A DNA stretch of 64,000 bases from Corallococcus sp. AB038B (GTDB lineage Bacteria; Myxococcota; Myxococcia; Myxococcales; Myxococcaceae), in NCBI RefSeq assembly GCF_003668955.1, contig NZ_RAWO01000002.1, forward strand, positions 215,605-279,604. Reading direction: 5' to 3'. Under the pieces are notes generated by a model. That model had not been told where the DNA came from, did no database searches, and worked only from the letters and a program-made list of their open reading frames with translations. Positions within the stretch are counted from its first letter, which is position 1, and every line of letters starts with the position of its first letter. Both the position numbers and the translations under genes were made by a program. Positions 1-64,000 of the stretch are shown here, one piece after another.

Positions 1-695
1 GGCACAAGCTGTTGCCGGTGCCGTCGCCGTTCTGCCACTTCCGGGGCGCGGTGATGCTCTACGACCCGCAGACGCGGGTGCTCTTCACGGGCGACCTCTT
101 CGGCGGCCTCACGGACAGCAAGGCGCAGGGCCTGTGGGCGGAGGAGTCCGACTGGACGGGCATCCGGGCGTTCCATCAAATCTACATGCCGGTGAACTCG
201 GCGCTGGTGCGCGCGGTGGCGGCCATCCGGAAGCTCACGCCCGCGGTGGAGATGATCGCCCCGCAGCACGGCCGCGTCATCCGGGGCAAGCTGGTGCAGC
301 AGTTCCTGGAGCGCATGGAGCGGCTCCAGGTGGGCCTGGACATCATCGACGAGGCGCAGGACCGCACGCACCTGCAGGCCTGGAGCGCGGTGATTGACCG
401 GGTGCTGAACCTGGCGCGCGGCTACCTGGGTGATTCGGTGGAGGCGAAGCTCACCGCGAGCGATCAGCTGTCGGACACGGCGAAGTTCAATGGCAAGCGG
501 CTGGAGGTGAGCCGCATGGGCAAGTGGACGCTGGAGCACGTGGTGGAAGTGCTCTGCCAGGGCGAACCCACGGAGATTTCGGGCCCCATCATGGTGGAGG
601 CCACCATCGCCGCCGCTGAATACAACCTGCCCACGCCCCACCTGGACATCGAAGGCGCAGGCGCGCCGGCCCCCGTCTCGCTGCTGGAGTCGTGA
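1..695 (+). CDS. MBL-fold metallo-hydrolase-like protein, C-terminal part (5' end outside window)
   Basis: Reading frame is open to the window start (no stop upstream of the TTG at 12). Carries 'FTGDLFGG' and 'IAPQHGRVI', resembling the distal metal-binding motifs of a metallo-beta-lactamase fold. Strong GC3 bias. Confidence 0.5.
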   Translation, partial: HKLLPVPSPFCHFRGAVMLYDPQTRVLFTGDLFGGLTDSKAQGLWAEESDWTGIRAFHQIYMPVNSALVRAVAAIRKLTPAVEMIAPQHGRVIRGKLVQQFLERMERLQVGLDIIDEAQDRTHLQAWSAVIDRVLNLARGYLGDSVEAKLTASDQLSDTAKFNGKRLEVSRMGKWTLEHVVEVLCQGEPTEISGPIMVEATIAAAEYNLPTPHLDIEGAGAPAPVSLLES

Positions 696-708
696 GAGGG
701 GAGGGCGG

Positions 709-1743
709 GTGCATTCCAAGGACCGTGACAGCGGAGGGTTGACCTACCTGGGCCCGGATGCGCTGAACGCGCGGCCGGGCAACGCCGTGGCAGAGGACGG
801 CTCGGAGCCGACGCTGCCGCAGGTGCGGACGCCCGTGTCTCCGGGCGGCACGTTGATCCAGGGCGCGGTGACGCCGCAGCCCCTGGTGCCCACGAGCCAG
901 GGCCTTGTCCCCGGGCAGGTGGTGGCGGGACGCTACCGGGTGGAGAAGTGGCTGGGGGTGGGTGGGACGTCGGCGGTGTATCAGGCGCTGGATTCGAAGA
1001 AGCACCAGCGCGTGGCGCTCAAGGTGTTGGCGGTGCCGTATGCCGACGAGGCGATGGTGACGCGCTTCCGCCAGGAGGTGGACCACGCCCGGGCGCTGGA
1101 GCACGTGAACATCCTGCATGTGTTTGACGTGGGCTCGGATGGGGACCGGCACTACCTGACGGTGGAGCTGCTGGAGGGCAGGGACCTGCGTCAGGTGATG
1201 ATGGAGGGGCGGCCTACGTTGGCCAATGCCTTGCGGTGGCTGACGCACGCCACGGTGGCGCTGGAGCACGCGCACGCGCAAGGGGTGCTGCACCGGGACG
1301 TGAAGCCCGGGAACCTGTTCATCACGCGCACGGGCGTGCTGAAGCTGATGGATTTCGGGCTCGCCAAGAGCGCGCATGTGATGGGCAACACGGCGCAGGG
1401 GGCGACGCTGGGGACGCCGGAGTACATGGCGCCGGAGCAGGTGACAGGTGTGCCCGTGTCGCCGGCCACGGACCTGTATGCCCTGGGTGTGGTGGCGTAC
1501 GAGCTGCTCACCGGGCAGCTGCCGTTCCGTCACGCGCAGCCTGTTCCGCTGATGCTGATGCACGTGCAGGAGACGCCTGTGCCTCCGAGGAAGCGGCGTC
1601 CAGAGCTGCCGGAAGCTTTCGAGCAGGTCGTCCTCACGCTGATGCGGAAGCGACCCGAGGAGCGTTACGCGAGTGCAACGGTGCTGCGCGCTGAACTGGC
1701 GAAGCTGTGGCCGCTGGCACTCCAGCACGGGCGCGCGTTATAG
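709..1743 (+). CDS. Serine/threonine protein kinase (Hanks-type)
   Basis: Gly-rich loop 'LGVGGTSAVYQA', 'ALKVL' Lys, catalytic loop 'HRDVKPGNL', 'DFGLAK', 'GTPEYMAPE'. GTG start with upstream GAGGG; stop TAG at 1741-1743. Confidence 0.85.
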   Translation: MHSKDRDSGGLTYLGPDALNARPGNAVAEDGSEPTLPQVRTPVSPGGTLIQGAVTPQPLVPTSQGLVPGQVVAGRYRVEKWLGVGGTSAVYQALDSKKHQRVALKVLAVPYADEAMVTRFRQEVDHARALEHVNILHVFDVGSDGDRHYLTVELLEGRDLRQVMMEGRPTLANALRWLTHATVALEHAHAQGVLHRDVKPGNLFITRTGVLKLMDFGLAKSAHVMGNTAQGATLGTPEYMAPEQVTGVPVSPATDLYALGVVAYELLTGQLPFRHAQPVPLMLMHVQETPVPPRKRRPELPEAFEQVVLTLMRKRPEERYASATVLRAELAKLWPLALQHGRAL

Positions 1744-1771
1744 GAGGGCTCATCCGCAGGGGGGGGCCTCC

Positions 1772-2152
1772 ATGTCTGTCAAATTCAATCACACGATCAT
1801 CGCCGCGAAGGACAAGGTCGCGTCCGCGCAATTCCTGGCGGAGTTGCTCGGGCTTCCGGAGCCCAAGCCCTTCGGTCACTTCCAGGTGGTGAAACTGACG
1901 GACGGCGCGTCGCTCGACTACGTCACCACTCAGGACGCGATCCACGGGCAGCACTACGCGTTCCTGGTGACGGAGGAAGTCTTCGATTCGTTGATAGCGA
2001 AGATCCGCGACCGGAAGATCCAGCATTGGGCCGACCCGCGCGGCCAGCATGAGAATCAAATCAACACCCATGACGGAGGCCGCGGGGTCTACTTCCAGGA
2101 CCCCAGCGGCCATTACATGGAGGCCATCACCGTGCCCTACGGCGGTTGGTGA
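1772..2152 (+). CDS. VOC/glyoxalase-bleomycin-resistance family protein
   Basis: ATG at 1772 ('MSVKFNHTIIAAKD...') inside the longer track ORF 1673-2152. A 126-aa product typical of small VOC-fold proteins; GC3 bias. Confidence 0.7.
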   Translation: MSVKFNHTIIAAKDKVASAQFLAELLGLPEPKPFGHFQVVKLTDGASLDYVTTQDAIHGQHYAFLVTEEVFDSLIAKIRDRKIQHWADPRGQHENQINTHDGGRGVYFQDPSGHYMEAITVPYGGW

Positions 2153-2208
2153 TACTTTCTCGGGGCGCGGCCCAGGCTGACGCACACCTCGAGCAGGAGC
2201 ACTCCGTC

Positions 2209-3660
2209 ATGGCTGGCAGCTTCGATGTTCTCATCATTGGCAACGGGGTCCTGGGCCTGTCCACCGCCAATGCCCTGGTTGCCCGGGACCCGGAGATCCG
2301 GGTCGCCGTCATCGGCCCCCAGGCACGGACCTACGGTGCCTCGCCGGCGGCCGGCGCGATGATGGGATGTTTCGGTGAAATCACCCGGGCGTCCGTGGCT
2401 GGGAAATACGGCCCCATCAAGCTGGGGCTGGGCCTCCAGGCCCGCAAGCTGTGGCCCACGTGGCTCGAAGGTCTCAACGCGCGGCTCCCGGAGGCGGACC
2501 GGCTGGCCATTACGCCCGGCACCTTCGTCGTGGCCAACAACCGCTCCGGGCTCATCGAGGATGAGAACTTCACCGTGATGCGCCGCACGCTCCAGCAGTA
2601 CCAGGAGCGCTTCGAGGACGTGGACCCCCTCCACATCACTGGCATGCACCCGGCCGGGGACAGCCGCCCCACCGCCGCGCTCTTCATTCCGGATGAGGGC
2701 TCCCTGGACTCCAGCCGCCTGCTGGCGGGCCTGGCCGGCGCCGCGGTGCGCTCGTCGCGCGTCTCCTTCCTGGAGGACACCGTCAGCGGGTTGCTCGTGG
2801 AGGGTGGCCGCGCCGTGGGCGTGCAGTTGGCGGATGGCCAGACGCTGAACGCGAAGCACGTGCTGCTCGCCTCGGGCGTGCAGAGCCAGAAGGTGTTGGA
2901 TTCGCTGCCGGACCTGGCCCGGCGCGTGCCTCGACTGCTGCCCGGCATGGGCACGTCGCTGGTGTTGGAGACCACGGACTTCCCCCTCAACCCCAGCGTC
3001 ATCCGCACGCCCAACCGCGCCTTCGCCTGCGGCCTGCACGTCGTGCCCCGGGGCGCCAACCGCGTCTACGTGGGTGCCACCAACAACACGATGCTCGCGC
3101 CGGCGGACCGGCCCACCGTGTCGGACGTGTTCTTCCTGATGGACTGCATGATGGAGCAGATCCACCAGGGCTATCAGAACGCGAAGCTCATCTCCACGGC
3201 GGTGGGCAACCGCCCCATCGCCATCGACACGCTGCCGCTCATCGGCGGGACGTCGGTGGAGGGCCTGTGGATCGCCTCCGGTACCTACCGCGACGGGCTG
3301 TTCCTCTCTCCGCTCGTGTCGCAGCACATGGCCGGCCTCATCCTGGGACAGGGCGGCCTGATGGAGAATGTCTTCCCTCCCGAGCGCAAGCCCATCAACC
3401 GCTTCACGCGCGAGGAGGCCATGGAGGAGACGGCGCGGCACTACGCCGCGGCCGGTTGGGAGCATGGCATCCGCATCCCCAAGGTCGGCTGGCACGAGAC
3501 GTTCGCCCGCATGTTCAAGCGCACCATCACCACCGTCTACGAGGAGATTGGCACCGACTACGTGCTGCCGCCGGAGTTCGTCTACGTCGTGGACAACGAC
3601 CGCGAGCGCATGGTGCCGTACTTCCGCGATTACTACCGGAGCGTGGACGCCGCCTGGTAG
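2209..3660 (+). CDS. FAD-dependent oxidoreductase (D-amino-acid/glycine oxidase DAO family) with ~100-aa C-terminal extension
   Basis: N-terminal Rossmann motif 'DVLIIGNGVLGLSTA' directly after the ATG at 2209. DAO-like length with an extra C-terminal tail. Convergent with the biosynthetic operon, with stop codons only 14 bp apart. Confidence 0.8.
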   Translation: MAGSFDVLIIGNGVLGLSTANALVARDPEIRVAVIGPQARTYGASPAAGAMMGCFGEITRASVAGKYGPIKLGLGLQARKLWPTWLEGLNARLPEADRLAITPGTFVVANNRSGLIEDENFTVMRRTLQQYQERFEDVDPLHITGMHPAGDSRPTAALFIPDEGSLDSSRLLAGLAGAAVRSSRVSFLEDTVSGLLVEGGRAVGVQLADGQTLNAKHVLLASGVQSQKVLDSLPDLARRVPRLLPGMGTSLVLETTDFPLNPSVIRTPNRAFACGLHVVPRGANRVYVGATNNTMLAPADRPTVSDVFFLMDCMMEQIHQGYQNAKLISTAVGNRPIAIDTLPLIGGTSVEGLWIASGTYRDGLFLSPLVSQHMAGLILGQGGLMENVFPPERKPINRFTREEAMEETARHYAAAGWEHGIRIPKVGWHETFARMFKRTITTVYEEIGTDYVLPPEFVYVVDNDRERMVPYFRDYYRSVDAAW

Positions 3661-3674
3661 CGGCGCCCCCGGAG

Positions 3675-5234
3675 CTACTCCGCCTCGCGGGCGAGCTGGA
3701 TGAGCGCGTCGGCCAGCGCGGCCATGTGTTCGGGCCGCGAGGCCGGATTGATGAAGACGGCCCGCAGGTACAGGTGGCCACTGGCGTGCCGGTAGCAGCT
3801 CACCGCGAACTTCCGGCTCTGCATCAGCCGTGACAGCAGCGCGTCGTTGCGTGCGTTCTCCCTTGCGAGCTCCTCGGGTGTCTCGCTGGCGGCCTTCGGG
3901 CGGAGGCGGAAGGCGAGCATGTTCATGGTCGGCGTGTCGGGGAAGAGCTCGAAGCAACCGCTCTTCTTCAGGCGCCGCGTGAAGTCCCGGGCGAGCGCGA
4001 AGAGGTGGTCCACGAGCCGGCCGTAGCCATCACGGCCGAAGTGGCGCAACAGCAGCCAGGCGCCCAGCGAGTTGAGTGCGCGCGAGCCGTCCAGCGTCAC
4101 CTCGCCCAGGTCGGACACCTCGCTCGTGACGAAGTAGTCCAGGCTCACCTTGCCCAGCAGCGTGAGCAGCCGCGCGTCGCGCACCAGCAGGCCGCCCAGT
4201 TGCGCGTTGAGGCCCAGCACCTTGTGGGGATCCAGCGTGACGGTGTCCGCGCCCTGGAGACCGTCGAGCAGGCCCCGGTGGCGCTGGGAGAAGAGCAGCA
4301 GGCTGCCGTGGGCGGCGTCCACGTGGACGAGCGCGCCGTGCTGATGAGCCAGCCGCATGCCCTCGCGCAATGGGTCGACGGCGCCCACTCCCGAGCTCCC
4401 CGCGGTCAGCACCACCACGGCGGGGAGCTGGCCCTGGCGCCGCGCCTCCACCAGCGCGGCCTCCAGGGCGATGGGACACAACCGGTCCTGGCCGTCGGTG
4501 GGAACGCGGTGCAGTCCCGCGTCTCCCAGCCCCAGCTGGCGGACGGCGGCGAAGATGCTGGGGTGCGAGGCCTCGGACGCGAAGACGCGCATCCCTCGGT
4601 GGCCCGTGCGGGACAGCGCCTCCACGAGTCCCAGCGCGTTGACGTCTGCCCCGGCGCGGCGCAGCGCTTCGTTGCGCAGGATGAGCAGCGCCTGGAAGTT
4701 GGATTGCGTCCCGCCGGACGTGAAGCAGCCTCCGGCCTGGGGGACGTCCGGAAACGCGAGGGACGTGAGCCAGCCGAGGACCTGTCGCTCGACGAACGTG
4801 CCCGAGCGCGCGGACGAGAAGGTGATGGGGTCCTGCGCCAGGGCGCGGATGAGCAGACCGCTGAAGACGGAGTAGTCCGTGGGCGGGACGTCCAGCTGCG
4901 CGAACCACGTGGGCGAGCGCTTGTCACGTCCGTGGGGCATCACGTGTTCGGCGACGTCCGCGAGGATGGCCTCGATGGGTTGCCCCTGCTCCGGCAGCGG
5001 CGCTTCGAAGGCCCTGGCGATGAGGCGGGCGGGGATAGGCGGGGGGACGGGGCTTCCGGCTGGGGCCCGCAGTCGCTGAAGCGCGAGGGCGACAAAGCCC
5101 TCCATGCGTGCGCGGACTTCGTCCTCGGGCAGGGCCTCGAAGGCGGCACGCAGGGCCGGGGGCAGCTCCGGGTAGGAGGGCTCGGTGACGTCGTCGTGGA
5201 TCATCGCGGCGGGGGTCACTCGTGTCGCACTCAA
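3675..5234 (-). CDS. PLP-dependent group II amino-acid decarboxylase (DABA/glutamate/aromatic decarboxylase family)
   Basis: 'TLDPHKVLG' PLP-lysine motif, 'TSGGTQSN' and overall fold II decarboxylase similarity. The track start TTG at 5234 overlaps the NRPS-PKS stop (TTGA); in-frame alternatives are GTG 5219 and ATG 5204. Last gene of the operon. Confidence 0.85.
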   Translation of the reverse strand: MSATRVTPAAMIHDDVTEPSYPELPPALRAAFEALPEDEVRARMEGFVALALQRLRAPAGSPVPPPIPARLIARAFEAPLPEQGQPIEAILADVAEHVMPHGRDKRSPTWFAQLDVPPTDYSVFSGLLIRALAQDPITFSSARSGTFVERQVLGWLTSLAFPDVPQAGGCFTSGGTQSNFQALLILRNEALRRAGADVNALGLVEALSRTGHRGMRVFASEASHPSIFAAVRQLGLGDAGLHRVPTDGQDRLCPIALEAALVEARRQGQLPAVVVLTAGSSGVGAVDPLREGMRLAHQHGALVHVDAAHGSLLLFSQRHRGLLDGLQGADTVTLDPHKVLGLNAQLGGLLVRDARLLTLLGKVSLDYFVTSEVSDLGEVTLDGSRALNSLGAWLLLRHFGRDGYGRLVDHLFALARDFTRRLKKSGCFELFPDTPTMNMLAFRLRPKAASETPEELARENARNDALLSRLMQSRKFAVSCYRHASGHLYLRAVFINPASRPEHMAALADALIQLAREAE

Positions 5235-8200
5235 GGCGTCTCTCCTCCCACGCGGGAAGGCGGGGATGGGGGCTCATCGGGTTGAACGGGGGCGGCGGGC
5301 AGGTGGGCTCGTGCAGGCGCGGCGTGCTCCAACAGCGGCGCGAGGACGCGCGCGAGCCCTTCCACCTGCGGGGGATGCAGCAGCGTGTAGTGGTCGCCAG
5401 GGACAGGGATGACGTCCAGGCGGGGAGTGAGTGCGTCCCAGCCGCGCGCGTCCGGATTGCCCGAGTCCGCGCCGACGATGAGCGTGAGGGGCACCGGAAG
5501 CGGAGTGAGCGTGTGCCTTGCGCGCGCGCGGACGTTGGCGGTGAAGACGCGGAGCAGGATGCGCAGCTCCTCCAGTCCGGACTCCGCGGAGAAGAGGCCG
5601 GTCCGCTGACCTTCGGCATACAGGTGGTGCAGCAGCGCCTCCGGTCCGCCCTCGATGACCTCCGCGGGAAGGCGGGGAGGCAGCCCGGCGAGGCGGGCCA
5701 GATCCAGCGCGAAGTGGAGGGCCAGCTCCGAGTCGTCATCCTCCATGGCGGCGTGGGCCGGGCTGGGCTCGATGAGGGCGAGCAGCTCCACGGCTTCACC
5801 GGCCTGATGGAGGTGGCGCGCCATCTCCGCCGCGATGACGGTGCCGAGCGACCAGCCTCCCAGTCGATAGGGGCCGTGAGGCTGGGCGGATCGGAGCGCC
5901 GCGACGTAGTGCCGGGCCATGGCGTCGATGGAGTCCAGTGGCGGAAGCCGGCCGTCGAGGCCCTGTGCCTGGAGTCCGTAGACGGGCTGCTCCGGGCCCA
6001 GCCGCCGCGCGAGGTCCGCGAAGGCGAGGACGTTGCCGCCCGCTGGGTGGACGCAGAAGAAGGGCGGGCGTGTCCCTCCGCGCTGGATGACGACGAGCGA
6101 GGACGTTGGGGCGGGCCCGCCATCGAGAACGGCCGCGAGCTGTTCGACAGTCGGGGCCTGGAAGAGCGCGGCGAGCGGGAGGCTCTTGCCGGTCCGCGCG
6201 CGGATGCTCGCGGCCATACGGACGGCGAGCAGTGAGTGGCCACCCGACGCGAAGAAGTCGTCGTGGATGCCGACCTGTTCCTTGTGGAGCAGCTCCGCCC
6301 AGAGCGTGGCCAGTAGCGCCTCCGTGGGAGTGCGCGGGGCGACGTAGTCGGAGGTGGCGCGGGCGTCTGGAGGCGGCAGTGCTCTGCGGTCGAGCTTTGC
6401 CTGGGCGGTGAGAGGCAAGGCGTCCAGGTGCACGAAGGCGGAGGGCACCATGTACTCGGGGAGGTGCCGCAGGAGGAAGGCGCGCAGGCTGGCGGCGGAG
6501 AGTGTGTCCGGAGCGGTCACGTAGGCGACGAGGCGCTTGTCGCCGGGGACATCCTCGCGAAGTAGGACTGCGGCCTGGTGCACGTCGGGGTGGATCAGCA
6601 GGGCGGCTTCGACTTCGGGCAACTCGATGCGGAAGCCGCGCAGCTTCACCTGGGAGTCGAGGCGGCCGAGGAACTCGAGCGAGCCGTCTGGGCGCCAGCG
6701 GGCCTTGTCACCGGTGCGGTAGAGGCGCGCGCCGGGCGTGGAGGAGAAGGCGTCAGGGAGGAAGCGCTCGGCGGTGAGGGCAGGCTGCTCGAGGTAGCCG
6801 CGCGCGAGGCCGTCACCGCCGATGAAGAGTTCACCGGGCAGGCCGACGGGAAGCGGAATGCCGTGGGCGTCGAGGATGTAGACGCGAGTATTGGCCAGGG
6901 GCTTTCCGATGGGCAGCGAGGCACCGGGGAACGTGGTGTCACGGAGGTGGAAGGCCGTGGCGAAGACGGTGGACTCGGTGGGGCCGTAGCCGTTGGTGAC
7001 GGGGAGTTGGAGGGAGTCGAGCACACGGCGCGCATGAGGAAGCGAGACGACGTCGCCTCCGGTGAGCAGGTGCTTGAGGGGGCGCAGGCCTTCGATGTGG
7101 CCGTCGACCATCTGGGAAAAGAGGCCGGAGGTGAGCCAGAGGGTGGTGATGGAGGCGCGTTGAATCAGTGCGCCCAGCTCTTCGAGGGATGGAGGAGAGG
7201 GTGGGGCGATGACGAGACGTGAGCCGTGAAGCAGGGCGCCCCAGATCTCGAAGGTTGAAGCATCGAAGGAGATGGGGGCGAGGAGCAGGAAGGACGCGTC
7301 GGGCCCGAAGTGAGTGAGGCCTGTGCTGAAGAGGGTGCGAAGGACGGCGCGATGAGGAGTGCCGACACCCTTGGGCCTGCCGGAGGATCCGGAGGTGAAG
7401 TCGATATACGCGAGGCTCAGTGGCAGGGCGGAAGGCGCAGGGGCATGGGTGGGCAGGCCCTCCAGCGCGACGTCCTCCAGCACCACGGTGCTCAAGGACT
7501 CGGGCAGCTTCGCCAGGAGTGCACGAGACGTGAGGAGGACACGCGGACGGGCGTCCTCCACCATGGCCGCGAGACGCTCGCGCGGATAGCTGGGATCCAA
7601 CGGCACATAGGCGCCACCGGCCTTGAGGATGGCGAGGAGGCCGACGACGAGCTCCAGCGAGCGGTCCAACGCGATGGCCACGCGCGAGTCGGTGGTGACG
7701 CCGAGACCGCGCAGGTGGTGGGCAAGGCGGTTGGCCTGCGCATCCAGCTGCCGGTAGGTGAGGCGCGCCACTCCGCACTCAAGTGCGAGTTTCTCGGGGA
7801 AGCGGGCGACGACCTGGGCGAAGACTTCAGGAAGGGTGGAGTCCTGCGGGTAGCTGGCCTCGGTGTTGTTCCACTCGACGAGCACCTGACGACGCTCGTC
7901 CTCTCCGAGCATGGAGACGGAGGCCAGAGGCGCGTCGAGCCGTGCCAGCAGTGCGTCCACGAGGAGGCCGAAGTGCGCGGCCATGCGCGAGGCGGTGCTC
8001 ACTTCGAAGAGGTCGGTGTTGAAGCCGAGTGCTCCCTGAAAGCCCTCGGGAGTGTCGGAGAGGATGAGCTGCAATTCGAACTTGGAGGTGGAGCCGTCCA
8101 CGTCCATGGGATGCAGTGAGAGGGCCTGCTCACGAATAGGCGCGGCGGGAGCGTTCTGCAGGGCGAAGAGGACCTGGAAGAGCGGGGCGCGGCTCATGTC

Positions 8201-11200
8201 GCGCGTGGGGTGAAGCTCTTCCACCAGCCGTTCGAAGGGGACGTCTTGATGGGCGTAGGCCCCCAGCGCCGTCTCCTTCACCTGTCGCAGCAAGTGAACG
8301 AACGACTTCTGCCCATCCACCTGGATGCGCAGTGCCAGCGTGTTGACGAAGAATCCGATGAGGCCTTCGAGCTCCCCGCGCTGACGTCCTGCGATGGGCG
8401 AGCCGACGGTGACGTCCTCCTGGCCGGAGTAGCGGGAGAGGAGCACCTGGAAGGAACCCAGCAGCAGCATGAAGGGCGTGACGCCCTCCTGGAGGCTCAG
8501 GGCCTTGAGCTGGCGGGACGTCTCGGCCGGCAGGACGACGGGCACCTGAGCGCCGTTGGAGGACTGCACGAGAGGCCGGGGCTTGTCCGTGGGCAGCTCC
8601 AGCGGAGCGGCGCCGGAGAGCTGCTGCTTCCAGTACTCCAGTTGCGCCTGGAGGACGTCACCTTGCAGCCACTGCCGCTGCCATACGGCGTAGTCGGCGT
8701 ACTGCACGGGCAGTGGCGGCAGCGGCGATGGCCTACCCTGGGAGAAGGCTTCGTAGAGGGCGGCCACTTCGCGCACCAGCACGCCCATGGACCAACCGTC
8801 GGAGACGATGTGGTGCAGCGTGAGCGCGAGCACGTGCTCGGTGGAGCCCAGGCGCCAGAGCTTCGCGCGGGCCAGGGGACCGGAGTCGAGCTGGAAGGGC
8901 CGTGAGGCTTCCTCGTGCAGCTGCGGCTCCAGGGGCAGGGCACCCGGCTCCACGACAACGAGCGGCAAATGCGCCGTGGCAGAGATGCGCTGCAGCGGCT
9001 GGCCTTCGTGCTGGACGAAGGTGGTGCGCAGGGCTTCGTGACGGCGCACCAACTCATCAAGCGCGCTGCGCAGGGAGGCTTCATCCAGGGGGCCCACCAG
9101 CCGCACGAAGGTGGGCATGTGGTAGGCGGCGCTCAGCGGTTGCAACTGGTCGATGAACCAGAGGCGCTGCTGGGCGAAGGAGAGGGGCAAGTCGCCGTCG
9201 CGCGGGACGGGACGCAGGGCGGGGGCCTGCGTGCGCGCGGCGGAGTCGATGCGCGCCGCGAGCGCGGCCACGGTGGGTGCTTCGAAGAGCGCTCGCACCG
9301 GCAGCTCCACTTCCAGCGCGGAACGGATCCGGGAGACGAGCTGGGTCGCAAGCAGCGAGTGGCCTCCCAGTTCGAAGAAGTGATCGTGAATTCCGATGCC
9401 TTCCCGGCCCAGGACCTTCTCCCAGAGAGAGACCAGCTGGGTCTCCAGCGCGTTGCGCGGGGGCTCGCGGGTCGCGGAGCCGCGTGGGGCTTCCGGTGCG
9501 GGCAGCGCCTTGCGGTCCACCTTGCCGTGGGCAGACAGCGGCAAGGCCTTCATCGCCACGAAGGCGGACGGCACCAGGTACTCCGGCAGCCGCTGGCGCA
9601 GGTGGTCTCGCAGCCGCGCGGTGTCCAGTTCCGGGGGCACGACGTAGGCCACCAGTCGCTTGTCTCCGGGGACGTCCTCGCGCACCAGCACGGTTGCCTC
9701 GGTGACGTCGGCGTGCTCGCGCAGCACCGCCTCCACTTCGCCCGGTTCGATGCGGAAGCCGCGCAGCTTCACCTGGAAGTCCATGCGCCCCAGGAACCTC
9801 AGCGTGCCGTCCTCGCTCCAGCACACGCGGTCCCCGGAGCGGTACAGCCGCTCGCCTGGGGACGCCGCGAAGGGATGCGGCACGAAGCGTTCCGCGGTGA
9901 GGGCTGGCCGCCCCAGGTAGCCCCGCGCCAGACCGTCACCGCCAATGTACAGCTCGCCTGGCACCCCCACCGGGACCGGCTGCATCGCCGCATCCAGCAC
10001 ATAGACCTGGGTGTTGGCGATGGGCCGGCCGATGGGCACGGAGCTGCCCACCGCGTCTCCGGGAGCCATCACGTGGCAGGTGGTGAAGGTCGTGCTCTCC
10101 GTGGGGCCGTAGCCGTTCACGAGGCCGCGCGACTGGGCCAGCCGCTCGCGAACCCGTGGCACGGGGAGCACATCGCCTCCGGCGAGGAGCTGCGCCACGG
10201 CCGCGAGGGCTTGGGGCTGCTCCTGCTGCATCTGGTCGAAGAGCGCCGCCGTCAGCCAGAGCACCGACACCCGATGCCGGAGCAGGGCCTGGCCCAGCTC
10301 CTCCAGCGACGGAACCGCCTGGGGAAAGAGCACCAACCGGCCGCCGTGCAACAGCGCACCCCAGATCTCCAGGGTCGACGCGTCGAACGCAAGCGGCGCG
10401 AGCTGCAACACGATCTCAGCGGGCCCCAGCTTCACGAAGCGCGAGCCGATCAACAGCCGCACCACGCCTCGGTGGGGAATGGCCACGCCCTTGGGCGTCC
10501 CCGTCGAACCCGACGTGTAGGTGACATACGCCAGCTGATCCGCACGGACGGGCGCGTGCGGCGCCTCCACCGGCTGACGTGCAATCCGTTCCCCGTCGGA
10601 GTCAAGGCACACCACCGGGCGCGAGGACTTCGGAAGCACCGGCGTCAGGGACTGCTGCGTGAGCACCGCCGCCACATCCGAATCCGCGAGCAGAAACGCC
10701 AACCGCTGGGGCGGGTAGGAAGGATCCAGCGGCACGTAGCAGCCACCGGCCTTGAGGATGCCCAGCAGTCCCACCACCAAATCCACGTTCCGGTGGAGAC
10801 AGACCCCGATGCGCGGCTCCGGACCCAGGCCCAGCGTCAGCAGGAAGCGCGCGAGCTGATTCGCACGCGCATCCAGCTGCCGATAGGTGAGCGTCGCCCC
10901 GGCTGCCTCGACGGCGACGGCGTCCGGAGTTCGCAGCGACTGTTCGTGGAAGAGCGAGTGGATGCTGGCGTCGCGTGGGTAGTCGGAAGCGGTGGTGTTC
11001 CACTCCACGAGCACCTGGCGCCGCTCGTCCTCTCTGAGCATGGAGACCGAGGCCAGGGGCGCGTCGGGCCGTGTCAGCAGCGCGTCCACGAGGCGGCCGA
11101 AGTGCGTGGCCATGCGCGAGGCGGTGCTCGCGTCGAATAGGTCGGTGTTGAAGGCGAGCGTGCCCCGGAAGCCCTCGGGGGTGTCGGAGAGGATGAGCTG

Positions 11201-14200
11201 CAATTCGAACTTGGAGGTCGCGGTGTCCGCCTCCAAGGGGTGCAGCGACAGGGCCTGGCTTTGAAGAGGCTCCGTGCCGGGTACGCCTTGCAGGGAGAAG
11301 AGGACCTGGAAGAGCGGAGCGCGGCTCATGTCGCGCGTGGGGTGAAGCTCCTCCACCAGCCGCTCGAAGGGGACGTCCTGATGGGCGTAGGCTCCCAGCG
11401 CCGTCTCCTTCACCTGCGCGAGCAAGGCCCGGAAGGAGAGGTCGGGGGCAACGCGTGCACGAAGCACCAGCGTGTTGACGAAGAATCCGATGAGGTCTTC
11501 GAGCTCCCCGCGCTGACGTCCAGCGATGGGAGAGCCGACGGTGACGTCCTGCTGGCCGGAGTAGCGGGAGAGCAGCACCTGGAAGGCGCTCAGCAGCAGC
11601 ATGAAGGGCGTGACGCCCTCCTGGAGACCCAGGGCCTTGATTCGACTGGACGCCTCGGCTGGCAGGACGACGGGCACCTGCGCGCCGTTGGAGGACTGCA
11701 CGGGAGGCCGGGGCTTGTCCGTGGGCAGCTCCAGCGGAGCGGCGCCGGAGAGCTGCTGCTTCCAGTAGTCCAGTTGCGCCTGGAGGACGTCGCCCTGCAG
11801 CCACTGTCGCTGCCATACGGCGTAGTCGGCGTACTGCACGGGCAGGGGTGGCAACGGCGAAGGCCGGCCCTGGGAGAAGGCCTCGTAGAGGGCGGCCACT
11901 TCGCGCACCAGCACGCCCATGGACCAGCCGTCGGAGACGATGTGGTGCAGCGTGAGCGCGAGCACGTGCTCGGTGGAGCCCAGGCGCCAGAGCTTCGCGC
12001 GGGCCAGGGGACCTGCGTCGAGCTGGAAGGGCCGCGAGGCCTCCTCGTGCAGCTGCGGCTCCAAGGGAAGGGCACCCGGCTCCACGACGACGAGCGGCAG
12101 CTGAGCCGTGGCGGCGATGCGCTGAAGCGGTTGGCCTTCGTGCTGGACGAAGGTGGTGCGCAGGGCTTCGTGACGACGCACCAGTTCGTCGAGCGCGCGT
12201 CGCAGCGAGGCTTCATCCAAAGGGCCCACCAGCCGCACGAAGGTGGGCATGTGGTAGGCGGCGCTCAGTGGCTGCAACTGGTCGATGAACCAGAGGCGCT
12301 GCTGGGCGAAGGAGAGGGGCGGGTCGCCGTCGCGAGGAACAGGGCGCAGGGCGGGAGCTTGCGTGCGCGCGGCGGAGTCGATGCGCGCCGCGAGCGCGGC
12401 CACGGTGGGCGCTTCGAAGAGCGCTCGCACCGGCAGCTCCACCTCGAAGGTCTGCCGCACCCGCGAGACCACCTGCGTCGCCAGCAACGAGTGACCACCG
12501 AGCGCGAAGAAGTCCTCCTCCACGCTGATCCGCTCCGTGCGCAACAGCCCGGCCCACAGGGCCGCGAGCCGTTCCTCGGTGGGGGTTCGCGGGGCGATGA
12601 AGGTCGCTTCGCGGGTCGTTTCTTCAGGCCCGGGCAGGGCCTTGCGATCCAACTTGCCGTTCGAGGTGAGCGGCATCGCTTCCAGGTACACGAAGGCGGC
12701 AGGCACCATGTAGGCCGGCAGCCGCTCCTGGAGGAATGCGCGCAGTTCCCCGGCGGACACGGGCTCCGCCGCACTCACGACGTAGGCCACGAGCCGCGTG
12801 TCCCCGGGCATGTCCTCGCGCGCCACGACCCAGGCCTCACGTACGGCGGGGTGTTCGCTCAGGGCCGCGGTGACTTCTCCCGGCTCAACACGGAAGCCGC
12901 GCACCTTCACCTGGAAGTCGGCGCGACCGATGAACTCCACGCGTCCGTCCGGCAGCCAGCGCACCCGATCCCCGCTGCGGTACATGCGCGCGCCTGGGAC
13001 GGGGCTGTGCACGTCTGGCAGGTAGCGCTCCGCCGTCAGCTCCGGCCTGCCGAGATAGCCGCGCGTTACCTGCGCGCCGCCGATGAACAGCTCGCCCGGG
13101 ACGCCCACGGGCACGGGCCGCAGCCTTTCGTCCAGGACATACAACCGCGTGTACGCCAGGGCTTGGCCCAGCGGCACCGGTGCCTGGGGCCGGACCTCCA
13201 CCGGACCCGCGATCACCCCCACGGTCGTCTCCGTGGGGCCGTAGTGGTTGAACAGCTCGCAGTCTGGCGCCAGCGCGCGCAACTGCTCCAGCAGGGCCGG
13301 CGAGGAGGACTCACCTCCCAGCACCAGCTTCTTCCGGGGCAGGATGTGGCGGGGCTCGGCCGCTGTCAGCAGTGCGGCCAGGTGCGATGGAACGATCTTC
13401 ATGCAGTCCACCGCGTGGCGCTGGAAGTACGCGGCCACCTCCGCGGGACTGCTGGCCAGCTCCTGCGGCAGCACGTGAAGCAGGCCTCCCGTGCACAGCG
13501 CGGGGAAGAGCACCGTGTTGCCCAGGTCCGCGGCGAAGGTGGAGAGGAGCGCGAAGCTTGCGCACTCCTCCAGCCGCAGCCTTTCGGTGGCGGCCCGCAC
13601 GTACTGGAAGAGCTGGGCATGCTCCACGGCCACGCCCTTGGGTCGGCCCGTGCTGCCCGACGTGAAGAGGACGTAGGCCAGTGACCGCGCGGTGGCTCCG
13701 TGGACGGGAGCTTCCCGTGGCTGGGCCGCGAGCACCTGCGCGTCCGTGTCCATCCGCACCACGTGCGCCGCCAGCGAAGTGAAGGCCTCCGCGTGACGAG
13801 ACGCTGTCACGACGACGGGCGCGGCGATCTCCTCCACCAGGGCCCGCAGTCGCTGCGCGGGTTGGGACGGCTCCAGCGGGACGTACGCCCCTCCGGCCTT
13901 CCAGACCCCCAACAGAGCCACCACCATGTCCACCGAGCGCTCCAGGCACAGCCCGACGCGCGTCTCGGGCCTCACACCCAGCGAGCGCAGCCGCCACGCC
14001 AGTTGGTTGGCGCGCGTGTCCAGCGCTCCATACGTGAGCACCTCACCGGCGCAGGCCACCGCTGGTCGCTCCGGGTGGCGGGCGGCTTGCTCCTCGATGA
14101 GCGTGTGCAGGGGGCATGGTGCGACGAAGGCGTCCTCGGTCGCGTTGAAGCCTTCCATCACCTGCGCGCGTTCCCCGGCGGACAGCAGGGACAGGTCGCC

Positions 14201-17200
14201 CACGGGCGCATCCGGCGCGGCGAGCGCGGTCTCCGTCAACGTGCGCAGGTGTTCGCCCATGCGGGTGATGGTGGCCGCGTCGAACAGGTCCGTCCGGTAG
14301 AGGATCTCTCCGGCCAGGCCCTCGGGTGTCTCCGCAAGTGAGAGGTTCAGGTCGAACTTCGCCGCGACGACGTCCGACTCCACTGGACTCAGCTCCAGCG
14401 CGGATGCGCCCCCCTCCACCTGGATGGCCGCGTCCGGTGTGTTCCTCAGCGTGAACATCACCTGGAAGAGAGGGGAGTGACGAAGGGAGCGCTGTGGCTG
14501 GAGCTCCTCGACGAGCTTCTCGAAGGGGAGGTGCTGGTGCTCGAAGGCCGAGAGCGTGGTGGCCCTCACTTGGGCAAGCAGCTGACGGAACGACGAGCGC
14601 GGCTCCACGTGGGAGCGAAGGACGAGGGTGTTGACGAAGAAGCCGATGAGGCCTTCGGTTTCGGAGCGGGTGCGGCCCGCGATGGGAGCGCCGACGCTGA
14701 TGTCGAGCTGGCCGGAGTAGCGGGACAGGAGCAGCTGCCAGAGGGCGAGCAGGGCCATGAAGGGAGTGGCGCCTTGCTGCTGGCAGAAGTCGAGGAGGCT
14801 GGAGGTGAGGGGCTGGGGAAGATGGAAGGGGACCCACGCGCCGCGAGAGGACTGGACGGCGGGACGCGGCCTGTCGGTGGGTAGCTCAAGGAGCGCGGGG
14901 GCACCGGAGAGTTGCTGGCGCCAGAAGTCGAGGTGGCGCGAGAGGACGTCGCCTTGCAGCCACAGCCGCTGCCACGCGGCGAAGTCGGCGTACTGGAGGG
15001 AAAGGGGCGGCAGGGGTGAAGGCCTGCTCTGGGAGAAGGCCGCGTAGAGGGATGCGACCTCACGCACGAGCAGGGCCATGGACCAGCCGTCGGAGACGAT
15101 GTGGTGCATCGTCACCACCAGCACGTGCTCCTCCGCGCCGACTCGCAGCAGCAGGGCTCGCAGCAGCGGACCCTCCGCCAGATTGAACGGGCGTTGGGTC
15201 TCTGCTTCGGCGCATTGCCGGACGCGCTCCGAGTCCGAAGCGTCCGACAAGTCCACCTCTGGCAGAGCGAACTCCGTGGGAGGCTGGATGATCTGCACGG
15301 GCTCGCCGTCCTGCGTGGCGAAGACGGTGCGCAGGGCTTCGTGACGTTCGACGAGCCCGCTGAAGGCCCTGCCCAGCGCTCCCCGGTCCAGGCGTCCGCG
15401 GATCCGCAGCACCGTGGGGATGTTGTAGGCGGTGCCTCCGGGTTCGATTTGCTCGATGAGCCACAGGCGCTGCTGCGCGAAGGACAGCGGCAGGGCGCCC
15501 GTGCGTGGCACTGGCAGAAGGGGCGGAGCCCGCGATGCGTCCTCGGGGCGGGCCGCGTCCAGCCGGCGTGCGAGCGCCGCGAGCGTCGGGGCTTCGAAGA
15601 GGGCTTGCAGCGCCAGCTCGACGCCGAAGTCCGCGCGGATGCGGGAGACGAGCTGTGTGGCCAGCAGCGAATGGCCTCCCAACTCGAAGAAGTGATCCTC
15701 CGAGCCCACTTGCTCCACCTGGAGCAGCGGCTTCCAGAGCGCCGCGAGCCGCTCCTCCGTGGGCGTGCCCGGGGGCACGTGGCCCGGAGCGCCGCTCGCG
15801 CGGAGCTCGGGTGAAGGCAGGGCCCTTCGGTCCACCTTGCCACTAGAGGTGAGCGGCAACGCATCCAGCACGACGAGCGTCGCGGGCACCATGTACTCGG
15901 GCAGACGCTGCTGGAGGAACACGCGCAGCGCGGCCACGTCCAGAGGCCCGTCCCCGTTCGCCACCACGTACGCGACCAGCCTGGGCAGCCCCGGTGCATC
16001 CTCGCGCACCAGCGCCACGGCCTGGAGGACCGCCGCGTGCGCTTGCAGCGCGGCCTCCACCTCTCCCAGCTCGATGCGGAAGCCTCGCAGCTTCACCTGG
16101 AAGTCGGTCCGGCCCAGGTACTCGAGGTCTCCCTTCTGCCTCCAGCGCACGCGGTCGCCAGTGCGGTACATCCTCGCGCCGGGCTCGGTGCCGAAGGGAT
16201 CAGGGAGGAAGCGCCCGGCGGTGAGGTCCGGACGGCCCAGGTAGCCCCGGGCCAATCCCACGCCTCCGATGAACAACTCTCCCGGCACGCCCACGGGCAC
16301 CGGACGCAGGTGCGCATCCAGCACGTAGAGCCGAGTGTTGGGCCACGGCTTGCCGATGCCGGGCGCGTCGGCGTGGACTGGCCCTGGCGTGATGGAGGCG
16401 CAGACGGTGGCTTCGGTGGGACCGTAGGCGTTGAGCAGGGTGCGGCCCTCACTCCAGCACCGGGCAATCTCCGGCGACAGGGCCTCGCCCGCGGAGATGA
16501 CGGTGCGCAGGCTCGCGAGGTTCTCCGACGTTAGCTGCGCCAGTACCGACGGCGTCAGCGTGACCGCGGTGATCTCCTGCTCGGTCAACAGCGCGCGCAG
16601 CGGCGCGTCCGGCAGCAGCCGCTCCCGAGGGGCCAGCACCAGCGTGGCACCCGCGAGCAGTGGCGCGAAGGTCTCCAGGATGGCGGCATCGAAGGTCGGG
16701 GACGCGAACTGGAGGACGCGGCTTTCAGAGGACAGTTCATGCGCTCGGATCGCCGCGAGCACCGAATTGCACAGCCCCCGGTGCGCGAGGAGCGTGCCCT
16801 TGGGCCGTCCGGTGCTGCCCGAAGTGTAGATGACGTAGGCCAGGTTCCCGGCGTGGACCTCCACCGCCGGTGGCGTCGTGGGGCGGCGCGAGATGGCGGC
16901 CGCGTCGGCGTCGAAACAGCACGGCACGCAGGACGAGGACAGGGGCAGCACGTCCAGCAGCGCGTCCTGGGTCAGCAGCACCTGGAGCCCCGAGTCCTCC
17001 AGCATCAGCGCGAGCCGCGCGGTGGGATGGGCGGGATCCAGGCAGAGGAAGGCGCCTCCCGCCTTGAGGATGGCGAGCATTCCCACCACGCCCTCCACCG
17101 AGCGCTCCACGCACAGCCCCACGATGACCTCGGGGCCCACCCCCAGCGCGCGCAGGTGGTGCGCGAGTTGATTGGCGCGCGCGTCCAGCTGGCGGTACGT

Positions 17201-20200
17201 GAGGTGTTGCGTCTCGAAGACGACCGCCCGCGCGTCTGGCGTGCTGCGGACCTGCGCCTCGAACAGCGTGTGCAGGCTCGCGTCGCGCGGGAAGTCCGCG
17301 TCGCTGGTGTTCCACTGCACCAGCAACTCGTGGCGCTCGGCGTCCGTGAGCAGGGGCAGCTCGGACAGCCGCAGATGGGGGCTTCGCAGCGCCCCCTCCA
17401 TCAGCACGTGCAGATGGGTGACCAGGCGCCGTGCCGTCTCCGGGCGGAACAGGTCGCTGGCGTACTCCAGCGTGCCCGTCAGGCCTCGCGGCGTGTCGGT
17501 GAGCACCAGCGTCAAGTCGAAGCGGCCCGTGCCGCCCTCGATGGGAATGGGCTCGAAGCGCAGCCCCGGCGCCTCCAGCGTGCCCATGGGCATGTTCTGG
17601 AACGTGAAGTTCACCTGGAAGAGCGGCGAGCGCGAGGGATCCCGCTCCGGCCGCAACGCCTCGACGAGCTTCTCGAAGGGCAGGTCCTGGTGGGCGTGCG
17701 CCTCCAGGGTCGTGTCGCGCACGCGGGCAAGCAGCTCGCGGAACGTGGGGTCCGCGTGCAGGCGAGTGCGGTACACCAGCGTGTTCACGAAGAAGCCGAT
17801 GAGCGCTTCCTGCTCCGCGAAGCGGCGGCCGGCCATCGCGCTGCCGACGCTCACGTCGTCCTGTCCTGCGTAGCGGCTGAGCAGGGCCTGGAATCCGGCC
17901 AGCAGGGCCATGAACGGGGTCACGCCTTCGGCCTGGCACAACGCCGCCAGGGACTCGGAGAGCGCGCGCGGCAGGGCGACGGGCACTGCGTCGCCACGGA
18001 AGGACGCCACCGGCGGACGCGGGAAGTCGGTGGGCAGCGTCAGGAACGCGGGGGTGCCTTCCAACTGCTGACGCCACCAGCGGATCCGCGACTCCAGGGC
18101 CTCCCCCCGAAGCCACGCGCGCTGCCACGCGGCGTGGTCGGCGTACTGCACCGGCAGCGGGGCCAGCAGGGAGGGCTGCCCGGACGCGAAGGCCTGGTAG
18201 AGGGCCACCATCTCCCGGACCAGCACGCCCAGCGACCAGCCGTCGGAGACGATGTGGTGCATCGTCACCACCAGCACGTGCCGCGCCTCCGCGAGCCGGA
18301 TCCGCACCGCGCGCAGCAGCGGCCCCGCGGCGAGGTCGAACGGACGCAGTTGCTCTTCCGCCGCGAGCCGGTGTGCCTCCGCTTCGGGCGCGTCGTGGGA
18401 CGACACGTCCATCACCGCCAGCCGGAAGTCCGCCGGCGGGTGGATGCGCTGCAGGGGCGCTCCGCCGTCCGCGTGGAAGGTGGTGCGCAGTGCTTCGTGC
18501 CGGCGGACGAGCTCCGTGAAGGCCTGCTCTAGAGCCGCCGTGTCGACGCGGCCCTCCATCCGGAGGGCGGACGGCATGTTGTAGGCGCTGCCTCCCGGGT
18601 GGAGCTGATCGAGGAACCAGAGGCTCTGCTGGGAGAAGGACAGCGGCAGGGGCTGTCCATCGCGAGGCACCGGCGTCAGCGGCGGGAGGATGTTCGCGGG
18701 AGCGCCAGCAGCGGTCGCGGCGTCCACGCGCTCCGCGAGCTTCGCGGGCGTGGGCGCTTCGAAGAAGGCGCGCAGGGGCAGCTCCACGGCGAAGGCGGAC
18801 CTCACGCGCGCGAGCACCTGGGTGGCCAGCAGCGAATGTCCGCCCAGCTCGAAGAAGTCATCGTCCACGCCGAGCGCGTCGATGCCCAGCATCTCCTGCC
18901 ACAGCTCCACCACGCGGCGCTCGCTGTCGCCACGGGGCGCCACGTACGGAGTCGCCAGGGGAGGGCGGGGATGCCGTCCTGTGTCCTGGGAACCGCTAGC
19001 CGGATCCGGCGCCGTCCCGGAGTTCCCACCGGCATCCGGCTCCTCCGCGCGCGGCGGGCCCTGGGAGATCCACCAGCGTCCTCCTTGCCCCGAGGCGGCG
19101 AGCAGACCCAGCCACACCGGGATGACCTCCTCCCGCCACGCATCCAGGTCGACCACGTACCAGCGTGGGCCCGGGCCCCGGTTCTGTTGCGCCGCGAAGG
19201 TGTCCATCGAGGCATGCGCGGCGGCCAGCACGCCACGGCCCACGCCGCCCACCACGGCCGTCAGCGAAGAACACACCGTTACGAAGTCCGGAGCACGCCC
19301 CTGGAGCGCTCCGGCCAGCGCGCCCAGCACGCCCACTCGGGAGCGGAAGACAGGCGCCCACGCCTCATCCGTGGCGTCCGCCAGGGATTGCCTGACCGCG
19401 CCCGCCGTGCCCTGCGGCAAGAAGAAGACGCCGTGGATCGCGCCGAAGCGGGCCTCGGCTGCGAGCAGCCCTTGGAGGAGCGGTTCGGGATCACCCGCGC
19501 CCATCGGAGCGAGGAGCACGCCCTGGGCCCCCATGCGCTCGAGATCCCCGAGGCGCTCCAGGTGGGACGCCTGAGGCACGGTGTCGGTCAACAGCACCAG
19601 CCTCGCCCGCGCGGTGGTGGAGAGCGCTTCGGCCAGAGCGAGGCCTCCGGCCTCCAGGTCTCCCATGATCAGGTACACGCCGCTCTGGCGCAGGGGGGAG
19701 GCCGCCGTGCGCGACGCGACGACCGGCTCGAAAGACTCCGTGAAGCGGTGCGGTCCGCGCAGCGCGACCACGGCTGGTGCGCCCGCGCCCAACTCCGCTA
19801 CCAGCTGCTCCGCCCAGCGTGGACCTTCCTCCGGCCGTGGCGGGCTCACGTCGATGGCGCGGCAGCGCAGCCCCGGGTACTCCTGGGACAGCACCCGGCA
19901 CACGCCGGACGCGGTGGCCTGCCAGGCGCGCAGGGGCTCCTCGCCCGTCACATCCTGGGCGCCACACGTGATCACGGCCAGCGTCACGGGCCGCGCGGCT
20001 GCGGCCGGCCCCAACCGCCGCGCGAGCTCCAGCAGTCCGTGAAGCACGCGGTCCACCGCGCCCGAGCCCTCCTCCGGGGACAGAGGCCACAGGAACGCGA
20101 CGTGGTCCGGTCCTCCACCGGCAGCCAGCCGTTCCTCGAGCGGCGCCCATGTCGCGTCCAATCCCAGCGCGAGGACGTCCGCGCCCCGCGCCTCCATCAG

Positions 20201-23047
20201 CCGCGCGATGCTTCCACCAAGCGCGTTCGCATCCTCCATCACCAGCCAGCGCTGATCATCGAAGCGGGGGACGGGAGCGCCCGCGATGCGCTGCCACGTG
20301 GGCACCGCGCACTCGAGCGCGGGGGGGACGTCCTCGCGGGGGACCTCGGACACGGCGAAGGCCGGAAGCCGGGCACCTGGAACAGACGCGACCGCGAGCA
20401 GGTCGAAGCGCTCCCGCTGGAAGGGGTAGGGCGGCAGCGGAACGCGGCGGCGGGGCTCCTTGCCGTACAGCTTCGCCAGGTCGATGGATGCACCGGCCAG
20501 CCAGAGCCGCGCGGCGGTCTCCGTCAGGTGCAGGTGGGCGTCCTGTCCGTCGCGTGGGCGTGGCAGCGACGTGAGGGCGGTGGGGGGATTGCCCGGGGGC
20601 GCGCACTGCCGGACGAACGTTCCCAGGGCCTGGCCCGGACCGACTTCCAGATAGAGCCGCTCCGTGCTCCCGAGCAGCGTGGTCGCGGCCTGCGCGAAGC
20701 GGACGGGTTCGCGCAGGTGGCGCGCCCAGGTTCGTGGATCCGTGGCCTGCGCGGCGGTGATCCACGTCCCGGTCAGGCTGGAGACGTACGGCCGCTTCGG
20801 CGGCGACAGACGGACGCGCGAAAGCTCCTGGAGGAAGCCCTCCACCATCGGCGCCACGGCCTCCGAGTGGAACGCGTGCAGGGCGCGGACTCGCCGGGTG
20901 CTCACGTCCCTGGCGGCCAGCGTCGCCTCCAGCGCCTCCAATGCCTGGATGGGCCCAGCCACCACGACCAGCGCGGGTGCGTTCACCGCCGCGACGGAAA
21001 CCCCTGGTGGCAGCAGCGGCGCGAGTGCGTCCTCTGGCAGGGACACCGACAGCATGCCGCCGGGAGGCAGCGCATCCATGAGGCGCCCGCGCGCGGCCAC
21101 CAGCGCCAGCGCGTCCGGGAGCGAGAACACGCCCGCGAGGCACGCGGCCACGTACTCGCCCGTGCTGTGGCCGACCATGGCCTCCGGCTCCACGCCGAAC
21201 GAACGCCACAGCTGCGCGAGCGCGTACTCCACCGCGAACATCGCGGGCTGCGCGAAGGTCATCCGCTCCAGCAGCGCCTCCGCCTCATTCGGTGCCTGAT
21301 CCGGAAACAGCACGGAGCGCAGGTCCTGGCCCAGGTGCGGGGTCAGCGCGTCGCGGCACGCGTCCAGATGCTTGCGGAAGACGGGCTCCGCTTCGTACAG
21401 CGCGCGGCCCATGTCCACGTGGTGGCTGCCGTGGCCTGGGAAGAGGAACACCACGGGGCGGCGAGCGTTCACGCTCGAGCCCCCCAGGTGGCGCCGTGGA
21501 TCCGCCAGCGCGGCCCGCGCATCCTCCAGGTCCCGGCAGAGCAGCGCGCGCCGGTGCTCATGCGTGCGGCGGCCCCGCTGGAGCGTGGACGCGACGTCCG
21601 CCAGCTCCAGTCCCGGCGTGCGCTCCAGGTGCGCGGCGAGCCGGGACGTGGCCTCCTCCAGCGCCCGGGGCGTGCGCGCGGACAGCGGAAGCACGTGCCA
21701 CGCGCGCCGGGTTCCGGCGGCCTTCGCGCGCGGCGGCTCCTCCAGCACCACGTGGACGTTGGTGCCCCCCAGGCCGAACGAGCTGACCCCGGCCCGGCGC
21801 TTCACCGCCCCGTCCCACGGCCTGGGCTCGGCGGTGACGAAGAAGGGGCCGCCGTCGAAGTCGATGGAGGGGTTGGGCTGCTGGAAGTGGGGCGTGGGAG
21901 GGATGACCGCGTGCTTCAGGGCCAGCACCGTCTTGAGCAGCCCCGCCACGCCCGCGGCGGAGTCCAGGTGGCCGATGTTCGCCTTCACGGTGCCCAGCAC
22001 GCAGCGCCGCGTGCCCGAGCGCGCGCCACCGAAGGCCTGGTTGAGCGCGGCGACCTCCACCGGGTCGCCCAGGGCCGTCGCCGTGCCGTGCCCCTCTACG
22101 TACTGCACGTCCTCCGGCTCCACGCCCGCGACGCCCAGCGCCTCCGCGATGGCGGCCGCCTGGCCCTCCACGCTGGGCGCGGTGAAGCCCGCCTTGGCGG
22201 AGCCGTCGTTGTTGACGGCCGACCCCAGGATGACCGCGTGGACGGTGTCCCGGTCCCGCACCGCCTCCGACAGGCGCTTGAGCACCACCACGCCCACGCC
22301 CGAGCCGAAGATGGTGCCCTGCGAACGAGCGTCGTACGCGCGGCACAGCCCGTCCGGGGAGATGATCATCCCTGGCTGGTACGCGTACCCGGCCGCCTGC
22401 GGGAACGCCACGGAGACGCCGCCCGCGAGCGCCATCTCGCACTCGCCCGACAGGAGGCTCTGACAGGCCAGGTGCACCGCCACCAGCGCGCTGGAACAGC
22501 CCGTCTGCACGGTGGCGCTCGGCCCGCGCAGGCCCAGGCGGTGCGAGGTGCGTGTGGCGACGAAGTCCTTGTCGTTGGCGAGCGACAGGTTGTACAGGCC
22601 CACCGTCTGCAACAGCTCTGGACGCCGCAGGAGCGCCTGGAACAGGTACGAGCTGGTGCTGGTGCTCGCGAAGGCGGCGATGGCCTCGGGGAAGCGCTCC
22701 GGGTCGTAGCCGGCGTCCTCCAGGGCCTCCAGCGCCGTCTCCATGAAGACGCGCTGCTGCGGATCCAGCACCTCCGCCTCGCGCGGGCTGTAGCCGAAGT
22801 ACCCCGCGTCGAAGTGCGTGGGCCCGTCCAGTGGATACGCGGCGCGCACCCAGTCCGGCCGCTCGCGCTGGGCACGGGGCACACCGGCCTGCTCCAGGTC
22901 CGCCGCGGTCAGCTCGCGCCGGGAGTGCACGCCGCGCCGGAGGTTGTCCCAGAAGGCGTCGAGCGTGGGAGCGCCCGGAAAGCGTCCCGACATGCCGACG
23001 ATGGCGATGCGCTCCACCGTGTCCGCCGTCTCCTCAGACATCCGCAT
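5231..23047 (-). CDS. Hybrid PKS-NRPS megasynthetase (5938 aa): KS-AT-KR*-ACP, then four C-A-T modules, then TE
   Basis: KS has 'TGCSSALVA' Cys184, 'EGHGTAT' and 'NIGH'. AT has 'GHSTGEY' and the malonyl-type 'HAFH'. KR-like domain is degenerate (see findings). ACP 'LGGHSLLATQ'. Four C domains carry 'HHIVSDGWS', four A domains 'YTSGSTGxPKG...NxYGPTE...GELxIGG', four PCPs 'GGHSLLA'. C-terminal TE 'GGWSLGTVIA'. ATG at 23047 overlaps the upstream NRPS gene by 14 nt. Confidence 0.95.
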   Translation of the reverse strand: MRMSEETADTVERIAIVGMSGRFPGAPTLDAFWDNLRRGVHSRRELTAADLEQAGVPRAQRERPDWVRAAYPLDGPTHFDAGYFGYSPREAEVLDPQQRVFMETALEALEDAGYDPERFPEAIAAFASTSTSSYLFQALLRRPELLQTVGLYNLSLANDKDFVATRTSHRLGLRGPSATVQTGCSSALVAVHLACQSLLSGECEMALAGGVSVAFPQAAGYAYQPGMIISPDGLCRAYDARSQGTIFGSGVGVVVLKRLSEAVRDRDTVHAVILGSAVNNDGSAKAGFTAPSVEGQAAAIAEALGVAGVEPEDVQYVEGHGTATALGDPVEVAALNQAFGGARSGTRRCVLGTVKANIGHLDSAAGVAGLLKTVLALKHAVIPPTPHFQQPNPSIDFDGGPFFVTAEPRPWDGAVKRRAGVSSFGLGGTNVHVVLEEPPRAKAAGTRRAWHVLPLSARTPRALEEATSRLAAHLERTPGLELADVASTLQRGRRTHEHRRALLCRDLEDARAALADPRRHLGGSSVNARRPVVFLFPGHGSHHVDMGRALYEAEPVFRKHLDACRDALTPHLGQDLRSVLFPDQAPNEAEALLERMTFAQPAMFAVEYALAQLWRSFGVEPEAMVGHSTGEYVAACLAGVFSLPDALALVAARGRLMDALPPGGMLSVSLPEDALAPLLPPGVSVAAVNAPALVVVAGPIQALEALEATLAARDVSTRRVRALHAFHSEAVAPMVEGFLQELSRVRLSPPKRPYVSSLTGTWITAAQATDPRTWARHLREPVRFAQAATTLLGSTERLYLEVGPGQALGTFVRQCAPPGNPPTALTSLPRPRDGQDAHLHLTETAARLWLAGASIDLAKLYGKEPRRRVPLPPYPFQRERFDLLAVASVPGARLPAFAVSEVPREDVPPALECAVPTWQRIAGAPVPRFDDQRWLVMEDANALGGSIARLMEARGADVLALGLDATWAPLEERLAAGGGPDHVAFLWPLSPEEGSGAVDRVLHGLLELARRLGPAAAARPVTLAVITCGAQDVTGEEPLRAWQATASGVCRVLSQEYPGLRCRAIDVSPPRPEEGPRWAEQLVAELGAGAPAVVALRGPHRFTESFEPVVASRTAASPLRQSGVYLIMGDLEAGGLALAEALSTTARARLVLLTDTVPQASHLERLGDLERMGAQGVLLAPMGAGDPEPLLQGLLAAEARFGAIHGVFFLPQGTAGAVRQSLADATDEAWAPVFRSRVGVLGALAGALQGRAPDFVTVCSSLTAVVGGVGRGVLAAAHASMDTFAAQQNRGPGPRWYVVDLDAWREEVIPVWLGLLAASGQGGRWWISQGPPRAEEPDAGGNSGTAPDPASGSQDTGRHPRPPLATPYVAPRGDSERRVVELWQEMLGIDALGVDDDFFELGGHSLLATQVLARVRSAFAVELPLRAFFEAPTPAKLAERVDAATAAGAPANILPPLTPVPRDGQPLPLSFSQQSLWFLDQLHPGGSAYNMPSALRMEGRVDTAALEQAFTELVRRHEALRTTFHADGGAPLQRIHPPADFRLAVMDVSSHDAPEAEAHRLAAEEQLRPFDLAAGPLLRAVRIRLAEARHVLVVTMHHIVSDGWSLGVLVREMVALYQAFASGQPSLLAPLPVQYADHAAWQRAWLRGEALESRIRWWRQQLEGTPAFLTLPTDFPRPPVASFRGDAVPVALPRALSESLAALCQAEGVTPFMALLAGFQALLSRYAGQDDVSVGSAMAGRRFAEQEALIGFFVNTLVYRTRLHADPTFRELLARVRDTTLEAHAHQDLPFEKLVEALRPERDPSRSPLFQVNFTFQNMPMGTLEAPGLRFEPIPIEGGTGRFDLTLVLTDTPRGLTGTLEYASDLFRPETARRLVTHLHVLMEGALRSPHLRLSELPLLTDAERHELLVQWNTSDADFPRDASLHTLFEAQVRSTPDARAVVFETQHLTYRQLDARANQLAHHLRALGVGPEVIVGLCVERSVEGVVGMLAILKAGGAFLCLDPAHPTARLALMLEDSGLQVLLTQDALLDVLPLSSSCVPCCFDADAAAISRRPTTPPAVEVHAGNLAYVIYTSGSTGRPKGTLLAHRGLCNSVLAAIRAHELSSESRVLQFASPTFDAAILETFAPLLAGATLVLAPRERLLPDAPLRALLTEQEITAVTLTPSVLAQLTSENLASLRTVISAGEALSPEIARCWSEGRTLLNAYGPTEATVCASITPGPVHADAPGIGKPWPNTRLYVLDAHLRPVPVGVPGELFIGGVGLARGYLGRPDLTAGRFLPDPFGTEPGARMYRTGDRVRWRQKGDLEYLGRTDFQVKLRGFRIELGEVEAALQAHAAVLQAVALVREDAPGLPRLVAYVVANGDGPLDVAALRVFLQQRLPEYMVPATLVVLDALPLTSSGKVDRRALPSPELRASGAPGHVPPGTPTEERLAALWKPLLQVEQVGSEDHFFELGGHSLLATQLVSRIRADFGVELALQALFEAPTLAALARRLDAARPEDASRAPPLLPVPRTGALPLSFAQQRLWLIEQIEPGGTAYNIPTVLRIRGRLDRGALGRAFSGLVERHEALRTVFATQDGEPVQIIQPPTEFALPEVDLSDASDSERVRQCAEAETQRPFNLAEGPLLRALLLRVGAEEHVLVVTMHHIVSDGWSMALLVREVASLYAAFSQSRPSPLPPLSLQYADFAAWQRLWLQGDVLSRHLDFWRQQLSGAPALLELPTDRPRPAVQSSRGAWVPFHLPQPLTSSLLDFCQQQGATPFMALLALWQLLLSRYSGQLDISVGAPIAGRTRSETEGLIGFFVNTLVLRSHVEPRSSFRQLLAQVRATTLSAFEHQHLPFEKLVEELQPQRSLRHSPLFQVMFTLRNTPDAAIQVEGGASALELSPVESDVVAAKFDLNLSLAETPEGLAGEILYRTDLFDAATITRMGEHLRTLTETALAAPDAPVGDLSLLSAGERAQVMEGFNATEDAFVAPCPLHTLIEEQAARHPERPAVACAGEVLTYGALDTRANQLAWRLRSLGVRPETRVGLCLERSVDMVVALLGVWKAGGAYVPLEPSQPAQRLRALVEEIAAPVVVTASRHAEAFTSLAAHVVRMDTDAQVLAAQPREAPVHGATARSLAYVLFTSGSTGRPKGVAVEHAQLFQYVRAATERLRLEECASFALLSTFAADLGNTVLFPALCTGGLLHVLPQELASSPAEVAAYFQRHAVDCMKIVPSHLAALLTAAEPRHILPRKKLVLGGESSSPALLEQLRALAPDCELFNHYGPTETTVGVIAGPVEVRPQAPVPLGQALAYTRLYVLDERLRPVPVGVPGELFIGGAQVTRGYLGRPELTAERYLPDVHSPVPGARMYRSGDRVRWLPDGRVEFIGRADFQVKVRGFRVEPGEVTAALSEHPAVREAWVVAREDMPGDTRLVAYVVSAAEPVSAGELRAFLQERLPAYMVPAAFVYLEAMPLTSNGKLDRKALPGPEETTREATFIAPRTPTEERLAALWAGLLRTERISVEEDFFALGGHSLLATQVVSRVRQTFEVELPVRALFEAPTVAALAARIDSAARTQAPALRPVPRDGDPPLSFAQQRLWFIDQLQPLSAAYHMPTFVRLVGPLDEASLRRALDELVRRHEALRTTFVQHEGQPLQRIAATAQLPLVVVEPGALPLEPQLHEEASRPFQLDAGPLARAKLWRLGSTEHVLALTLHHIVSDGWSMGVLVREVAALYEAFSQGRPSPLPPLPVQYADYAVWQRQWLQGDVLQAQLDYWKQQLSGAAPLELPTDKPRPPVQSSNGAQVPVVLPAEASSRIKALGLQEGVTPFMLLLSAFQVLLSRYSGQQDVTVGSPIAGRQRGELEDLIGFFVNTLVLRARVAPDLSFRALLAQVKETALGAYAHQDVPFERLVEELHPTRDMSRAPLFQVLFSLQGVPGTEPLQSQALSLHPLEADTATSKFELQLILSDTPEGFRGTLAFNTDLFDASTASRMATHFGRLVDALLTRPDAPLASVSMLREDERRQVLVEWNTTASDYPRDASIHSLFHEQSLRTPDAVAVEAAGATLTYRQLDARANQLARFLLTLGLGPEPRIGVCLHRNVDLVVGLLGILKAGGCYVPLDPSYPPQRLAFLLADSDVAAVLTQQSLTPVLPKSSRPVVCLDSDGERIARQPVEAPHAPVRADQLAYVTYTSGSTGTPKGVAIPHRGVVRLLIGSRFVKLGPAEIVLQLAPLAFDASTLEIWGALLHGGRLVLFPQAVPSLEELGQALLRHRVSVLWLTAALFDQMQQEQPQALAAVAQLLAGGDVLPVPRVRERLAQSRGLVNGYGPTESTTFTTCHVMAPGDAVGSSVPIGRPIANTQVYVLDAAMQPVPVGVPGELYIGGDGLARGYLGRPALTAERFVPHPFAASPGERLYRSGDRVCWSEDGTLRFLGRMDFQVKLRGFRIEPGEVEAVLREHADVTEATVLVREDVPGDKRLVAYVVPPELDTARLRDHLRQRLPEYLVPSAFVAMKALPLSAHGKVDRKALPAPEAPRGSATREPPRNALETQLVSLWEKVLGREGIGIHDHFFELGGHSLLATQLVSRIRSALEVELPVRALFEAPTVAALAARIDSAARTQAPALRPVPRDGDLPLSFAQQRLWFIDQLQPLSAAYHMPTFVRLVGPLDEASLRSALDELVRRHEALRTTFVQHEGQPLQRISATAHLPLVVVEPGALPLEPQLHEEASRPFQLDSGPLARAKLWRLGSTEHVLALTLHHIVSDGWSMGVLVREVAALYEAFSQGRPSPLPPLPVQYADYAVWQRQWLQGDVLQAQLEYWKQQLSGAAPLELPTDKPRPLVQSSNGAQVPVVLPAETSRQLKALSLQEGVTPFMLLLGSFQVLLSRYSGQEDVTVGSPIAGRQRGELEGLIGFFVNTLALRIQVDGQKSFVHLLRQVKETALGAYAHQDVPFERLVEELHPTRDMSRAPLFQVLFALQNAPAAPIREQALSLHPMDVDGSTSKFELQLILSDTPEGFQGALGFNTDLFEVSTASRMAAHFGLLVDALLARLDAPLASVSMLGEDERRQVLVEWNNTEASYPQDSTLPEVFAQVVARFPEKLALECGVARLTYRQLDAQANRLAHHLRGLGVTTDSRVAIALDRSLELVVGLLAILKAGGAYVPLDPSYPRERLAAMVEDARPRVLLTSRALLAKLPESLSTVVLEDVALEGLPTHAPAPSALPLSLAYIDFTSGSSGRPKGVGTPHRAVLRTLFSTGLTHFGPDASFLLLAPISFDASTFEIWGALLHGSRLVIAPPSPPSLEELGALIQRASITTLWLTSGLFSQMVDGHIEGLRPLKHLLTGGDVVSLPHARRVLDSLQLPVTNGYGPTESTVFATAFHLRDTTFPGASLPIGKPLANTRVYILDAHGIPLPVGLPGELFIGGDGLARGYLEQPALTAERFLPDAFSSTPGARLYRTGDKARWRPDGSLEFLGRLDSQVKLRGFRIELPEVEAALLIHPDVHQAAVLLREDVPGDKRLVAYVTAPDTLSAASLRAFLLRHLPEYMVPSAFVHLDALPLTAQAKLDRRALPPPDARATSDYVAPRTPTEALLATLWAELLHKEQVGIHDDFFASGGHSLLAVRMAASIRARTGKSLPLAALFQAPTVEQLAAVLDGGPAPTSSLVVIQRGGTRPPFFCVHPAGGNVLAFADLARRLGPEQPVYGLQAQGLDGRLPPLDSIDAMARHYVAALRSAQPHGPYRLGGWSLGTVIAAEMARHLHQAGEAVELLALIEPSPAHAAMEDDDSELALHFALDLARLAGLPPRLPAEVIEGGPEALLHHLYAEGQRTGLFSAESGLEELRILLRVFTANVRARARHTLTPLPVPLTLIVGADSGNPDARGWDALTPRLDVIPVPGDHYTLLHPPQVEGLARVLAPLLEHAAPARAHLPAAPVQPDEPPSPPSRVGGETP
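5234..6103 (-). other. Type I thioesterase (TE) release domain (aa ~5649-5938)
   Basis: 'GGWSLGTVIAAE' GxSxG nucleophile elbow, C-terminal 290 aa, downstream 'GDHYTLL' His region. Confidence 0.7.
6128..9202 (-). other. NRPS module 4 (C-A-T; aa ~4616-5640), A-domain code D-A-F-W-L-G-G-V (Val/Ile-like)
   Basis: 'FDASTFEIW', 'TTLWLTSGLF', 'LLTGGD', 'NGYGPTESTV'. Confidence 0.55.
7948..9307 (-). repeat. Intragenic direct repeat copy A (PCP3 C-terminus + C4 domain)
   Basis: aa 4581-4841 are nearly identical to aa 3537-3797, and similarity continues to aa ~5034. The same duplication shows in the out-of-frame shadow ORFs 8497-9084 versus 11590-12216 and 8210-8905 versus 11342-12030. Confidence 0.8.
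9263..12346 (-). other. NRPS module 3 (C-A-T; aa ~3568-4595), A-domain code D-A-L-W-L-G-G-T (Val-like)
   Basis: 'FDASTLEIW', 'VLWLTAALF', 'LLAGGD', 'NGYGPTESTT'. Confidence 0.55.
11080..12439 (-). repeat. Intragenic direct repeat copy B (PCP2 C-terminus + C3 domain)
   Basis: Partner of copy A. Offset is exactly 3132 bp (1044 codons), one module length. Confidence 0.8.
12398..15505 (-). other. NRPS module 2 (C-A-T; aa ~2515-3550), A-domain code D-L-T-K-V-G-H-V (Asp-like)
   Basis: A4 motif region 'STFAADLGNTV' has a 2-aa insertion, but the code matches the canonical Asp code DLTKVGHI. 'NHYGPTETTV'. Confidence 0.55.
15563..18652 (-). other. NRPS module 1 (C-A-T; aa ~1466-2495), A-domain code D-A-L-T-I-A-A-V (aromatic-like)
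   Basis: Stachelhaus positions read by aligning to GrsA motifs A4 'FDAAILETF' through A5 'NAYGPTEATV'. Confidence 0.55.
18728..23047 (-). other. PKS module KS-AT-KR*-ACP (approximate boundaries; aa 1-1440)
   Basis: Residue counting of the translated ORF: KS aa ~13-436, AT ~531-830, KR-like ~1100-1300, ACP Ser ~1405. Boundaries +/- 30 bp. Confidence 0.7.
19178..19270 (-). other. Degenerate KR active-site segment ('GVGRGVLAAAHASMDTFA' in place of 'GQxNYAAANAFLDALA')
   Basis: Alignment of aa 1260-1290 to the canonical KR motif: catalytic Tyr becomes Leu, Asn becomes His. The NADPH-binding Gly motif is also atypical ('MGDLEAGGLALA'). Confidence 0.5.
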
Positions 23048-26000
23048 CCCCGTCCAGCTCCAGGTCCGCGTCGTCGTCCGAGTCCCGCGCGGGTGCGGCC
23101 ACCGTCTTGCGAGCGAAGGCCTGTCGCCGGCGAGACCGGTCGCGTCCGGACTTCGCCCCGCTGTCGGATCCGCCGCCCTGCGCCAGGCGTTCCGCCAGGG
23201 CCCGGACCGTGGAGTGCTGGAAGAGCACCGTCAGCGGCAGCTCCACGCCCAGCTCCGCGCGCAGCCGCTGGTGCAGCCGCAGCGCGAGCAGCGAGTTGCC
23301 GCCCAGCTCGAAGAACGGATCATCCAGGCCCACGCGCTCCACCTGGAGCACGTCGCTCCAGAGCCGGGCCAGTTGCTCCTCCCGCTCCGTGCGCGGAGCC
23401 TCGAACGTTCGCCCCGATTCCAGCTGACCCGCAGTGGGTGGCGGAAGCGCGCGCACGTCCAGCTTGCCGTTGGCGGTGAGGGGGAACGCGGGCACGGAGA
23501 CGAAGGCGGAGGGCACCATGTGCGGCGGGAGCCGCTCCAGGAGGAACGCGTGCAGCGCCGTCGCGGTGGGTGGTTGTCCCGCCGTGGCCGGGACGAGCCA
23601 CGCGACGAGCCGCTGGCCCCCCGCGGGCGTGTCCTGGATGAGCACGGCGGCCTCTTCCACCGAGGCGTGCTGGCGGAGCGCCGCCTCGATTTCCCCCAGC
23701 TCGATGCGGAAGCCCCGCAGCTTCACCTGTCCATCGAGCCGGCCCAGGAACTCCAGCTCCCCGTCCTGCCGCCAGCGCACGCGGTCTCCCGTGCGGTAGA
23801 GGCGCGCGCCCGGCTCGGACGCGTACGGATCCGGCACGAAGCGCTCGGCCGTGGTGCCCGGCAGGTTCAGGTAACCCCGCGCGAGGCCCACGCCGCCCAC
23901 GCACAGCTCTCCGGGGACTCCCACTGGCACCGGCGACAGCCGCGCGTCCAGCACGTACACGCGCACATTGGGGATGGGGCGGCCCAGCGGCGGCGCGCGG
24001 CCCTCCGGCCGGACCTCCGTCGCGGTGGCTGTCACCGTCACCTCCGTGGGCCCGTAACCGTTGATGAAGCGGCGGCCCTCGCCCCAGCGCGACACCAGCT
24101 CCGCGGTGCATGCCTCGCCACCGGAGAAGACGGTGCGCAGCGAGGGCAGGCCCGTGGCGTCGGTGGCCGCGAGCGCAGTGGGCGTGGCGTTGAGCACGGT
24201 GATGGCCTGTTGCTTCAGCAGCTGGTGCAGCGGCTCGCCGGGCATCAGTCGCTCCACCGGCGCCAGGCACAAGGTGCCGCCGGCCGTGAGGGTGGCGAAG
24301 ATCTCCTCCACGGACACATCGAAGCCGGGATTGGAGAACTGGAGCACGCGCGAGGCCGGGCCCAGCTCGCTGACGCGCGCCTCGTGCACCACCAGGTTGC
24401 AGGCCGCGCGGTGCGTGGCCACGACGCCCTTGGGCTGGCCCGTGGAGCCAGAGGTGTAGATGACGTACGCGGGGCCGTCCGGCAGGGGCGCTCCAGGGGG
24501 CGCCCGCGAGGTGTCCGCATCCGGCACCCCATCCTCGAAGCACACCGTGCGCGCGCCCGGAGCGGAGGGCAGTCCCGCGAGCAGGGTCCGGTGGGCCAGC
24601 AGCACCTTCACGGCGGAGTCCTGGAGCATGAAGGCCAGCCGCGCCGCGGGATAGGTGGGATCCAACGGGACATAGGCACCGCCCGCCTTGAGCGTCGCGA
24701 GCATGCCCACCACCATGTCGAACGAGCGCGCGGCGCACAGCCCCACGTACGCCTCCGGCCCCACGCCCAACCCGCGCAGGTGCCAGGCCCACTGGTTGGC
24801 GCGCGCATCCAGCTGCCGGTAGCTCAGCGATTGGCCCTCGAAGGTGAGCGCGGGCGCGTAGGGCGTGCGGTGCGCCTGGGCTTCGAAGAGGGTGTGCAGA
24901 CCGTCCTCTTGGGGGTAGGGCGCGGAAGTGCCGCTCCACGCCCCCAGCAACTGTTCGCGCTCGTTTGGGGTGAGCAGGGGCAGCCGAGACAGGCGCTCGT
25001 GCGGCGTGGCCAGTGCTCCCTCCAGAAGGCGGATCAGGTGCGCCAACATCCGGCGGACGGTGCCGGGTTCGAACAGGTCCGTGGGGTACTCCGCGGTGAG
25101 GCGCAGTCCCTGGGGCAGGTCCTCGGCGATGAGCGTCAGGTCGAACTGGGCGGAAGCCGTGTCCACCGGACGCGCCTCCAGTTGAAGGCCCGGCACCTCC
25201 AGGGGCGGCAGCGGTGCGTTCTGGAGGACGAACATCGCCTGGAAGAGGGGCGCGCGGCTCGGGTCGCGACCGGGCTTGAGGGCGTCCACCAGCCGCTCGA
25301 AGGGAAGCTCCTCGCGAGCGAAGGCATCGAGCGCCACCGGCTGGAGACGCGCCAGCAGCTCCCGGAAGGACGGGGCACCTGAAAGGTCCGTCCGCAGGAC
25401 GACCGTGTTGACGAACAGGCCGATGAGCCCCTCCAGCTCCGCGCGGGGGCGGTTGGCCACGGGCGTTCCGACGGCGAGGTCCTCCTGACCGGTGTAGCGG
25501 TGGAGCAGGGTCTGGAACACCGCCAGCAGGGTGACGAACAGCGTGCGGCCTTCCTTGCGGGCGAACGCCTTGAGGTCCGCGGTGAGCGCGGTGGGCAGTT
25601 CCACCGCTTCGCGCGCGCCGCGAGTGCCCAGCACCGCCGGACGCGGCTTGTCCGTGGGCAGCTCCAGCAACGCGTGGGGGTCGATGCGCTCGCGCCACCA
25701 GGCGAGCCGTGCATCCGCCTCTTCGCCCTGCTGGGCCCGACGCTGCCAGCTGGCGTAGTCGCCGTACTGCAGCGGAAGCGGCGGCAGCTCGGGAGCCTTG
25801 CCCTCCTGGAAGGCCGCGTAGAGCGCCGTCAACTCGCGGACGACGACGCCCATGGACCAGGCGTCTGACACCCCGTGGTGCATGGCGAAGAGGAGCAGGT
25901 GCTCGCGCGCGGACAGCTGGAAGAGGCGCGCCCGGAACAGCGGACCCCGTTCCAGGTCGAAGGGCTCACGGGCCACCTCCGCGACGCGCTGGACGGCCCG

Positions 26001-26378
26001 GGCCTCCCGTTCTGATTGAGGAAGCGCCTGCAGGTCCTCCAGGGGGAGTGCCGCCTCCAGCGTGGGTGCGACGACCTGCACGGGCCGCCCGTCCGCCAGA
26101 GAGAAGGTGGTGCGCAGCGCCTCATGGCGGATCACCAGCGCCTGGAGCGCGCGCTGGAGCACCGGCGCCTGGAGCTCGCCCAAAAGCCGCACGGCCACCG
26201 GCATGTTCAGCGCCGAGCCCCCGGGGCTCCACTGTTCGAGGAACCACATCCGTTCCTGCGCGAAGGAGAGCGGAGCGCGCCTGGGGGCCGCGACCTTCTC
26301 CTGGAGGAGCTTCGCCAGCAGGGCCCGCTTGTCGTCCGAGGGTGACGTCATGGTTTCCATCATCGCCCTGGAGGGCAT
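23034..26378 (-). CDS. NRPS loading module: N-terminal (starter-type) C domain, A domain, PCP, acidic C-terminal docking tail
   Basis: C 'MHHGVSDAWS'; A 'YTSGSTGQPKG', 'NGYGPTE', 'GELCVGG'; PCP 'LGGNSLLAL'. C-terminus 'DSDDDADLELDGDADV'. Stop TGA 23034-23036 lies 14 nt inside the next gene. Alternative in-frame ATGs at codons 6, 7 and 10. A-domain code D-V-E-N-F-G-G-V. Confidence 0.9.
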   Translation of the reverse strand: MPSRAMMETMTSPSDDKRALLAKLLQEKVAAPRRAPLSFAQERMWFLEQWSPGGSALNMPVAVRLLGELQAPVLQRALQALVIRHEALRTTFSLADGRPVQVVAPTLEAALPLEDLQALPQSEREARAVQRVAEVAREPFDLERGPLFRARLFQLSAREHLLLFAMHHGVSDAWSMGVVVRELTALYAAFQEGKAPELPPLPLQYGDYASWQRRAQQGEEADARLAWWRERIDPHALLELPTDKPRPAVLGTRGAREAVELPTALTADLKAFARKEGRTLFVTLLAVFQTLLHRYTGQEDLAVGTPVANRPRAELEGLIGLFVNTVVLRTDLSGAPSFRELLARLQPVALDAFAREELPFERLVDALKPGRDPSRAPLFQAMFVLQNAPLPPLEVPGLQLEARPVDTASAQFDLTLIAEDLPQGLRLTAEYPTDLFEPGTVRRMLAHLIRLLEGALATPHERLSRLPLLTPNEREQLLGAWSGTSAPYPQEDGLHTLFEAQAHRTPYAPALTFEGQSLSYRQLDARANQWAWHLRGLGVGPEAYVGLCAARSFDMVVGMLATLKAGGAYVPLDPTYPAARLAFMLQDSAVKVLLAHRTLLAGLPSAPGARTVCFEDGVPDADTSRAPPGAPLPDGPAYVIYTSGSTGQPKGVVATHRAACNLVVHEARVSELGPASRVLQFSNPGFDVSVEEIFATLTAGGTLCLAPVERLMPGEPLHQLLKQQAITVLNATPTALAATDATGLPSLRTVFSGGEACTAELVSRWGEGRRFINGYGPTEVTVTATATEVRPEGRAPPLGRPIPNVRVYVLDARLSPVPVGVPGELCVGGVGLARGYLNLPGTTAERFVPDPYASEPGARLYRTGDRVRWRQDGELEFLGRLDGQVKLRGFRIELGEIEAALRQHASVEEAAVLIQDTPAGGQRLVAWLVPATAGQPPTATALHAFLLERLPPHMVPSAFVSVPAFPLTANGKLDVRALPPPTAGQLESGRTFEAPRTEREEQLARLWSDVLQVERVGLDDPFFELGGNSLLALRLHQRLRAELGVELPLTVLFQHSTVRALAERLAQGGGSDSGAKSGRDRSRRRQAFARKTVAAPARDSDDDADLELDGDADV

Positions 26379-26641
26379 GAAAACGTTGAGAACCCCGCGA
26401 ATGTCTCACGAAACATCCGGGGCTCCGACAAGCCGCTGGATCTCCCCCTTCACGGCGACTTTTCGACCCAGGGGAGGGGGCTCTTGCAGTCGCAGCGAAA
26501 CGGTGTTTCCGGCCGAGTGGCCTCCCACCGGGCCCTCTCAGGGTGAGGGGAGGGATGTCTGTTATTGATGTGTGGCTTTGCGGTGGAGAAAAGTCGCCGG
26601 GCACGCCCGTAGGCACGGTGGTCCGGGTAGACTCCGGAGCC

Positions 26642-28036
26642 ATGGGTGCCGCGTCGAACTCCCCCGGAGGGAAGAATGCGCTCTTGCGCGGCCTTCCTTC
26701 CATTGAACAACTCTTGCGTCGACCGTCGTTGGAGTCCCGGCTCGCGAACCTTCCCCATGCCCGCGCCGTCGCGGCACTGCGGCTCGCCGTTGAACGTGTG
26801 CGCGCAAGGTTGCTCGGGGGGGACCCGCGTCCTTTCGAGGACGCGGACGTGGAGGCGGCGCTCGCGTCCCTGGCCACGCCGAACCTCCGGCGCGTGATCA
26901 ACGCCACCGGCGTCGTGCTCCACACGAACCTCGGCCGCGCACCGCTCGCTCCAGAAGCCGTGGAGCGAGTTGTCGCCGTGGCCCGGGGCTACTCCAACCT
27001 CGAATACGACCTGGACGAAGGCGAACGCGGCAGCCGCTACGCTCCGCTCATCGGCCTCCTGCGCACGCTCACCGGCGCGGAGGACGCCATCGTGGTCAAC
27101 AACTGCGCGGGGGCCGTGCTCCTCATCCTCGCCGCGCTAGCCTCCGGCCGTGAGTGCGTTGTGTCCCGCGGCGAGCTCGTCGAAATCGGCGGAGGCTTCC
27201 GCATCCCGGACGTCATGCGCCAGTCCGGCGCGAAGCTCGTCGAAGTGGGCACCACCAACCGCACCCGCCGCGCGGACTACGCCAACGCACTGAGTCCAGA
27301 CACCGGCCTCATCGTGAAGGTCCACCGCTCCAACTTCGCGCTCGTCGGCTTCACGGAAGAGGCGCCCCTGACGGAGCTCACCGAGTTGGGACGCTCCCGT
27401 GACGTGCCCGTGTTCCAGGACCTGGGCTCCGGCGCACTCATTCCGCTGTCCGGCCCAGGCCTCACCCCGGAGCCCACCGTGGGCCAGGCCATCCGGGACG
27501 GCGCGGACGTCGTTGCCTTCTCCGGCGACAAGCTCCTCGGCGGCCCCCAGGCCGGCGTCATCGTTGGCCGCGCGGACCTGCTCCAGCGCATCAAATCCCA
27601 CCCGCTCACACGTGCGCTGCGTGTCGACAAGATGACGGTCGCGGCCCTGGAGGCGACGCTGGAGCTGTACCGGGATGGCCGCGCGGACGCGGTCCCCACC
27701 CAAAGCCTGCTCACCCAGCAACCGGCTTTGTTGCGATCCCGTGCCGAACGCCTGGCGGCCCTGCTCGCGGCGCACGGCGTCGAGGGCCGGGTCGTGTCCG
27801 TGGACGGACAAGTAGGTGGAGGTGCCATGCCGCTGTCCCGGTTGCCTTCCTACGCTTGCAGCCTCACCGTAGAAGCGCCGAAAGTATTCCTGGAACGTCT
27901 GCGCGAAGCCGAGGTGCCCGTTATTGGCAGGATTGCGGATGACGAGGTCGTTCTCGACGTCCGGTGTCTCTCAGAGGAGGACCTGGGGCAGGTCGCGCAG
28001 GCTGTGGCGGCCGCCCGTTCGGGAAGCCAGCCATGA
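26642..28036 (+). CDS. selA: L-seryl-tRNA(Sec) selenium transferase
   Basis: 464 aa from the ATG at 26642 ('[28 protein letters not shown]'). Motifs '[40 protein letters not shown]' contain the SelA PLP-lysine region. The track ORF extends upstream to 26543. Confidence 0.85.
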   Translation: [464 protein letters not shown]

Positions 28037-28626
28037 TCAACAGCGCCGTGCTCGTTTTAAACCGGTACTACCAACCGGTTCACGTGACGTCAGTCAAACG
28101 GGCCTTTTCCCTGCTGTATCAGGGCGTCGCCAAAGCCATCGACGAACAGTACCGGCTGTATGAGTTCGAGGACTGGGCCGCCCTCAGCGCCACCCAGGAC
28201 AGCATCACCACCATCGACCGCACCATCCGCGTGCCGCGCGTCCTCGTGCTCGGCGCGTATGACCACCTGCCTCGCGCCAAGGTGCGCTTCTCGCGCCTCA
28301 ACATCTACGCGCGCGACAACGACACCTGCCAGTACTGCGCGAAGCAGCTGCCCCGCAGCGAGCTCAACCTGGACCACGTCAGCCCCCGCACCCAGGGCGG
28401 AAAGACGACGTGGGAGAACGTCGTGTGCTCCTGCGTGCCCTGCAACCTGAAGAAGGGCGGGCGCACTCCGGAACAGGCCGGGATGCGGCTGCTCAAGAAG
28501 CCCGTACGCCCGCGCTGGACGCCGCTGTTCCGTGGCGCCATCCGCAAGATCACCTACCGGGAGTGGCTGCCGTTCCTCCACCTCGCGGATGTGTCGTACT
28601 GGAACGTCGAGCTGCTCGACGAGTGA
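28033..28626 (+). CDS. HNH endonuclease
   Basis: ATG 28033 overlaps the selA stop (ATGA). Carries 'CQYCAK...LNLDHVSPRTQGGKTTWENVVCSCVPCNLKKGG', a CxxC...H-N-H...CxxC zinc-finger HNH core. Confidence 0.8.
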   Translation: MINSAVLVLNRYYQPVHVTSVKRAFSLLYQGVAKAIDEQYRLYEFEDWAALSATQDSITTIDRTIRVPRVLVLGAYDHLPRAKVRFSRLNIYARDNDTCQYCAKQLPRSELNLDHVSPRTQGGKTTWENVVCSCVPCNLKKGGRTPEQAGMRLLKKPVRPRWTPLFRGAIRKITYREWLPFLHLADVSYWNVELLDE

Positions 28627-28718
28627 CAGCGAACGGCTCCCCGGCCGCCTGCTCCCCGAGCCTCCGGGCTCCGGGGCGCGGGCTTCGGGCGCTACAGGGT
28701 CGGCCGTGAAATGGCGGG

Positions 28719-29795
28719 GTGTCGACTCGGGCGGTAGGACGGGCTTTGATGCGAGCCTTCGTGAAGCCCGCCCCCCTGCCTCCATCCGCTCCCGCCCCAC
28801 TGGCTGGCACCTCGCCGCGTGCAGCCAATGACGCATCGCCCTCGGGACCCGCGGGCCTCGCGCGGCGCTCCCGCGCGCGGCGGATCATCGCGGTGGGCGG
28901 TGGCAAGGGCGGCATCGGCAAGTCGATGGTGTCCGCCAACCTGGGTGTCGCGCTCGCGCAGGCAGGCCAGAAGGTGCTGCTCGTGGACGCCGACCTGGGC
29001 GGCGCCAACCTGCACACCTGCCTGGGCGTGGGCCCTCCAGAGTCCACGCTGTCGGACTTCCTCCGCCGTGGGAAGGCCAACCTCGAAGAGGTGATGGTCT
29101 CCACCGGCGTGCCCGGGCTGTCGCTGATCGCCGGCGCACAGGACTCGCTGGACGCGGCGAACCTCAAGTACGCGCAGAAGCAGAAGCTCTTGCGCACGCT
29201 GCTGTCGCAGACGACGGCGGACTACCTCATCCTGGACCTGGGCGCGGGCACCAGCTTCAACACGCTCGACTTCTTCCTCATCGCGGACCACGGCCTGCTC
29301 GTCGTGCTGCCGGAGCCCACGTCCGTGGAGAACGCGTACCGCTTCGTCAAGGCGGCCTTCTTCCGCAAGCTCCAGCAGACGGAGGCGCGCTACGGCATCC
29401 AGGACATGGTCGAGGGCGCGCTGTCCACCCGCGAGGGCGCCCTGCGGACGCTGCACGACATCGTCGCGCAGGTGCGGCGCAAGGCCCCTTCCGACGCGGA
29501 GCGGCTGGAGCGCGAGCTGGCGGCGTTCCACGTGCGGCTCGTCGTGAACCAGGCTCGCACGGACGCGGACGAGAAGGTCGGCGCCGCGATGGTGTCCGCG
29601 TGGAAGAAGTTCTTCGGCATCGACATGGATGACCTGGGCGCCCTGCGCCACGACGATGAAGCGTGGCGCGCGGTGCGCAAGCGCAAGCCGGTGCTCCTCG
29701 AGCGGCCCGATTCGCCCGTATCCCAGGGACTCCAGCGCATCGCAGCGCGTATCCTGACGCTCGACGGCATTTCCCCCGAGTCCGCCATCCCATGA
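28719..29795 (+). CDS. ParA/MinD-family P-loop ATPase with ~60-aa Pro/Ala-rich N-terminal extension
   Basis: Deviant Walker A 'IAVGGGKGGIGKS', 'LLVDADLGGANL'. GTG 28719 start (alternative ATG 28749). Stop overlaps the next gene (ATGA at 29792). Confidence 0.8.
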   Translation: MSTRAVGRALMRAFVKPAPLPPSAPAPLAGTSPRAANDASPSGPAGLARRSRARRIIAVGGGKGGIGKSMVSANLGVALAQAGQKVLLVDADLGGANLHTCLGVGPPESTLSDFLRRGKANLEEVMVSTGVPGLSLIAGAQDSLDAANLKYAQKQKLLRTLLSQTTADYLILDLGAGTSFNTLDFFLIADHGLLVVLPEPTSVENAYRFVKAAFFRKLQQTEARYGIQDMVEGALSTREGALRTLHDIVAQVRRKAPSDAERLERELAAFHVRLVVNQARTDADEKVGAAMVSAWKKFFGIDMDDLGALRHDDEAWRAVRKRKPVLLERPDSPVSQGLQRIAARILTLDGISPESAIP

Positions 29796-31543
29796 AGCCC
29801 TTCGCGCAGCAGACCTACTACGAGATCCTGGAGGTGCCGCCCACGGCGAGCGACGCGGACATCCGCGCGGCCCACCAGCGCCTGATGGAGCTGTATTCGC
29901 CGGATTCCATCGCGGTGTACGCGCTGGGGGATCCGGATCAGGTGGAAGCGCTGCGTGACCGGATGAACGAAGCGATGGAGATGCTCACCGACGCGGACCT
30001 GCGCGTCGAGTATGACCGCTCCATCGGGCTGACCACGGAGCGGCTGGCGAAGGCCGCCGCGACGGCGGAGGCCGCGGGCGCGGTGGACTCGGCCGCGCGT
30101 GTCGCGGAGGCCCTGGCCACCGCGGCGGCGGCGCTGGCGAAGGCCGCGGGCGCGGTGGATGCCGAAAGGCTGGAGGCGGAGTCGCGACTGAAGGCCGCGA
30201 CGTCCGTGAACGACGATGAAGGGGAGGCGGCTCGCGCGAGCGGGACGCCTGGAAAGAGCGAGGAGCGGATGCGGGGTGAGGAGTCGACGCGGCAGGAGTC
30301 CTCGGGGCTGGACGCGCCAGGCGTGCCCTCCGAGCCGGTGATGGTGGGTGGCGTGGCGGTGGTGGAGGCCTTCCGTGCCTCGTTCACCCGGAGCCTGTCG
30401 TTCGTCTACGTCCCCGCGAGTCCGCTGCGCGGCCAGGGCAGGGGAGCCACCGAAGCGCCGGCCCCCGCCGTGGACGTGAAGTCCTCCATTGCAGAGAACG
30501 CGCCGGCTGCCTCGGCACCCAGGGCCGAGGCGCCTGGCCCGGTCGAGCCCCCTGCCAATGCGGTCGCGTCGCCTGCGGAAGCCGTGCCTCCGGCCGGATC
30601 CGTTTCCGCGCCCGCGAGCTCCTCCGTCGAGCCCCCGGAAGCCGCGGAGCCTTCCGCGGCGGTCGCCCCAGACCGCGTTGAGGCCTTCGATGCGCCTGTT
30701 GCCTCCGAGGCAACAGAGGTCCCGGCTCCCCAGCCCGTGACGGACCCCCATCCCGTGGCCGCGTCGCCCGTGGCCGAGGTCAGCGCCACTCCCGCCGCGC
30801 CGCTCACGCCGGAAGAGAGCGCCACGCCCTCCGCGCTGGTTGCCGCGACTCACGTGCCTGAAGCGGGCGCCGCGCCGGAAGCCAGCGCCGCGCCCCAGGC
30901 CCCGGAGACCGGAGCCGTGGCCGCCAGCCCCGCGCCCGCCTCCGACGCGGCGGCGGTGACGACCACCCAGGGCGAGTCGGATCCGAACCCCGCTCCGGGC
31001 ACTCCGACCCTGGACTCCAGTACGACCGCGCTGGCCCGGATCCCCGCCACCGGGGCCTCCCGCGCCGCCGTTCGGCCCCTGACGTCGTCTCGCCCTGGCG
31101 ACTCGCGTCCGCCGCAGAAGGGCCCCACGGGGCCGGGCACCGTGAAGGGCCCCACGGTCCGCAAGCTCGGGGACGCCCAGGTCCTGGCTCAGGACTCCGC
31201 CATCGCGACCGCCGAGTCCGCGCTGGCCCAGGTGGCCGCCAAGGTCCGCGAGGCCCGTCCCCGGGGCGTGGACATCCCCTCGGATGCAGAGTTCAACGGC
31301 GAACTGCTCCGCCGCGTCCGCGAGGCCCGCGGCCTCTCCATCCAGCAGCTGGCCGACCGCACCCGCATCTCCGTGCGTCACCTGGAGAACGTGGAGGCGG
31401 ACCGCTACACCGCGCTCCCCACCACCGTGTATCTGCGCGGCATCCTCATGAACCTCGCCCGAGAGCTGGGCCTGGACCCCCTGCGCGTGTCCAAGAGCTA
31501 CCTCGCGCTGTTCTCCGAGAAACCCGCCAAGTCGGGCCGTTGA
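29792..31543 (+). CDS. J-domain (DnaJ-like) protein with Pro/Ala-rich linker and C-terminal RodZ/XRE-type helix-turn-helix
   Basis: N-terminus 'QTYYEILEVPPTASDADIRAAHQRLMELYSPD' is a J domain without the HPD tripeptide (it has 'YSPD'). ~350 aa follow that are rich in Pro/Ala/Glu/Ser. C-terminus 'GLSIQQLADRTRISVRHLENVEADRYTALPTTVYLRGIL' is an HTH. Confidence 0.7.
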   Translation: MKPFAQQTYYEILEVPPTASDADIRAAHQRLMELYSPDSIAVYALGDPDQVEALRDRMNEAMEMLTDADLRVEYDRSIGLTTERLAKAAATAEAAGAVDSAARVAEALATAAAALAKAAGAVDAERLEAESRLKAATSVNDDEGEAARASGTPGKSEERMRGEESTRQESSGLDAPGVPSEPVMVGGVAVVEAFRASFTRSLSFVYVPASPLRGQGRGATEAPAPAVDVKSSIAENAPAASAPRAEAPGPVEPPANAVASPAEAVPPAGSVSAPASSSVEPPEAAEPSAAVAPDRVEAFDAPVASEATEVPAPQPVTDPHPVAASPVAEVSATPAAPLTPEESATPSALVAATHVPEAGAAPEASAAPQAPETGAVAASPAPASDAAAVTTTQGESDPNPAPGTPTLDSSTTALARIPATGASRAAVRPLTSSRPGDSRPPQKGPTGPGTVKGPTVRKLGDAQVLAQDSAIATAESALAQVAAKVREARPRGVDIPSDAEFNGELLRRVREARGLSIQQLADRTRISVRHLENVEADRYTALPTTVYLRGILMNLARELGLDPLRVSKSYLALFSEKPAKSGR

Positions 31544-31583
31544 CCGGGAGTTGGCCAGACCCCCTCCCGTGCGACGGGAAAAG

Positions 31584-31613
31584 TTGACTCGCACGGGGTG
31601 GGTGCCTAAGTAG
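31584..31613 (+). promoter_or_regulatory. Candidate sigma-70-like promoter (TTGACT - 17 nt - TAAGTA) directly abutting the ATG at 31621
   Basis: Perfect -35 hexamer at 31584-31589, a 17-nt spacer, and a weak -10 at 31607-31612. The start codon lies 8 nt after the -10, implying a leaderless or very short-leader transcript. Confidence 0.3.
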
Positions 31614-31620
31614 TGGCACG

Positions 31621-31884
31621 ATGACGGAAGAGGAAAAGGTCAAGGCGATGCGACTCGCTCGCGCGATCGCCTCCGATATCTCGCTCTACAACGAGCAGAA
31701 GATCATCAAGGGCATCGAGCAGGACAACCTTTTCGAGGTCCTCAAGGAGGAACTGGAAGAGGGGCGAGCGCTCTACAAGAGCCGCGTGAGCGCGGAAATC
31801 AGCACCCAGGCGAACTTCTTCGAGCGTGCCATCAACGACATCGTGTTGCGCTCCAAGGCGCACGTGAAGTCGAAGATCTGGTAG
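31621..31884 (+). CDS. Small acidic hypothetical protein (87 aa)
   Basis: ORF with strong GC3 bias, 'MTEEEKVKAMRLARAIASDISLYNEQKIIKGIEQDN...'. Sits between the J-domain gene and the pseudouridine synthase gene. Confidence 0.55.
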   Translation: MTEEEKVKAMRLARAIASDISLYNEQKIIKGIEQDNLFEVLKEELEEGRALYKSRVSAEISTQANFFERAINDIVLRSKAHVKSKIW

Positions 31885-31895
31885 CGCCCTCCGCC

Positions 31896-32921
31896 GTGGC
31901 CGCACCCGACACGCGCGAGCACCGTGCCCTCCCCGAAGCCCGGGGTGAGCGACTGGATGCGTACATGGCCCGCGCGTTCCCGGACCTCACGCGCTCCCGC
32001 CTCCAGGGCCTCATCGCCGACGGCCACGTGCTGTCGGACGGCAAGCCCGGCAAGACCGCGCAGCGTCTGCGCGGAGGCGAGCTGCTGGTCCTCCACATCC
32101 CCGCACCCGTCGCGGCCATCCCGCAGGCGGAAGCCCTGCCCGTGTCCGTACTGCACGAGGACCGCGACCTCGTCGTCGTGGACAAGGCCGCCGGCATGGT
32201 GGTGCACCCGGGCGCGGGCCACGCGTCCGGCACGCTCGTCAACGCGCTCCTGCACCGCGTGAAGGACCTGGCCGGCGTGGGCGGCGAGCTGCGCCCCGGC
32301 ATCGTCCACCGCCTGGACAAGGACACCACCGGCTGCCTCGTCGTCGCCAAGCACGAGCAGGCGCTGGTGGCGCTCCAGAAGGCCTTCAAGACGCGCGAGG
32401 TCCAGAAGACGTACCTGGCCCTGGTGCACGGCGTGCCGCCCGCGGAAGGGCGCATCGAGACGCTCTACGGCCGCCACCCCATCCACCGGCAGAAGTTCAC
32501 CGGCAAGGTGAAGGAGGGCAAGACCGCCATCACCCTGTTCCGCGTGCGCGAGGCCTTCGACGGCGCCGCGCTGGTGGAGGTGGACCTGCTCACCGGCCGC
32601 ACGCATCAGATCCGCGTCCATCTGGCGGAAGCCGGACACCCGCTCTTGTGCGACGCGCTCTACGGCGCCGGCCGCAAGGCGAAGGGCGCGGTGGCGGAAG
32701 CCCAGGAGGCGGTGGGCCGTCAGGCGCTGCACGCGTGGCGCCTGGCCTTCGAGCACCCGCGCACCCACAAGGCGCTGGACCTGGAAGCCCCCCTCCCGGA
32801 GGACTTCCAGAAAGCGCTCACGCGCCTGCGCGAGGCGAGCGTCCCCGCGGGCCCGCCCACGAAGGCGAAGCCCGCGGCGAAGAAGCCGGCGGCGAAGAAG
32901 GCTACAGGCCGGAAACGCTGA
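31896..32921 (+). CDS. RluA-family 23S rRNA pseudouridine synthase (RluD-like, S4 + catalytic domain)
   Basis: Catalytic 'HRLDKDTTGCLVVAKH' and S4-like N-terminus. GTG start at 31896. Confidence 0.85.
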   Translation: MAAPDTREHRALPEARGERLDAYMARAFPDLTRSRLQGLIADGHVLSDGKPGKTAQRLRGGELLVLHIPAPVAAIPQAEALPVSVLHEDRDLVVVDKAAGMVVHPGAGHASGTLVNALLHRVKDLAGVGGELRPGIVHRLDKDTTGCLVVAKHEQALVALQKAFKTREVQKTYLALVHGVPPAEGRIETLYGRHPIHRQKFTGKVKEGKTAITLFRVREAFDGAALVEVDLLTGRTHQIRVHLAEAGHPLLCDALYGAGRKAKGAVAEAQEAVGRQALHAWRLAFEHPRTHKALDLEAPLPEDFQKALTRLREASVPAGPPTKAKPAAKKPAAKKATGRKR

Positions 32922-34212
32922 TCTGCTGCTGGCGGCGGGAGAGGACCTTGATGGGCTGGATGGCCATCACCCGCATGAAGACGGACAGCAGCTCCGGGTC
33001 GAACTTCTGGCGCATCTCCGTCCACATCAGCATCAGCGCCACCTCCGGGCCGTACGCGTCCCGGTAGGGCCTGCGGGAGGTGAGCGCGTCGTACGCGTCG
33101 CAGATGGCGATGATCTTCGCGTACACCCCCAGGTTCGTCTTGGGGATGATCATCTGGATGTTGCCGCGCGCGTCCCGCACCGCGGTGCCGTAGTCCGTCT
33201 TGTGCTCGAACGTCGTCACCACGCGCAGGAGCGTGGAGCGGCTGAAGCCCTTCTCCATCAGGATGTTGCGCACGCTGATGAGCGGGGCGCGGGCCACCGT
33301 CGTCTTCTCGTCCGCGGTGAGCGCGCCGCGCTTGGTGGCCAGCTCCTCCGGCAGCGTCGTCATGCCCGCGTCGTGGAAGAGCGCGATGTAGCCCAGGTCG
33401 CGCAGCTGCGGCTTGGTAAGGCCCAGCTCCGCGCCGAACACGATGCACATCAGCGCCACGTTCACCTGATGGTAGACGAGGTAGTCCTCCTCGCGCTTCT
33501 GCGTCGTCATGCCCAGGAAGTGGGTGCGCTGATCGTAGGAGATGTCCACGAAGTCCTGCACCAGGCGCAGCGCCCGCGACGAGCCGATGGGCTTCCCCGC
33601 GCGCACGGACTCCAGGTACTTCTGCAGGAAGAACACCGCGCGGGCGTACACGGTCATCGCGTACTTCTTGCGGTCGACCTTCTGGTCGCCCGGGTTGTCC
33701 ATGTCCTTGTTCAGCTTCTCCTTCAGCTTGGAGAACTTCGCCACGCGCATGTTGAGGAGCTTGCGCCCCTGCAGGCCGTCCTCCTCCGCGGTGGAGGACT
33801 GCTCCTTGCTGAAGATCCAGACGAAGTTCTTCAGCTCCTGCGTGGTGACGGGCTTGGTCAGCGTGATGCCGCCCACGTCCTTGGCGCGCAGCTCCGACAG
33901 CAGGTAGCGCTGGTTCTCGATGGAGTTGAGGTCCACCTTCACCAGCATGCCGTTCAGGTAGAACGAGTCCTTGACGCCCGTCAGCTCCAGCCGGCCTTCC
34001 TTGCCGATGATCTGGTTGATGATGTCCTGGAGCTGGTGGAGCGGCTTTTCGAAAACGGCGTTCTCCGGGTCATACATCTTCACCGAGCGCACCAGCATGT
34101 AGAGGCCGGCGAGCATGGAGCGCGACAGGTTCTGGAGCTTCTCGTTGTGCTCTCGACCGTACTCGCCCAGGTTTTCGTCCTGGGTCTGATTGATCTTCAG
34201 ATTGTCGGCCAT
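32902..34212 (-). CDS. HD-GYP domain c-di-GMP phosphodiesterase-like protein
   Basis: 'HDAGMTTLPEEL', 'AICDAYDALTSRRPYRDA' and 'GYP'-type C-terminus. ATG at 34212 ('MADNLKINQ'); the track ORF extends spuriously to 34410. Its 3' end overlaps the convergent rluD-like gene by 20 nt. Confidence 0.8.
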   Translation of the reverse strand: MADNLKINQTQDENLGEYGREHNEKLQNLSRSMLAGLYMLVRSVKMYDPENAVFEKPLHQLQDIINQIIGKEGRLELTGVKDSFYLNGMLVKVDLNSIENQRYLLSELRAKDVGGITLTKPVTTQELKNFVWIFSKEQSSTAEEDGLQGRKLLNMRVAKFSKLKEKLNKDMDNPGDQKVDRKKYAMTVYARAVFFLQKYLESVRAGKPIGSSRALRLVQDFVDISYDQRTHFLGMTTQKREEDYLVYHQVNVALMCIVFGAELGLTKPQLRDLGYIALFHDAGMTTLPEELATKRGALTADEKTTVARAPLISVRNILMEKGFSRSTLLRVVTTFEHKTDYGTAVRDARGNIQMIIPKTNLGVYAKIIAICDAYDALTSRRPYRDAYGPEVALMLMWTEMRQKFDPELLSVFMRVMAIQPIKVLSRRQQQISVSGL

Positions 34213-34216
34213 GGTG

Positions 34217-35983
34217 TCAGCTCGCCTCTTCCGGCAGCGCCGAGTCCCCGAACAGGGCCTTGCGCGTCTGGTACATCGCCTTGCGGGCCGCGGTGAGGAC
34301 GTCCAAGGGCTGCGCCTTGTCCTCCAACACGCCCTGCAACATCTTGTAGGACTGGATGGAACCCGCGCCGCCCAGGCCCGTAATCGCCAGCAGCTTGTCC
34401 TCCAGCACACGCCGCTTGTTCAGCAGTGACGGCTTCACCGTCAGCAACTGCTGCATCATCGACAGCGCGGCGGGCAGGTTGGTGGCCCCGATGGCCGCGT
34501 AGAAGGCGGCCTTCTCGTCGGATGTCTTCTTGTCCCAGCTCGACTCGCGCACCTGCCGCACCAGGTCCGTGAAGGCCCGCTCGCGGTCGAACTCCGGCAG
34601 CAGCTTCGCGGCCAGCATGCGCACCTGCGCGACGCCGTCGGTGAGCGCATCCAGGATGATGCGCCGGGCCTCCGCCGTGCGGCCCCGCCCGATGATCTGC
34701 ATGACCTCCAGCTTCACCACCAGGTTGGGGCTCTTCATCACCTGGCCGAACATCTTCACCCGCTCCGGGTGGTTGCTCTTCTCCAGGATGTAGACCATGT
34801 CGCGCACCGTCTGCGGCCGGTCCGACAAGAGGCGCGCGACGAAGGGCTCCGGCAGGTCTCGCGCGAACGTGGCCAGCACGTCGCCAATGAGCAGGCGGTT
34901 CTCCGGCAGTTCAATCGTCTCCAACACGCTGAGCAGCGGCAGCACCGAGTCCACGCCCAGCGCCTGCAGGTAGCGCGTCACGTCCTGCGGCTGCCGCGTG
35001 CGCGTCGTCTTCAGCGACTCGCCCAGCCGCGTGAGGCGCTGCTCCTCGCCCATCTTGTGGAGGAAGTTGTTGAGCATGCGCCCCAGGTCCTCGCCGCCTT
35101 CGCGCTGGGAGAGCGCGCGCAGCTTGAGGACGATCTGGTTCACCGTGGCGAAGTCGTCCTGGAGCAGCAGCATGTCCAGCAGCTGCAGGAAGATCTCCTC
35201 CAGCAGCGCCGCGTCATCCACGCCGCCTTCCACCACCTGGAACACCGCGCCCACCAGCTTGGGAAAGAGGCGCGCGTTCTCCTCCTCGGTGATGTCGCGC
35301 TGGATGCGGGCCTTCAGGTCGTCCGAGGCGTGCCGGCCGCCCACGACGAGGCCGCGGATCTGCTCCACGCCGTCCAGCTTCGCGTCCAGGTCCTCCGCGG
35401 ACACGCGCGCGAAGCGCAGGAAGTCATCCGAGTTCGTCTGGAGGCGGGAGTAGAGGTAGCCCACCACCTTGTCCACCTCCACCTGGACCTCGTCCTCGGA
35501 GGCGCCCTCCATGGAGAAGCCCTCCACCACCACGTACTCCACCTGCTGCATGCCCGCGCGCCACAGCTGCGCGAGCACGTCGTCCGCGCCGCGCTCCGGC
35601 TCCGACAGCGCGATGAGCGTGAGGGTGACCAGCTCCTCCAGCGGCAGCCCCGGCCGGAAGATGAGCTGGCGGATGCCGTCGCGGAAGAACTTGTAGGGCA
35701 GCGGCGACTCTTCGGAGAAGAGCGGCTCGCCGTGCAGCATGAAGTTCTGCTGCTCCACCTTCAGCGAGAGCGGTCCGAACTTCTCCGTGTACGTGGAGAT
35801 GGCCTCCAGCGCCTTGGAGAGGAACTCCGGGAAGCGCGCCTCGTTGTGGCGGTACATGCCAATCTGCTTGATGCCCTTGAGCAGGTGGAACGCGAACGTC
35901 TTCGCCAACTCCACCTTTTCGCGGACCTCCGGTGACTGCTCCGGCTCCGCGGTCGCGTCCGTGACTTTCTGGGGCTGTGCCAT
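34217..35983 (-). CDS. Conserved hypothetical alpha-helical repeat (HEAT/ARM-like) protein, operonic with HD-GYP
   Basis: ATG at 35983 ('MAQPQKVTDA') preceded by AGGAT. The stop lies 4 nt upstream of the HD-GYP start. 588 aa, predicted all-helical. Confidence 0.6.
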   Translation of the reverse strand: MAQPQKVTDATAEPEQSPEVREKVELAKTFAFHLLKGIKQIGMYRHNEARFPEFLSKALEAISTYTEKFGPLSLKVEQQNFMLHGEPLFSEESPLPYKFFRDGIRQLIFRPGLPLEELVTLTLIALSEPERGADDVLAQLWRAGMQQVEYVVVEGFSMEGASEDEVQVEVDKVVGYLYSRLQTNSDDFLRFARVSAEDLDAKLDGVEQIRGLVVGGRHASDDLKARIQRDITEEENARLFPKLVGAVFQVVEGGVDDAALLEEIFLQLLDMLLLQDDFATVNQIVLKLRALSQREGGEDLGRMLNNFLHKMGEEQRLTRLGESLKTTRTRQPQDVTRYLQALGVDSVLPLLSVLETIELPENRLLIGDVLATFARDLPEPFVARLLSDRPQTVRDMVYILEKSNHPERVKMFGQVMKSPNLVVKLEVMQIIGRGRTAEARRIILDALTDGVAQVRMLAAKLLPEFDRERAFTDLVRQVRESSWDKKTSDEKAAFYAAIGATNLPAALSMMQQLLTVKPSLLNKRRVLEDKLLAITGLGGAGSIQSYKMLQGVLEDKAQPLDVLTAARKAMYQTRKALFGDSALPEEAS

Positions 35984-36183
35984 GAATCCTGGAAGAATCC
36001 GGAGGGGGCGGAAGGCCCCGGTGGGGGGAGCCTGGAGTGTACTCCCGTCCAGGTCCGGCTCCCAATTCGACAACTGCCCAGAATCCAGGGGGTTGGCGTG
36101 ACACCTGGGCAACATGGGGCGGACTGGCGGTGAAGCCCCGGTGTGTTACGCAAGGAGTCCCTTTGCAGCCTGGAGTCCCGTCC

Positions 36184-36516
36184 ATGAAGCGACTGGCCGC
36201 GTCCGCCCTGGTCCTGGCGTCCCTCACGGGCTGCTTCCGCATGAGCGTGCGCAGTCCGGCGCCGCGGGATGGCGCACCGGAGGCCCAGACGGGTGTGAGC
36301 CTGGTGGAGGGGCTGACGACGTCCAACGTGGCCGCGGCGGAGTGCAGGCATGGCCTGTCGCGGGTGGACGTGTACTGGCCGTGGTGGAGCCCGTTCGTCT
36401 ACGCCTTCACCTTCGGCATCGTGACGCCGCTGCGAGCGGAATACGTCTGCGCGAAGGGGTCGGCGAACGCTGCCGGCGGCGACACGGAGGTGCCGCCGTC
36501 GGTGCCCGGGCTGTGA
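36184..36516 (+). CDS. Small lipoprotein (110 aa)
   Basis: 'MKRLAASALVLASLTGC' signal peptide with lipobox LTGC. ATG at 36184. Confidence 0.65.
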   Translation: MKRLAASALVLASLTGCFRMSVRSPAPRDGAPEAQTGVSLVEGLTTSNVAAAECRHGLSRVDVYWPWWSPFVYAFTFGIVTPLRAEYVCAKGSANAAGGDTEVPPSVPGL

Positions 36517-36522
36517 CGGAAA

Positions 36523-36549
36523 CCTCCCCGCGAGCACGAAGCGGGGAGG
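36523..36549. terminator. Perfect 9-bp GC-rich hairpin (CCTCCCCGC-N9-GCGGGGAGG) between convergent genes
   Basis: Lies between the lipoprotein stop (36516) and the OPT stop (36563). No clear U-tract on either side. Confidence 0.45.
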
Positions 36550-36562
36550 GTGCTTCAAGCCG

Positions 36563-39028
36563 TCAGTGCGACGGCGGCGGGGCTTCCGCGCCGCTCTTGC
36601 CCTTGACGGCCGAGCGGAACAGGACCGCGGTGAGGACGGCGAAGAACGCCAGGCCCCAGACGTTGGACCACGTCGGGTGCGCCAGCTCGCTCTCGCCCAC
36701 GGCGTTGAGGAAGGAGCCCACCGCGCCTTCATGCCCGAAGAGGGCGGGCAGGTTGATGGCGCGCGTCCAGGCCCCGTCGCTGGCGATTTCCAGGAACGCG
36801 ATGAGCACGCCCGCGATGGAGCCGCCCGCGATGTAGCCGGAGGACATCAGCGTGCCGGGAGAGAACTCGGACTCCGCCGCGCTGCCGCCGCGCAGCTTGT
36901 CCACGAAGTGGCGCACCATGCCGCCCACGAAGATGGGGGCGCTGCTGCTGATGGGCAGGTACACGCCCACCGCGAAGGGCAGCGAGGACACGCCGCACAG
37001 CTCCAGCATCAGCGCGATGAAGACGCCCAGCAGCACCAGGTCCCACGGCAGCCGCTGCGTAAGGATGCCGTCGATGATGAGCGCGAACAGCTGCGCCTTG
37101 GGCGCGGAGTAGCGGGTGAGCGTCTGGCCCTCGTACTCGCTGATGCGGCCGCCGATGCCCGGGTCCACCACGTACTGGATGGTGCCCTGGTCATCCACCA
37201 GGTAGCGGCCGGCGGGCACGGGCGTGTCCGCGCCGCGCACGAAGCCTTCCTTGTAGATGCGGTCCGGACCGGCGGTGATGGCGCCCGCGTCCGACAGCTT
37301 CAGCGACGGGCCGTTGGCCGGCGCCAGCGTGAGGCCGGACAGCTGCTCGGGCGGCATCGGGCGCCAGCTGCGCAGCTCCAGCGCTCCGTCCACCGGCGTC
37401 GCGTCCAGGCGCTCCGCCCACAGCGAGCGCTTGAGCTTTTCGGGCGTCATGCCGCGCTGGGTGAGCGCGTCCTGGGACACCGCCCAGCGCCAGGTGTGCT
37501 GGGTGCGCGTCTCCTGCGTCAGCTCCGTCACCTGCACGCCCGGGTGCGCTTCCGGGATGACCGCGGTAGCGCCCTGGTTGAGCAGCACCAGCACCAGGCC
37601 GATGAACATGGCGCTGGTGAGCACGCCGACGAAGAGGGCGATCTGCTGCTTCTTGGGCGTGCCGCCCACGAGGAACGCCGTCTTCAGGTCCTGCGCGGTG
37701 GTGCCGCCGTTGGACGCGGCGATGCCCACGATGGCCGCCGTGGTGAGCGCCATGAAGCGGTCCGGCGACGACGTCCAGCCGAACAGCAGGTACACGAGGC
37801 AGGTGACGAGCAGCGTGGCCACCACCATGCCGGAGATGGGGTTGGACGAGGAGCCAATCTCACCGGTGATGCGCGCGCTCACCGTCACGAAGAAGAAGCC
37901 GAAGATGACGATGAGGATGGCGGAGATGAAGTTCACGTGCAGCGGCGGCGCCAGCCAGATGGCGAGGATGAGCAGCGCGCTGCCCACCAGCACCACCGTG
38001 ATGGGCAGGTCCTGATCCGTGCGCAGCACCGTGGGCAGGGCCCCCTTCGTGCCCGACTGGCGCAGCGTCTCCACGCTGCGCTTGAAGGCGCCCACGATGG
38101 TGGGCAGGGAGCGGATGAGGCTGATGAGGCCGCCCGTCGCCACCGCGCCCGCGCCAATGTAGAGCACGTACGCGTTGCGGATCTGATCCGGCGACATGTC
38201 CTTGATGAGCATCCCGTTGTGCACCAGCAGCGGCGTCTCCATGCCGCTGCCGAAGAAGGAGATCATCGGGATGAGGATGAGGTAGCTGAGCACGCCGCCG
38301 GCGAAGGTGATGCCCGCCACGCGAGGCCCGATGATGTAGCCCACGCCCAACAGCTCCGGGGACACCTCCGTGGAGAGCGTCGCGGCCTTGAGCCCCTTGA
38401 TGGGCGTGCCGATGGCCTCCTTGAAGAGCTTCATCCCGGAGTAGGCGAACTTGTAGACGCCGCCGATGATGAAACCCAGGATGACCGTGCGCGCGTTGGT
38501 GCCGCCCTGCTCGCCGACGATGAGCACGTCCGCGCTGGCGGTGCCCTCCGGGTAGGTGAGCTTGCCGTGCTCCTGGACGATGAGGCCCTGGCGCAGGGGA
38601 ATCATCATCAGCACGCCCAGCACGCCGCCCAGCGCGGCGGTGAGGAACGCGTGCGTGAGGCTGATGTCGTAGCCCAGGATGAGCAGCGCGGGCAGCGCCG
38701 CCGCCACGCCGAACGCGAGCGACTCACCCGCGGAGCCCGTCGTCTGGACGATGGTGTTCTCCAGGATGCTGGAGCGCCCCAGGGCCCGGAAGATGGCGAT
38801 GGAGAGCACCGCCACCGGGATGGACGCGGACACCGTGAGGCCGACCTTGATGGCCAGGTACACGGACGACGCCGCGAACACGATGCCCAGCACCGACCCG
38901 AGCACCAGGCCACGGATGGTCAGCTCCGTGGGCGACTGCTCGGGGGGCACATAGGGTTTGTGCGGGGCACCATGCGCCTCCGCGAGAGGGACGCGATCAT
39001 CGACGACCGGCGGGGAACCGTGGGACAA
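36563..39028 (-). CDS. OPT-family oligopeptide transporter
   Basis: Many TM helices and OPT signature regions ('GLTVSASIPVAVLSIAIFRA', 'VGYIIGPRVAGITFAGG') with a large (~200 aa) extracytoplasmic insert. The track start is TTG at 39028; GTG alternatives lie downstream. Confidence 0.85.
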   Translation of the reverse strand: MSHGSPPVVDDRVPLAEAHGAPHKPYVPPEQSPTELTIRGLVLGSVLGIVFAASSVYLAIKVGLTVSASIPVAVLSIAIFRALGRSSILENTIVQTTGSAGESLAFGVAAALPALLILGYDISLTHAFLTAALGGVLGVLMMIPLRQGLIVQEHGKLTYPEGTASADVLIVGEQGGTNARTVILGFIIGGVYKFAYSGMKLFKEAIGTPIKGLKAATLSTEVSPELLGVGYIIGPRVAGITFAGGVLSYLILIPMISFFGSGMETPLLVHNGMLIKDMSPDQIRNAYVLYIGAGAVATGGLISLIRSLPTIVGAFKRSVETLRQSGTKGALPTVLRTDQDLPITVVLVGSALLILAIWLAPPLHVNFISAILIVIFGFFFVTVSARITGEIGSSSNPISGMVVATLLVTCLVYLLFGWTSSPDRFMALTTAAIVGIAASNGGTTAQDLKTAFLVGGTPKKQQIALFVGVLTSAMFIGLVLVLLNQGATAVIPEAHPGVQVTELTQETRTQHTWRWAVSQDALTQRGMTPEKLKRSLWAERLDATPVDGALELRSWRPMPPEQLSGLTLAPANGPSLKLSDAGAITAGPDRIYKEGFVRGADTPVPAGRYLVDDQGTIQYVVDPGIGGRISEYEGQTLTRYSAPKAQLFALIIDGILTQRLPWDLVLLGVFIALMLELCGVSSLPFAVGVYLPISSSAPIFVGGMVRHFVDKLRGGSAAESEFSPGTLMSSGYIAGGSIAGVLIAFLEIASDGAWTRAINLPALFGHEGAVGSFLNAVGESELAHPTWSNVWGLAFFAVLTAVLFRSAVKGKSGAEAPPPSH

Positions 39029-39098
39029 GCAGGCACTCCTGACAGGAAATCAGGGGGCCCGTTCTAGCAGGGTCTCCGCCGGGGCGCGAAAACAGCCC

Positions 39099-39986
<888 letters not shown>

Positions 39987-40404
39987 GGATGGATTCTCCA
40001 AATCGGGCCTCCTGCCGCGGCGGAGGCGCTTGAAAGGTGCTCTGGGTTCAAGTCCTACAACTTGACGTGTCTGCCCTGAGCAACCGGGATGCCAACCAGG
40101 GTTGGATGTATTCGCGTGTGTCTCCGAGGGGTTGGAAGGCGCAGATGGGCGTCCCCTGGCAACGGTCTGTAACCGTTACCCGTGGCCGGTAGGAAAACCG
40201 CGGGTCTGCGAGGGGAGAAAATGCACGGCGCGGTGCCCTCGAGCGCACGTCGCCATGACGTTCGCGAATGGGGTTTCGTGAAACGCTTAATGGCGACGGG
40301 TGGCGGCTGTGGAGACATTTCTCCACCTCGGCCGGGCGTTCCTGGGGAGGGCGAGCGACCGGCGACGGAAGCCCGCTTCCATCCAGAGGGCACTTCTCTT
40401 CCGC

Positions 40405-42474
40405 TCAGGAGGCGCGGGCGGTAGGGCCCGCCTGTCCGGCCGGCTTTACTGCTCGACGGGCGGCTTCCGCCTCCAGCGCGCGGCGCAAGGTGGCGAGCAG
40501 GTGCTCGGCCTCTCCCTCGCGCAGGGCACGGCCGCCGAAGCGGGCCTCCAGGTAGCGGCGGGTGAGGGGCGTCAACGCCAGCGCCAGCGGATGACCTTCA
40601 CGCGCCAGTCGCGTGGTCAGGTCCTCCAGCGTCTCGTGTTCAAAGCGCGGCACATGGGCCTTTTGGAGCACCACGTCCACCCGGTCGAGGAAGCGCGTGG
40701 CCTCCAGCACCGGGGCGCGGCCCGTCCAGCGGGAGACGAAGCGGCCCGCGCGCCAGACCACAAAGGCCACGACGGCGGCCGTCACCCACGCGCGGGGCGG
40801 GGGCAGGCGGCTGGGGCCTTCGTTCGTTGGAGCGCCGGGCGCACGGCGCGGCGGGCGGACCAGGGCGCTCGCCAGTTCGAACTGGTCGCGGAAGGAGTAG
40901 TCGACGACGGAGTTGCGCCAGCGCGACTCCACCGCTTCATAGAGCGCGAGCACCTTCTCCAGCAGCGCGGAGCCCTGGCTCGTGCGGTTCGACGGCGGCG
41001 TCGCGTCCACGGTGACGAAGCCCCGCCCCGGGACGAGCACATGCGTCCAGGCGTGCGCGTCGCCCGCGCGCACCAGGTAGCCGCCGTCCATGCGCGCGCC
41101 GCCATAGAAGCCCGTGGCGAGCCGGGCCCCGATGCCCTGTGTGCGCAGCATCAACGTGAGCGCGGTGGCGAAGTGCTCGCAGTGGCCCGCCTTGCGCACG
41201 AAGAGGAACTCCGCCAGCGGATCCTCCGGGGTGCCTGCCTGGTCCAGCGTGTACCCGTAGTCCCGCTGCAGGAAGCTGGCGAGCTTGCGCGCGGCGGCCA
41301 GCGGCTCCCTCTCTCCCTGGAGCACCTGCGCCGCGAGCTGCGCGACACGCGCATCCAGGTGCTCGGGCAGCGCCAGGAGTTGGTCGCGCTCCGCCTGGAC
41401 CAGGCCGTCGGACATGCCCTTCTTCGCGTCCGGCGGCAGGCTGTAGGCCTCGTAGGTGTACGAGGGCGCGGTGACGGTGAAGCGCACCTCGCCCCCGCCC
41501 TGGAGTTGCACCGGGCTGTTCCGGGTGCCGGTGGGCGTGTGGGCCATGGCGTTGCCCAGGCGCGAGGGCATCTCCAGGGCAATCAGTGTGCGGGCGCCGT
41601 ACGCGGGCAGCAGCTCGATGCGCTGGTGGAGGAGCGTGTCGCTGGCGGGGCGCAGGGTGATCTGCCGCTCCGTCTGCTGCGCGCCGACGACGTTCGTCCA
41701 CTCCATGCCGTCGAAGGTGTCGTAGGTGCGGCCCACCCAGTAGGCGTCCAGCGCTTCGCGGCCCGGATCCGGCGTGAGCGTGGCGCGCAGCACCACGCGC
41801 GGGTTGCCCTTGATGGTGCCCGCGCCGCCCAGCCGCACGGTGTTGGAGTAGCCCGCGCTGCTCACCGCGCCGAAGCCCGGCGCCGAACGCGGCCCCACCA
41901 TGGCCCAGTTGAGGCGGGGGAAGAGGACGAAGAAGGCCACCGCGCCGGCCACCGCGAACATCACGCCCACGGACAGCGGTCGCAGCACCGCGCGCACCGG
42001 CACGGGCTCGCCGTCCGGTACCGCCGCCTCCACCACGCCCAGCGCCAGCGCCAGGCTGGCCAGCACCCCGAAGGCGATGAGGCACAGCGCGTACGTCATG
42101 TCGCCCGACAGCGCCGCGCCACCGGCCACCATCAAGAGGCCCGTCAGGTGCGTCTGTCCATCCGCCGCGGCGTCCGGCGTGGACAGCATCCGCTGCGCGG
42201 CGATGAGGCTCGCGAAGGCGCACGCCGCCACCACCGCGTTCATCGCGCCGGCCGTCAGCTGGAGGCCCAGGAGCACCGCGGCGATCAGCAGCCCCAGCGC
42301 GGACAGGCGGGAGAAGCGCGCGACGAGCCGCACGTCGCACAGCGCCAGCACCAGTGCTCCGATGAAGACGCCCAGCACCCACACGGGGAGCTGGCCGGAC
42401 ATGGCCATCGCGGCGAAGGCGAAGCCCACCGCCAGGTCGCGCAGGGCGAGCCGCAGCCTCAAGGGGCGCTTCAC
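40405..42474 (-). CDS. Transglutaminase-like (TgpA/DUF3488 + transglutaminase core) membrane protein
   Basis: N-terminal multi-TM domain and the Cys protease core 'RKAGHCEHFATALTLMLRTQGIGARLATGF'. GTG at 42474 overlaps the DUF58 stop (GTGA); the track ORF starts at GTG 42525. Confidence 0.8.
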   Translation of the reverse strand: MKRPLRLRLALRDLAVGFAFAAMAMSGQLPVWVLGVFIGALVLALCDVRLVARFSRLSALGLLIAAVLLGLQLTAGAMNAVVAACAFASLIAAQRMLSTPDAAADGQTHLTGLLMVAGGAALSGDMTYALCLIAFGVLASLALALGVVEAAVPDGEPVPVRAVLRPLSVGVMFAVAGAVAFFVLFPRLNWAMVGPRSAPGFGAVSSAGYSNTVRLGGAGTIKGNPRVVLRATLTPDPGREALDAYWVGRTYDTFDGMEWTNVVGAQQTERQITLRPASDTLLHQRIELLPAYGARTLIALEMPSRLGNAMAHTPTGTRNSPVQLQGGGEVRFTVTAPSYTYEAYSLPPDAKKGMSDGLVQAERDQLLALPEHLDARVAQLAAQVLQGEREPLAAARKLASFLQRDYGYTLDQAGTPEDPLAEFLFVRKAGHCEHFATALTLMLRTQGIGARLATGFYGGARMDGGYLVRAGDAHAWTHVLVPGRGFVTVDATPPSNRTSQGSALLEKVLALYEAVESRWRNSVVDYSFRDQFELASALVRPPRRAPGAPTNEGPSRLPPPRAWVTAAVVAFVVWRAGRFVSRWTGRAPVLEATRFLDRVDVVLQKAHVPRFEHETLEDLTTRLAREGHPLALALTPLTRRYLEARFGGRALREGEAEHLLATLRRALEAEAARRAVKPAGQAGPTARAS

Positions 42475-43451
42475 GCCGCCTCCCGGGAGTCCGTCCCTGC
42501 GTCCACGCCCTCGAAGCCCACCCACGCGAGCGCCTGGAGGATGCGCCGCTCCTGCGAAGCCCCCGCCGCGGGCCGCAGCGCGCGCTCCGGCAACTGGAGG
42601 CCGACCTCATGTCCCGCGTCCAGCAACTGGTGCGCCTGGGCGGCGACCTCTTCACACCGGCGCTCCAGCGCGTCGCCCGTGAGGCCCGTCTCCAGCGCGA
42701 GCTTCCAGATGCGGCGCTCCTCGCGCTCGCGCTCCACCTTCAGGAGGCGCCCCGCCGCGGCGCTCTTCAGCCAGTGGATGCGGCGCGCGTCCTCGTTCGG
42801 GGCAAGCTCGCGCAGGCCCGCCACATCGCCGGTGCCGTCCAGGTGGCGCGGGCTGCCTGACTCGCCCCGGGGGCCCTTCTCCGCGGGCCCCGGTTCCTTG
42901 CAGGCGTAGCCGCGGCGCGGATACACGAGCAGCGTCCCCTCCAGGGAGAACACGCGCGTCTTGGCGAACAGGCCCAGGGGCCACGTGGTGGTGACGCGCA
43001 CGCCGGACAGACGCACGGGGCCCCGGTGTGGCGCGGCCAGGTCCGCCCGGACGATGTGCTCACTGCCCGCGGACAGGTGCCCCAGCTTCCCGGTGCCGGT
43101 GAGCGGCGAGAGGTCCTCGGAGAACGTCAGCGCGAAGCCGTGGCCCTTCTTGCGCGACACCGCCCAGCGGTAGGCGAAGGGCTCGCGCGCGAAGGCCGCG
43201 TCCGCGCCCACCCGGCGCACCGTCAGGTCGCGCAGGCAGCGCTCCGACAGCACGCCGGACACCACCACCATGCTGAGCAGCAGGCCCAGCAGCAGGTAGA
43301 GCAGGTTGTTGCCCGTGTTGAGCGCGCCCAGCCCCACGCCGAACGTCACCACCAGGTACGTGCGGCCCGTCTTCGTCACCGACAGCGTGCGCGGCGGACG
43401 AAGGAGGGCGCGCAGCCGCGCCTTGAGAGGGGGGCGGGCTTGAGCCTTCAC
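42471..43451 (-). CDS. DUF58 (VWA-like) protein, MoxR partner
   Basis: GTG at 43451 overlaps the MoxR stop (GTGA). TM hairpin 'LVVTFGVGLGALNTGNNLLYLLLGLLLSMVVVSGV' followed by a DUF58 core. Confidence 0.7.
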   Translation of the reverse strand: MKAQARPPLKARLRALLRPPRTLSVTKTGRTYLVVTFGVGLGALNTGNNLLYLLLGLLLSMVVVSGVLSERCLRDLTVRRVGADAAFAREPFAYRWAVSRKKGHGFALTFSEDLSPLTGTGKLGHLSAGSEHIVRADLAAPHRGPVRLSGVRVTTTWPLGLFAKTRVFSLEGTLLVYPRRGYACKEPGPAEKGPRGESGSPRHLDGTGDVAGLRELAPNEDARRIHWLKSAAAGRLLKVEREREERRIWKLALETGLTGDALERRCEEVAAQAHQLLDAGHEVGLQLPERALRPAAGASQERRILQALAWVGFEGVDAGTDSREAA

Positions 43452-44428
43452 CGGGGCGCCGCCACCTTGCGGGCGATCTCCTCCACCAGGTGCGCTGCCT
43501 CGTCCCGCGCGGACACGCCCTGCACGGCGCTCCTCAAGAGCACGCGGTGCGCCCAGCAGGGCACCAGCATGGCGCGCACGTCGCCGGGGGTGACGAAGTC
43601 GCGCCCCTCCCACAAAGCCTGTGCCCGGGCCGCGGACCCCAGCGCCAGCACCGCGCGGGTGGACGCGCCGCGCTCCAGGTCGCCGTGCTCGCGCGTGGCC
43701 CGCGCCAGCCGCACCACGTAATCCGCCACCGTCGCGTCCAGCTTCACGTCCTGGGTGAACTCACGCAGCGACGCCAGCTCCTCCGGCCCCGTCACCGCCT
43801 CCACCGACGGCAGCGGGGACGCCGCGCCGCGCGTGGTGAGCAGGCGCGCCTCCACATCCGGCGCCGGGTGGCCCAGCGACAGGCGCACGAGGAAGCGATC
43901 CAGCTGCGAGTCCGGCAGCGGATAGGTGCCGGAGAAGTCCACCGGGTTCTGGGTGGCCACCACCGTGAAGGGCGAGGGCAGCGCGTGGGTCTGGCCGTCC
44001 AGCGACACCTGGCCCTGGGCCATGCCCTCCAGGAGCGCGGATTGGGTGCGCGGGGGCGCGCGGTTGAGCTCGTCCGCCAGCACCAGCTGACGGAACAGCG
44101 GCCCGGGCCGGAAGGAGAAGGTGGCCGTCTGCGCGTGGAACACCTGCGCGCCCAGGATGTCCGTCGGCAGCAGGTCCGCGGTGAACTGGATGCGGGCGAA
44201 GGACAGGGCGCACGCTCGGGCCAGGGCCTCCGCCAGCGTCGTCTTGCCCACGCCGGGCATGTCCTCCAGCAGCAGGTGCCCGCCGGCCACCACGCAGGTG
44301 ACGACGCGCCGCACCTCCTCCGGTTTTCCCTGCACGGCGCGGCCAAGCTGGGCGGCGAGCCGCTCCATCACCGCGCGCGCGGAAGCAGGGGAGGGAACTG
44401 GACCGAGGACGCGAGCGGGCTGGGTCAT
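43448..44428 (-). CDS. MoxR-family AAA+ ATPase
   Basis: Walker A 'GVGKTTLAEALA', 'LADELNRAPPRTQSALLEGM', 'VVATQNPVDFSGTYPLPDSQLDRF'. Confidence 0.9.
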   Translation of the reverse strand: MTQPARVLGPVPSPASARAVMERLAAQLGRAVQGKPEEVRRVVTCVVAGGHLLLEDMPGVGKTTLAEALARACALSFARIQFTADLLPTDILGAQVFHAQTATFSFRPGPLFRQLVLADELNRAPPRTQSALLEGMAQGQVSLDGQTHALPSPFTVVATQNPVDFSGTYPLPDSQLDRFLVRLSLGHPAPDVEARLLTTRGAASPLPSVEAVTGPEELASLREFTQDVKLDATVADYVVRLARATREHGDLERGASTRAVLALGSAARAQALWEGRDFVTPGDVRAMLVPCWAHRVLLRSAVQGVSARDEAAHLVEEIARKVAAPR

Positions 44429-44564
44429 CTAGGCGCGGACTCTAGCCCAGGCAAACGCCCGCCGGCACCCCTCCAGGCCGCCCGTGTTCCACGCCGGATG
44501 CCCGCTTGCCTTGGAGGCGCGGGCACTTGCCGGGGATGCACACGGCCCGGAGGGCCCTTCCTCC

Positions 44565-44891
44565 TCAGACGGAGAGGATGTCCTCGGGCGTGTAGTACGC
44601 CCGGTGCGTCGTCGGCGAGGCCAGCACGCCGAAGTAGCGGAACATCCGCTCGTGGTGCGTCGCCAGCCCGCGCAGCTGCACGGCGCCGTCCTTCAGGCCG
44701 TGGGTCAGGACGCCCACCGCGCTGTCCTTGAACTCACGCAGGTGCGCGAAGTCCAGGACCACCTCGCTCTGGCCCAGCGCCTGGAGCGAGTTGCGCAGCT
44801 CCTGGGCCGTGCGGCCGTCCAGCGTTCCTTCCAGGCGCAGCGTGATCCGACCCGCCGCCTCCTCCTCCCGATGAATCTGAAGCCCCGTCAT
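44565..44891 (-). CDS. STAS-domain protein (anti-sigma-factor antagonist-like)
   Basis: 108 aa from ATG 44891 ('MTGLQIHREEEAAGRITLRLEGTLDGRTAQELRNSLQALGQSEVVLDF...'), a SpoIIAA-like fold pattern. The track ORF extends to 45146. Confidence 0.65.
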   Translation of the reverse strand: MTGLQIHREEEAAGRITLRLEGTLDGRTAQELRNSLQALGQSEVVLDFAHLREFKDSAVGVLTHGLKDGAVQLRGLATHHERMFRYFGVLASPTTHRAYYTPEDILSV

Positions 44892-45111
44892 GATCCGCGC
44901 TCCCGCTAAGGTGTGCACGTGTGTGCCACCCGCGATGTGATGGCGGCTGCCGCACGTTTCCGGACCACAGGGGTGGTCCGGGTTCCCACCGCAGGGTGGG
45001 GGTGCACAGCCGGAGCCGAACAGTGCATCTTCACCGGCGATCAGGTCAGTGCCGGGCATGCAACTTCGGCTGGAGTGTTGGCGACCGGGCGGAGCGCATG
45101 TCACGCAGCGG

Positions 45112-45849
45112 TCAACCCTTGCGGTCGGCTGTCGGCTGCTCGGCACGCAGGCTGATGGCGCGCTCCTGCTGGGCCTTCAGCTTGCGGAACTCCTTCACGA
45201 CCTTGGCGGGGTAGCCGGCCATGAACTTCACCCGGTTTTCCTTCTTGGCCAGGATGCGCTTGGCCAGCCCGGGACCCGCGTTGTAGGCGACGAGCGCGCC
45301 CTCCACGGAGCCGAAGCGGCTGATGAGGTCCGCCAGGTACGCGGTGCCCAGGTTCACGTTCGTCTCGAAGTCGAACAGGTTGGTGTGGCGGCCCAGCCGC
45401 CAGCCGGACTTCTCCGCCAGGTACTTGCCCGTGTCCGGCATCACCTGCATGAGGCCCATGGCGCCCACGCCGGACACCGCGTAGTTGTTGAAGGACGACT
45501 CGCAGCGGATCAGCGCCACCACCAGCAGCGGATCCAGGTTGTTGCGCTCCGCCTCGCGGACGATGGAGACCGCCAGCCGGCGCTGCTGCCGCTCCGGGAG
45601 CCCGGAGGCGCGCACGGCCTCGGCCACGCCCATCTGCTCCGCGCGGAGGTAGTCCGCCTCGTCCTCATAGTGCTGCAGCCGAGCCAGGGCGGCCTTGAGC
45701 TGTGCGTCCTTCTCCGCCAGCTGCGCCCTCAGGGCCGCGACGTCCGGCGCTTCCCCCTGCGCACCCACCGGAACCTGCACCGGGAACGCCACCGCGTTCG
45801 TCCCCATCAGCACCACCGCCGCCGCCATCGCCACCGTCCAACCCCTCAT
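45112..45849 (-). CDS. Lytic transglycosylase (SLT domain) with signal peptide
   Basis: 'LIRCESSFNNYAVSGVGAMGLMQVMP' SLT catalytic region (ES...GLMQ...AYNAG). ATG 45849 'MRGWTVAMAAAVVLMGTNAVA'. Confidence 0.8.
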   Translation of the reverse strand: MRGWTVAMAAAVVLMGTNAVAFPVQVPVGAQGEAPDVAALRAQLAEKDAQLKAALARLQHYEDEADYLRAEQMGVAEAVRASGLPERQQRRLAVSIVREAERNNLDPLLVVALIRCESSFNNYAVSGVGAMGLMQVMPDTGKYLAEKSGWRLGRHTNLFDFETNVNLGTAYLADLISRFGSVEGALVAYNAGPGLAKRILAKKENRVKFMAGYPAKVVKEFRKLKAQQERAISLRAEQPTADRKG

Positions 45850-46082
45850 CACGCCCTCCCCTGGCGCCCAACCACTCGCGCCCGCTGACTCGCCCACACC
45901 CAGCGGCTAAGCAGGCAACGTGCCAGCGTACGTAGCGTGCGCCAGCTGCCTCACGGATCCTTAAGAGAGGGGCTGAAACAGGGCTGGCATGGCCCACGGC
46001 ATCCGGAAAAAATGCCCGGCCTGGGAAGTTTGTTTCCCAACCTGACCCTGCAGAAAGCTCCACCTGTTGCCGCGGTGCCTCC

Positions 46083-46098
46083 GCGTTCCTAGCTTGCG
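46083..46098 (+). promoter_or_regulatory. Conserved 16-nt motif GCGTTCCTAGCTTGCG, copy 1 (upstream of small membrane protein gene)
   Basis: Exact 16-mer shared with 47573-47588. Embedded in a TTGCCG-N17-TAGCTT arrangement. Confidence 0.35.
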
Positions 46099-46153
46099 CC
46101 CGGTCTGATTATCCGAGGCCCTGTGTGGCGGGAGGCGTGGCGTGTACTGGACC

Positions 46154-46300
46154 ATGGGCATCATCTTGATGGTGTTGTGGGTGATGGGGCTGATCACCGG
46201 TTCAACGGAGGGGCAGTGGGTGCACCTGCTCCTGGTGTTCTCGCTCATCGCGTTCGTGCTGGCCGTCGCGTCGCTGGGGCGCCGGCGGGGGCTGGCATGA
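46154..46300 (+). CDS. lmo0937-family small membrane protein (48 aa), not in ORF track
   Basis: 'MGIILMVLWVMGLITGSTEGQWVHLLLVFSLIAFVLAVASLGRRRGLA' has two TM segments and a basic tail. Its stop overlaps the next gene's ATG (ATGA at 46297). Confidence 0.5.
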   Translation: MGIILMVLWVMGLITGSTEGQWVHLLLVFSLIAFVLAVASLGRRRGLA

Positions 46301-46866
46301 ACCTGCCGGAGCTGGACATGGCGTGGCTGGAGCTGCCGCGGGACAAGGCGGGCTTCGTGCGGCGCGAATGTCCCCGCTGCCAGCGCTCCTTCAAGACGCG
46401 GCCCAGCCGCCACGACGCGGGGATGCTGCAGCGGCTGCTCGCGGGCTACTTCCCCTTCGAAAACCTCCACGAGGCGTACACGCCCGAGGAGCTGCCCGCG
46501 TGGCACTGCCTGTACTGCGGCCACCGCGCGCTGCCGGACGCGTGGCTCACGCCGGATCAGTCCGCGCACGTGGAGCAGATGGCGCGCGCGTGGGCGAACC
46601 ACGTGCGGTACGAGCAGCTGGCGTACGTGCAGCGCACGCTGTCCCAGAACCCGCGGCCCACCTTCATCTCCGTGGCGCCGGAGCCGCTGCCCCGGCCGCT
46701 GCCTCCGGACGAGGAGATGCTGCGCACGCTCCCCATGGTCTGTTGCGGGGACGAGGTGCAGGCCCAGTGGGAATGGGATCTGCCGATGGTCTGTCCGCGC
46801 TGCGGCGCGCACCACGGCGGGCTTTCGGGCCGCCACCAGGTGCAGCTGGAGTTCGTGCACGAGTAG
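46297..46866 (+). CDS. Cys4 zinc-ribbon hypothetical protein
   Basis: ATG 46297 ('MNLPELDMAWLELPRDKAGFVRRECPRCQRSF...WHCLYCGH...MVCPRCGAHHGG') carries CxxC...CxxC...CxxC. The track ORF 46123-46866 is an upstream extension. Confidence 0.6.
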   Translation: MNLPELDMAWLELPRDKAGFVRRECPRCQRSFKTRPSRHDAGMLQRLLAGYFPFENLHEAYTPEELPAWHCLYCGHRALPDAWLTPDQSAHVEQMARAWANHVRYEQLAYVQRTLSQNPRPTFISVAPEPLPRPLPPDEEMLRTLPMVCCGDEVQAQWEWDLPMVCPRCGAHHGGLSGRHQVQLEFVHE

Positions 46867-46906
46867 TGGACGGGCAGGGCGCGCGGAGGGCAGGCTCCTT
46901 CGCGCG

Positions 46907-47560
46907 ATGAAGCCGTTCCCCCCGGTCCGGGTGGTGTTGCTGGCCTTGCTCCTGTTGGGACCGGCCGCCGCCCATGCCCACGAAATAGAGGTCGCGCCCG
47001 CAGCGGTGGACGGCTTCGCCGGCTGGGTGGGCGAGGGCATCCGCCACATCCTGGCCGGGGCGGATCATCTCCTGTTCCTCCTGGCGGTGCTGCTGGTGGG
47101 CGGCTCGTTCCGGCGGATCCTCTTGTTGGTGACGTCCTTCACGCTGGCGCACTCGCTGACGCTGGGGCTCACGGCCCTGGGCGTGGTGACGCTGGGCGCG
47201 CGGGGCACGCGGTGGGCCGAGGCCGCGATCGCCGCTTCCATCCTCTACATGGCGCTGGAGAACCTGCTTCTGCGCCAGCACGGGCACCGCGCGGGGCTGA
47301 CCTTCCTGTTCGGCCTGGTGCATGGGCTGGGCTTCGCGAGCGTGCTCGGCGGCTACGGGGTGGGGACGGACGTGGTGCCGGCGCTCCTGGGCTTCAACCT
47401 GGGGGTGGAGATGGGGCAGGCGGTGGTGGTGGCCTTCCTGGTTCCCGTGCTGCGAATCGTTCAGCGCAGGCCCCGTTTGCACTCGAGGGTTGTGCGCCTG
47501 TCGTCCATTGGCCTCGCGGGAGTGGGGCTTTATTGGATGGTTGCTCGCGCGGTCGGTTGA
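46907..47560 (+). CDS. HupE/UreJ-family (Ni/Co) transporter
   Basis: Signal peptide then 'AHAHEIE', 'LAGADHLLFLLAVLLVG', 'FTLAHSLTLGL', 'GLVHGLGFASVLG', the characteristic HupE/UreJ His-rich TM motifs. Confidence 0.8.
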   Translation: MKPFPPVRVVLLALLLLGPAAAHAHEIEVAPAAVDGFAGWVGEGIRHILAGADHLLFLLAVLLVGGSFRRILLLVTSFTLAHSLTLGLTALGVVTLGARGTRWAEAAIAASILYMALENLLLRQHGHRAGLTFLFGLVHGLGFASVLGGYGVGTDVVPALLGFNLGVEMGQAVVVAFLVPVLRIVQRRPRLHSRVVRLSSIGLAGVGLYWMVARAVG

Positions 47561-47572
47561 ATTGCACCAACA

Positions 47573-47588
47573 GCGTTCCTAGCTTGCG
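47573..47588 (+). promoter_or_regulatory. Conserved 16-nt motif GCGTTCCTAGCTTGCG, copy 2 (upstream of 47616 gene)
   Basis: Exact repeat of copy 1. Embedded in TTGAAT-N17-TAGCTT, 27 nt before the ATG. Confidence 0.35.
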
Positions 47589-47615
47589 TCTCACGAGGGT
47601 GGGGGAGGGACGCTG

Positions 47616-48089
47616 ATGGGAGCGAGGCATACCCGGCTGGCAGCCGCACTGGCCGCCGCGTGGGAAGCAGAAGTGGTGTCGGCCCGTCGTATGACGGGGC
47701 TGGCGGAGCGCATGAACGACGCGCGGGTCCGGGCGCGCCTGATGGTGCTGGCCGCCTTCTGCCGCGCCCATGCATCACGGCTCCTGGCCCGCCTGGCGGC
47801 GCTGGGACGAGGGCCGTTGCCGGTGCCTCCAGAGGAAATCGATCTGGATCCGGACACGGTGCTGGAACTGCGACGGGAGGGGGCCTTCGCTCGAGCATCG
47901 GCCGCGCGCTACGAGACAACCGCGGAGATGGCGCGCCAGCACGCGGACCTGTCATCCGCCTGGGTGTGCGAGCTGAACCGGACCGAGGAGCAGGATCGGG
48001 CCCGGGAGCTGCTCGCCCTGGCGGAAGGGGCCCTGGCGGCGGTGCGACGGGGCGAGTCCCAGGCCGTCGCGGCTCCCGCGGATTCCTGA
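47616..48089 (+). CDS. Hypothetical helical protein (157 aa)
   Basis: ATG at 47616 preceded by a GGGGGAGGGA ribosome-binding site. GC3 bias, predicted helical bundle. Confidence 0.55.
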   Translation: MGARHTRLAAALAAAWEAEVVSARRMTGLAERMNDARVRARLMVLAAFCRAHASRLLARLAALGRGPLPVPPEEIDLDPDTVLELRREGAFARASAARYETTAEMARQHADLSSAWVCELNRTEEQDRARELLALAEGALAAVRRGESQAVAAPADS

Positions 48090-48156
48090 GGGGGCGGAAA
48101 GAGGGCCGGGCGCGGGGAATGCGCTCGGTCGGTGACAGTCCTGGCGTCTTGGGCGT

Positions 48157-48939
48157 ATGAATCCGCCCATGGCGAAGGAGAGCTACAACGATCTCATCTT
48201 CCAGCTCGGCGACCTGGCCCGGGACGTCCTCCCGGGCAAGCCGAACTGCCCCCGCTCCATGGAACGCGTCTACCGCGCCGAAGAGGTGCTGGAGGCGCGC
48301 CGGGACGAGCTGGCGGCGCTGGAAGCGGAGATGAACGACGAGGACGTGGCCTATCAGGACTTCCAGGCGCAGCACGAGGATGACTGCGGCGCCCAGAAGG
48401 AGATCACCGGCCGGTTCCAGAAGGCCGTGACGGCGGTGGAAGGCAAGGTGAAGGGGCTGCGCAAGACGCTGGCCACCCGCCGCGCCGACCTGCGCTACGC
48501 CATCGTGGGCCTGAAGAAGCTGGAGGCGAAGCTCGCGGACCTGGAGATGACCACCCAGGATCCGGTGAAGCTGGACGCCGCCAAGCAGAACCTCAAGAAG
48601 AACCGCATCGCCCAGATGCGCCTGGCGCGCGAGGTCGAGGACTGGGAGTCCCAGCTGGCGGCCTCCCTCACGCCCACCCCCGGCCAGCCCGGCGCGGCCG
48701 GCATCCTGGCGCACAAGCGCCTGATCGAGCTGGAGGACGCCGCGGAAGAGCAGAAGACGCAGCACGACGCCCGGATGGCGGAGCTCGACCAGTCCATCGC
48801 CACCAAGGAGGAGGAGATCAAGGGCGCGGAAGATTATCTGGATCAGGCCCTGTTCCTCCTCGGCGAAGAGGTGTATGCCCAGCGCATCGCGGACGGGCAG
48901 CTCAACCCCTTCTACAAGCGGTTGGACGTCGCGCAGTGA
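48157..48939 (+). CDS. Coiled-coil hypothetical protein (260 aa)
   Basis: Heptad-rich Glu/Lys/Leu sequence ('EAEMNDEDVAYQDFQAQHED...KKLEAKLADLEM'). GC3 bias. Confidence 0.6.
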   Translation: MNPPMAKESYNDLIFQLGDLARDVLPGKPNCPRSMERVYRAEEVLEARRDELAALEAEMNDEDVAYQDFQAQHEDDCGAQKEITGRFQKAVTAVEGKVKGLRKTLATRRADLRYAIVGLKKLEAKLADLEMTTQDPVKLDAAKQNLKKNRIAQMRLAREVEDWESQLAASLTPTPGQPGAAGILAHKRLIELEDAAEEQKTQHDARMAELDQSIATKEEEIKGAEDYLDQALFLLGEEVYAQRIADGQLNPFYKRLDVAQ

Positions 48940-48961
48940 GGGGTACGCCCACCCTTGGTGC

Positions 48962-48990
48962 TTGACGTTGAGGACGTGTTTGCTATCTTG
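48962..48990 (+). promoter_or_regulatory. Candidate promoter of rplC paralog (TTGACG - 16/17 nt - TATCTT)
   Basis: -35-like hexamer 48962-48967 and -10-like 48984-48989, ~95 nt upstream of the GTG start. Confidence 0.3.
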
Positions 48991-49082
48991 CGCCGCTTCC
49001 TGGCGGCCGCAGGTACGCGTGTAGGCCAGTTCATTGAATTCATTGGGCTTTCAGCGCCACGGGCGCTCGCTGTGAGGACGAC

Positions 49083-49751
49083 GTGAAGGGTCTGATTGGC
49101 AAGAAGATCGGCATGACCCAGGTGTTCAACGACGAGGGCAACCTCGTTCCGGTGACGGTCATCGACGTCAACACCTGTCTGGTGGTCGGCAAGCGCACCC
49201 CGGAGAAGGATGAGTACTCCGCGGTGACCGTGGGCTTCGGCGAAATCCGCGAGAAGCTCTTGAACAAGCCGGAGCTCGGCTTCTTCAAGAAGGCCAGCGC
49301 CACGCCGCGCCGTCATCTGCGCGAGTTCCGCGTCACGGCCGAAGAGGCCGCGGGTTTCAACGTGGGCGACGCCGTCAAGGCGGACATGTTCACCAAGGGC
49401 GAGCTGGTGGACGTCACCGGCGTGACCAAGGGTCGCGGCTTCTCCGGCGTCATGCGCCGCTGGAGCTTCAAGGGTTCGCAGACCAAGACCCACGGTACGC
49501 ACGAGTATCAGCGTCACCCGGGCGCCATCGGTCAGCGTAAGACGCCGGGCCGTACGTACCCGAACAAGAAGATGCCGGGTCACTACGGCGTCGATCGCGT
49601 CACCACGCAGAACCTGACCGTGGTGGACGTGGACGTGGAGAAGGGCCTCGTGCTCGTGAAGGGCGCGGTCGCCGGCCACAACGACGGCATCGTCATCGTG
49701 CGTCCCTCCATCAAGGTGGCCATGCGCGCGCAGCACAAGGCCGCGCGCTGA
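49083..49751 (+). CDS. rplC: 50S ribosomal protein L3 (stand-alone copy, outside an S10 operon)
   Basis: 'MKGLIGKKIGMTQVFNDEGNLVPVTVIDV...GVTKGRGFSGVMRRWSFKGSQTKTHGTHEYQRHPGAIGQRKTPGRTYPNKKMPGHYG...LVLVKGAVAG' is full-length L3. GTG start. No flanking ribosomal genes. Confidence 0.9.
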   Translation: MKGLIGKKIGMTQVFNDEGNLVPVTVIDVNTCLVVGKRTPEKDEYSAVTVGFGEIREKLLNKPELGFFKKASATPRRHLREFRVTAEEAAGFNVGDAVKADMFTKGELVDVTGVTKGRGFSGVMRRWSFKGSQTKTHGTHEYQRHPGAIGQRKTPGRTYPNKKMPGHYGVDRVTTQNLTVVDVDVEKGLVLVKGAVAGHNDGIVIVRPSIKVAMRAQHKAAR

Positions 49752-49768
49752 TTCGCAGCCACTGACGC

Positions 49769-49792
49769 CGGGGCGCTTCACCGCGCCCCGTT
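49769..49792 (+). terminator. GC hairpin CGGGGCGC-ttcacc-GCGCCCCG followed by TT, 18 nt after rplC stop
   Basis: Perfect 8-bp stem with a 6-nt loop. Weak U-tract. Confidence 0.45.
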
Positions 49793-50081
49793 CGACGCCC
49801 CGCTTCCGGCACCTTCGGGTTGCCGGGCGGGGCGTTCGTCGTTTCCGGGGGCGGTGTCCGCGCGTGCTCGCGGGGGCTGAGGCCTCGCATCCGTGCGGAA
49901 ACGTTGAGTGCTGGTCGCCCTGGGGGCAAAGGGCGAAAACTTTACCGACTGCCGCTGGGATCCGCTTGCGGTGAATGGGCGCCGTGCTCACATCGCTGTC
50001 CCACGCCGGAGCCTCGCCGTCCAAGCAGACGGGTTGCCATCCGGATCACCCAACGGCCCACCCCCGGGCCGGGCAGGAGAT

Positions 50082-50900
50082 ATGAACGCACGCACGCTTC
50101 GCGTCTTCGCCGCGCTGAGCCTCTCGTTGACGGCTCTCGGCGCCGCCGCACAGGAAGACGGCGTCCTGGACTCGGCGGTCGTCCGCAATCGGCTCTACAA
50201 GCCCGCGGGCCATCCGGAGGTGTCCCTGTCCGTGGGCCTGCCAGTGCAGACGCACCTGACGGCGCACTACTTCTTCGACGTCGGGCTGGCCTACAACCTG
50301 TTCGACACGTTCGCGCTGGAAGCGCGCGCGGGCTACGCCGCCAGCCGCCACACGGGCCTGGCGCGCTCCATCTCCGAGTCCTTCCTGGACCGCGAGGACA
50401 AGCGCGTCACGGACGAGCTGGAGGACATGTGGCGGATGGGCCTGCACGGCGTCATCGGCGCGCGGTGGGCTCCCATCTACGGGAAGATCAGCCTCGTCGC
50501 GGACATCCCGGTGCACTTCCAGACGTACCTCTGGGCGGGCGGCGGCCTCACCAACCTGAAGCGCCAGTCCGTCATCCAGTGCTCCCAGGTGGTGGATCGG
50601 GCCGCGGGCGTCTGTGACAACCGCACGGCCGTGGATGACCGGGGCAGCGCCACGGAGAACTACTGGGTGAAGGAGTCGCGGGTGGCGCCGGTGGTGTCCG
50701 CCGCGCTGGGCTTCCGCTTCTTCATCAAGGAGCAGCACGGCATCCGGCTGGAGCTGCGCGACTGGATCTTCAAGGACAGCTACCGCGTGAACCTGCTGCG
50801 CGACGACTGGGAGGCCGGCAATCCCACCGGCGAGCCCGCCGGCAGCCCGGGCCTCACGCACCTGGTGCAGTTCGACCTCGGCTACACCTTCTCCTTCTGA
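50082..50900 (+). CDS. nfsA: Outer-membrane beta-barrel protein, NfsA/GltA-family
   Basis: Signal peptide 'MNARTLRVFAALSLSLTALGAAAQ', alternating amphipathic strands, C-terminal '...LGYTFSF'. First gene of an 8-gene A-H syntenic block; the symbol is inferred from contiguity, since the Glt paralogs are split over two loci. Confidence 0.6.
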   Translation: MNARTLRVFAALSLSLTALGAAAQEDGVLDSAVVRNRLYKPAGHPEVSLSVGLPVQTHLTAHYFFDVGLAYNLFDTFALEARAGYAASRHTGLARSISESFLDREDKRVTDELEDMWRMGLHGVIGARWAPIYGKISLVADIPVHFQTYLWAGGGLTNLKRQSVIQCSQVVDRAAGVCDNRTAVDDRGSATENYWVKESRVAPVVSAALGFRFFIKEQHGIRLELRDWIFKDSYRVNLLRDDWEAGNPTGEPAGSPGLTHLVQFDLGYTFSF

Positions 50901-50909
50901 CCCATTCCT

Positions 50910-52106
50910 ATGCGACCCTTCCGTTCCATCGCGCTCCTCGTCGCCGCGGTGCCTGCCCTCGCGTTCGCGCAAGGCGCCTCCCCGGCGCAGCCGCCGGCCG
51001 CTCCGGGTCCGGATGCGACCGCGCCGGCTTCTCCTTCACCGGCTGAACCGCCGGAGCGCCAGCGCACCGAGCGCGACGCGCCGGCAGTGCCCCAGTCCAT
51101 TCCCGAGGCCGCGCCGGCCACGCCGTCCGCGCCCGCCGTCACCGGTGAGGACGACGCGGACAGCGCGCCGGCTGCCCAGGCTCCGGCCGCCACTGCGCCC
51201 ACGGACGCGCCGGTGCTGGACACCGGCGAAGCGCCGCGCACCACGGACGCGCAGCAGCAGCGGCTGGTGAATGGCGCGCCGCTCTACAACCCGAACGTCA
51301 ACGTCCACATCGTCCAGAAGAAGCGCTTCGCGGACGAGGGCAAGCACGAGCTGGTGCTGTACCCCGGCGTCGTGCAGGTGAACGGCAAGTTCACCAACCA
51401 CGTGGGCACCGGGCTGAACTACGTCTACCACCTGCAGGAGAACTTCGCCCTCCAGGTGGGCGGCCAGTACAACTGGTACTCCGACGAGAGCGACTTCAAC
51501 CTGGAGCTCATCGACAAGGTGCGCGAGCAGGCCCAGGCCGCGTCGTCGCTCCTGCTCCAGTGGGGGGCGTACGCGGGCGTCGAAGTCACGCCGCTCTACG
51601 GCAAGTTCGCCTTCTTCAATAACTCGCTGGCGCAGTTCAGCGTGGTGCTCAGCGGCGGCGCGGGCATCGGCAAGACGCGCCACCTCATCCGCCCGGAAGT
51701 GGCGAACGAGGTGGAGGGGCAGACGTTCCAGGTGCCCGCGCGCTTCGGCGACACGGGCAACAAGTTCCTGGGTGAGGTGGGTGGCGGCTTCCGCGTGCAG
51801 TTCGGTGAGCACTACGCCCTGCGCCTGGAGGTGCGCGACCTCATCTACACCGCGCGAGTGGACAAGGTGGATGGCTGCAACCTGGCGGACTTCGAGGCGC
51901 TGGAGGCCGCGCGTGCCGCCAACCAGCCCTTCGACGGTCTCAGCCTGAGTGGCAGCTGCAAGGTGGCTAAGTTCGACGGCGTGGACCCGAAGACGAAGAA
52001 GAACTACCGCGAGGACATCATCCTCGGGAGGGACCTCGTCGCCGAGCCTTCGTCGGACGTCCTCAACAACGTCAGCTTCTACGCTGGCTTCTCGGTGCTC
52101 TTCTAA
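50910..52106 (+). CDS. nfsB: Outer-membrane beta-barrel protein with Pro/Ala-rich N-terminal region, NfsB/GltB-family
   Basis: Signal peptide, ~110-aa PA-rich linker, barrel ending '...YAGFSVLF'. Paralogous to the preceding gene, 9 bp downstream of it. Confidence 0.6.
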   Translation: MRPFRSIALLVAAVPALAFAQGASPAQPPAAPGPDATAPASPSPAEPPERQRTERDAPAVPQSIPEAAPATPSAPAVTGEDDADSAPAAQAPAATAPTDAPVLDTGEAPRTTDAQQQRLVNGAPLYNPNVNVHIVQKKRFADEGKHELVLYPGVVQVNGKFTNHVGTGLNYVYHLQENFALQVGGQYNWYSDESDFNLELIDKVREQAQAASSLLLQWGAYAGVEVTPLYGKFAFFNNSLAQFSVVLSGGAGIGKTRHLIRPEVANEVEGQTFQVPARFGDTGNKFLGEVGGGFRVQFGEHYALRLEVRDLIYTARVDKVDGCNLADFEALEAARAANQPFDGLSLSGSCKVAKFDGVDPKTKKNYREDIILGRDLVAEPSSDVLNNVSFYAGFSVLF

Positions 52107-52108
52107 CC

Positions 52109-53647
52109 ATGTCCCGACTGCTCCGACTCCTCGTCGTCCTCGGGCCCCTCGCCGTGTCCTCGGTGGCCCTCGCCCAGCAGGACGTGGGCACCTACAACCG
52201 CGCGCTCTCCGCCTTCAACGAAGGCAAGCTCGACACCGCGGCCCCCCTCTTCGCGCAGCTGGCGGAAGGGGAGGACGCGGACCTGAAGGGCAAGGCCGAG
52301 TTCTACCTGGCGCAGACCTTCGCCAAGAAGGACCTGCCCGTCGCGGCCTTCATCTCCTACGCGGCCATCGTCAACGCCGGCCCCGCGCACCCCTCGTACC
52401 TCAAGGCCATCGAGGGGCTGGTGGACATGCAACAGCGGCTGGATGAGCAGAACCTCATCCCCAGCATCCTCAACCAGGCCTACACCGACGAGGTGCGCGA
52501 CCGCTGGGTCACGCTGCCCAAGGAGGTGCTCGCGCGCATCAACTACCTGGTCGGCACCGCCAGCCAGCGCCGCATGCGCTTCGAAGAGTCCCGCTCGCTC
52601 CTGGAGGCCGTGCCCGCCGACAGCCGCGTCTACGCGAAGGCCCGCTACCTGTTGGGCACCGTGCTCGCGGACCCGCGCTTCCCGGGGCGTCCCGGGGAAG
52701 GGGAGACGCTGGACAAGGAGGCCATCGCCGCGGTCCAGGCCGTGCTCAACACCAAGGAGCCGCAGGTGGAGCTGCCGGAGACGCGCGAGCTGGCGCTGCT
52801 GGCGCTGGGCCGCGTGCACTACCGTCGCGGTGAGTACGCGGACGCGGTGAAGGCGTACGAAGGCGTGCCCCGTTACGCTCGCTTCTGGGACCAGGCCCTG
52901 TTCGAGAACGGCTTCGCCCGCTTCCAGAACGAGGACTTCGGCGGTGCGCTGGGCAGCCTCCAGGCGCTGCACGCGCCGCAGTTCGAGGGCGCCTTCCAGC
53001 CCGAGTCGTGGATCCTCAAGGCGACCGTCTATTACTACTCGTGCCTCTACGACGAGGTGAAGACGACGCTCGCCGCGTTCGACGAGCGCTATGGCCCCAT
53101 GGCCAAGCAGCTGGAGCCCTTCACCGGCGAGGACGTGGCGCCCATCCAGGCCTTCAACCTGGTGGCCTCCGAGAACCGCCGCCTGCCGCGCGCCGTCTAC
53201 CTGTGGATCCGCAACAACGAGCGCATCCGTGAAGTGATGCGGACCCTGTCGCGCGTGGACCAGGAGAAGCGCGCCATCAGTGAAGGGCCGTGGCGCGGGA
53301 CGCCGTTCGCCGCGCAGACGGTGGCGTCGCTCGAGGACATCCGCACCACGCTGCTCCAGGTGGGCGGAACGCTGGCGAAGAACCGCATCAAGGAGGCCGC
53401 GGACAACCTCCGCACCTTCTCCGACCAGGCGGAGATCATCCGCGTGCAGACGGCGCTGGATGAGAAGGACCTCTTCTCCGAGGGCGTGGACCAGAAGGCG
53501 CTGCTCACCCGCCAGACGCTCTACCGCCCGAAGATGCCCGGCGCGGCGTGGAACTACTGGCGCTTCCAGGGCGAGTTCTGGATCGACGAAATTGGCTACT
53601 ATCAGTACACGCTCAAGCGGGGCTGCCCCGCACGGCAAGAGAAGTAG
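52109..53647 (+). CDS. nfsC: Periplasmic TPR-repeat protein, NfsC/GltC-family
   Basis: Signal peptide 'MSRLLRLLVVLGPLAVSSVALAQQ', TPR-like helical repeats. ATG 52109 lies 2 nt after the nfsB stop. Confidence 0.6.
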   Translation: MSRLLRLLVVLGPLAVSSVALAQQDVGTYNRALSAFNEGKLDTAAPLFAQLAEGEDADLKGKAEFYLAQTFAKKDLPVAAFISYAAIVNAGPAHPSYLKAIEGLVDMQQRLDEQNLIPSILNQAYTDEVRDRWVTLPKEVLARINYLVGTASQRRMRFEESRSLLEAVPADSRVYAKARYLLGTVLADPRFPGRPGEGETLDKEAIAAVQAVLNTKEPQVELPETRELALLALGRVHYRRGEYADAVKAYEGVPRYARFWDQALFENGFARFQNEDFGGALGSLQALHAPQFEGAFQPESWILKATVYYYSCLYDEVKTTLAAFDERYGPMAKQLEPFTGEDVAPIQAFNLVASENRRLPRAVYLWIRNNERIREVMRTLSRVDQEKRAISEGPWRGTPFAAQTVASLEDIRTTLLQVGGTLAKNRIKEAADNLRTFSDQAEIIRVQTALDEKDLFSEGVDQKALLTRQTLYRPKMPGAAWNYWRFQGEFWIDEIGYYQYTLKRGCPARQEK

Positions 53648-53692
53648 GCAAGTAGGAGCCGGTCGCACCCGGCCGCCATGAGCAGCACCCAA

Positions 53693-53734
53693 GAGGCCCC
53701 GCCACCGTGCGTTTGTCACGGGGGACGGGGCCTC
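53693..53734 (+). other. Nested hairpin (outer 9-bp GAGGCCCCG/CGGGGCCTC, inner 5-bp CCGTG/CACGG) in nfsC-nfsD intergenic region
   Basis: Read directly. Followed by TTCGCGTGATGTT. Possible attenuator or RNA-processing structure. Confidence 0.35.
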
Positions 53735-53906
53735 TTCGCGTGATGTTGAGTCCTGGAAGGTGGCTCGGCGTGATCGCGTACGCCGGGGCACAAGGCACGT
53801 TCCGGGCCACTTCTCAATCTGGGTACCCGCGTCTACTTTCCGTCGTCCCTCCCAATTGGGCAGAAGTTTTCCCAGGCAGGCGAGGCGCGGTTCTCCAGGA
53901 GCTCGC

Positions 53907-56900
53907 ATGAAGGTGGTTCTTCGGTTCGGTGCACTGGCGGTGGGCGTCGCGCTCGCGGCTGGTGGGGTGGGGGAGGCGGCGGAGGAGACGGCACCGCCGC
54001 GGAAGGTGGCGACGAAGAAGTCCTCTTCGAAGGCAGCGGCCAAGAAGGCCGAGGCCGCGAGCAAGAAGGACAAGGAGGAGGCGAAGAAGGCGGAGCTGCC
54101 GCCCGGCGTGGCGCCCCAGGACATGCGCAAGGGCCCGGCGCGGGTGAAGCCCGCCACGGCCAAGTTCGCGGACATGCCGCGCATCGCGGACTCCAAGAAG
54201 GACGCGCTCGCGGACAAGAAGCGCGACGAGGCCATTGAAGGCTTCAAGCGCCTCATCCCCAAGCTGCAGGAGACCTCCACGCAGAAGGCGGAGATGCAGT
54301 ACCGCCTGTCGGAGCTCTACTGGGAGAAGTCCAAGTACCTCTACCAGCTGGAGATGGAGAAGTTCCTCACGGCGGAGAAGGCCTACGACGCCGCCGTGGC
54401 GCGCGGTGAGAAGGCGACCGCGCCGGAGCAGGACCACCGCGACTCCGAGCGCTACCGCGCGGAGACGATGCGCATCTACGAGGCCATCCTCAGCGAGTAC
54501 CCGGACTACCCGGCCCGCGACGAGGTCCTCTTCTCCCTGGGCTACAACCTCTACGACCTCAACCGCCGCGCGGACGCGGTGGCTCGGTACGAGGAGCTGA
54601 TCCGCGACTTCCCGAAGTCGCAGTTCGTCCCGGACGCGTACATCCAGCTGGGCAACCACTACTTCGAGAACAACAAGCTCGCGCCCGCGAAGGAGAACTA
54701 CGAGAAGGCGCGCGCCTCCGGTGTTCCGAAGATCTACGCCTACGCCACCTACAAGCTGTCCTGGTGTGACTTCAACGCGGGCGACCTGGACGCGGGCCTG
54801 AAGAAGCTCCACGAGGTGGTGGACTACGCCAGCCAGCGCGGCGAGGAGCTGGGCGACCTGCGCACGGAGGCCCTCAACGACCTCACCGTGTTCTACGTCC
54901 AGCTGGATCAGCCGAAGGAGGCGCTCGCCTACTTCAAGCAGAAGGCTCCGGCCAAGCGTCAGGGCCGGCTGCTCGCGAAGACGGCGGCGGGCCTGGTGGA
55001 CGCGGGTCACTTCGACAGCGCCATCCTGGTGTACCGCACGCTCATCGACGACTCGCCCATGGGCGCGAACGCGCCGGAGTACCAGCAGGCGGTGGTGCGT
55101 GCGTTCGAGGGCCTGCGCCAGCGTCAGCAGGTCCGCAAGGAGATGAAGCGGATGGTGGACCTCTACCGCCCCGGTGGCGAGTGGTGGACCTCCAACGCCA
55201 GCAACGCGGGCGTGTTGCGCAACGCCTTCAGCGTCACCGAAGAGGCCATGCGCGTGATGGTCACCGAGTACCACCAGGAGGCGCAGAAGACGCGCCAGGT
55301 GGAGACCTACCGGCTCGCGCGCGACATCTACAAGCAGTACGTGGACGCGTTCGCCTCCAGCGACAATCCGGAGTTCGTGGCGGACTCCGCCTTCAACATC
55401 CGCTTCTTCTACGCGGAAATCCTCTGGGCCCTGGAGGAGTGGGAGGCCGCCGCCGGTGAGTACGACGCCGTGGTGGCGTTCAAGATTCCGGACCGCGACT
55501 CCGCGAAGGAGGTCTCCAACGAGGCCTACCGCAAGAGCGCCTCGTACAACGCGGTGCTCGCGTACGACAAGCTCGTCAAGATCGAGCGCGGCCAGCTCTC
55601 CAAGAGCGACCTGAAGGACGGCCAGAAGGTCGACGAGAAGAAGGACAAGGGCGACGTCGCCAAGCAGAAGCTGGTGAAGCGCGACGCCAAGGAGCAGGCG
55701 GAGCAGTCCCTCACCAAGTTCGAGGACCGTCTGGTCGCCGCGTGCGACACGTACAACAACCTCTACCCGGGCAACCAGGATGAGATCGACCTGCGCTACC
55801 AGGCCGCCGTCATCCTCTACGACCGCGCGCACTTCGTGGACGCGGCCCGCCGCTTCGGGGAGATCATCGAGAAGTTCCCGGAGGAGCGCCGCTCGCGCGA
55901 CGCCGCGGACCTGACCATGTACGTGCTGGAGAGCCGCGAGGAGTGGCAGGAGCTCAACACGCTCTCGCGTAAGTTCCTGGGCAACAAGAAGCTGTCCAAG
56001 CCCGGTTCGGACTTCGCCCTGCGCGTGTCCCGCGTCGTGGAGGGCAGCCAGTACAAGTACGTGGATGAGGTCGTCTACAAGAAGGAGAAGAACCCGGCGA
56101 AGGCCGCCGAGGAGTTCCTCACCTTCGTGACGGAGTTCCCCAAGTCGGAGAACGCGGACCGCGCGCTCACCTACGCGATGGTCATCGCGCAGGAGGCCGG
56201 TGAAGTCGACAAGGGCATCATCGCTGGCGAGCGCGTCCTCAAGGAGTACCCGAACAGCAGCTTCGAGCTGAAGACGCGCTACACGCTGTCCGGCCTCTAC
56301 GAGAAGGTCGCCGAGTTCAAGAAGGCCGCGGCCATGTCCGAGTCCTTCGTGGCCGAGTACGACGCGGCCATCAAGGCCCGCGAGACGCAATCGAAGAAGG
56401 GCAAGGAGAAGGCCAAGGCCACCACCGTCGCGAAGAAGGACGACACGCCGGGCGCCGTGGAGGACGTGGAGTCCAAGCGCTCGCAGAAGGCCGCCGAGCT
56501 CAAGGCGCAGGTGGACGCGGCGGGCGAGTGGGTGGCGGATGCCCTCTTCAACGCGGGCGTCTGGTACGACGGCCTGGGCGAGTCCCAGAAGGCCGTCACC
56601 GCGTGGAACAACTACCTGGCGCGCTTCAAGGACCGCAAGGACGTGCCGCAGGTGGCCTTCTCCATCGGCCTGGTCTGGGAGAAGGAGAAGAAGTGGGGCG
56701 ACGCGGCCCGCGCCTTCAACCGGTTCGTGGAGGACTACGGCCGCGACTCGCGCACCGCCGCGGGGCAGGCGTACCTGGCGCGGTACCACGAGCTGCTCTC
56801 GTACCAGAAGCTGAAGGACGTGCGCGGTCAGGAGAAGGCGCAGGACGAACTGGTGCGCGGCTGGAACAAGCTCGCGGAGGGCGTGCGCAAGGACACCGCG

Positions 56901-57560
56901 GTGCTCAACGCGTACGGCCACGCGCGCTTCCTGGCGCTGGAGCCCACGTGGAAGCGCTTCGCGGACATCAAGTTCACGCGCGTCTCCACCATCCGCCGCG
57001 ACCTGACGAACAAGCAGAAGGAGATGCAGCGCGTGGAGAAGGAGTACGCGGCGGTGCTCGCCACGGGCTCCGGCGAGTGGGGCATCGCGGCGCTGACCCG
57101 CATCGGCCTCGCGTACGCGGACTTCGCTCGCAACATCATGGACTCGCCGGATCCGTCCGGTCTGGATGAAGAGCAGCTCAGCATGTACCGCGGCGAGCTG
57201 GAGAACCTGGCGCTTCCGCTGGAGGACAAGTCCAGCGAGGCCCTGGAGAAGGGTCTCCAGAAGGCCTACGAACTGGGCATCTACAGCGAGTGGACCCTGG
57301 CCGCGCAGGATCAGATCAACCGCCTGCGCCCGGGTGCCTACGCCCAGGTGAAGCCGGTGACGTACCGGGGCAGCAGTGATTCGCGCATCGCCTCGGGCGT
57401 GCTGAAGGACCTCAACGGCCCCATCAGCGCCTCCGTGGATCCGAAGCCCGCCGCGCCGGAAACCGTGCCCGCAGAGGGCACGAAGCCGGCCGCCACACCG
57501 GAGGGCTCGGAGCCCGCGAAGTCTGAGCCCACCGCGTCGCTCGAGGGGGTGCGGCCGTGA
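53907..57560 (+). CDS. nfsD: Large TPR-repeat protein (1217 aa), NfsD/GltD(AgmU)-family
   Basis: ATG 53907 'MKVVLRFGALAVGVALAAGG' (signal/anchor), Lys/Ala-rich segment, then TPR-like repeats throughout. Size matches the ~1.2-kDa-aa AgmU/NfsD class. Confidence 0.6.
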   Translation: MKVVLRFGALAVGVALAAGGVGEAAEETAPPRKVATKKSSSKAAAKKAEAASKKDKEEAKKAELPPGVAPQDMRKGPARVKPATAKFADMPRIADSKKDALADKKRDEAIEGFKRLIPKLQETSTQKAEMQYRLSELYWEKSKYLYQLEMEKFLTAEKAYDAAVARGEKATAPEQDHRDSERYRAETMRIYEAILSEYPDYPARDEVLFSLGYNLYDLNRRADAVARYEELIRDFPKSQFVPDAYIQLGNHYFENNKLAPAKENYEKARASGVPKIYAYATYKLSWCDFNAGDLDAGLKKLHEVVDYASQRGEELGDLRTEALNDLTVFYVQLDQPKEALAYFKQKAPAKRQGRLLAKTAAGLVDAGHFDSAILVYRTLIDDSPMGANAPEYQQAVVRAFEGLRQRQQVRKEMKRMVDLYRPGGEWWTSNASNAGVLRNAFSVTEEAMRVMVTEYHQEAQKTRQVETYRLARDIYKQYVDAFASSDNPEFVADSAFNIRFFYAEILWALEEWEAAAGEYDAVVAFKIPDRDSAKEVSNEAYRKSASYNAVLAYDKLVKIERGQLSKSDLKDGQKVDEKKDKGDVAKQKLVKRDAKEQAEQSLTKFEDRLVAACDTYNNLYPGNQDEIDLRYQAAVILYDRAHFVDAARRFGEIIEKFPEERRSRDAADLTMYVLESREEWQELNTLSRKFLGNKKLSKPGSDFALRVSRVVEGSQYKYVDEVVYKKEKNPAKAAEEFLTFVTEFPKSENADRALTYAMVIAQEAGEVDKGIIAGERVLKEYPNSSFELKTRYTLSGLYEKVAEFKKAAAMSESFVAEYDAAIKARETQSKKGKEKAKATTVAKKDDTPGAVEDVESKRSQKAAELKAQVDAAGEWVADALFNAGVWYDGLGESQKAVTAWNNYLARFKDRKDVPQVAFSIGLVWEKEKKWGDAARAFNRFVEDYGRDSRTAAGQAYLARYHELLSYQKLKDVRGQEKAQDELVRGWNKLAEGVRKDTAVLNAYGHARFLALEPTWKRFADIKFTRVSTIRRDLTNKQKEMQRVEKEYAAVLATGSGEWGIAALTRIGLAYADFARNIMDSPDPSGLDEEQLSMYRGELENLALPLEDKSSEALEKGLQKAYELGIYSEWTLAAQDQINRLRPGAYAQVKPVTYRGSSDSRIASGVLKDLNGPISASVDPKPAAPETVPAEGTKPAATPEGSEPAKSEPTASLEGVRP

Positions 57561-57601
57561 AGACGAACCACAGCATCGACATCAGCAGCCAGTTGAAGGG
57601 G

Positions 57602-59014
57602 ATGGGGACGACGGGGATGAACGGCTTTCGCACCAAGCGCATGTTCCTGGCGGGGGCCTTCGCCTTCGCCTTCACCACGGCCTGCGCCACGGGCCCCAGG
57701 CCCACGCCCGTCGCGATGAACGCGGTGGAGAAGCCCGCCGTCACGGTCCCCGCCGCCGCGCCCCCTTCCGCTCCGGCGGAGAAGGGCGACGCGGACGGCC
57801 AGTTCGCGCAGGCCCTGAAGGCCTACGAGGCTGGGGACCTGGAAGCCGCTCGCAAGGGCTTCGAGGCCGTCGTCTCCCATGAGCCCAAGGCGCTCAACGC
57901 GCGCTTCAACCTGGGCGTCATCGCGGAGAAGCAGGGCCGCCCGGCGGACGCCCGCGTGGCGTACGAGCAGGTGCTCGCCTTGAACCCGGCGCACACGCCG
58001 TCCGTGATGAACCTGGGGCTGATGCACCGGCACGCGGGCCAGCTGGACGAGGCCCTCGCGCTGTACACGAAGGCGCTCCAGACGCCGGGCCATGAACACG
58101 ACGAGCCCGTGCTCAACGCGCTGGCCGCGACGTACCGGCTGGCGGGCAAGCTGGATGAAGCCGAGGCCACCGGCCGGCGCGTGCTCGCGCGCAGCAAGGA
58201 CAACCCGGAGGCGTACAAGACGCTGGCGCTGGTGGCGTACGACCGCGGCCAGTACCGCCTGGCGGAGCTGCTGGTCATCAACGCGCGCAAGGTGGCGCAG
58301 GACGACCCGGCCATCTCCAACACGCTGGGGATGATCTACCTGAAGATGGATGACCGCCCGCGCGCCCTGGCCCAGTTCCAGAAGGCCGTGTCGCTGGATG
58401 ACAACTTCGCGCCCGGCCACCTCAACCTGGGCGCCCTGGCGCTGAGCTACCGCGACTACGCGGGCGCGGAGAAGGCCTTCACCAAGGCCCTGTCCCTGGA
58501 GCCGGACGGCCTGGAGGGCCAGCTGTACCTGGCGTACGCGCTGGACGGGCAGAAGGGCCTGGATCCGAAGAAGGGCGTGGCCGCGGGCGAGGCGTTCGAG
58601 AAGGTGCTCGCGCGCTCCGCGGACAAGCCGGAGGCGGTGTGCGGCGCGGGCTGGGCGTACGCGACCGAGCGCGGGGGCTTCGAGAAGGCCATCGCGTTCC
58701 TGGACCGCTGCAAGGAGCTGTCGTCCACGACGGATCAGGACAAGCAGCTCATCACCGCCAAGGTGAACGGCCTGCAGAACATGCTCAAGAACCCGCCGCC
58801 GGCTCCGGCTCCGGCCGCCACCGCGGAGGCCGAGGGCGAGGAGAAGAAGGACGCCGCCGCCACCGGGGGCGCGGGCTCGTCCATGATGAACCAGCTGCCC
58901 CAGGACACCAGCGCTCCCGAGCAGGAGGCTCCGGCGGAAGCGCCGGCTGCCCCCGCGTCCGACGATGCGTCCGGCAATGGACAGACGGCTCCGACGCCTG
59001 CTCCGACGCCCTGA
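57602..59014 (+). CDS. nfsE: TPR lipoprotein, NfsE/GltE(AglT)-family
   Basis: Lipoprotein signal '...KRMFLAGAFAFAFTTAC' and TPR repeats. The upstream GTG 57557 overlaps the nfsD stop (GTGA), but the signal peptide requires a start at ATG 57602 or 57617. C-terminal Pro/Ala-rich tail. Confidence 0.55.
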   Translation: MGTTGMNGFRTKRMFLAGAFAFAFTTACATGPRPTPVAMNAVEKPAVTVPAAAPPSAPAEKGDADGQFAQALKAYEAGDLEAARKGFEAVVSHEPKALNARFNLGVIAEKQGRPADARVAYEQVLALNPAHTPSVMNLGLMHRHAGQLDEALALYTKALQTPGHEHDEPVLNALAATYRLAGKLDEAEATGRRVLARSKDNPEAYKTLALVAYDRGQYRLAELLVINARKVAQDDPAISNTLGMIYLKMDDRPRALAQFQKAVSLDDNFAPGHLNLGALALSYRDYAGAEKAFTKALSLEPDGLEGQLYLAYALDGQKGLDPKKGVAAGEAFEKVLARSADKPEAVCGAGWAYATERGGFEKAIAFLDRCKELSSTTDQDKQLITAKVNGLQNMLKNPPPAPAPAATAEAEGEEKKDAAATGGAGSSMMNQLPQDTSAPEQEAPAEAPAAPASDDASGNGQTAPTPAPTP

Positions 59015-59173
59015 AGAAACAACAGTCGTCCCAGCGGGGAGGACGAGAACTTTCTTCCCGCCTTTAGCCGCCCAGGTGCAAGCGACCGGGCGGCTCCCTT
59101 AGAATCCAGGGACTTGGAGTTGGTGCGAGCCCTGCAATGGAATTCGCGAAGCGGGCCTCGGCGGAGACATCAC

Positions 59174-59458
59174 ATGAAACGACTGCTGGCAGCGATGGTG
59201 ATGGTGGGGGGGCTGGGGGTGGCGGCTCCCGCCCTGGCGCAGGACGGCAAGGACTCGGTGAAGATCATCCAGGAGGAGGATCGCACCGTGTACCGCAAGA
59301 AGACGGTGATTGATTTCACGGATGTGGCGGTGGAGGGCGAGCTCACGAAGCCGGAAGGCTCCTACGTCCTCAACCGCAAGAAGACGGATTTCCAAAGCCT
59401 CATCAAGGTCCGGGAGAACTTCGACCCGGAGCTTCAGAAGTCGGCGGACAATCTCTAG
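59174..59458 (+). CDS. nfsF: Small secreted protein (94 aa), NfsF/GltF-family
   Basis: ATG 59174 with GGAGAC upstream. Signal peptide 'MKRLLAAMVMVGGLGVAAPALAQ'. Confidence 0.5.
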   Translation: MKRLLAAMVMVGGLGVAAPALAQDGKDSVKIIQEEDRTVYRKKTVIDFTDVAVEGELTKPEGSYVLNRKKTDFQSLIKVRENFDPELQKSADNL

Positions 59459-59514
59459 ACAGCACAGGTGGCGTTGAACGTTTTCGGGACGGGAAGGGAA
59501 GAAGGAAGAACTTC

Positions 59515-61584
59515 ATGGCGGCGGCGAGAAAAAACGGTTTGACGCTTCGAATCACCACCCCGGACGGCTCCATCCAGGAGACGGTTTCGGAGGCGGAGAG
59601 TGTCATCGTGGGGTCGGGCGCCCAGGCGGCGGTGAAGATTCAGGATCCGCGCGTGTCCAACCTCCACGTGATGCTGAAGGTGGACAACGATGGCTCCGTG
59701 ACGGCCATCGATCTGGGCAGTGAAGGCGGCACCCAGGTGTCCGGGCAGAAGCTCATCATCCCCACGGCGCTCAAGCCCGGGGACGTGCTCACGGTGGGCA
59801 CATCAAGGGTGGAGGTGCTCTTCGGTGAGGTGCCCCGGCCGGTGGCTCCGGCGGCGGCGGTGGCGCAGCCCGGCGTGTTCCAGCAGCGGCCGGTGATGCC
59901 TCCGGCGCCTCCGGTGGCCCATTCGGCTCCGGTGTCGCACGCGGCTCCGGTGCCTCCCAACATGCGGCAGGCTCCGCCTCAGCGGCCCGCGATGAGCGCG
60001 GCGCCCACCAACGTGGTGGGCACGGTGAGCACGCCGCGCTCCGCTCCGGCGGGCGCGCTGGGCACGCAGGTGTCCCAGAACGTGACGTCCACCCCGGTGT
60101 TCGGCCCTCCGCCGCCTCCGGTGGCTGCGCGCAAGGCCACGCCGCCCCAGGTGGCCGCGGCCCGCAAGCCGCAGCCTCCGCCGCACCTGCAGGAGCCTCT
60201 GCCCCGGGACGCGCAGCCCACGCCCGACGCGAAGGTGCTCCAGGTGTCCATGCTCTGGGGCGACCAGATGCTGGAGGTCCAGCACTTCAAGGACGGCGCA
60301 CCGGTCACCATCGGCGAGGGCGCGAAGAACACCTTCACCGTCTTCTCTCCGCAGGTGGGCAAGCGCCACGTGCTAGCGGTGAGCAAGGGCGACAAGGTAG
60401 AGCTGCGCGCTCCGGCGGGCTCCGGCGTCTTCGTCACCAACAATGGCGATGTCCGCACGAAGGACGCGCTGCGCGCCGCGGGTCAGCTCAACAACGCCAC
60501 GTCGGAACAGGAGCAGCTCTTCACGCTGGGCCTGCATGACCGTGCGGAGGTGTCGCTGGGCACGGTGGCGTTCGTGATGCGCTACGTGAAGCCGTCGCCG
60601 GCCATCCTGGCGACGTCGCTGTCGGACCGCGACTTCGGCTTCTTCAAGATCGCCGCCATCTGCATCCTCGCGGCGGCGGCGTTCGTCGCGGCCATGCTGC
60701 TGACGCCGCACACGGAGACGAAGTCCGCGGACGACGTCTTCGAGTCCCAGCAGCGCGTGGCCAAGTTCCTCATCACCCCGGAGAAGAAGGTGGAGGCGAA
60801 GAAGCTCCAGCTCTCCGGCGTGGAGGAGGGGGCCAAGGCCAAGGACGAAGAGGGCAAGTTCGGCAAGGAGGAGGCGAAGCAGGAGGAGGCCGCGCCCTCC
60901 AAGCCGGGCACCCAGGTGGTGGACAAGTCCAAGAAGGAGAAGGACCGCCAGGTGGTGGGCAAGGTCGGTCTGCTCGGCGCGCTCAAGGGCATGAAGGGTG
61001 GCGCTTCCGACGTGTTCGGTCCGGGCGGCATCGGCACCGGCATCAACAACTCGCTGGGCGGCCTCAAGGGCGGCGCGGCCATGGGTGACGCGCACGGCGT
61101 GGGCGGCCTGGGTTCGCGTGGCACGGGCAACGGCGGTGGTGGCACGGCGCTGGGCATCGGCGGCCTGGGCACCCAGGGCAATGGCCGGGGCACGGGCGGA
61201 TCCGGCGGCATCGACCTGGGCGGCCGTGGCAAGTCCGTCACCAAGGTCATCCCCGGCAAGACGACGGTGATTGGCGGCCTGGACAAGGACGTCATCGCCA
61301 AGGTCATCCGGCGGCACCAGAATGAAATCAAGTACTGCTACGAGTCGGAGCTGAACAAGAACCCGTCGCTGGCCGGCAAGGTCGCGGTGGCCTTCACCAT
61401 CGACCCGGCGGGCGCGGTGGCGGACGCCAGCGTGTCCGAGTCCACGCTGGGCAGCTCTCCCGCGGAGCAGTGCATGATCTCCCGCATCCGCCGCTGGAAG
61501 TTCCCGGAGCCCAAGGGCGGCGGCGTGGTGAACGTGACGTACCCCTGGCTGTTCTCGCCCTCGGGTGCGGACGCCGCTGAGTAG
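59515..61584 (+). CDS. nfsG: FHA-domain / TM / Gly-rich / TonB-C-like protein, NfsG/GltG-family
   Basis: N-terminal FHA-like 'VIVGSGAQAAVKIQDPRVSNLHVMLKVDNDGSVTAIDLGSEGGTQVSGQKL', Pro-rich region, TM 'FFKIAAICILAAAAFVAAMLL', Lys/Glu-rich then Gly-rich low complexity, C-terminal TonB_C-like 'VIAKVIRRHQNEIKYCYESEL...GKVAVAFTIDPAGAV'. Confidence 0.6.
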   Translation: MAAARKNGLTLRITTPDGSIQETVSEAESVIVGSGAQAAVKIQDPRVSNLHVMLKVDNDGSVTAIDLGSEGGTQVSGQKLIIPTALKPGDVLTVGTSRVEVLFGEVPRPVAPAAAVAQPGVFQQRPVMPPAPPVAHSAPVSHAAPVPPNMRQAPPQRPAMSAAPTNVVGTVSTPRSAPAGALGTQVSQNVTSTPVFGPPPPPVAARKATPPQVAAARKPQPPPHLQEPLPRDAQPTPDAKVLQVSMLWGDQMLEVQHFKDGAPVTIGEGAKNTFTVFSPQVGKRHVLAVSKGDKVELRAPAGSGVFVTNNGDVRTKDALRAAGQLNNATSEQEQLFTLGLHDRAEVSLGTVAFVMRYVKPSPAILATSLSDRDFGFFKIAAICILAAAAFVAAMLLTPHTETKSADDVFESQQRVAKFLITPEKKVEAKKLQLSGVEEGAKAKDEEGKFGKEEAKQEEAAPSKPGTQVVDKSKKEKDRQVVGKVGLLGALKGMKGGASDVFGPGGIGTGINNSLGGLKGGAAMGDAHGVGGLGSRGTGNGGGGTALGIGGLGTQGNGRGTGGSGGIDLGGRGKSVTKVIPGKTTVIGGLDKDVIAKVIRRHQNEIKYCYESELNKNPSLAGKVAVAFTIDPAGAVADASVSESTLGSSPAEQCMISRIRRWKFPEPKGGGVVNVTYPWLFSPSGADAAE

Positions 61585-61615
61585 TCCGGGGCGCACTTCG
61601 TAGACTGGAAGACCG

Positions 61616-61655
61616 AAATGGCGTGGACGAAACGGTCCACGCCATTTTCGTTTTT
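61616..61655 (+). terminator. Strong intrinsic terminator: 13-bp perfect stem AAATGGCGTGGAC / GTCCACGCCATTT, loop GAAACG, then TCGTTTTT
   Basis: Read directly, 32 nt after the nfsG stop and ~80 nt before the nfsH start. A-tract upstream and T-tract downstream, so bidirectional-capable. Confidence 0.7.
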
Positions 61656-61733
61656 CCCCGCTGCCGTTTCGTGCCGGGCGTCACTACTGTCCGTGCCACT
61701 GCTGCCAGGCGTGCAAGGGAGCAGGAGGACAAC

Positions 61734-62348
61734 GTGACGGGAGGAGTCGTGAGGAAGTCGCTGCTGTTGGCCGCGCTCGCGCTGGCGACGCCGGCCCTGG
61801 GGGCCACGCCGCCGGAGGGCGTGCCGTTCGAGCCGCGCCGGGGGTTCTTCACCGAGACCGACGTGGGGGTCTTCTTCACGGTGGGCGGCGAGAACAGCTA
61901 CTCCAACGCGCAGTCGTATGTGCAGTTGGGCATTGGCTATGACTTGACGGAGCGGCTGTCGCTGGGCGCCCACTTCGCGCTGGGCTCCTCCGCGCAGAAC
62001 TGCTTCGCGGGCTACCTGCCGGACTCCAACGTCTGCGCGCTGTCCGACAACTTCACCGTGGCCTTCGGCGACCTGACGGCCGCGTACCACGTGCGGCTGG
62101 CCAACCGCTTCTACCTGACGCCCAAGGTGGCGGCGGGCTACACGCGGTTGGATCCGACGCCGGTGGATCCGGACCAGGGCGACCCGGGCCGCTCCATCAA
62201 CGCCTTCAACGCGGGCCTGGGCGTGGGCGTGGAGTACGCCACGTCCTTCGACCACTTCTCCGTGGGCGCGGACCTGCTCGGGCGCTACATCTTCGGGCCC
62301 AACATCATGACGTTCGCGGTGTTCCCGCGCGTGAAGTACACGTTCTAG
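61734..62348 (+). CDS. nfsH: Outer-membrane beta-barrel protein, NfsH/GltH-family
   Basis: GTG 61734 with AGGAGG 5 nt upstream. Signal peptide 'VRKSLLLAALALATPALGA', C-terminal '...PRVKYTF'. Confidence 0.55.
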   Translation: MTGGVVRKSLLLAALALATPALGATPPEGVPFEPRRGFFTETDVGVFFTVGGENSYSNAQSYVQLGIGYDLTERLSLGAHFALGSSAQNCFAGYLPDSNVCALSDNFTVAFGDLTAAYHVRLANRFYLTPKVAAGYTRLDPTPVDPDQGDPGRSINAFNAGLGVGVEYATSFDHFSVGADLLGRYIFGPNIMTFAVFPRVKYTF

Positions 62349-63160
62349 CGAGCCACCTGCCGGGCGTATCCGGCGGGTGTGCAGCCCACGATGCGCCGGA
62401 AGTCGCGGATGAAGTGGGCCTGATCGAAGTAGCCCAGCTCCAGCGCCAGCCGCGCCAGCTCTGGAGGTGGCGTTTCGCGCAGCCGCTCCGCGGCTTCATG
62501 CAAGCGGTAGCGCTGGATGACCCACTTGGGATTCACGCCCACGTAGCGGTTGAACAGCCGCTGCAACGTGCGCAGGCCCGGGCCTCCGGGTGTGAGCAGG
62601 TCCTCCACCTTCGTCACCGCGCGGTCCTCCAGGATGCGCGCGACGAGCCCCTGCACGAGCGCCACGTTCGGATCCGGCGCGGGCATGCGGGCCCGCAGGA
62701 AGGCCTCCGCCAGGGCGATGCGCTCGCGGTCCGCGTCTCGCACGACGTCGGTGGCGAGGATGGCCGCCTCCAGCGTCAGCGCCTCCGGGCCCAGCAACGC
62801 ACCGGGTGAAGCGGTTCGTCGCGTGAGGGCGGACACGGGCGTGCCCACGAAGGGGAAGAAGCCGCCGGGCCGGAACTTGATGCTGAACACGCCGCCCAGC
62901 CCCTCCAGCGTGATGGAGAAGCGGCCCGGGTGCGGGCCTCCCACGCGCGACGTGCCGTCCTGGAAGGCCCAGTGCACGGAGGGGTGGCTGAGGCTCTGCT
63001 GGAGGTAGGGCGGCTGTCCGCGCAGGTCCCATCGCACGGCCCAGAAGTGTTCGACCCACGGGCTCAGGTCCTCCGCGGGCAGGACGCGGACGTGCTCGAA
63101 GTGCCGGGGATCCGGGCGGGGATACAGCAGGCCCCGAGGCTTGCCCGCGTTCGACTCCAC
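62345..63160 (-). CDS. AraC-family transcriptional regulator
   Basis: C-terminal HTH 'LALELGYFDQAHFIRDFRRIVGCTPAGYARQ'. GTG start with GGAGGAGG upstream. Its stop overlaps the nfsH stop by 4 nt (convergent). Confidence 0.8.
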   Translation of the reverse strand: MESNAGKPRGLLYPRPDPRHFEHVRVLPAEDLSPWVEHFWAVRWDLRGQPPYLQQSLSHPSVHWAFQDGTSRVGGPHPGRFSITLEGLGGVFSIKFRPGGFFPFVGTPVSALTRRTASPGALLGPEALTLEAAILATDVVRDADRERIALAEAFLRARMPAPDPNVALVQGLVARILEDRAVTKVEDLLTPGGPGLRTLQRLFNRYVGVNPKWVIQRYRLHEAAERLRETPPPELARLALELGYFDQAHFIRDFRRIVGCTPAGYARQVAR

Positions 63161-63319
63161 CCGCCTTGCCGCCTCCTCCAGGACGTCCGTGTCCTGGCGC
63201 GCTTCTACTACCGCTTCGACGGACGTCGGACAGATGCCCCGGCCTGGCGGGCGGATTCAGCTCCGTCGCTCGTGTGCTCACCCTGAAAGTCACCCTCGCG
63301 GTTCTTTCCAGGTAATCAC

Positions 63320-64000
63320 ATGACCCCCGTTCTCCGTTGCCATGCGCGTGTGTGGGTGCTGGTGCTGTCGTTGCTGTCGGTCCCCGCGCTCGCGCAGGGC
63401 GTCCCGAACCTGCCGTCCGCGGAGGAGTGCTGGGGCCAGTCGCCGGACGCGGACCACGACGGCGTGAGCGACAGCTGCGAGCTCCAGGTGGCCGCGGCCT
63501 TCATGCCCACGCTGTGGATTGCCCAGGGCGAGAAGGGCGTGGCGCGCCGGCCGTACTTCGCGGCGCGGCCGTTGAACTCCGCCCTGCGCACGCTGCGCAT
63601 CTTCTACCTGACCGCGTACTACGAGGACCACGGCATCCCCAGTCTGGGCATCTTCAACGTCTTCGCCCACGACGGGGACTCCGAGTTCCAGGTGCTGGAT
63701 GTGCACTACGCCGACGGCCGCTGGTACCTGGACCAGGCCTTCCTGGCCGCGCACCTGGAGACGGCGTGCGACGCGTCAGGCTGGTACGGCTACGCGCAGC
63801 TCGAGTACGCGGGGGCGTACCGGGGCGCGCCGCGCATCTACGTGGCCGGGAACAAGCACGGCTCGTACAACTCGAAGGCCACCTGCGACCGGGGCTGCTT
63901 CTTCACCGACAGCTGCTCCCAGGGCCGGCAGGAGTCGTTGGATCCCGGCAACCAGCTCGCGGGCCGCAACGTGGGCTCCATCAGCATCCCGCTGATCAAC
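63320..64000 (+). CDS. Secreted hypothetical protein (3' end outside window), not in ORF track
   Basis: ATG 63320 'MTPVLRCHARVWVLVLSLLSVPALAQG' signal peptide. Strong GC3 bias over 227 codons with no stop before the window end. Cys-rich. Confidence 0.6.
   Translation, partial: MTPVLRCHARVWVLVLSLLSVPALAQGVPNLPSAEECWGQSPDADHDGVSDSCELQVAAAFMPTLWIAQGEKGVARRPYFAARPLNSALRTLRIFYLTAYYEDHGIPSLGIFNVFAHDGDSEFQVLDVHYADGRWYLDQAFLAAHLETACDASGWYGYAQLEYAGAYRGAPRIYVAGNKHGSYNSKATCDRGCFFTDSCSQGRQESLDPGNQLAGRNVGSISIPLIN

What the first reader, a model, noticed from the sequence alone, without database searches (positions are those of the whole stretch)
28719..31543. ParA/MinD-like ATPase with Pro/Ala-rich N-tail coupled (ATGA) to a J-domain - long disordered linker - HTH protein: candidate positioning/scaffold pair
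Deviant-Walker-A ATPases of this family position cellular cargo. Its partner combines a DnaJ-like J domain (non-canonical 'SPD' instead of HPD) with ~350 aa of low-complexity Pro/Ala/Glu sequence and a RodZ/XRE-type HTH at the C-terminus. This is reminiscent of the scaffold/adaptor proteins that work with ParA-like ATPases in myxobacteria. The pair is followed by a small acidic ORF and rluD, all co-directional. I do not recognise this exact pair as a characterised system.
Basis: partly seen in the sequence, partly recalled or inferred. Interest (0 to 1): 0.5.

Follow-up and report, generated by a model that had tools for sequence, protein, structure and literature searches.

The report
MinD-like ATPase with RodZ-like partner
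Two overlapping genes just upstream of the polarity gene romX encode a MinD/FlhG-type ATPase and a partner with a degenerate J domain and a RodZ-type helix-turn-helix; the two stay adjacent, or are fused into one protein, across several bacterial phyla, so they form a real but uncharacterised two-part system.

Summary
The window (Corallococcus exiguus-like) carries a deviant-Walker-A ATPase whose stop overlaps (ATGA) the start of a 583-aa protein. That protein has a J-like domain (SPD, not HPD), about 315 disordered Ala/Pro/Ser/Glu-rich residues, and a C-terminal HTH_25 (RodZ-type) domain without a membrane segment.

New points:
- The "small acidic ORF" is RomX (93% identical to PDB 8zna), part of the MglA polarity module. 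The pair therefore corresponds to M. xanthus MXAN_3348/MXAN_3349.
- The pairing is not just local synteny. Relatives only 35-50% identical (Nitrospinota and "Deltaproteobacteria" MAGs) keep a J/HTH_25 gene directly downstream. 26 of the 150 closest ATPase clusters are natural ATPase+(J)+HTH_25 fusions.
- No family member has His in the HPD position.
- The ATPase is closest to FleN/FlhG/MinD, but fails MinD cut-offs and has no C-terminal membrane helix.
- MXAN_3349 co-purifies with DnaK1/2 in a published study. MXAN_3348 appears in no held paper.

Best reading: an ATP-driven switch plus a cytoplasmic RodZ-like adaptor that probably docks on MreB and, in myxobacteria, acts with RomX. The partnership is firmly supported. 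The target and the cellular role are inferred.

The parts
28712..28751 (+). Conserved ~40-nt DNA element (GGCGGGGTGTCGACTCGGGCGGTAGGACGGGCTTTGATG) directly upstream of, or overlapping, the ATPase start. It reads as TCGACT-N17-TTTGAT and may be a promoter or regulatory site.
   Evidence: It is conserved at the nucleotide level across Corallococcus, Myxococcus, Pyxidicoccus, Hyalangium and other loci, but falls in different reading frames. The strict sigma-70 scan does not call it, and there is no Rfam match. The promoter reading is inference only.
28749..29795 (+). MinD/FlhG/FleN-clade deviant-Walker-A ATPase (orthologue of M. xanthus MXAN_3348). It has a disordered Pro/Ala-rich N-tail and a subfamily-specific ~50-aa helical insertion. 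The start is uncertain: 28719 GTG is the longest ORF, 28749 ATG gives the annotated length, and 28761 GTG is the conserved 'MKP'.
   Evidence: Pfam ParA/AAA_31/CbiA. NCBIfam MinD models are hit well below cut-off. Best PDB sequence hits are FleN 5j1j (4.9e-26), then FlhG and MinD. AF2 model has pLDDT 78.5, and Foldseek top hits are FleN/FlhG/MinD with target-normalised TM 0.73-0.84. The insertion, residues ~213-264 relative to FleN, is highly conserved.
29792..31543 (+). J-like / disordered linker / HTH_25 protein (orthologue of M. xanthus MXAN_3349). Its start overlaps the ATPase stop by 4 nt (ATGA).
   Evidence: Orthology to MXAN_3349 comes from the J-domain sequence and 579-aa length listed in a paper supplement, and from the position directly upstream of romX = MXAN_3350.
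29792..30028 (+). J-like domain (aa 1-79) with SPD in place of HPD.
   Evidence: Pfam DnaJ 41.7 bits. AF2 pLDDT is 84-92, and Foldseek matches J domains with target-normalised TM 0.7-0.87. His is absent at this position in all 55 family members and in all distant partners examined.
30221..31159 (+). Intrinsically disordered Ala/Pro/Ser/Glu-rich linker (about aa 144-456), hypervariable in length and sequence between species.
   Evidence: pLDDT is below 50. Composition is given. Total protein length ranges from 252 to 661 aa across loci. The alignment shows no conservation apart from a short FRA[ST]F..G.S..YV motif.
31298..31516 (+). C-terminal RodZ-type helix-turn-helix domain (HTH_25, five helices, aa 503-575). 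A conserved helix at aa 461-487 precedes it.
   Evidence: Pfam HTH_25 4.6e-20. Best PDB sequence hit is the chlamydial RodZ Ct009, 4gqm. Best structural HTH hit is S. aureus YmfM, 3fym (target-normalised TM 0.75, rmsd 1.9 A). pLDDT is 80-89. Y547 aligns with the MreB-contact aromatic of RodZ.
31621..31884 (+). romX (87 aa), a component of the RomR/RomX complex of the MglA polarity module.
   Evidence: PDB 8zna 'RomX', E 1.7e-46, full length. Identity is 77-100% in all related loci, making it the best-conserved gene of the block. It starts 77 nt after gene B.
31896..32921 (+). RluD-like (RluA-family) 23S rRNA pseudouridine synthase, 11 nt after romX.
   Evidence: Pfam PseudoU_synth_2 and S4. 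TIGR00005 is above cut-off. Adjacency to the module recurs in distant lineages.

Best explanation
The two genes encode the two halves of one conserved system.

Part 1 is an ATP-dependent dimerisation switch of the MinD/FlhG/FleN clade. It has an intact deviant Walker A, an A' Asp pair, Walker B, and a subfamily-specific helical insertion.

Part 2 is its dedicated partner. The partner's invariant element is a cytoplasmic RodZ-type HTH_25 domain. It usually also carries an HPD-less J-like domain placed directly after the ATPase.

Proposed mechanism (inferred):
- The J-like or N-terminal part of the partner contacts the ATPase. This takes the place of MinE, ParB or FlhF as the cognate regulator or cargo-adaptor.
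- The HTH_25 domain docks the complex onto MreB filaments, as RodZ's HTH does.
- ATP binding and hydrolysis would then switch the assembly or location of an MreB-associated complex.

In Myxococcaceae the partner gained a ~300-400-aa acidic disordered spacer. The pair is also co-operonic with romX-rluD. The system there most likely feeds into the MglA/RomR-RomX/MreB front-rear polarity and gliding network.

My likelihoods:
- True functional partnership: about 0.9.
- HTH_25 binds MreB rather than DNA: about 0.35-0.4.
- A role in RomX/MglA polarity in myxobacteria: about 0.35.
For: Partnership (shown)
- The A-stop/B-start overlap is -4 nt in 36 related genome loci and +8 nt in 12.
- All six unfused distant relatives examined (35-50% identity, including Nitrospinae) have a DnaJ/HTH_25 gene 2-12 nt downstream or overlapping.
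- 26 of the 150 closest cluster representatives are single-polypeptide fusions: 9 ATPase+J+HTH, 15 ATPase+HTH and 2 ATPase+J.
- One fusion sits in the same SelA-HNH-[fusion]-RomX-RluD locus. Identical copies of it come from three independent assemblies.
- In a metagenome sample, 14 of 16 loci at >=45% identity to the subfamily consensus have the partner adjacent or fused. None of the 45 loci with generic MinD/FlhG relatives (<=33%) does.

ATPase class
-.

RodZ-type HTH
- HTH_25 scores 71.6 bits against 24-30 bits for generic Xre models.
- The best solved relatives are RodZ proteins Ct009 and YmfM.
- RodZ's MreB-contact aromatics (E. coli F60/Y64; Ct009 Y66/F70; PMC4047632) align to Y547/I551 here.
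- By the conserved [YF]-x-[RK]-G-[FY] spacing, read by eye, all ten distant partners and fusions whose sequence was read keep both aromatics: VY[LVI][RK]GF, plus AYLRGF and VFLRGY.
- B. subtilis RodZ interacts strongly with MinD in two-hybrid assays (PMC5778138).

Link to polarity
- romX follows the pair in all complete Myxococcaceae loci.
- RomX-like genes also adjoin the module in five distant contexts: L081, L084, L086, L090 and L102.
- MglA-GTP binds MreB directly (PMC4508894).
Against: - No experiment links either protein to MreB, RomX, MglA or cell shape.
- In the window species the second MreB-contact position is Ile, not aromatic.
- The module also occurs without RomX (L082, L087, L088, L089). 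RomX therefore cannot be part of its core function.
- Three deep Myxococcota MAG loci keep J-HTH-RomX-RluD without an ATPase directly upstream.
- The only published data on MXAN_3349 are DnaK interactions.
- HTH_25 belongs to the Xre superfamily, so DNA binding is not excluded.
- The RluD adjacency, which is wider than the RomX adjacency, is unexplained.
Confidence: 0.4

Rival explanations
1. DNA-based system. The HTH_25 domain binds DNA. Two variants are possible. (a) The complex uses the nucleoid as its matrix, like ParA/PomZ/McdA positioning systems, with DNA binding delegated to the partner. (b) It acts as a FleN-like or type-Ia-ParA-like transcriptional (auto)regulator of the romX-rluD operon.
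For: - The closest solved ATPases are FleN proteins, which regulate a transcription factor.
- The HTH also hits the Xre-type models HTH_31, HTH_19 and HTH_3, and structurally matches the DNA-binding repressors DdrO, SinR and ClgR.
- An ATPase+HTH fusion recalls type Ia ParA proteins, which carry an HTH and autoregulate their operon (own knowledge).
- A conserved DNA element lies just upstream of the operon.
Against: - HTH_25 scores far above the generic DNA-binding HTH models (71.6 vs <=29.5 bits).
- The best solved matches are RodZ homologues, not repressors.
- The RodZ MreB-contact aromatics are kept in most of the family.
- No repeated operator-like sites were looked for or seen.
Confidence: 0.25
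2. Chaperone adaptor. Gene B is a bona fide J-domain co-chaperone that recruits DnaK (MxDnaK1/2) to a specific client or site, such as MreB, the ATPase or the poles. The ATPase is the client or the regulator of this recruitment.
For: - MXAN_3349 was one of six predicted JDPs recovered in co-IPs. It bound both MxDnaK1 and MxDnaK2, and this was confirmed by split-NanoLuc. Its expression falls on heat shock, like MxDnaK2 (PMC11019930).
- The N-terminal domain has a confident J fold.
- An analogue exists: Mycoplasma TopJ, with a J domain, an acidic Pro-rich region and a C-terminal domain, in a polar gliding organelle (weak NCBIfam hit; architecture from own knowledge).
Against: - The HPD tripeptide, needed for Hsp70 ATPase stimulation (established knowledge), lacks His in every one of 55 family members and in all distant partners and fusions examined.
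- 15 of 26 fusions have no detectable J-like domain at all, so that domain is dispensable for the core system.
- A ~315-aa disordered segment could make the protein a DnaK substrate rather than a co-chaperone (inference).
- No dnaK is nearby: the paper states that no JDP gene neighbours dnaK1/2.
Confidence: 0.15
3. Neighbours only. The two genes sit together because of inherited synteny within Myxococcaceae and have unrelated functions.
For: The whole block SelA-HNH-ATPase-JHTH-RomX-RluD / HD_5 / HEAT is syntenic across the family. Adjacency inside the family alone therefore proves little.
Against: Natural gene fusions occur in 26 independent clusters. Adjacency is kept in Nitrospinota and other distant lineages whose surrounding genes differ. 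The stop/start overlap is conserved.
Confidence: 0.03

Closest known systems
FleN / FlhG (MinD-like ATPases that control flagellar number and placement)
   Same: They are the best sequence and structure matches: 5j1j, 8p53 and 4rz2, with target-normalised TM up to ~0.8. Both have a deviant Walker A, and both work with a dedicated partner (FleQ, FlhF). JGI annotates relatives as 'FlhG'.
   Different: Identity is only ~25%. This ATPase has an extra ~50-aa helical insertion. The variable Pro/Ala N-tail lacks the FlhG activator motif, and no C-terminal amphipathic membrane helix is present. There is no flagellar gene context. The partner is a J-like/HTH_25 protein, not FlhF or FleQ.
MinD (with MinC/MinE)
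   Same: Same clade and fold, and an ATP-dependent dimer switch regulated by a small cognate partner.
   Different: TIGR01968 and TIGR01969 scores are far below cut-off (85 vs 213 and 105 vs 202). The sequence ends ...LTLDGISPESAIP, with no membrane-targeting helix. No minC or minE gene is adjacent.
RodZ (MreB-binding morphogenetic protein)
   Same: It shares the HTH_25 domain. The closest solved HTH relatives are RodZ homologues (Ct009, YmfM). The MreB-contact aromatic residue(s) are conserved. RodZ interacts with MinD in B. subtilis.
   Different: The HTH is C-terminal rather than N-terminal. There is no transmembrane segment and no periplasmic DUF4115 domain. It is fused or coupled to a J-like domain and an ATPase, so the protein is wholly cytoplasmic.
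PomXYZ of M. xanthus and other ParA-type ATPase/adaptor positioning systems (McdAB, ParC/ParP, PpfA)
   Same: A ParA/MinD-family ATPase is encoded next to cognate, partly disordered scaffold or adaptor proteins that regulate it. This comparison rests on own knowledge plus reviews listed.
   Different: The ATPase here is MinD/FlhG-like, not ParA-like: Soj hits are much weaker (1.2e-6). The adaptor has a different domain make-up. No homology to PomX/PomY was seen, or tested directly.
TopJ of Mycoplasma pneumoniae, and HPD-less J-like proteins
   Same: The architecture is similar: an N-terminal J(-like) domain, an acidic Pro-rich low-complexity region and a C-terminal domain. TopJ acts in a polar gliding organelle (own knowledge). 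There is a weak J-domain-only hit to the TopJ models.
   Different: Scores are far below cut-off (21 vs 300 bits). TopJ has a canonical HPD (own knowledge), which this family lacks. The C-terminal domains are unrelated.

Membership tests
ParA/MinD superfamily (deviant Walker A ATPases) | KGGxGK[ST] deviant Walker A with signature lysine, A' Asp motif and Walker B Asp. | tested here: met
   GGGKGGIGKS at aa 50-59, DADLGG at aa 80 and LDLGAG at aa 162 (348-aa numbering). These are invariant in the family alignment.
ParA/MinD superfamily (deviant Walker A ATPases) | MinD/NifH-like alpha/beta fold. | tested here: met
   AF2 model has pLDDT 78.5. Foldseek top 30 hits are all FleN, FlhG, MinD, Soj or ParA, with probability 1.00.
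MinD proper | Score above the curated MinD model cut-offs. | tested here: not met
   TIGR01968 scores 84.6 bits against a cut-off of 212.9. TIGR01969 scores 104.5 against 201.75.
MinD proper | C-terminal amphipathic membrane-targeting helix. | tested here: not met
   After the last fold helix (aa 323-338) only ...TLDGISPESAIP remains. It has low pLDDT, is not amphipathic and is variable in the family.
FlhG/FleN | N-terminal FlhF-activating motif (DQAxxLR, own knowledge) and flagellar gene context. | tested here: not met
   The N-tail MRAFVKPAPLPPSAPAPLAGTSPRAANDASPSGPAGLARRSRARR lacks the motif. No flagellar genes lie among the neighbours.
J-domain proteins (Hsp70 co-chaperones) | J-domain four-helix fold. 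| tested here: met
   Pfam DnaJ 41.7 bits, above the 27.8 cut-off. Foldseek matches solved J domains with target-normalised TM 0.7-0.87.
J-domain proteins (Hsp70 co-chaperones) | HPD tripeptide between helices II and III. | tested here: not met
   It reads SPD in the window. Across 55 family members it reads SPD, APD, SAD, DAD, GPE, GTE and similar, never with His. No His occurs in distant partners or fusions either.
J-domain proteins (Hsp70 co-chaperones) | Physical interaction with, and stimulation of, DnaK. | not testable with these tools
   Published co-IP and split-NanoLuc data show an interaction of MXAN_3349 with MxDnaK1/2 (PMC11019930). ATPase stimulation was not reported in the passages read.
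RodZ | HTH_25-type helix-turn-helix. | tested here: met
   PF13413 at 4.6e-20 and 71.6 bits. The best solved relatives are Ct009 and YmfM.
RodZ | N-terminal HTH followed by a transmembrane segment and a periplasmic DUF4115 domain. | tested here: not met
   The HTH is C-terminal. Maximum 19-residue hydropathy is 1.44. No DUF4115 hit was found. RodZ equivalog scores are 40 vs 375 and 21 vs 208.
RodZ | Two aromatic MreB-contact residues in the HTH (E. coli F60/Y64; Ct009 Y66/F70). | tested here: inconclusive
   The first aligns to the invariant Y547. The second is I551 here (I, M or F within Myxococcaceae). All ten distant partners and fusions read keep both aromatics.
RomX (for the 87-aa ORF) | Full-length sequence identity to the solved M. 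xanthus RomX. | tested here: met
   8zna_A at E 1.7e-46, covering residues 1-87 of 87, about 93% identical.
Known anti-phage defence systems | Match to PADLOC models beyond generic domains. | tested here: not met
   Only weak domain-level hits were found: P-loop 1.1e-5, HTH 1.1e-4, and generic HNH for the upstream gene.

The most novel reading that the evidence does not exclude
The module is a previously unrecognised, widespread cytoplasmic 'RodZ-MinD' system. A MinD/FlhG-type ATPase uses ATP to control where and when a soluble RodZ-like adaptor engages MreB filaments. In myxobacteria it would have been recruited, through operon linkage with romX and a large disordered spacer, as the missing connection or landmark between the RomR/RomX-MglA polarity module and the MreB cytoskeleton that gliding motility needs.
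Probability: 0.25. Interest if true: 0.8.

Novelty: new variant of a known kind. Interest (0 to 1): 0.6.

Why it matters
ParA/MinD-family ATPases are the main spatial organisers of bacterial cells, and each new ATPase-partner pairing has revealed a new cargo. This subfamily is common: more than 1000 sequence clusters at E<1e-30. It occurs in at least Myxococcota, Nitrospinota and unclassified 'delta' lineages. It has a partner type not described for this family, namely a J-like domain plus a RodZ-type HTH, and it is often fused to the ATPase, which makes the partnership unambiguous.

In M. xanthus, a heavily studied model for polarity, the pair (MXAN_3348/3349) lies directly upstream of romX. 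Two questions there are still open. How RomR/RomX reaches the poles is unknown (own knowledge). Whether RomR/RomX acts as a GEF or as an effector of MglA is disputed between published studies. If the HTH_25 domain binds MreB, this would be a second, soluble class of MreB regulator. It would also give a concrete, testable link between MglA polarity and MreB.

Tried and rejected
- **Literature.** Searches for the pair (Myxococcus + ParA-like + DnaJ + HTH; RodZ + DnaJ; MinD-like/orphan ParA; HTH_25/PF13413; MXAN_3348 and accession numbers) found no study of the pair. They returned only the DnaK interactome paper for MXAN_3349.
- **Szadkowski 2019 (RomX discovery).** The paper is not held, so its description of the locus could not be read.
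- **Bdellovibrio orphan ParA1/ParA2.** They were considered as possible orthologues.
- **Rfam and signal scans.** These found no RNA family, canonical promoter or terminator in 26-34 kb.
- **Defence system.** This was considered because of the neighbouring HNH gene, and rejected after the PADLOC search.
- **Plain RodZ orthologue.** Rejected: no TM segment and no DUF4115.
- **Canonical DnaJ co-chaperone.** Downgraded: no HPD anywhere in the family.
- **Distant RomX contexts.** The RomX homologue search listed only close relatives (>=84% identity). Distant RomX contexts had to be reached indirectly through ATPase relatives.
- **Canonical RodZ in Myxococcus.** Whether one also exists could not be determined.
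- **Related ATPases at 35-47% identity without the partner.** One group is followed by an lgt-like gene (assigned by eye from its sequence) and another is fused to TPR repeats. These are sister groups, not members.

Full report
**What is in the window.** The region is 68-72% G+C. Its proteins are 93-99% identical to Corallococcus exiguus/coralloides proteins.

Six genes lie on the + strand:

| Gene | Coordinates | Notes |
|---|---|---|
| selA | 26543-28036 | |
| HNH endonuclease | 28033-28626 | start overlaps the selA stop as ATGA |
| ATPase | ORF 28719-29795 | |
| J-like/HTH_25 gene | 29792-31543 | |
| 87-aa gene | 31621-31884 | |
| RluA-family pseudouridine synthase | 31896-32921 | |

An HD_5 gene and a HEAT-repeat gene follow on the opposite strand. 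The scans found no terminator-like site and no canonical promoter between 28000 and 33200, and no Rfam family. The spacings are -4 nt (ATPase/partner), 77 nt (partner/87-aa gene) and 11 nt (87-aa gene/synthase). The four genes therefore look like one transcription unit. This is an inference.

**Checking the observation.**
- The ATPase has Pfam ParA/AAA_31/CbiA domains and a deviant Walker A, GGGKGGIGKS.
- Its partner starts at ATG 29792 inside ...CCCATGAAGCCC.
- The partner has a DnaJ domain above Pfam's threshold (41.7 vs 27.8 bits), with SPD where HPD should be.
- It has an Ala/Pro/Ser/Glu-rich segment, predicted disordered over about residues 144-456.
- It has an HTH_25 domain at residues 505-563 (71.6 bits).
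- It has no hydrophobic segment and no DUF4115, so it is not a canonical RodZ.

There is one correction. The ATPase start is probably ATG 28749 or the conserved GTG-AAG-CCC at 28761, not GTG 28719. The sequence upstream of these is conserved as DNA in different reading frames, not as protein.

**The small ORF is RomX.** The 87-aa product matches PDB 8zna 'RomX' over its full length (E 1.7e-46). RomX is MXAN_3350. It belongs to the RomR/RomX complex that acts on the polarity GTPase MglA. That complex is described as a GEF, and more recently as an MglA-GTP effector (abstract listed).

The partner protein is therefore the orthologue of MXAN_3349. [quoted passage not shown]. That study recovered MXAN_3349 with both MxDnaK1 and MxDnaK2 in co-IPs and confirmed the interactions by split-NanoLuc. 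Its expression drops on heat shock. No held paper mentions MXAN_3348.

**Is the pair a pair?** Within the family, 80 genome loci (Corallococcus, Myxococcus, Pyxidicoccus, Archangium, Cystobacter, Hyalangium, Vitiosangium, Citreicoccus and many MAGs) show the same block. The ATPase stop and partner start overlap by 4 nt in 36 loci and lie 8 nt apart in 12. Synteny inside one family is weak evidence on its own, so I looked further out.

An exhaustive HMMER search with the ATPase found more than 1000 clusters at E<1e-30, with full-length relatives at 35-50% identity. Of the best 150 representatives, 26 are fusion proteins carrying the partner's domains on the same chain: 9 ATPase+J+HTH_25, 15 ATPase+HTH_25 and 2 ATPase+J.

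One fusion (463 aa) occupies exactly the equivalent locus, SelA-HNH-[fusion]-RomX (58% identical)-RluD. Identical copies of it exist in three independent assemblies.

Every unfused distant relative whose contig I could read has a DnaJ/HTH_25 gene of 196-291 aa immediately downstream. These include a Nitrospinae MAG and a 'Deltaproteobacteria bacterium' cluster.

A metagenome scan with a subfamily consensus gave a graded control:

| Identity to subfamily consensus | Loci with partner adjacent or fused |
|---|---|
| >=45% | 14 of 16 |
| 35-44% | 2 of 16 |
| <=33% (generic MinD/FlhG) | 0 of 45 |

The partnership is thus about as well supported as comparative genomics allows.

**What the parts are.**

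*ATPase.* It is closest in sequence and predicted structure to FleN, FlhG and MinD, and more distant from Soj/ParA. It fails the curated MinD models. It lacks a C-terminal amphipathic helix. It carries a strongly conserved ~50-residue helical insertion relative to FleN. Its N-tail is disordered and variable apart from PPGL-RRxRxRR.

*Partner, J-like domain.* This domain folds confidently as a J domain. The HPD position never contains His, in any of 55 family members or in any distant partner or fusion. In 15 fusions the J-like domain is not detectable at all.

*Partner, HTH_25.* This domain is the constant element. Its best solved relatives are RodZ homologues: Ct009 by sequence and YmfM by structure. 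The two aromatic residues that mediate RodZ-MreB binding align with the invariant Y547 and with I551. All ten distant relatives whose sequence was read keep both aromatics, mostly as VY[LVI][RK]GF.

*Linker.* The long linker is a Myxococcaceae-specific expansion. Protein length there ranges from 252 to 661 aa, against 196-291 aa elsewhere.

**How it most likely works.**

Shown:
- The two proteins form one evolutionary unit.
- The ATPase has all catalytic motifs.
- The partner is cytoplasmic and ends in a RodZ-type HTH.

Inferred:
- The ATPase is a nucleotide-dependent switch whose cognate regulator or adaptor is the partner. The J-like domain, which always sits next to the ATPase in fusions, is the likely contact.
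- The HTH_25 domain anchors the complex to MreB.
- In myxobacteria the system works with RomX and MglA.

Published findings make this coherent. RodZ's HTH binds MreB. B. subtilis RodZ interacts with MinD. MglA-GTP binds MreB directly to assemble gliding complexes.

Three observations count against a RomX-centred function.
- The module occurs without RomX.
- Linkage to rluD (often followed by pgeF) is broader than linkage to romX.
- Three deep MAG loci keep partner-RomX-RluD without an adjacent ATPase.

I put the full mechanism at about 0.4.

**Rivals.**
- DNA binding by the HTH, giving nucleoid-based positioning or FleN/type-Ia-ParA-like regulation, is the main alternative (0.25).
- A true DnaK co-chaperone role has the only experimental support. 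It conflicts with the family-wide loss of HPD and with the dispensability of the J-like domain (0.15).
- Mere synteny is effectively excluded by the fusions (0.03).
- A defence-system reading is not supported.

**Novelty and verdict.** The components belong to known kinds: a MinD/FlhG-clade ATPase, a J-like domain and a RodZ-type HTH. Their combination as a conserved, often fused system is not described in the held literature. It is a new variant of the ATPase-plus-adaptor theme.

It is interesting for two reasons. It is widespread, and it sits next to romX in a model organism where the link between the polarity module, the poles and MreB is still open. The function remains untested, so I score interest at 0.6.

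Noticed in passing
window 31621-31884 (+): The 'small acidic ORF' is RomX (PDB 8zna, about 93% identical). It is the most conserved gene of the block, at 77-100% identity in 80 loci. RomX-like genes also adjoin the module in distant lineages (L081, L084, L086, L090, L102).
   Followed up: yes
window 28712-28763: A ~40-nt element, GGCGGGGTGTCGACTCGGGCGGTAGGACGGGCTTTGATG, is conserved as DNA across genera but in different reading frames. It can be read as TCGACT-N17-TTTGAT, a possible promoter. The ATG inside it is not conserved (L056 has GATAGG), whereas a downstream [GT]TG-AAG-CCC ('MKP') is. The true ATPase start may therefore be 28761.
   Followed up: partly
window 28033-28036; L081 3883-5899: The selA stop and the HNH-endonuclease start overlap as ATGA. 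The same SelA-HNH pairing, directly upstream of the module, recurs in a distant metagenomic lineage. In several Archangium/Pyxidicoccus loci about 1.9 kb is inserted between HNH and the ATPase.
   Followed up: partly
window 31566-31597: A 9-bp perfect inverted repeat (CCCGTGCGA ... TCGCACGGG, 14-nt spacer containing TTGAC) lies in the 77-nt gap between gene B and romX. It could be a hairpin or an operator/promoter for romX.
   Followed up: no
L030, L035, L047 (deep Myxococcota MAG loci): These loci keep J-HTH, RomX and RluD but have no ATPase directly upstream. In L047 two Cys/Gly-rich secreted-looking ORFs sit there instead. In all three loci the J-like domain is further degenerated, with the PDS motif lost.
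   Followed up: partly
window 32902-36115 (-); L089 3393-4385: An HD_5 (HD-GYP-like) gene and a HEAT-repeat gene on the opposite strand are syntenic with the module throughout Myxococcaceae. An HD_5/HDOD gene also lies next to the Nitrospinae module. This may be coincidence or a hint of a nucleotide-signalling link.
   Followed up: no
L091 5001-7190 (protein P0516); L112, L116: Sister ATPases at 36-39% identity lack the HTH partner. One is fused to TPR repeats. Others carry an ~85-aa C-terminal extension and are followed by a gene that looks like lgt, assigned by eye from its sequence. The ATPase scaffold has apparently been combined with different adaptors.
   Followed up: partly
L081, L082, L086, L090 and the JGI contig of P0386: In distant lineages the module is followed by rluD and then a Cu-oxidase_4 (PgeF/YfiH-type) gene. 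From my own knowledge this is the E. coli rluD-yfiH arrangement. The window has rluD but no pgeF after it.
   Followed up: no
window 23034-26378 (-): A large ORF has NRPS-like sequence features in its translation, judged by eye as condensation, adenylation and carrier regions. It lies upstream of selA. It was not analysed and seems unrelated to the finding.
   Followed up: no

Follow-up and report, generated by a model that had tools for sequence, protein, structure and literature searches.

The rplC gene found alone in the 64,000-nt stretch of Corallococcus sp. AB038B DNA analysed here (hereafter the window) is very probably an ordinary housekeeping gene, most likely the only uL3 gene of its genome, carried as a unit of its own outside the S10 operon (Table 1). 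The product of the open reading frame matched TIGR03625, the bacterial L3 equivalog, with 271.2 bits (cutoff 142.9) over model positions 1-202 of 202, and PF00297 with 65.6 bits (cutoff 22). Residues 1-213 were colinear with residues 1-205 of Thermus thermophilus uL3 (E = 9.5e-64), the uL3 chain of a solved ribosome, without truncation; the alignment takes in the internal extended loop as well as the N-terminus. As the conserved uL3 N-terminus aligns with the first 10 residues of the window protein and a Shine-Dalgarno sequence lies 4 nt upstream, the GTG start was regarded as correct; the stretch GTGAGGAYGAC-GTG around it was unchanged in all 37 distinct leaders. A sequence-only reading of the window had called a full-length L3 with a GTG start, and the TIGR03625 and T. 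thermophilus alignments bear this out. NCBI lists an identical protein from Corallococcus exiguus under the name 50S ribosomal protein L3; the gene is already annotated as L3 in public genomes, and phylogenetic studies of myxobacteria use it as a single-copy marker. Its usage of GGT for Gly (0.27) and CGT for Arg (0.31) was the highest among 19 window genes, which we take as typical of a highly expressed gene. Its product belongs to the universal family that includes the protein of the canonical S10-operon rplC of E. coli, and it is colinear with solved bacterial uL3 over its full length, but the window gene lies outside the operon with its own predicted promoter, leader and terminator.

Table 1. 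Features in and around rplC (window positions)
Feature	Position	Strand	Remarks
Upstream coiled-coil gene	48157..48939		260 aa; no Pfam match
-35 hexamer TTGACG	48962..48967	+	sole promoter-like match in 48000-50300
Extended -10 TGcTATCTT	48981..48989	+	16-nt spacer; TG before the -10
GC-rich discriminator/start region GCGCCGCTTCC	48990..49000	+	invariant in 37/37 distinct leaders
Hairpin P1	49000..49029	+	outer stem CUGGC 49000-49004 / GCCAG 49025-49029
A/U-rich block	49030..49052	+	drawn single-stranded; holds TTCATTG-aa-TTCATTG
Hairpin P2 AGCGCC-ACG-GGCGCU	49053..49067	+	ends 15 nt before the start codon
Shine-Dalgarno GAGGA	49074-49078	+	4 nt 5′ of GTG
rplC (uL3 CDS)	49083..49751	+	GTG start, TGA stop, 222 aa
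First GC-rich hairpin GGGGCGC-UUCACC-GCGCCCC	49770..49789	+	3′ of the rplC stop
Terminator-like hairpin	49795..49846	+	stem ACGCCCCGC...GCGGGGCGU, then UCGUCGUUUCC

The canonical S10 operon of E. coli runs rpsJ-rplC-rplD-rplW-rplB and onward. No S10, L4, L23 or L2 gene was found within the window, nor in the 6-10 kb around L3 at any of 86 loci. In 80 related species genomes L3 was never beside any of these four genes, and each genome gave exactly one L3 locus (80/80). In relatives, S10 and L4 are adjacent, and rplC was not found between rpsJ and rplD. In the complete Myxococcus genomes CP071091.1 and CP102770.1, the genes called were, in order, S12, S7, EF-G, EF-Tu, S10, L4, L23 and L2, and PF00297 matched neither these nor the genes that follow; the S10-L4-L23-L2 order lacking L3 was also seen in Myxococcaceae/Archangiaceae MAGs and metagenome-assembly contigs. 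A scan of metagenomes for an L4 gene at most about 430 nt behind S10 returned 39 contigs, none with L3 in between; in nine of these, assigned at family level, L4 was at least 83% identical to that of Myxococcus, and the other 30 are non-Myxococcaceae contigs. The S10 operon lacks rplC in every inspected relative, these being Myxococcus and Archangium-type genomes and MAGs, with none of the L4 matches looked up coming from Corallococcus, and further high-GC lineages are apparently alike. For the present genome we infer a single copy from Myxococcus, from the Archangium-type outgroup and from the identical synteny of the L3 locus. L3 orthologues among the matches listed were all at least 82% identical, and the next L3 clusters (50% representatives) were at most 59% identical; the nearest L3 outgroup, clade representative P0122, belongs to the same relocated clade. 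Most likely, rplC was lost from its usual position between rpsJ and rplD by the time of an ancestor of the Myxococcaceae/Archangiaceae clade, and probably earlier, and has since been inherited vertically at a fixed site just 5′ of an nfs/glt-type envelope-machine cluster. Among the papers that could be searched, none was found to discuss rplC relocation or the rplC leader. The finding carries little weight for new biology, though it documents an S10 operon without rplC in the relatives inspected, and the relocated gene, with a promoter designed like those of the main ribosomal protein operons and a lineage-specific conserved 5′UTR, offers a small natural test case for stoichiometry after operon exit.

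The closest known counterpart is M. xanthus MXAN_3370 (MXAN_RS16315), whose L3 is about 89-90% identical to that of the window (strain AM003, locus L024). It likewise has a coiled-coil gene upstream and nfsA downstream, with the same promoter, leader layout and terminator; its leader differs in having TCATTGAACTTATTG where the window has the exact TTCATTG repeat, and in its P2 stem, which is of the CGCGC type; its RefSeq start is placed 10 codons 3′ of the conserved N-terminus. According to the supplementary tables of an RNA-seq paper on M. xanthus DK1622, S10 (MXAN_3299, 3854626:3854934) and L4 (MXAN_3300, 3854988:3855611) bear consecutive locus tags with a gap of 53 nt, and the sole L3 gene is MXAN_3370 (3913660:3914304), beside nfsA and 59 kb from S10/L4. 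A main-text literature search on MXAN_3299-3302 yielded nothing useful. Over the developmental time course, RPKM values were 1043-2682 for MXAN_3370, 146-270 for the gene upstream of it and 43-193 for nfsA, placing nfsA RNA 10-35 times below L3 RNA. MXAN_3370 was assigned to developmental group 6 together with other ribosomal proteins and was not induced with nfs. At 6 h of starvation, L3 RNA fell 1.5-fold versus 5-fold for S10, and this smaller drop indicates that the regulation of L3 is not identical to that of the S10 operon. A separate nfsA promoter was inferred by Mueller et al. (2010), and no entry for MXAN_3370 was found in the supplements of that paper.

Downstream of rplC, two OMP_myx_plus barrels, a GltC-like TPR protein and large TPR proteins constitute an nfsA-H-type cluster, and the gene content of both flanks agrees with the placement first proposed from the sequence, a stand-alone L3 between a coiled-coil gene and an Nfs-type cluster. 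An NfsA/B/C-like cluster lay downstream of L3 in most of the 80 species genomes (L3 identity 97% to 63%), and the arrangement was kept in distant MAGs, with L3 of the clade representative about 59% identical to that of the window. The adjacency of rplC and nfs is ancient synteny, not co-regulation, and being very old, the order of rplC and the nfs/glt-type genes is usable as a synteny marker for that cluster.

Several other readings of this locus were weighed. The sequence-only reading had offered two explanations, a relocated single copy and a second, specialised paralogue for development, sporulation or stress, which would equip alternative ribosomes after being co-opted beside the Nfs sporulation machine. 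The retention of nfsA-H adjacency over long evolutionary distances would suit a paralogue, and some other ribosomal proteins of M. xanthus do have differentially expressed paralogues; the list in the RNA-seq paper, however, comprises only S1, S4, S14, L28 and L33, and L3 is absent from it. As the S10 operons of relatives lack rplC, the copy at the nfs locus must serve vegetative ribosomes; no other rplC was found in the S10 operon of M. xanthus or the other relatives inspected. The single L3 locus in each of the 80 genomes and the top GGT/CGT usage also argue against a paralogue, and the developmental RNA profile in M. xanthus follows the bulk ribosomal proteins rather than nfs, contrary to the development-specific L3 that had been suggested. 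For M. xanthus the paralogue is refuted by the single MXAN_3370 and the directly adjacent S10 and L4, the kind of outcome that the sequence-only reading had itself named as refuting it, and for the window we consider it very improbable; the relocated single copy is supported by the M. xanthus gene map, the Myxococcus genomes and the MAG contigs. Functional coupling of rplC with the nfs/glt-like cluster, either by promoter read-through providing basal nfs expression or by an extraribosomal role of L3, would account for a gene order retained from Corallococcus to the distant MAGs, and the spacer between rplC and nfsA is only about 90-130 nt in deep lineages. In Myxococcaceae, however, this spacer is 260-400 nt and bears a conserved terminator hairpin, RNA levels and timing of rplC and nfsA differ in M. 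xanthus (the 10-35-fold difference above), and in several lineages 3-5 kb is inserted between the two genes or nfsA is missing within 6 kb. On these grounds nfs co-regulation of rplC was rejected and coupling is regarded as improbable. Some antibiotics that act on the ribosome have L3 as a determinant of their target site, and the window has a 5938-aa ORF adjoining an NRPS gene with C-A-PCP domains. A last reading takes rplC for a copy of an antibiotic target that confers self-resistance and belongs with the large NRPS genes, which lie about 26 kb upstream of it. Both the L3 locus and the genes flanking it are nevertheless kept in the 80 species whether or not the NRPS cluster is present, and the window-type L3 is the sole L3 in the relatives checked; conserved synteny and single-copy status effectively refute this reading, which has hardly any probability left.

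For the housekeeping gene, a strong sigma-70-type promoter followed by a GC-rich discriminator would drive transcription from within the 143-nt intergenic region 5′ of rplC. The promoter agrees with the consensus at 9 of 12 positions in addition to the TG motif, with a 16-nt spacer, and is conserved across all lineages. The -35 region, GTGCTTGACG, is kept wherever L3 is at least 82% identical, and resembles the Myxococcus rpsL promoter, GTGCTTGACA; TTGAC or TTGAT recurs as the -35 in deeper lineages, and the -10 element is conserved as TGCTAYMTT across genera. The discriminator sequence GCGCCGCTTCC occurs once in the window, and once upstream of L3 in most loci. The putative transcription start lies at about 48995-48996, and the predicted 5′UTR is about 87 nt, somewhat shorter than the leader of about 95 nt first suggested. 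Judged from the sequence, rplC looks like a monocistronic unit here, as RNA levels show for the M. xanthus orthologue. The motif TTGCGCCGCTTCC was considered as a general promoter tag of ribosomal protein genes and rejected, since neither the window nor the loci have it at any promoter but that of L3; second matches in four loci (L058-L061) fall within a coding region. Similar GC-rich discriminators follow the -10 in the rpsL and rpsJ promoters of Myxococcus. In E. coli rrnB P1, the -10 is directly followed by a GC-rich discriminator (TATAAT-GCGCC...), and rplC, like such stringently controlled promoters, has the GC-rich block GCGCCGC directly after its -10. The rpsL/rpsJ-like discriminator may place rplC under the same growth-rate and stringent control as other ribosomal protein operons, with a presumed link to ppGpp. 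Co-varying expression of L3 and other ribosomal proteins has been shown in M. xanthus, and the drop of MXAN_3370 RNA together with other ribosomal proteins at 6 h of starvation is a further point of likeness to stringently controlled promoters.

The predicted 5′UTR contains two conserved hairpins, P1 and P2, separated by an A/U-rich block. A hairpin at the P1 position was predicted in most genera, with a pairing register that varies between genera, and one of its pairs covaried (C-G 10, U-A 10, A-U 6). For P2, RNAalifold predicted a GCGC/GCGC core, the closing pair was C-G in 9, A-U in 6, G-U in 2 and U-A in 1, and one locus (L040) showed a full compensatory change, CGUGC/GCACG. The sequence-only reading had recognised this hairpin correctly but placed its end 10 nt instead of 15 nt before the start codon; likewise, the direct repeat that it had noted is present, not at 49032-49047 but at 49030-49036 and 49039-49045. 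The exact 7-nt repeat was confined to Corallococcus except for one Pyxidicoccus locus. Within the A/U block, the ATTG of the second copy and the T-run after it were invariant or nearly so, and the first copy was conserved only in Corallococcus, Myxococcus and Pyxidicoccus; RNAfold paired part of the block internally in some single-sequence folds, including that of the window. A putative uORF from the invariant TTG of the block was also considered. It always stopped at one of two TGA triplets, that within GTGAGGA or that which overlaps the GTG start, but its frame shifted between close relatives and conservation of the peptide was limited to 3 residues. As the leader evolves by compensatory base changes with neither frame nor peptide kept, a coding uORF is not supported, and it was rejected. 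The claim of a structured leader was partly right: the leader has two conserved hairpins, but belongs to no known RNA family and is not exceptionally stable. The RNAalifold consensus was weak (-10.8 kcal/mol), and the folding energy of the whole leader was no better than that of shuffled sequence (z = +1.07).

Whether such a leader might serve as an operator, with P1, the A/U block, P2 and a 5′ UCCU pairing with AGGA of the Shine-Dalgarno allowing excess free L3 to block its own translation, was weighed against a simpler role. In E. coli, L4-mediated control acts on the S10-operon transcript, and the window rplC is beyond the reach of such control because it is not in the S10 operon; an autoregulatory leader would stand in for the L4-dependent control to which rplC is subject where it belongs to that operon, and a gene outside its operon needs a means of matching ribosome stoichiometry. 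An operator is favoured by the conservation of the leader between genera, where both hairpins show compensatory changes, and by the pairing itself: 86.5% of cells were paired, versus at most 54% when the partners were slid, and none of 500 shuffles reached the covariation score. In addition, P2 stands immediately 5′ of the Shine-Dalgarno, and RNAfold paired UCCU with AGGA in more than half of the genera. Against it, this putative anti-Shine-Dalgarno helix is 4 bp long and invariant, hence beyond the reach of covariation; related lineages have leaders of about 28-30 nt without P1 or P2, and one MAG (L016) lacks both P1 and the A/U block. The Rfam L10, L20, S15 and S10/L4 leaders share with the rplC 5′UTR the conserved hairpins, one of them just 5′ of the Shine-Dalgarno, and some covariation, but Rfam 15 gave no gathering-score match in the window, and relaxing the threshold to E = 10 for 48900-49082 brought up no match either. 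Resemblance to rRNA was not detected beyond chance, local alignment scores of three leaders against E. coli 23S rRNA falling inside the shuffle distribution, a comparison made with the E. coli rather than the myxobacterial rRNA and one in which mimicry may be structural only. To our knowledge, L3 is not an autoregulator in the model bacteria with mapped ribosomal-protein autoregulation. We therefore regard the operator as unlikely, and it is equally doubtful that, once rplC was outside the S10 operon, a leader dedicated to sensing L3 arose in the Myxococcus/Corallococcus/Archangium lineage; if one did, uL3 would have a ribosomal-protein leader RNA of a kind so far undescribed. Most likely, the hairpins and A/U stretch 5′ of the strong Shine-Dalgarno make the mRNA more stable and promote the initiation of translation.

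Two GC-rich hairpins follow the rplC stop codon, and the second would act as a terminator that insulates nfsA from rplC transcription. Its ACGCCCCGC/GCGGGGCGU stem and a U-rich tail were found 3′ of L3 in Corallococcus, Myxococcus, Pyxidicoccus and related MAGs. A simple terminator scan did not list this hairpin because its U-tail in the window is interrupted (UCGUCGUUUCC); the U-tract is cleaner in relatives (GUUCGUUUUUU). The drop in RNA from L3 to nfsA in M. xanthus is consistent with termination at this conserved hairpin.

The rplC gene in the window encodes a protein of 222 aa from a GTG start. The product generated a hit of 271 bits (cutoff 143) on TIGR03625, the NCBIfam equivalog for bacterial L3, over model positions 1-202 of 202, also matched PF00297, and could be aligned over its whole length with the uL3 of ribosomes of known structure (T. 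thermophilus residues 1-205, E about 1e-63); the protein belongs fully to the bacterial uL3 family. As its first ten residues (VKGLIGKKIG) match the conserved N-terminus of uL3 and the GTG is preceded by GAGGA at a distance of 4 nt, the assigned start is right. An identical protein is also found on Corallococcus exiguus contigs, where its neighbours are unchanged. L3 database versions of 212-215 aa, and the 214-aa RefSeq call for the M. xanthus orthologue (MXAN_3370, 3913660:3914304), start at the internal Met of GKKIGMTQ and lack the conserved first ten residues, which are alignable with uL3 of known structure. Judged from this alignment, the shorter versions look N-terminally truncated, and are likely start-codon mis-annotations due to the GTG start.

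No S10-operon genes, tRNAs, or Rfam matches at gathering score were found in the 64-kb window. The gene is no member of the S10 operon, and the view of the sequence-only reading that a full-length L3 gene stands apart from that operon was borne out. The cluster downstream of rplC is nfsA-H-type. Synteny of the three upstream genes holds in every relative whose L3 is at least 82% identical (L3 loci L007-L053); the 260-aa protein has no Pfam family, and the 157-aa protein, at 76-100% identity, is conserved to an unusual degree, with no Pfam or NCBIfam match. Elsewhere in the window, a 5938-aa ORF and the adjoining NRPS gene suggest a large cluster for non-ribosomal peptide synthesis, which has no relation to the conserved L3 locus, and a SelA gene implies selenocysteine use; tRNA-Sec was not detected in the window.

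Features of the rplC locus and other genes in the window
Feature	Position	Remarks
5938-aa ORF	5231..23047	- strand
NRPS gene, 1114 aa	23034..26378	condensation, adenylation, PCP domains
SelA (L-seryl-tRNA(Sec) selenium transferase)	26543-28036	+ strand
HupE/UreJ-type membrane protein, 157-aa protein, 260-aa coiled-coil protein	46907-48939	upstream of L3
rplC promoter	TTGACG (48962), 16 nt, TGcTATCTT (ending 48989)	sole promoter-like site in 48000-50300
Leader hairpin P1	49000..49029
A/U-rich block	49030..49052
TTCATTG direct repeat	49030-49036, 49039-49045
TTG-started frames	49034-49075, 49043-49075	10-13 codons, ending at TGA within GTGAGGA
Leader hairpin P2	49053..49067	15 nt before start codon
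Shine-Dalgarno (SD) GAGGA	49074..49078
rplC (L3)	49083..49751	+ strand
Ten conserved N-terminal residues	49083-49112
Two strong hairpins	49770-49789, 49795-49835	3' of rplC stop codon, then UCGUCGUUUCC
Two OMP_myx_plus barrels, GltC-like TPR protein, large TPR proteins, FHA/TonB-C protein, another barrel		downstream of L3

The lone gene had been proposed to be either a specialised second L3 paralogue or a relocated single copy. Positions in M. xanthus DK1622 are listed in supplementary tables by Munoz-Dorado et al. 2019 (PMC6791715): S10 is MXAN_3299/RS15990 (3854626:3854934), L4 MXAN_3300/RS15995 (3854988:3855611), L23 MXAN_3301, L2 MXAN_3302, and L3 MXAN_3370/RS16315 (3913660:3914304). According to the paper, the species has paralogues only of S1, S4, S14, L28, and L33. 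As the S10-L4 gap is 53 nt and the locus tags are consecutive, no gene lies between S10 and L4; L3 is located about 59 kb beyond them, directly before nfsA (MXAN_3371). The complete Myxococcus genomes CP071091.1 and CP102770.1 carry the run S12, S7, EF-G, EF-Tu, S10, L4, L23, L2, S19, L22, S3, L16, L29, S17, L14, L24, L5, S14, S8, with the same 53-nt S10-L4 gap and no PF00297 gene, and the order was the same in further Myxococcaceae/Archangiaceae MAG and metagenome-assembly contigs. One assembly, ERZ23329302, holds both an S10 contig of that order and an nfs-linked L3 locus (L022). Metagenome contigs were also screened by DNA pattern for S10 directly followed by L4: all 39 contigs obtained had the order S10-L4-L23-L2 and none had L3. 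L4 was at least 83% identical to Myxococcus L4 in nine of the 39; in one of these (L089) it was 96% identical to the Archangium protein and 88% to the Myxococcus protein. A genome scan with the window L3 as query yielded one locus per species in 80 species, at 97% down to 63% L3 identity; NfsA/B/C-like genes lay downstream of L3 in most of them, and S10, L4, L23, and L2 were absent within 6-10 kb of L3 in all. Corallococcus and Myxococcus belong to one family, with Archangium as outgroup. Given the shared family and the same L3-locus synteny, we infer a single relocated rplC for this Corallococcus genome. The second-paralogue proposal is refuted, under the condition that the sequence-only reading itself had set, by the S10 operons of relatives, which have no rplC, and by M. 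xanthus, which has no L3 paralogue; as far as can be determined from these relatives, the window rplC is not a second copy.

Outside the clade, L3 identity is at most about 50%. In a sister group of uncultured 'Myxococcales' MAGs, whose representative L3, P0122, is 59% identical to the window L3, L3 is still followed, after about 100 nt, by a GltA/B/C/D/E-like cluster (L087, 8001-8775; L088, 1-8762), and in L088 rpoB, rpoC, and an aldehyde dehydrogenase gene lie upstream. As the order of rplC and an nfsA/gltA-like gene persists at this distance, the linkage is far older than Myxococcaceae. Several deep lineages have 90-130 nt between L3 and the nfsA-like gene, and most Myxococcaceae/Archangiaceae have 260-400 nt, including the putative terminator; a few lineages have a 3-5 kb insert there, or no nfsA nearby. 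Of the 39 S10-L4 contigs, 30 come from outside Myxococcaceae (GC 58-72%; identity to the Myxococcus protein 28-62% for L4, 67-95% for S10), and therefore the S10 operon has lost rplC in lineages beyond this family as well. Luciano et al. 2011, on glt/nfs gene evolution, do not mention a ribosomal gene, and a literature search found no discussion of the relocation. Public annotation already includes the gene and its position.

The rplC promoter is kept in essentially all orthologous loci, deep lineages included. In the 37 distinct leaders aligned (below), an invariant GCGCCGCTTCC comes directly after the -10. It resembles the Myxococcus promoters of rpsL (GTGCTTGACA, 16 nt, TATACT, CGCGGCCC, TTTTCAG) and rpsJ (TTGCAT, 17 nt, TAATCA, CCGCGCCCC, TTCG) in its strong -35/-10 pair, GC-rich discriminator, and pyrimidine-rich start. 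E. coli rrnB P1 is a stringently controlled promoter. By analogy, a shared promoter design would account for co-regulation without operon membership. The second hairpin 3' of L3 is a putative terminator; its stem (ACGCCCCGC/GCGGGGCGU) and U-rich tail are conserved in Corallococcus, Myxococcus, Pyxidicoccus, and related MAGs. Over 0-96 h of M. xanthus development, L3 (RPKM 1043, 690, 2260, 2682, 1766, 1565, 1456) and L4 (1455, 522, 2213, 2779, 1893, 1921, 1803) both fell in developmental group 6, which includes S10, L4, L23, and most other ribosomal proteins, whereas the upstream coiled-coil gene MXAN_3368 (146-270) fell in group 2 and nfsA (43-193, late rise) in group 8. Mueller et al. 2010 (PMC2875238) had inferred a separate nfsA promoter from the differing transcription patterns of Mxan_3370 and nfsA. 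Taken with the RPKM differences, L3 is therefore a separate, highly expressed unit. It behaves in M. xanthus as a bulk ribosomal protein gene, not a sporulation gene, and the suggestion of a development-specific L3 did not hold. In the window L3, GGT accounts for 27% of Gly codons and CGT for 31% of Arg codons, the highest values among 19 window genes; such usage is typical of highly expressed genes in GC-rich bacteria.

The leader was aligned for 37 distinct sequences from genera whose L3 is at least 82% identical. At the 5' end, GCGCCGCUUC is invariant and the next CU nearly so, and GUGAGGAYGACGUG, from SD to start, is invariant in essentially all 37. Between them lie the variable hairpin P1, an A/U-rich block (...UCAUUGAWUUYAUUGRG-UUUU), and hairpin P2 just before the SD. 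In the structure we specified, 86.5% of cells were paired, versus 37-54% with the 3' partners slid 1-3 columns, and its covariation score was reached by 0 of 500 shuffles. One P1 pair is C-G in 10, U-A in 10, and A-U in 6 sequences; the P2 closing pair is C-G in 9, A-U in 6, G-U in 2, and U-A in 1, and in a single sequence the P2 stem is swapped in full (CGUGC/GCACG). These counts and the covariation modestly support P1 and P2 as real conserved features, the sequences being those of close relatives. The structured leader of the sequence-only reading thus stands in part, as two conserved hairpins, although the whole-leader MFE was no better than that of shuffled sequences; the RNAalifold consensus was only -10.8 kcal/mol. 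The direct repeat and hairpin that this reading described are present, though its positions were slightly off. The exact TTCATTG repeat is confined to Corallococcus, save one Pyxidicoccus locus (L020); wider conservation is seen only for the second copy and the T-run. RNAfold often paired the 5' UCCU with AGGA of the SD, a 4-bp helix that is invariant and hence beyond covariation analysis. The leader had no Rfam match even at E up to 10, and the RNA is outside any described family.

In two Corallococcus genomes (L010, L013), 5 nt are duplicated in tandem (CAGTT CAGTT) where P1 meets the A/U block, corresponding to about 49025-49034 in the window; small indels are tolerated in this region. TTG-started frames in relatives' leaders end at the TGA in GTGAGGA or at a TGA overlapping the GTG start. 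A uORF in the A/U block is probably not real, as the peptide is unconserved and the frame shifts among relatives.

In relatives at 72-74% L3 identity, the leader spans only about 28-30 nt and contains no hairpin. In L016 (MAG SECN01000124.1, about 5930-6000), the sequence runs from the -10 (TGCTATCT) directly into GCGCCACGGGCGCT, and about 68 nt comprising P1 and the A/U block are missing. The deletion lies between two GCGCC repeats; it is either natural, in which case both parts are dispensable, or an artefact of MAG assembly. The short leaders and the L016 deletion thus indicate that the long leader is a lineage-specific elaboration, not needed everywhere. We prefer a reading in which the 5'-proximal hairpin would protect the mRNA, the A/U-rich stretch before the SD would enhance initiation, and P2 would keep the SD region out of alternative GC-rich pairings. 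That the leader instead serves as an L3-binding autoregulatory operator seems improbable; a uL3-specific regulatory leader is the sole mildly novel possibility at this gene. Seven deep-branching loci (L055, L075, L078, L081, L083, L084, L086) have another conserved leader, CCGCACCUCUGG ... GUGCGAGAGAAAG ... AUG, about 90 nt upstream of L3, with a CACCUC similar to the 16S anti-Shine-Dalgarno sequence and a CGCAC that can pair with GUGCG. From these motifs, it may be an independent SD-sequestering leader.
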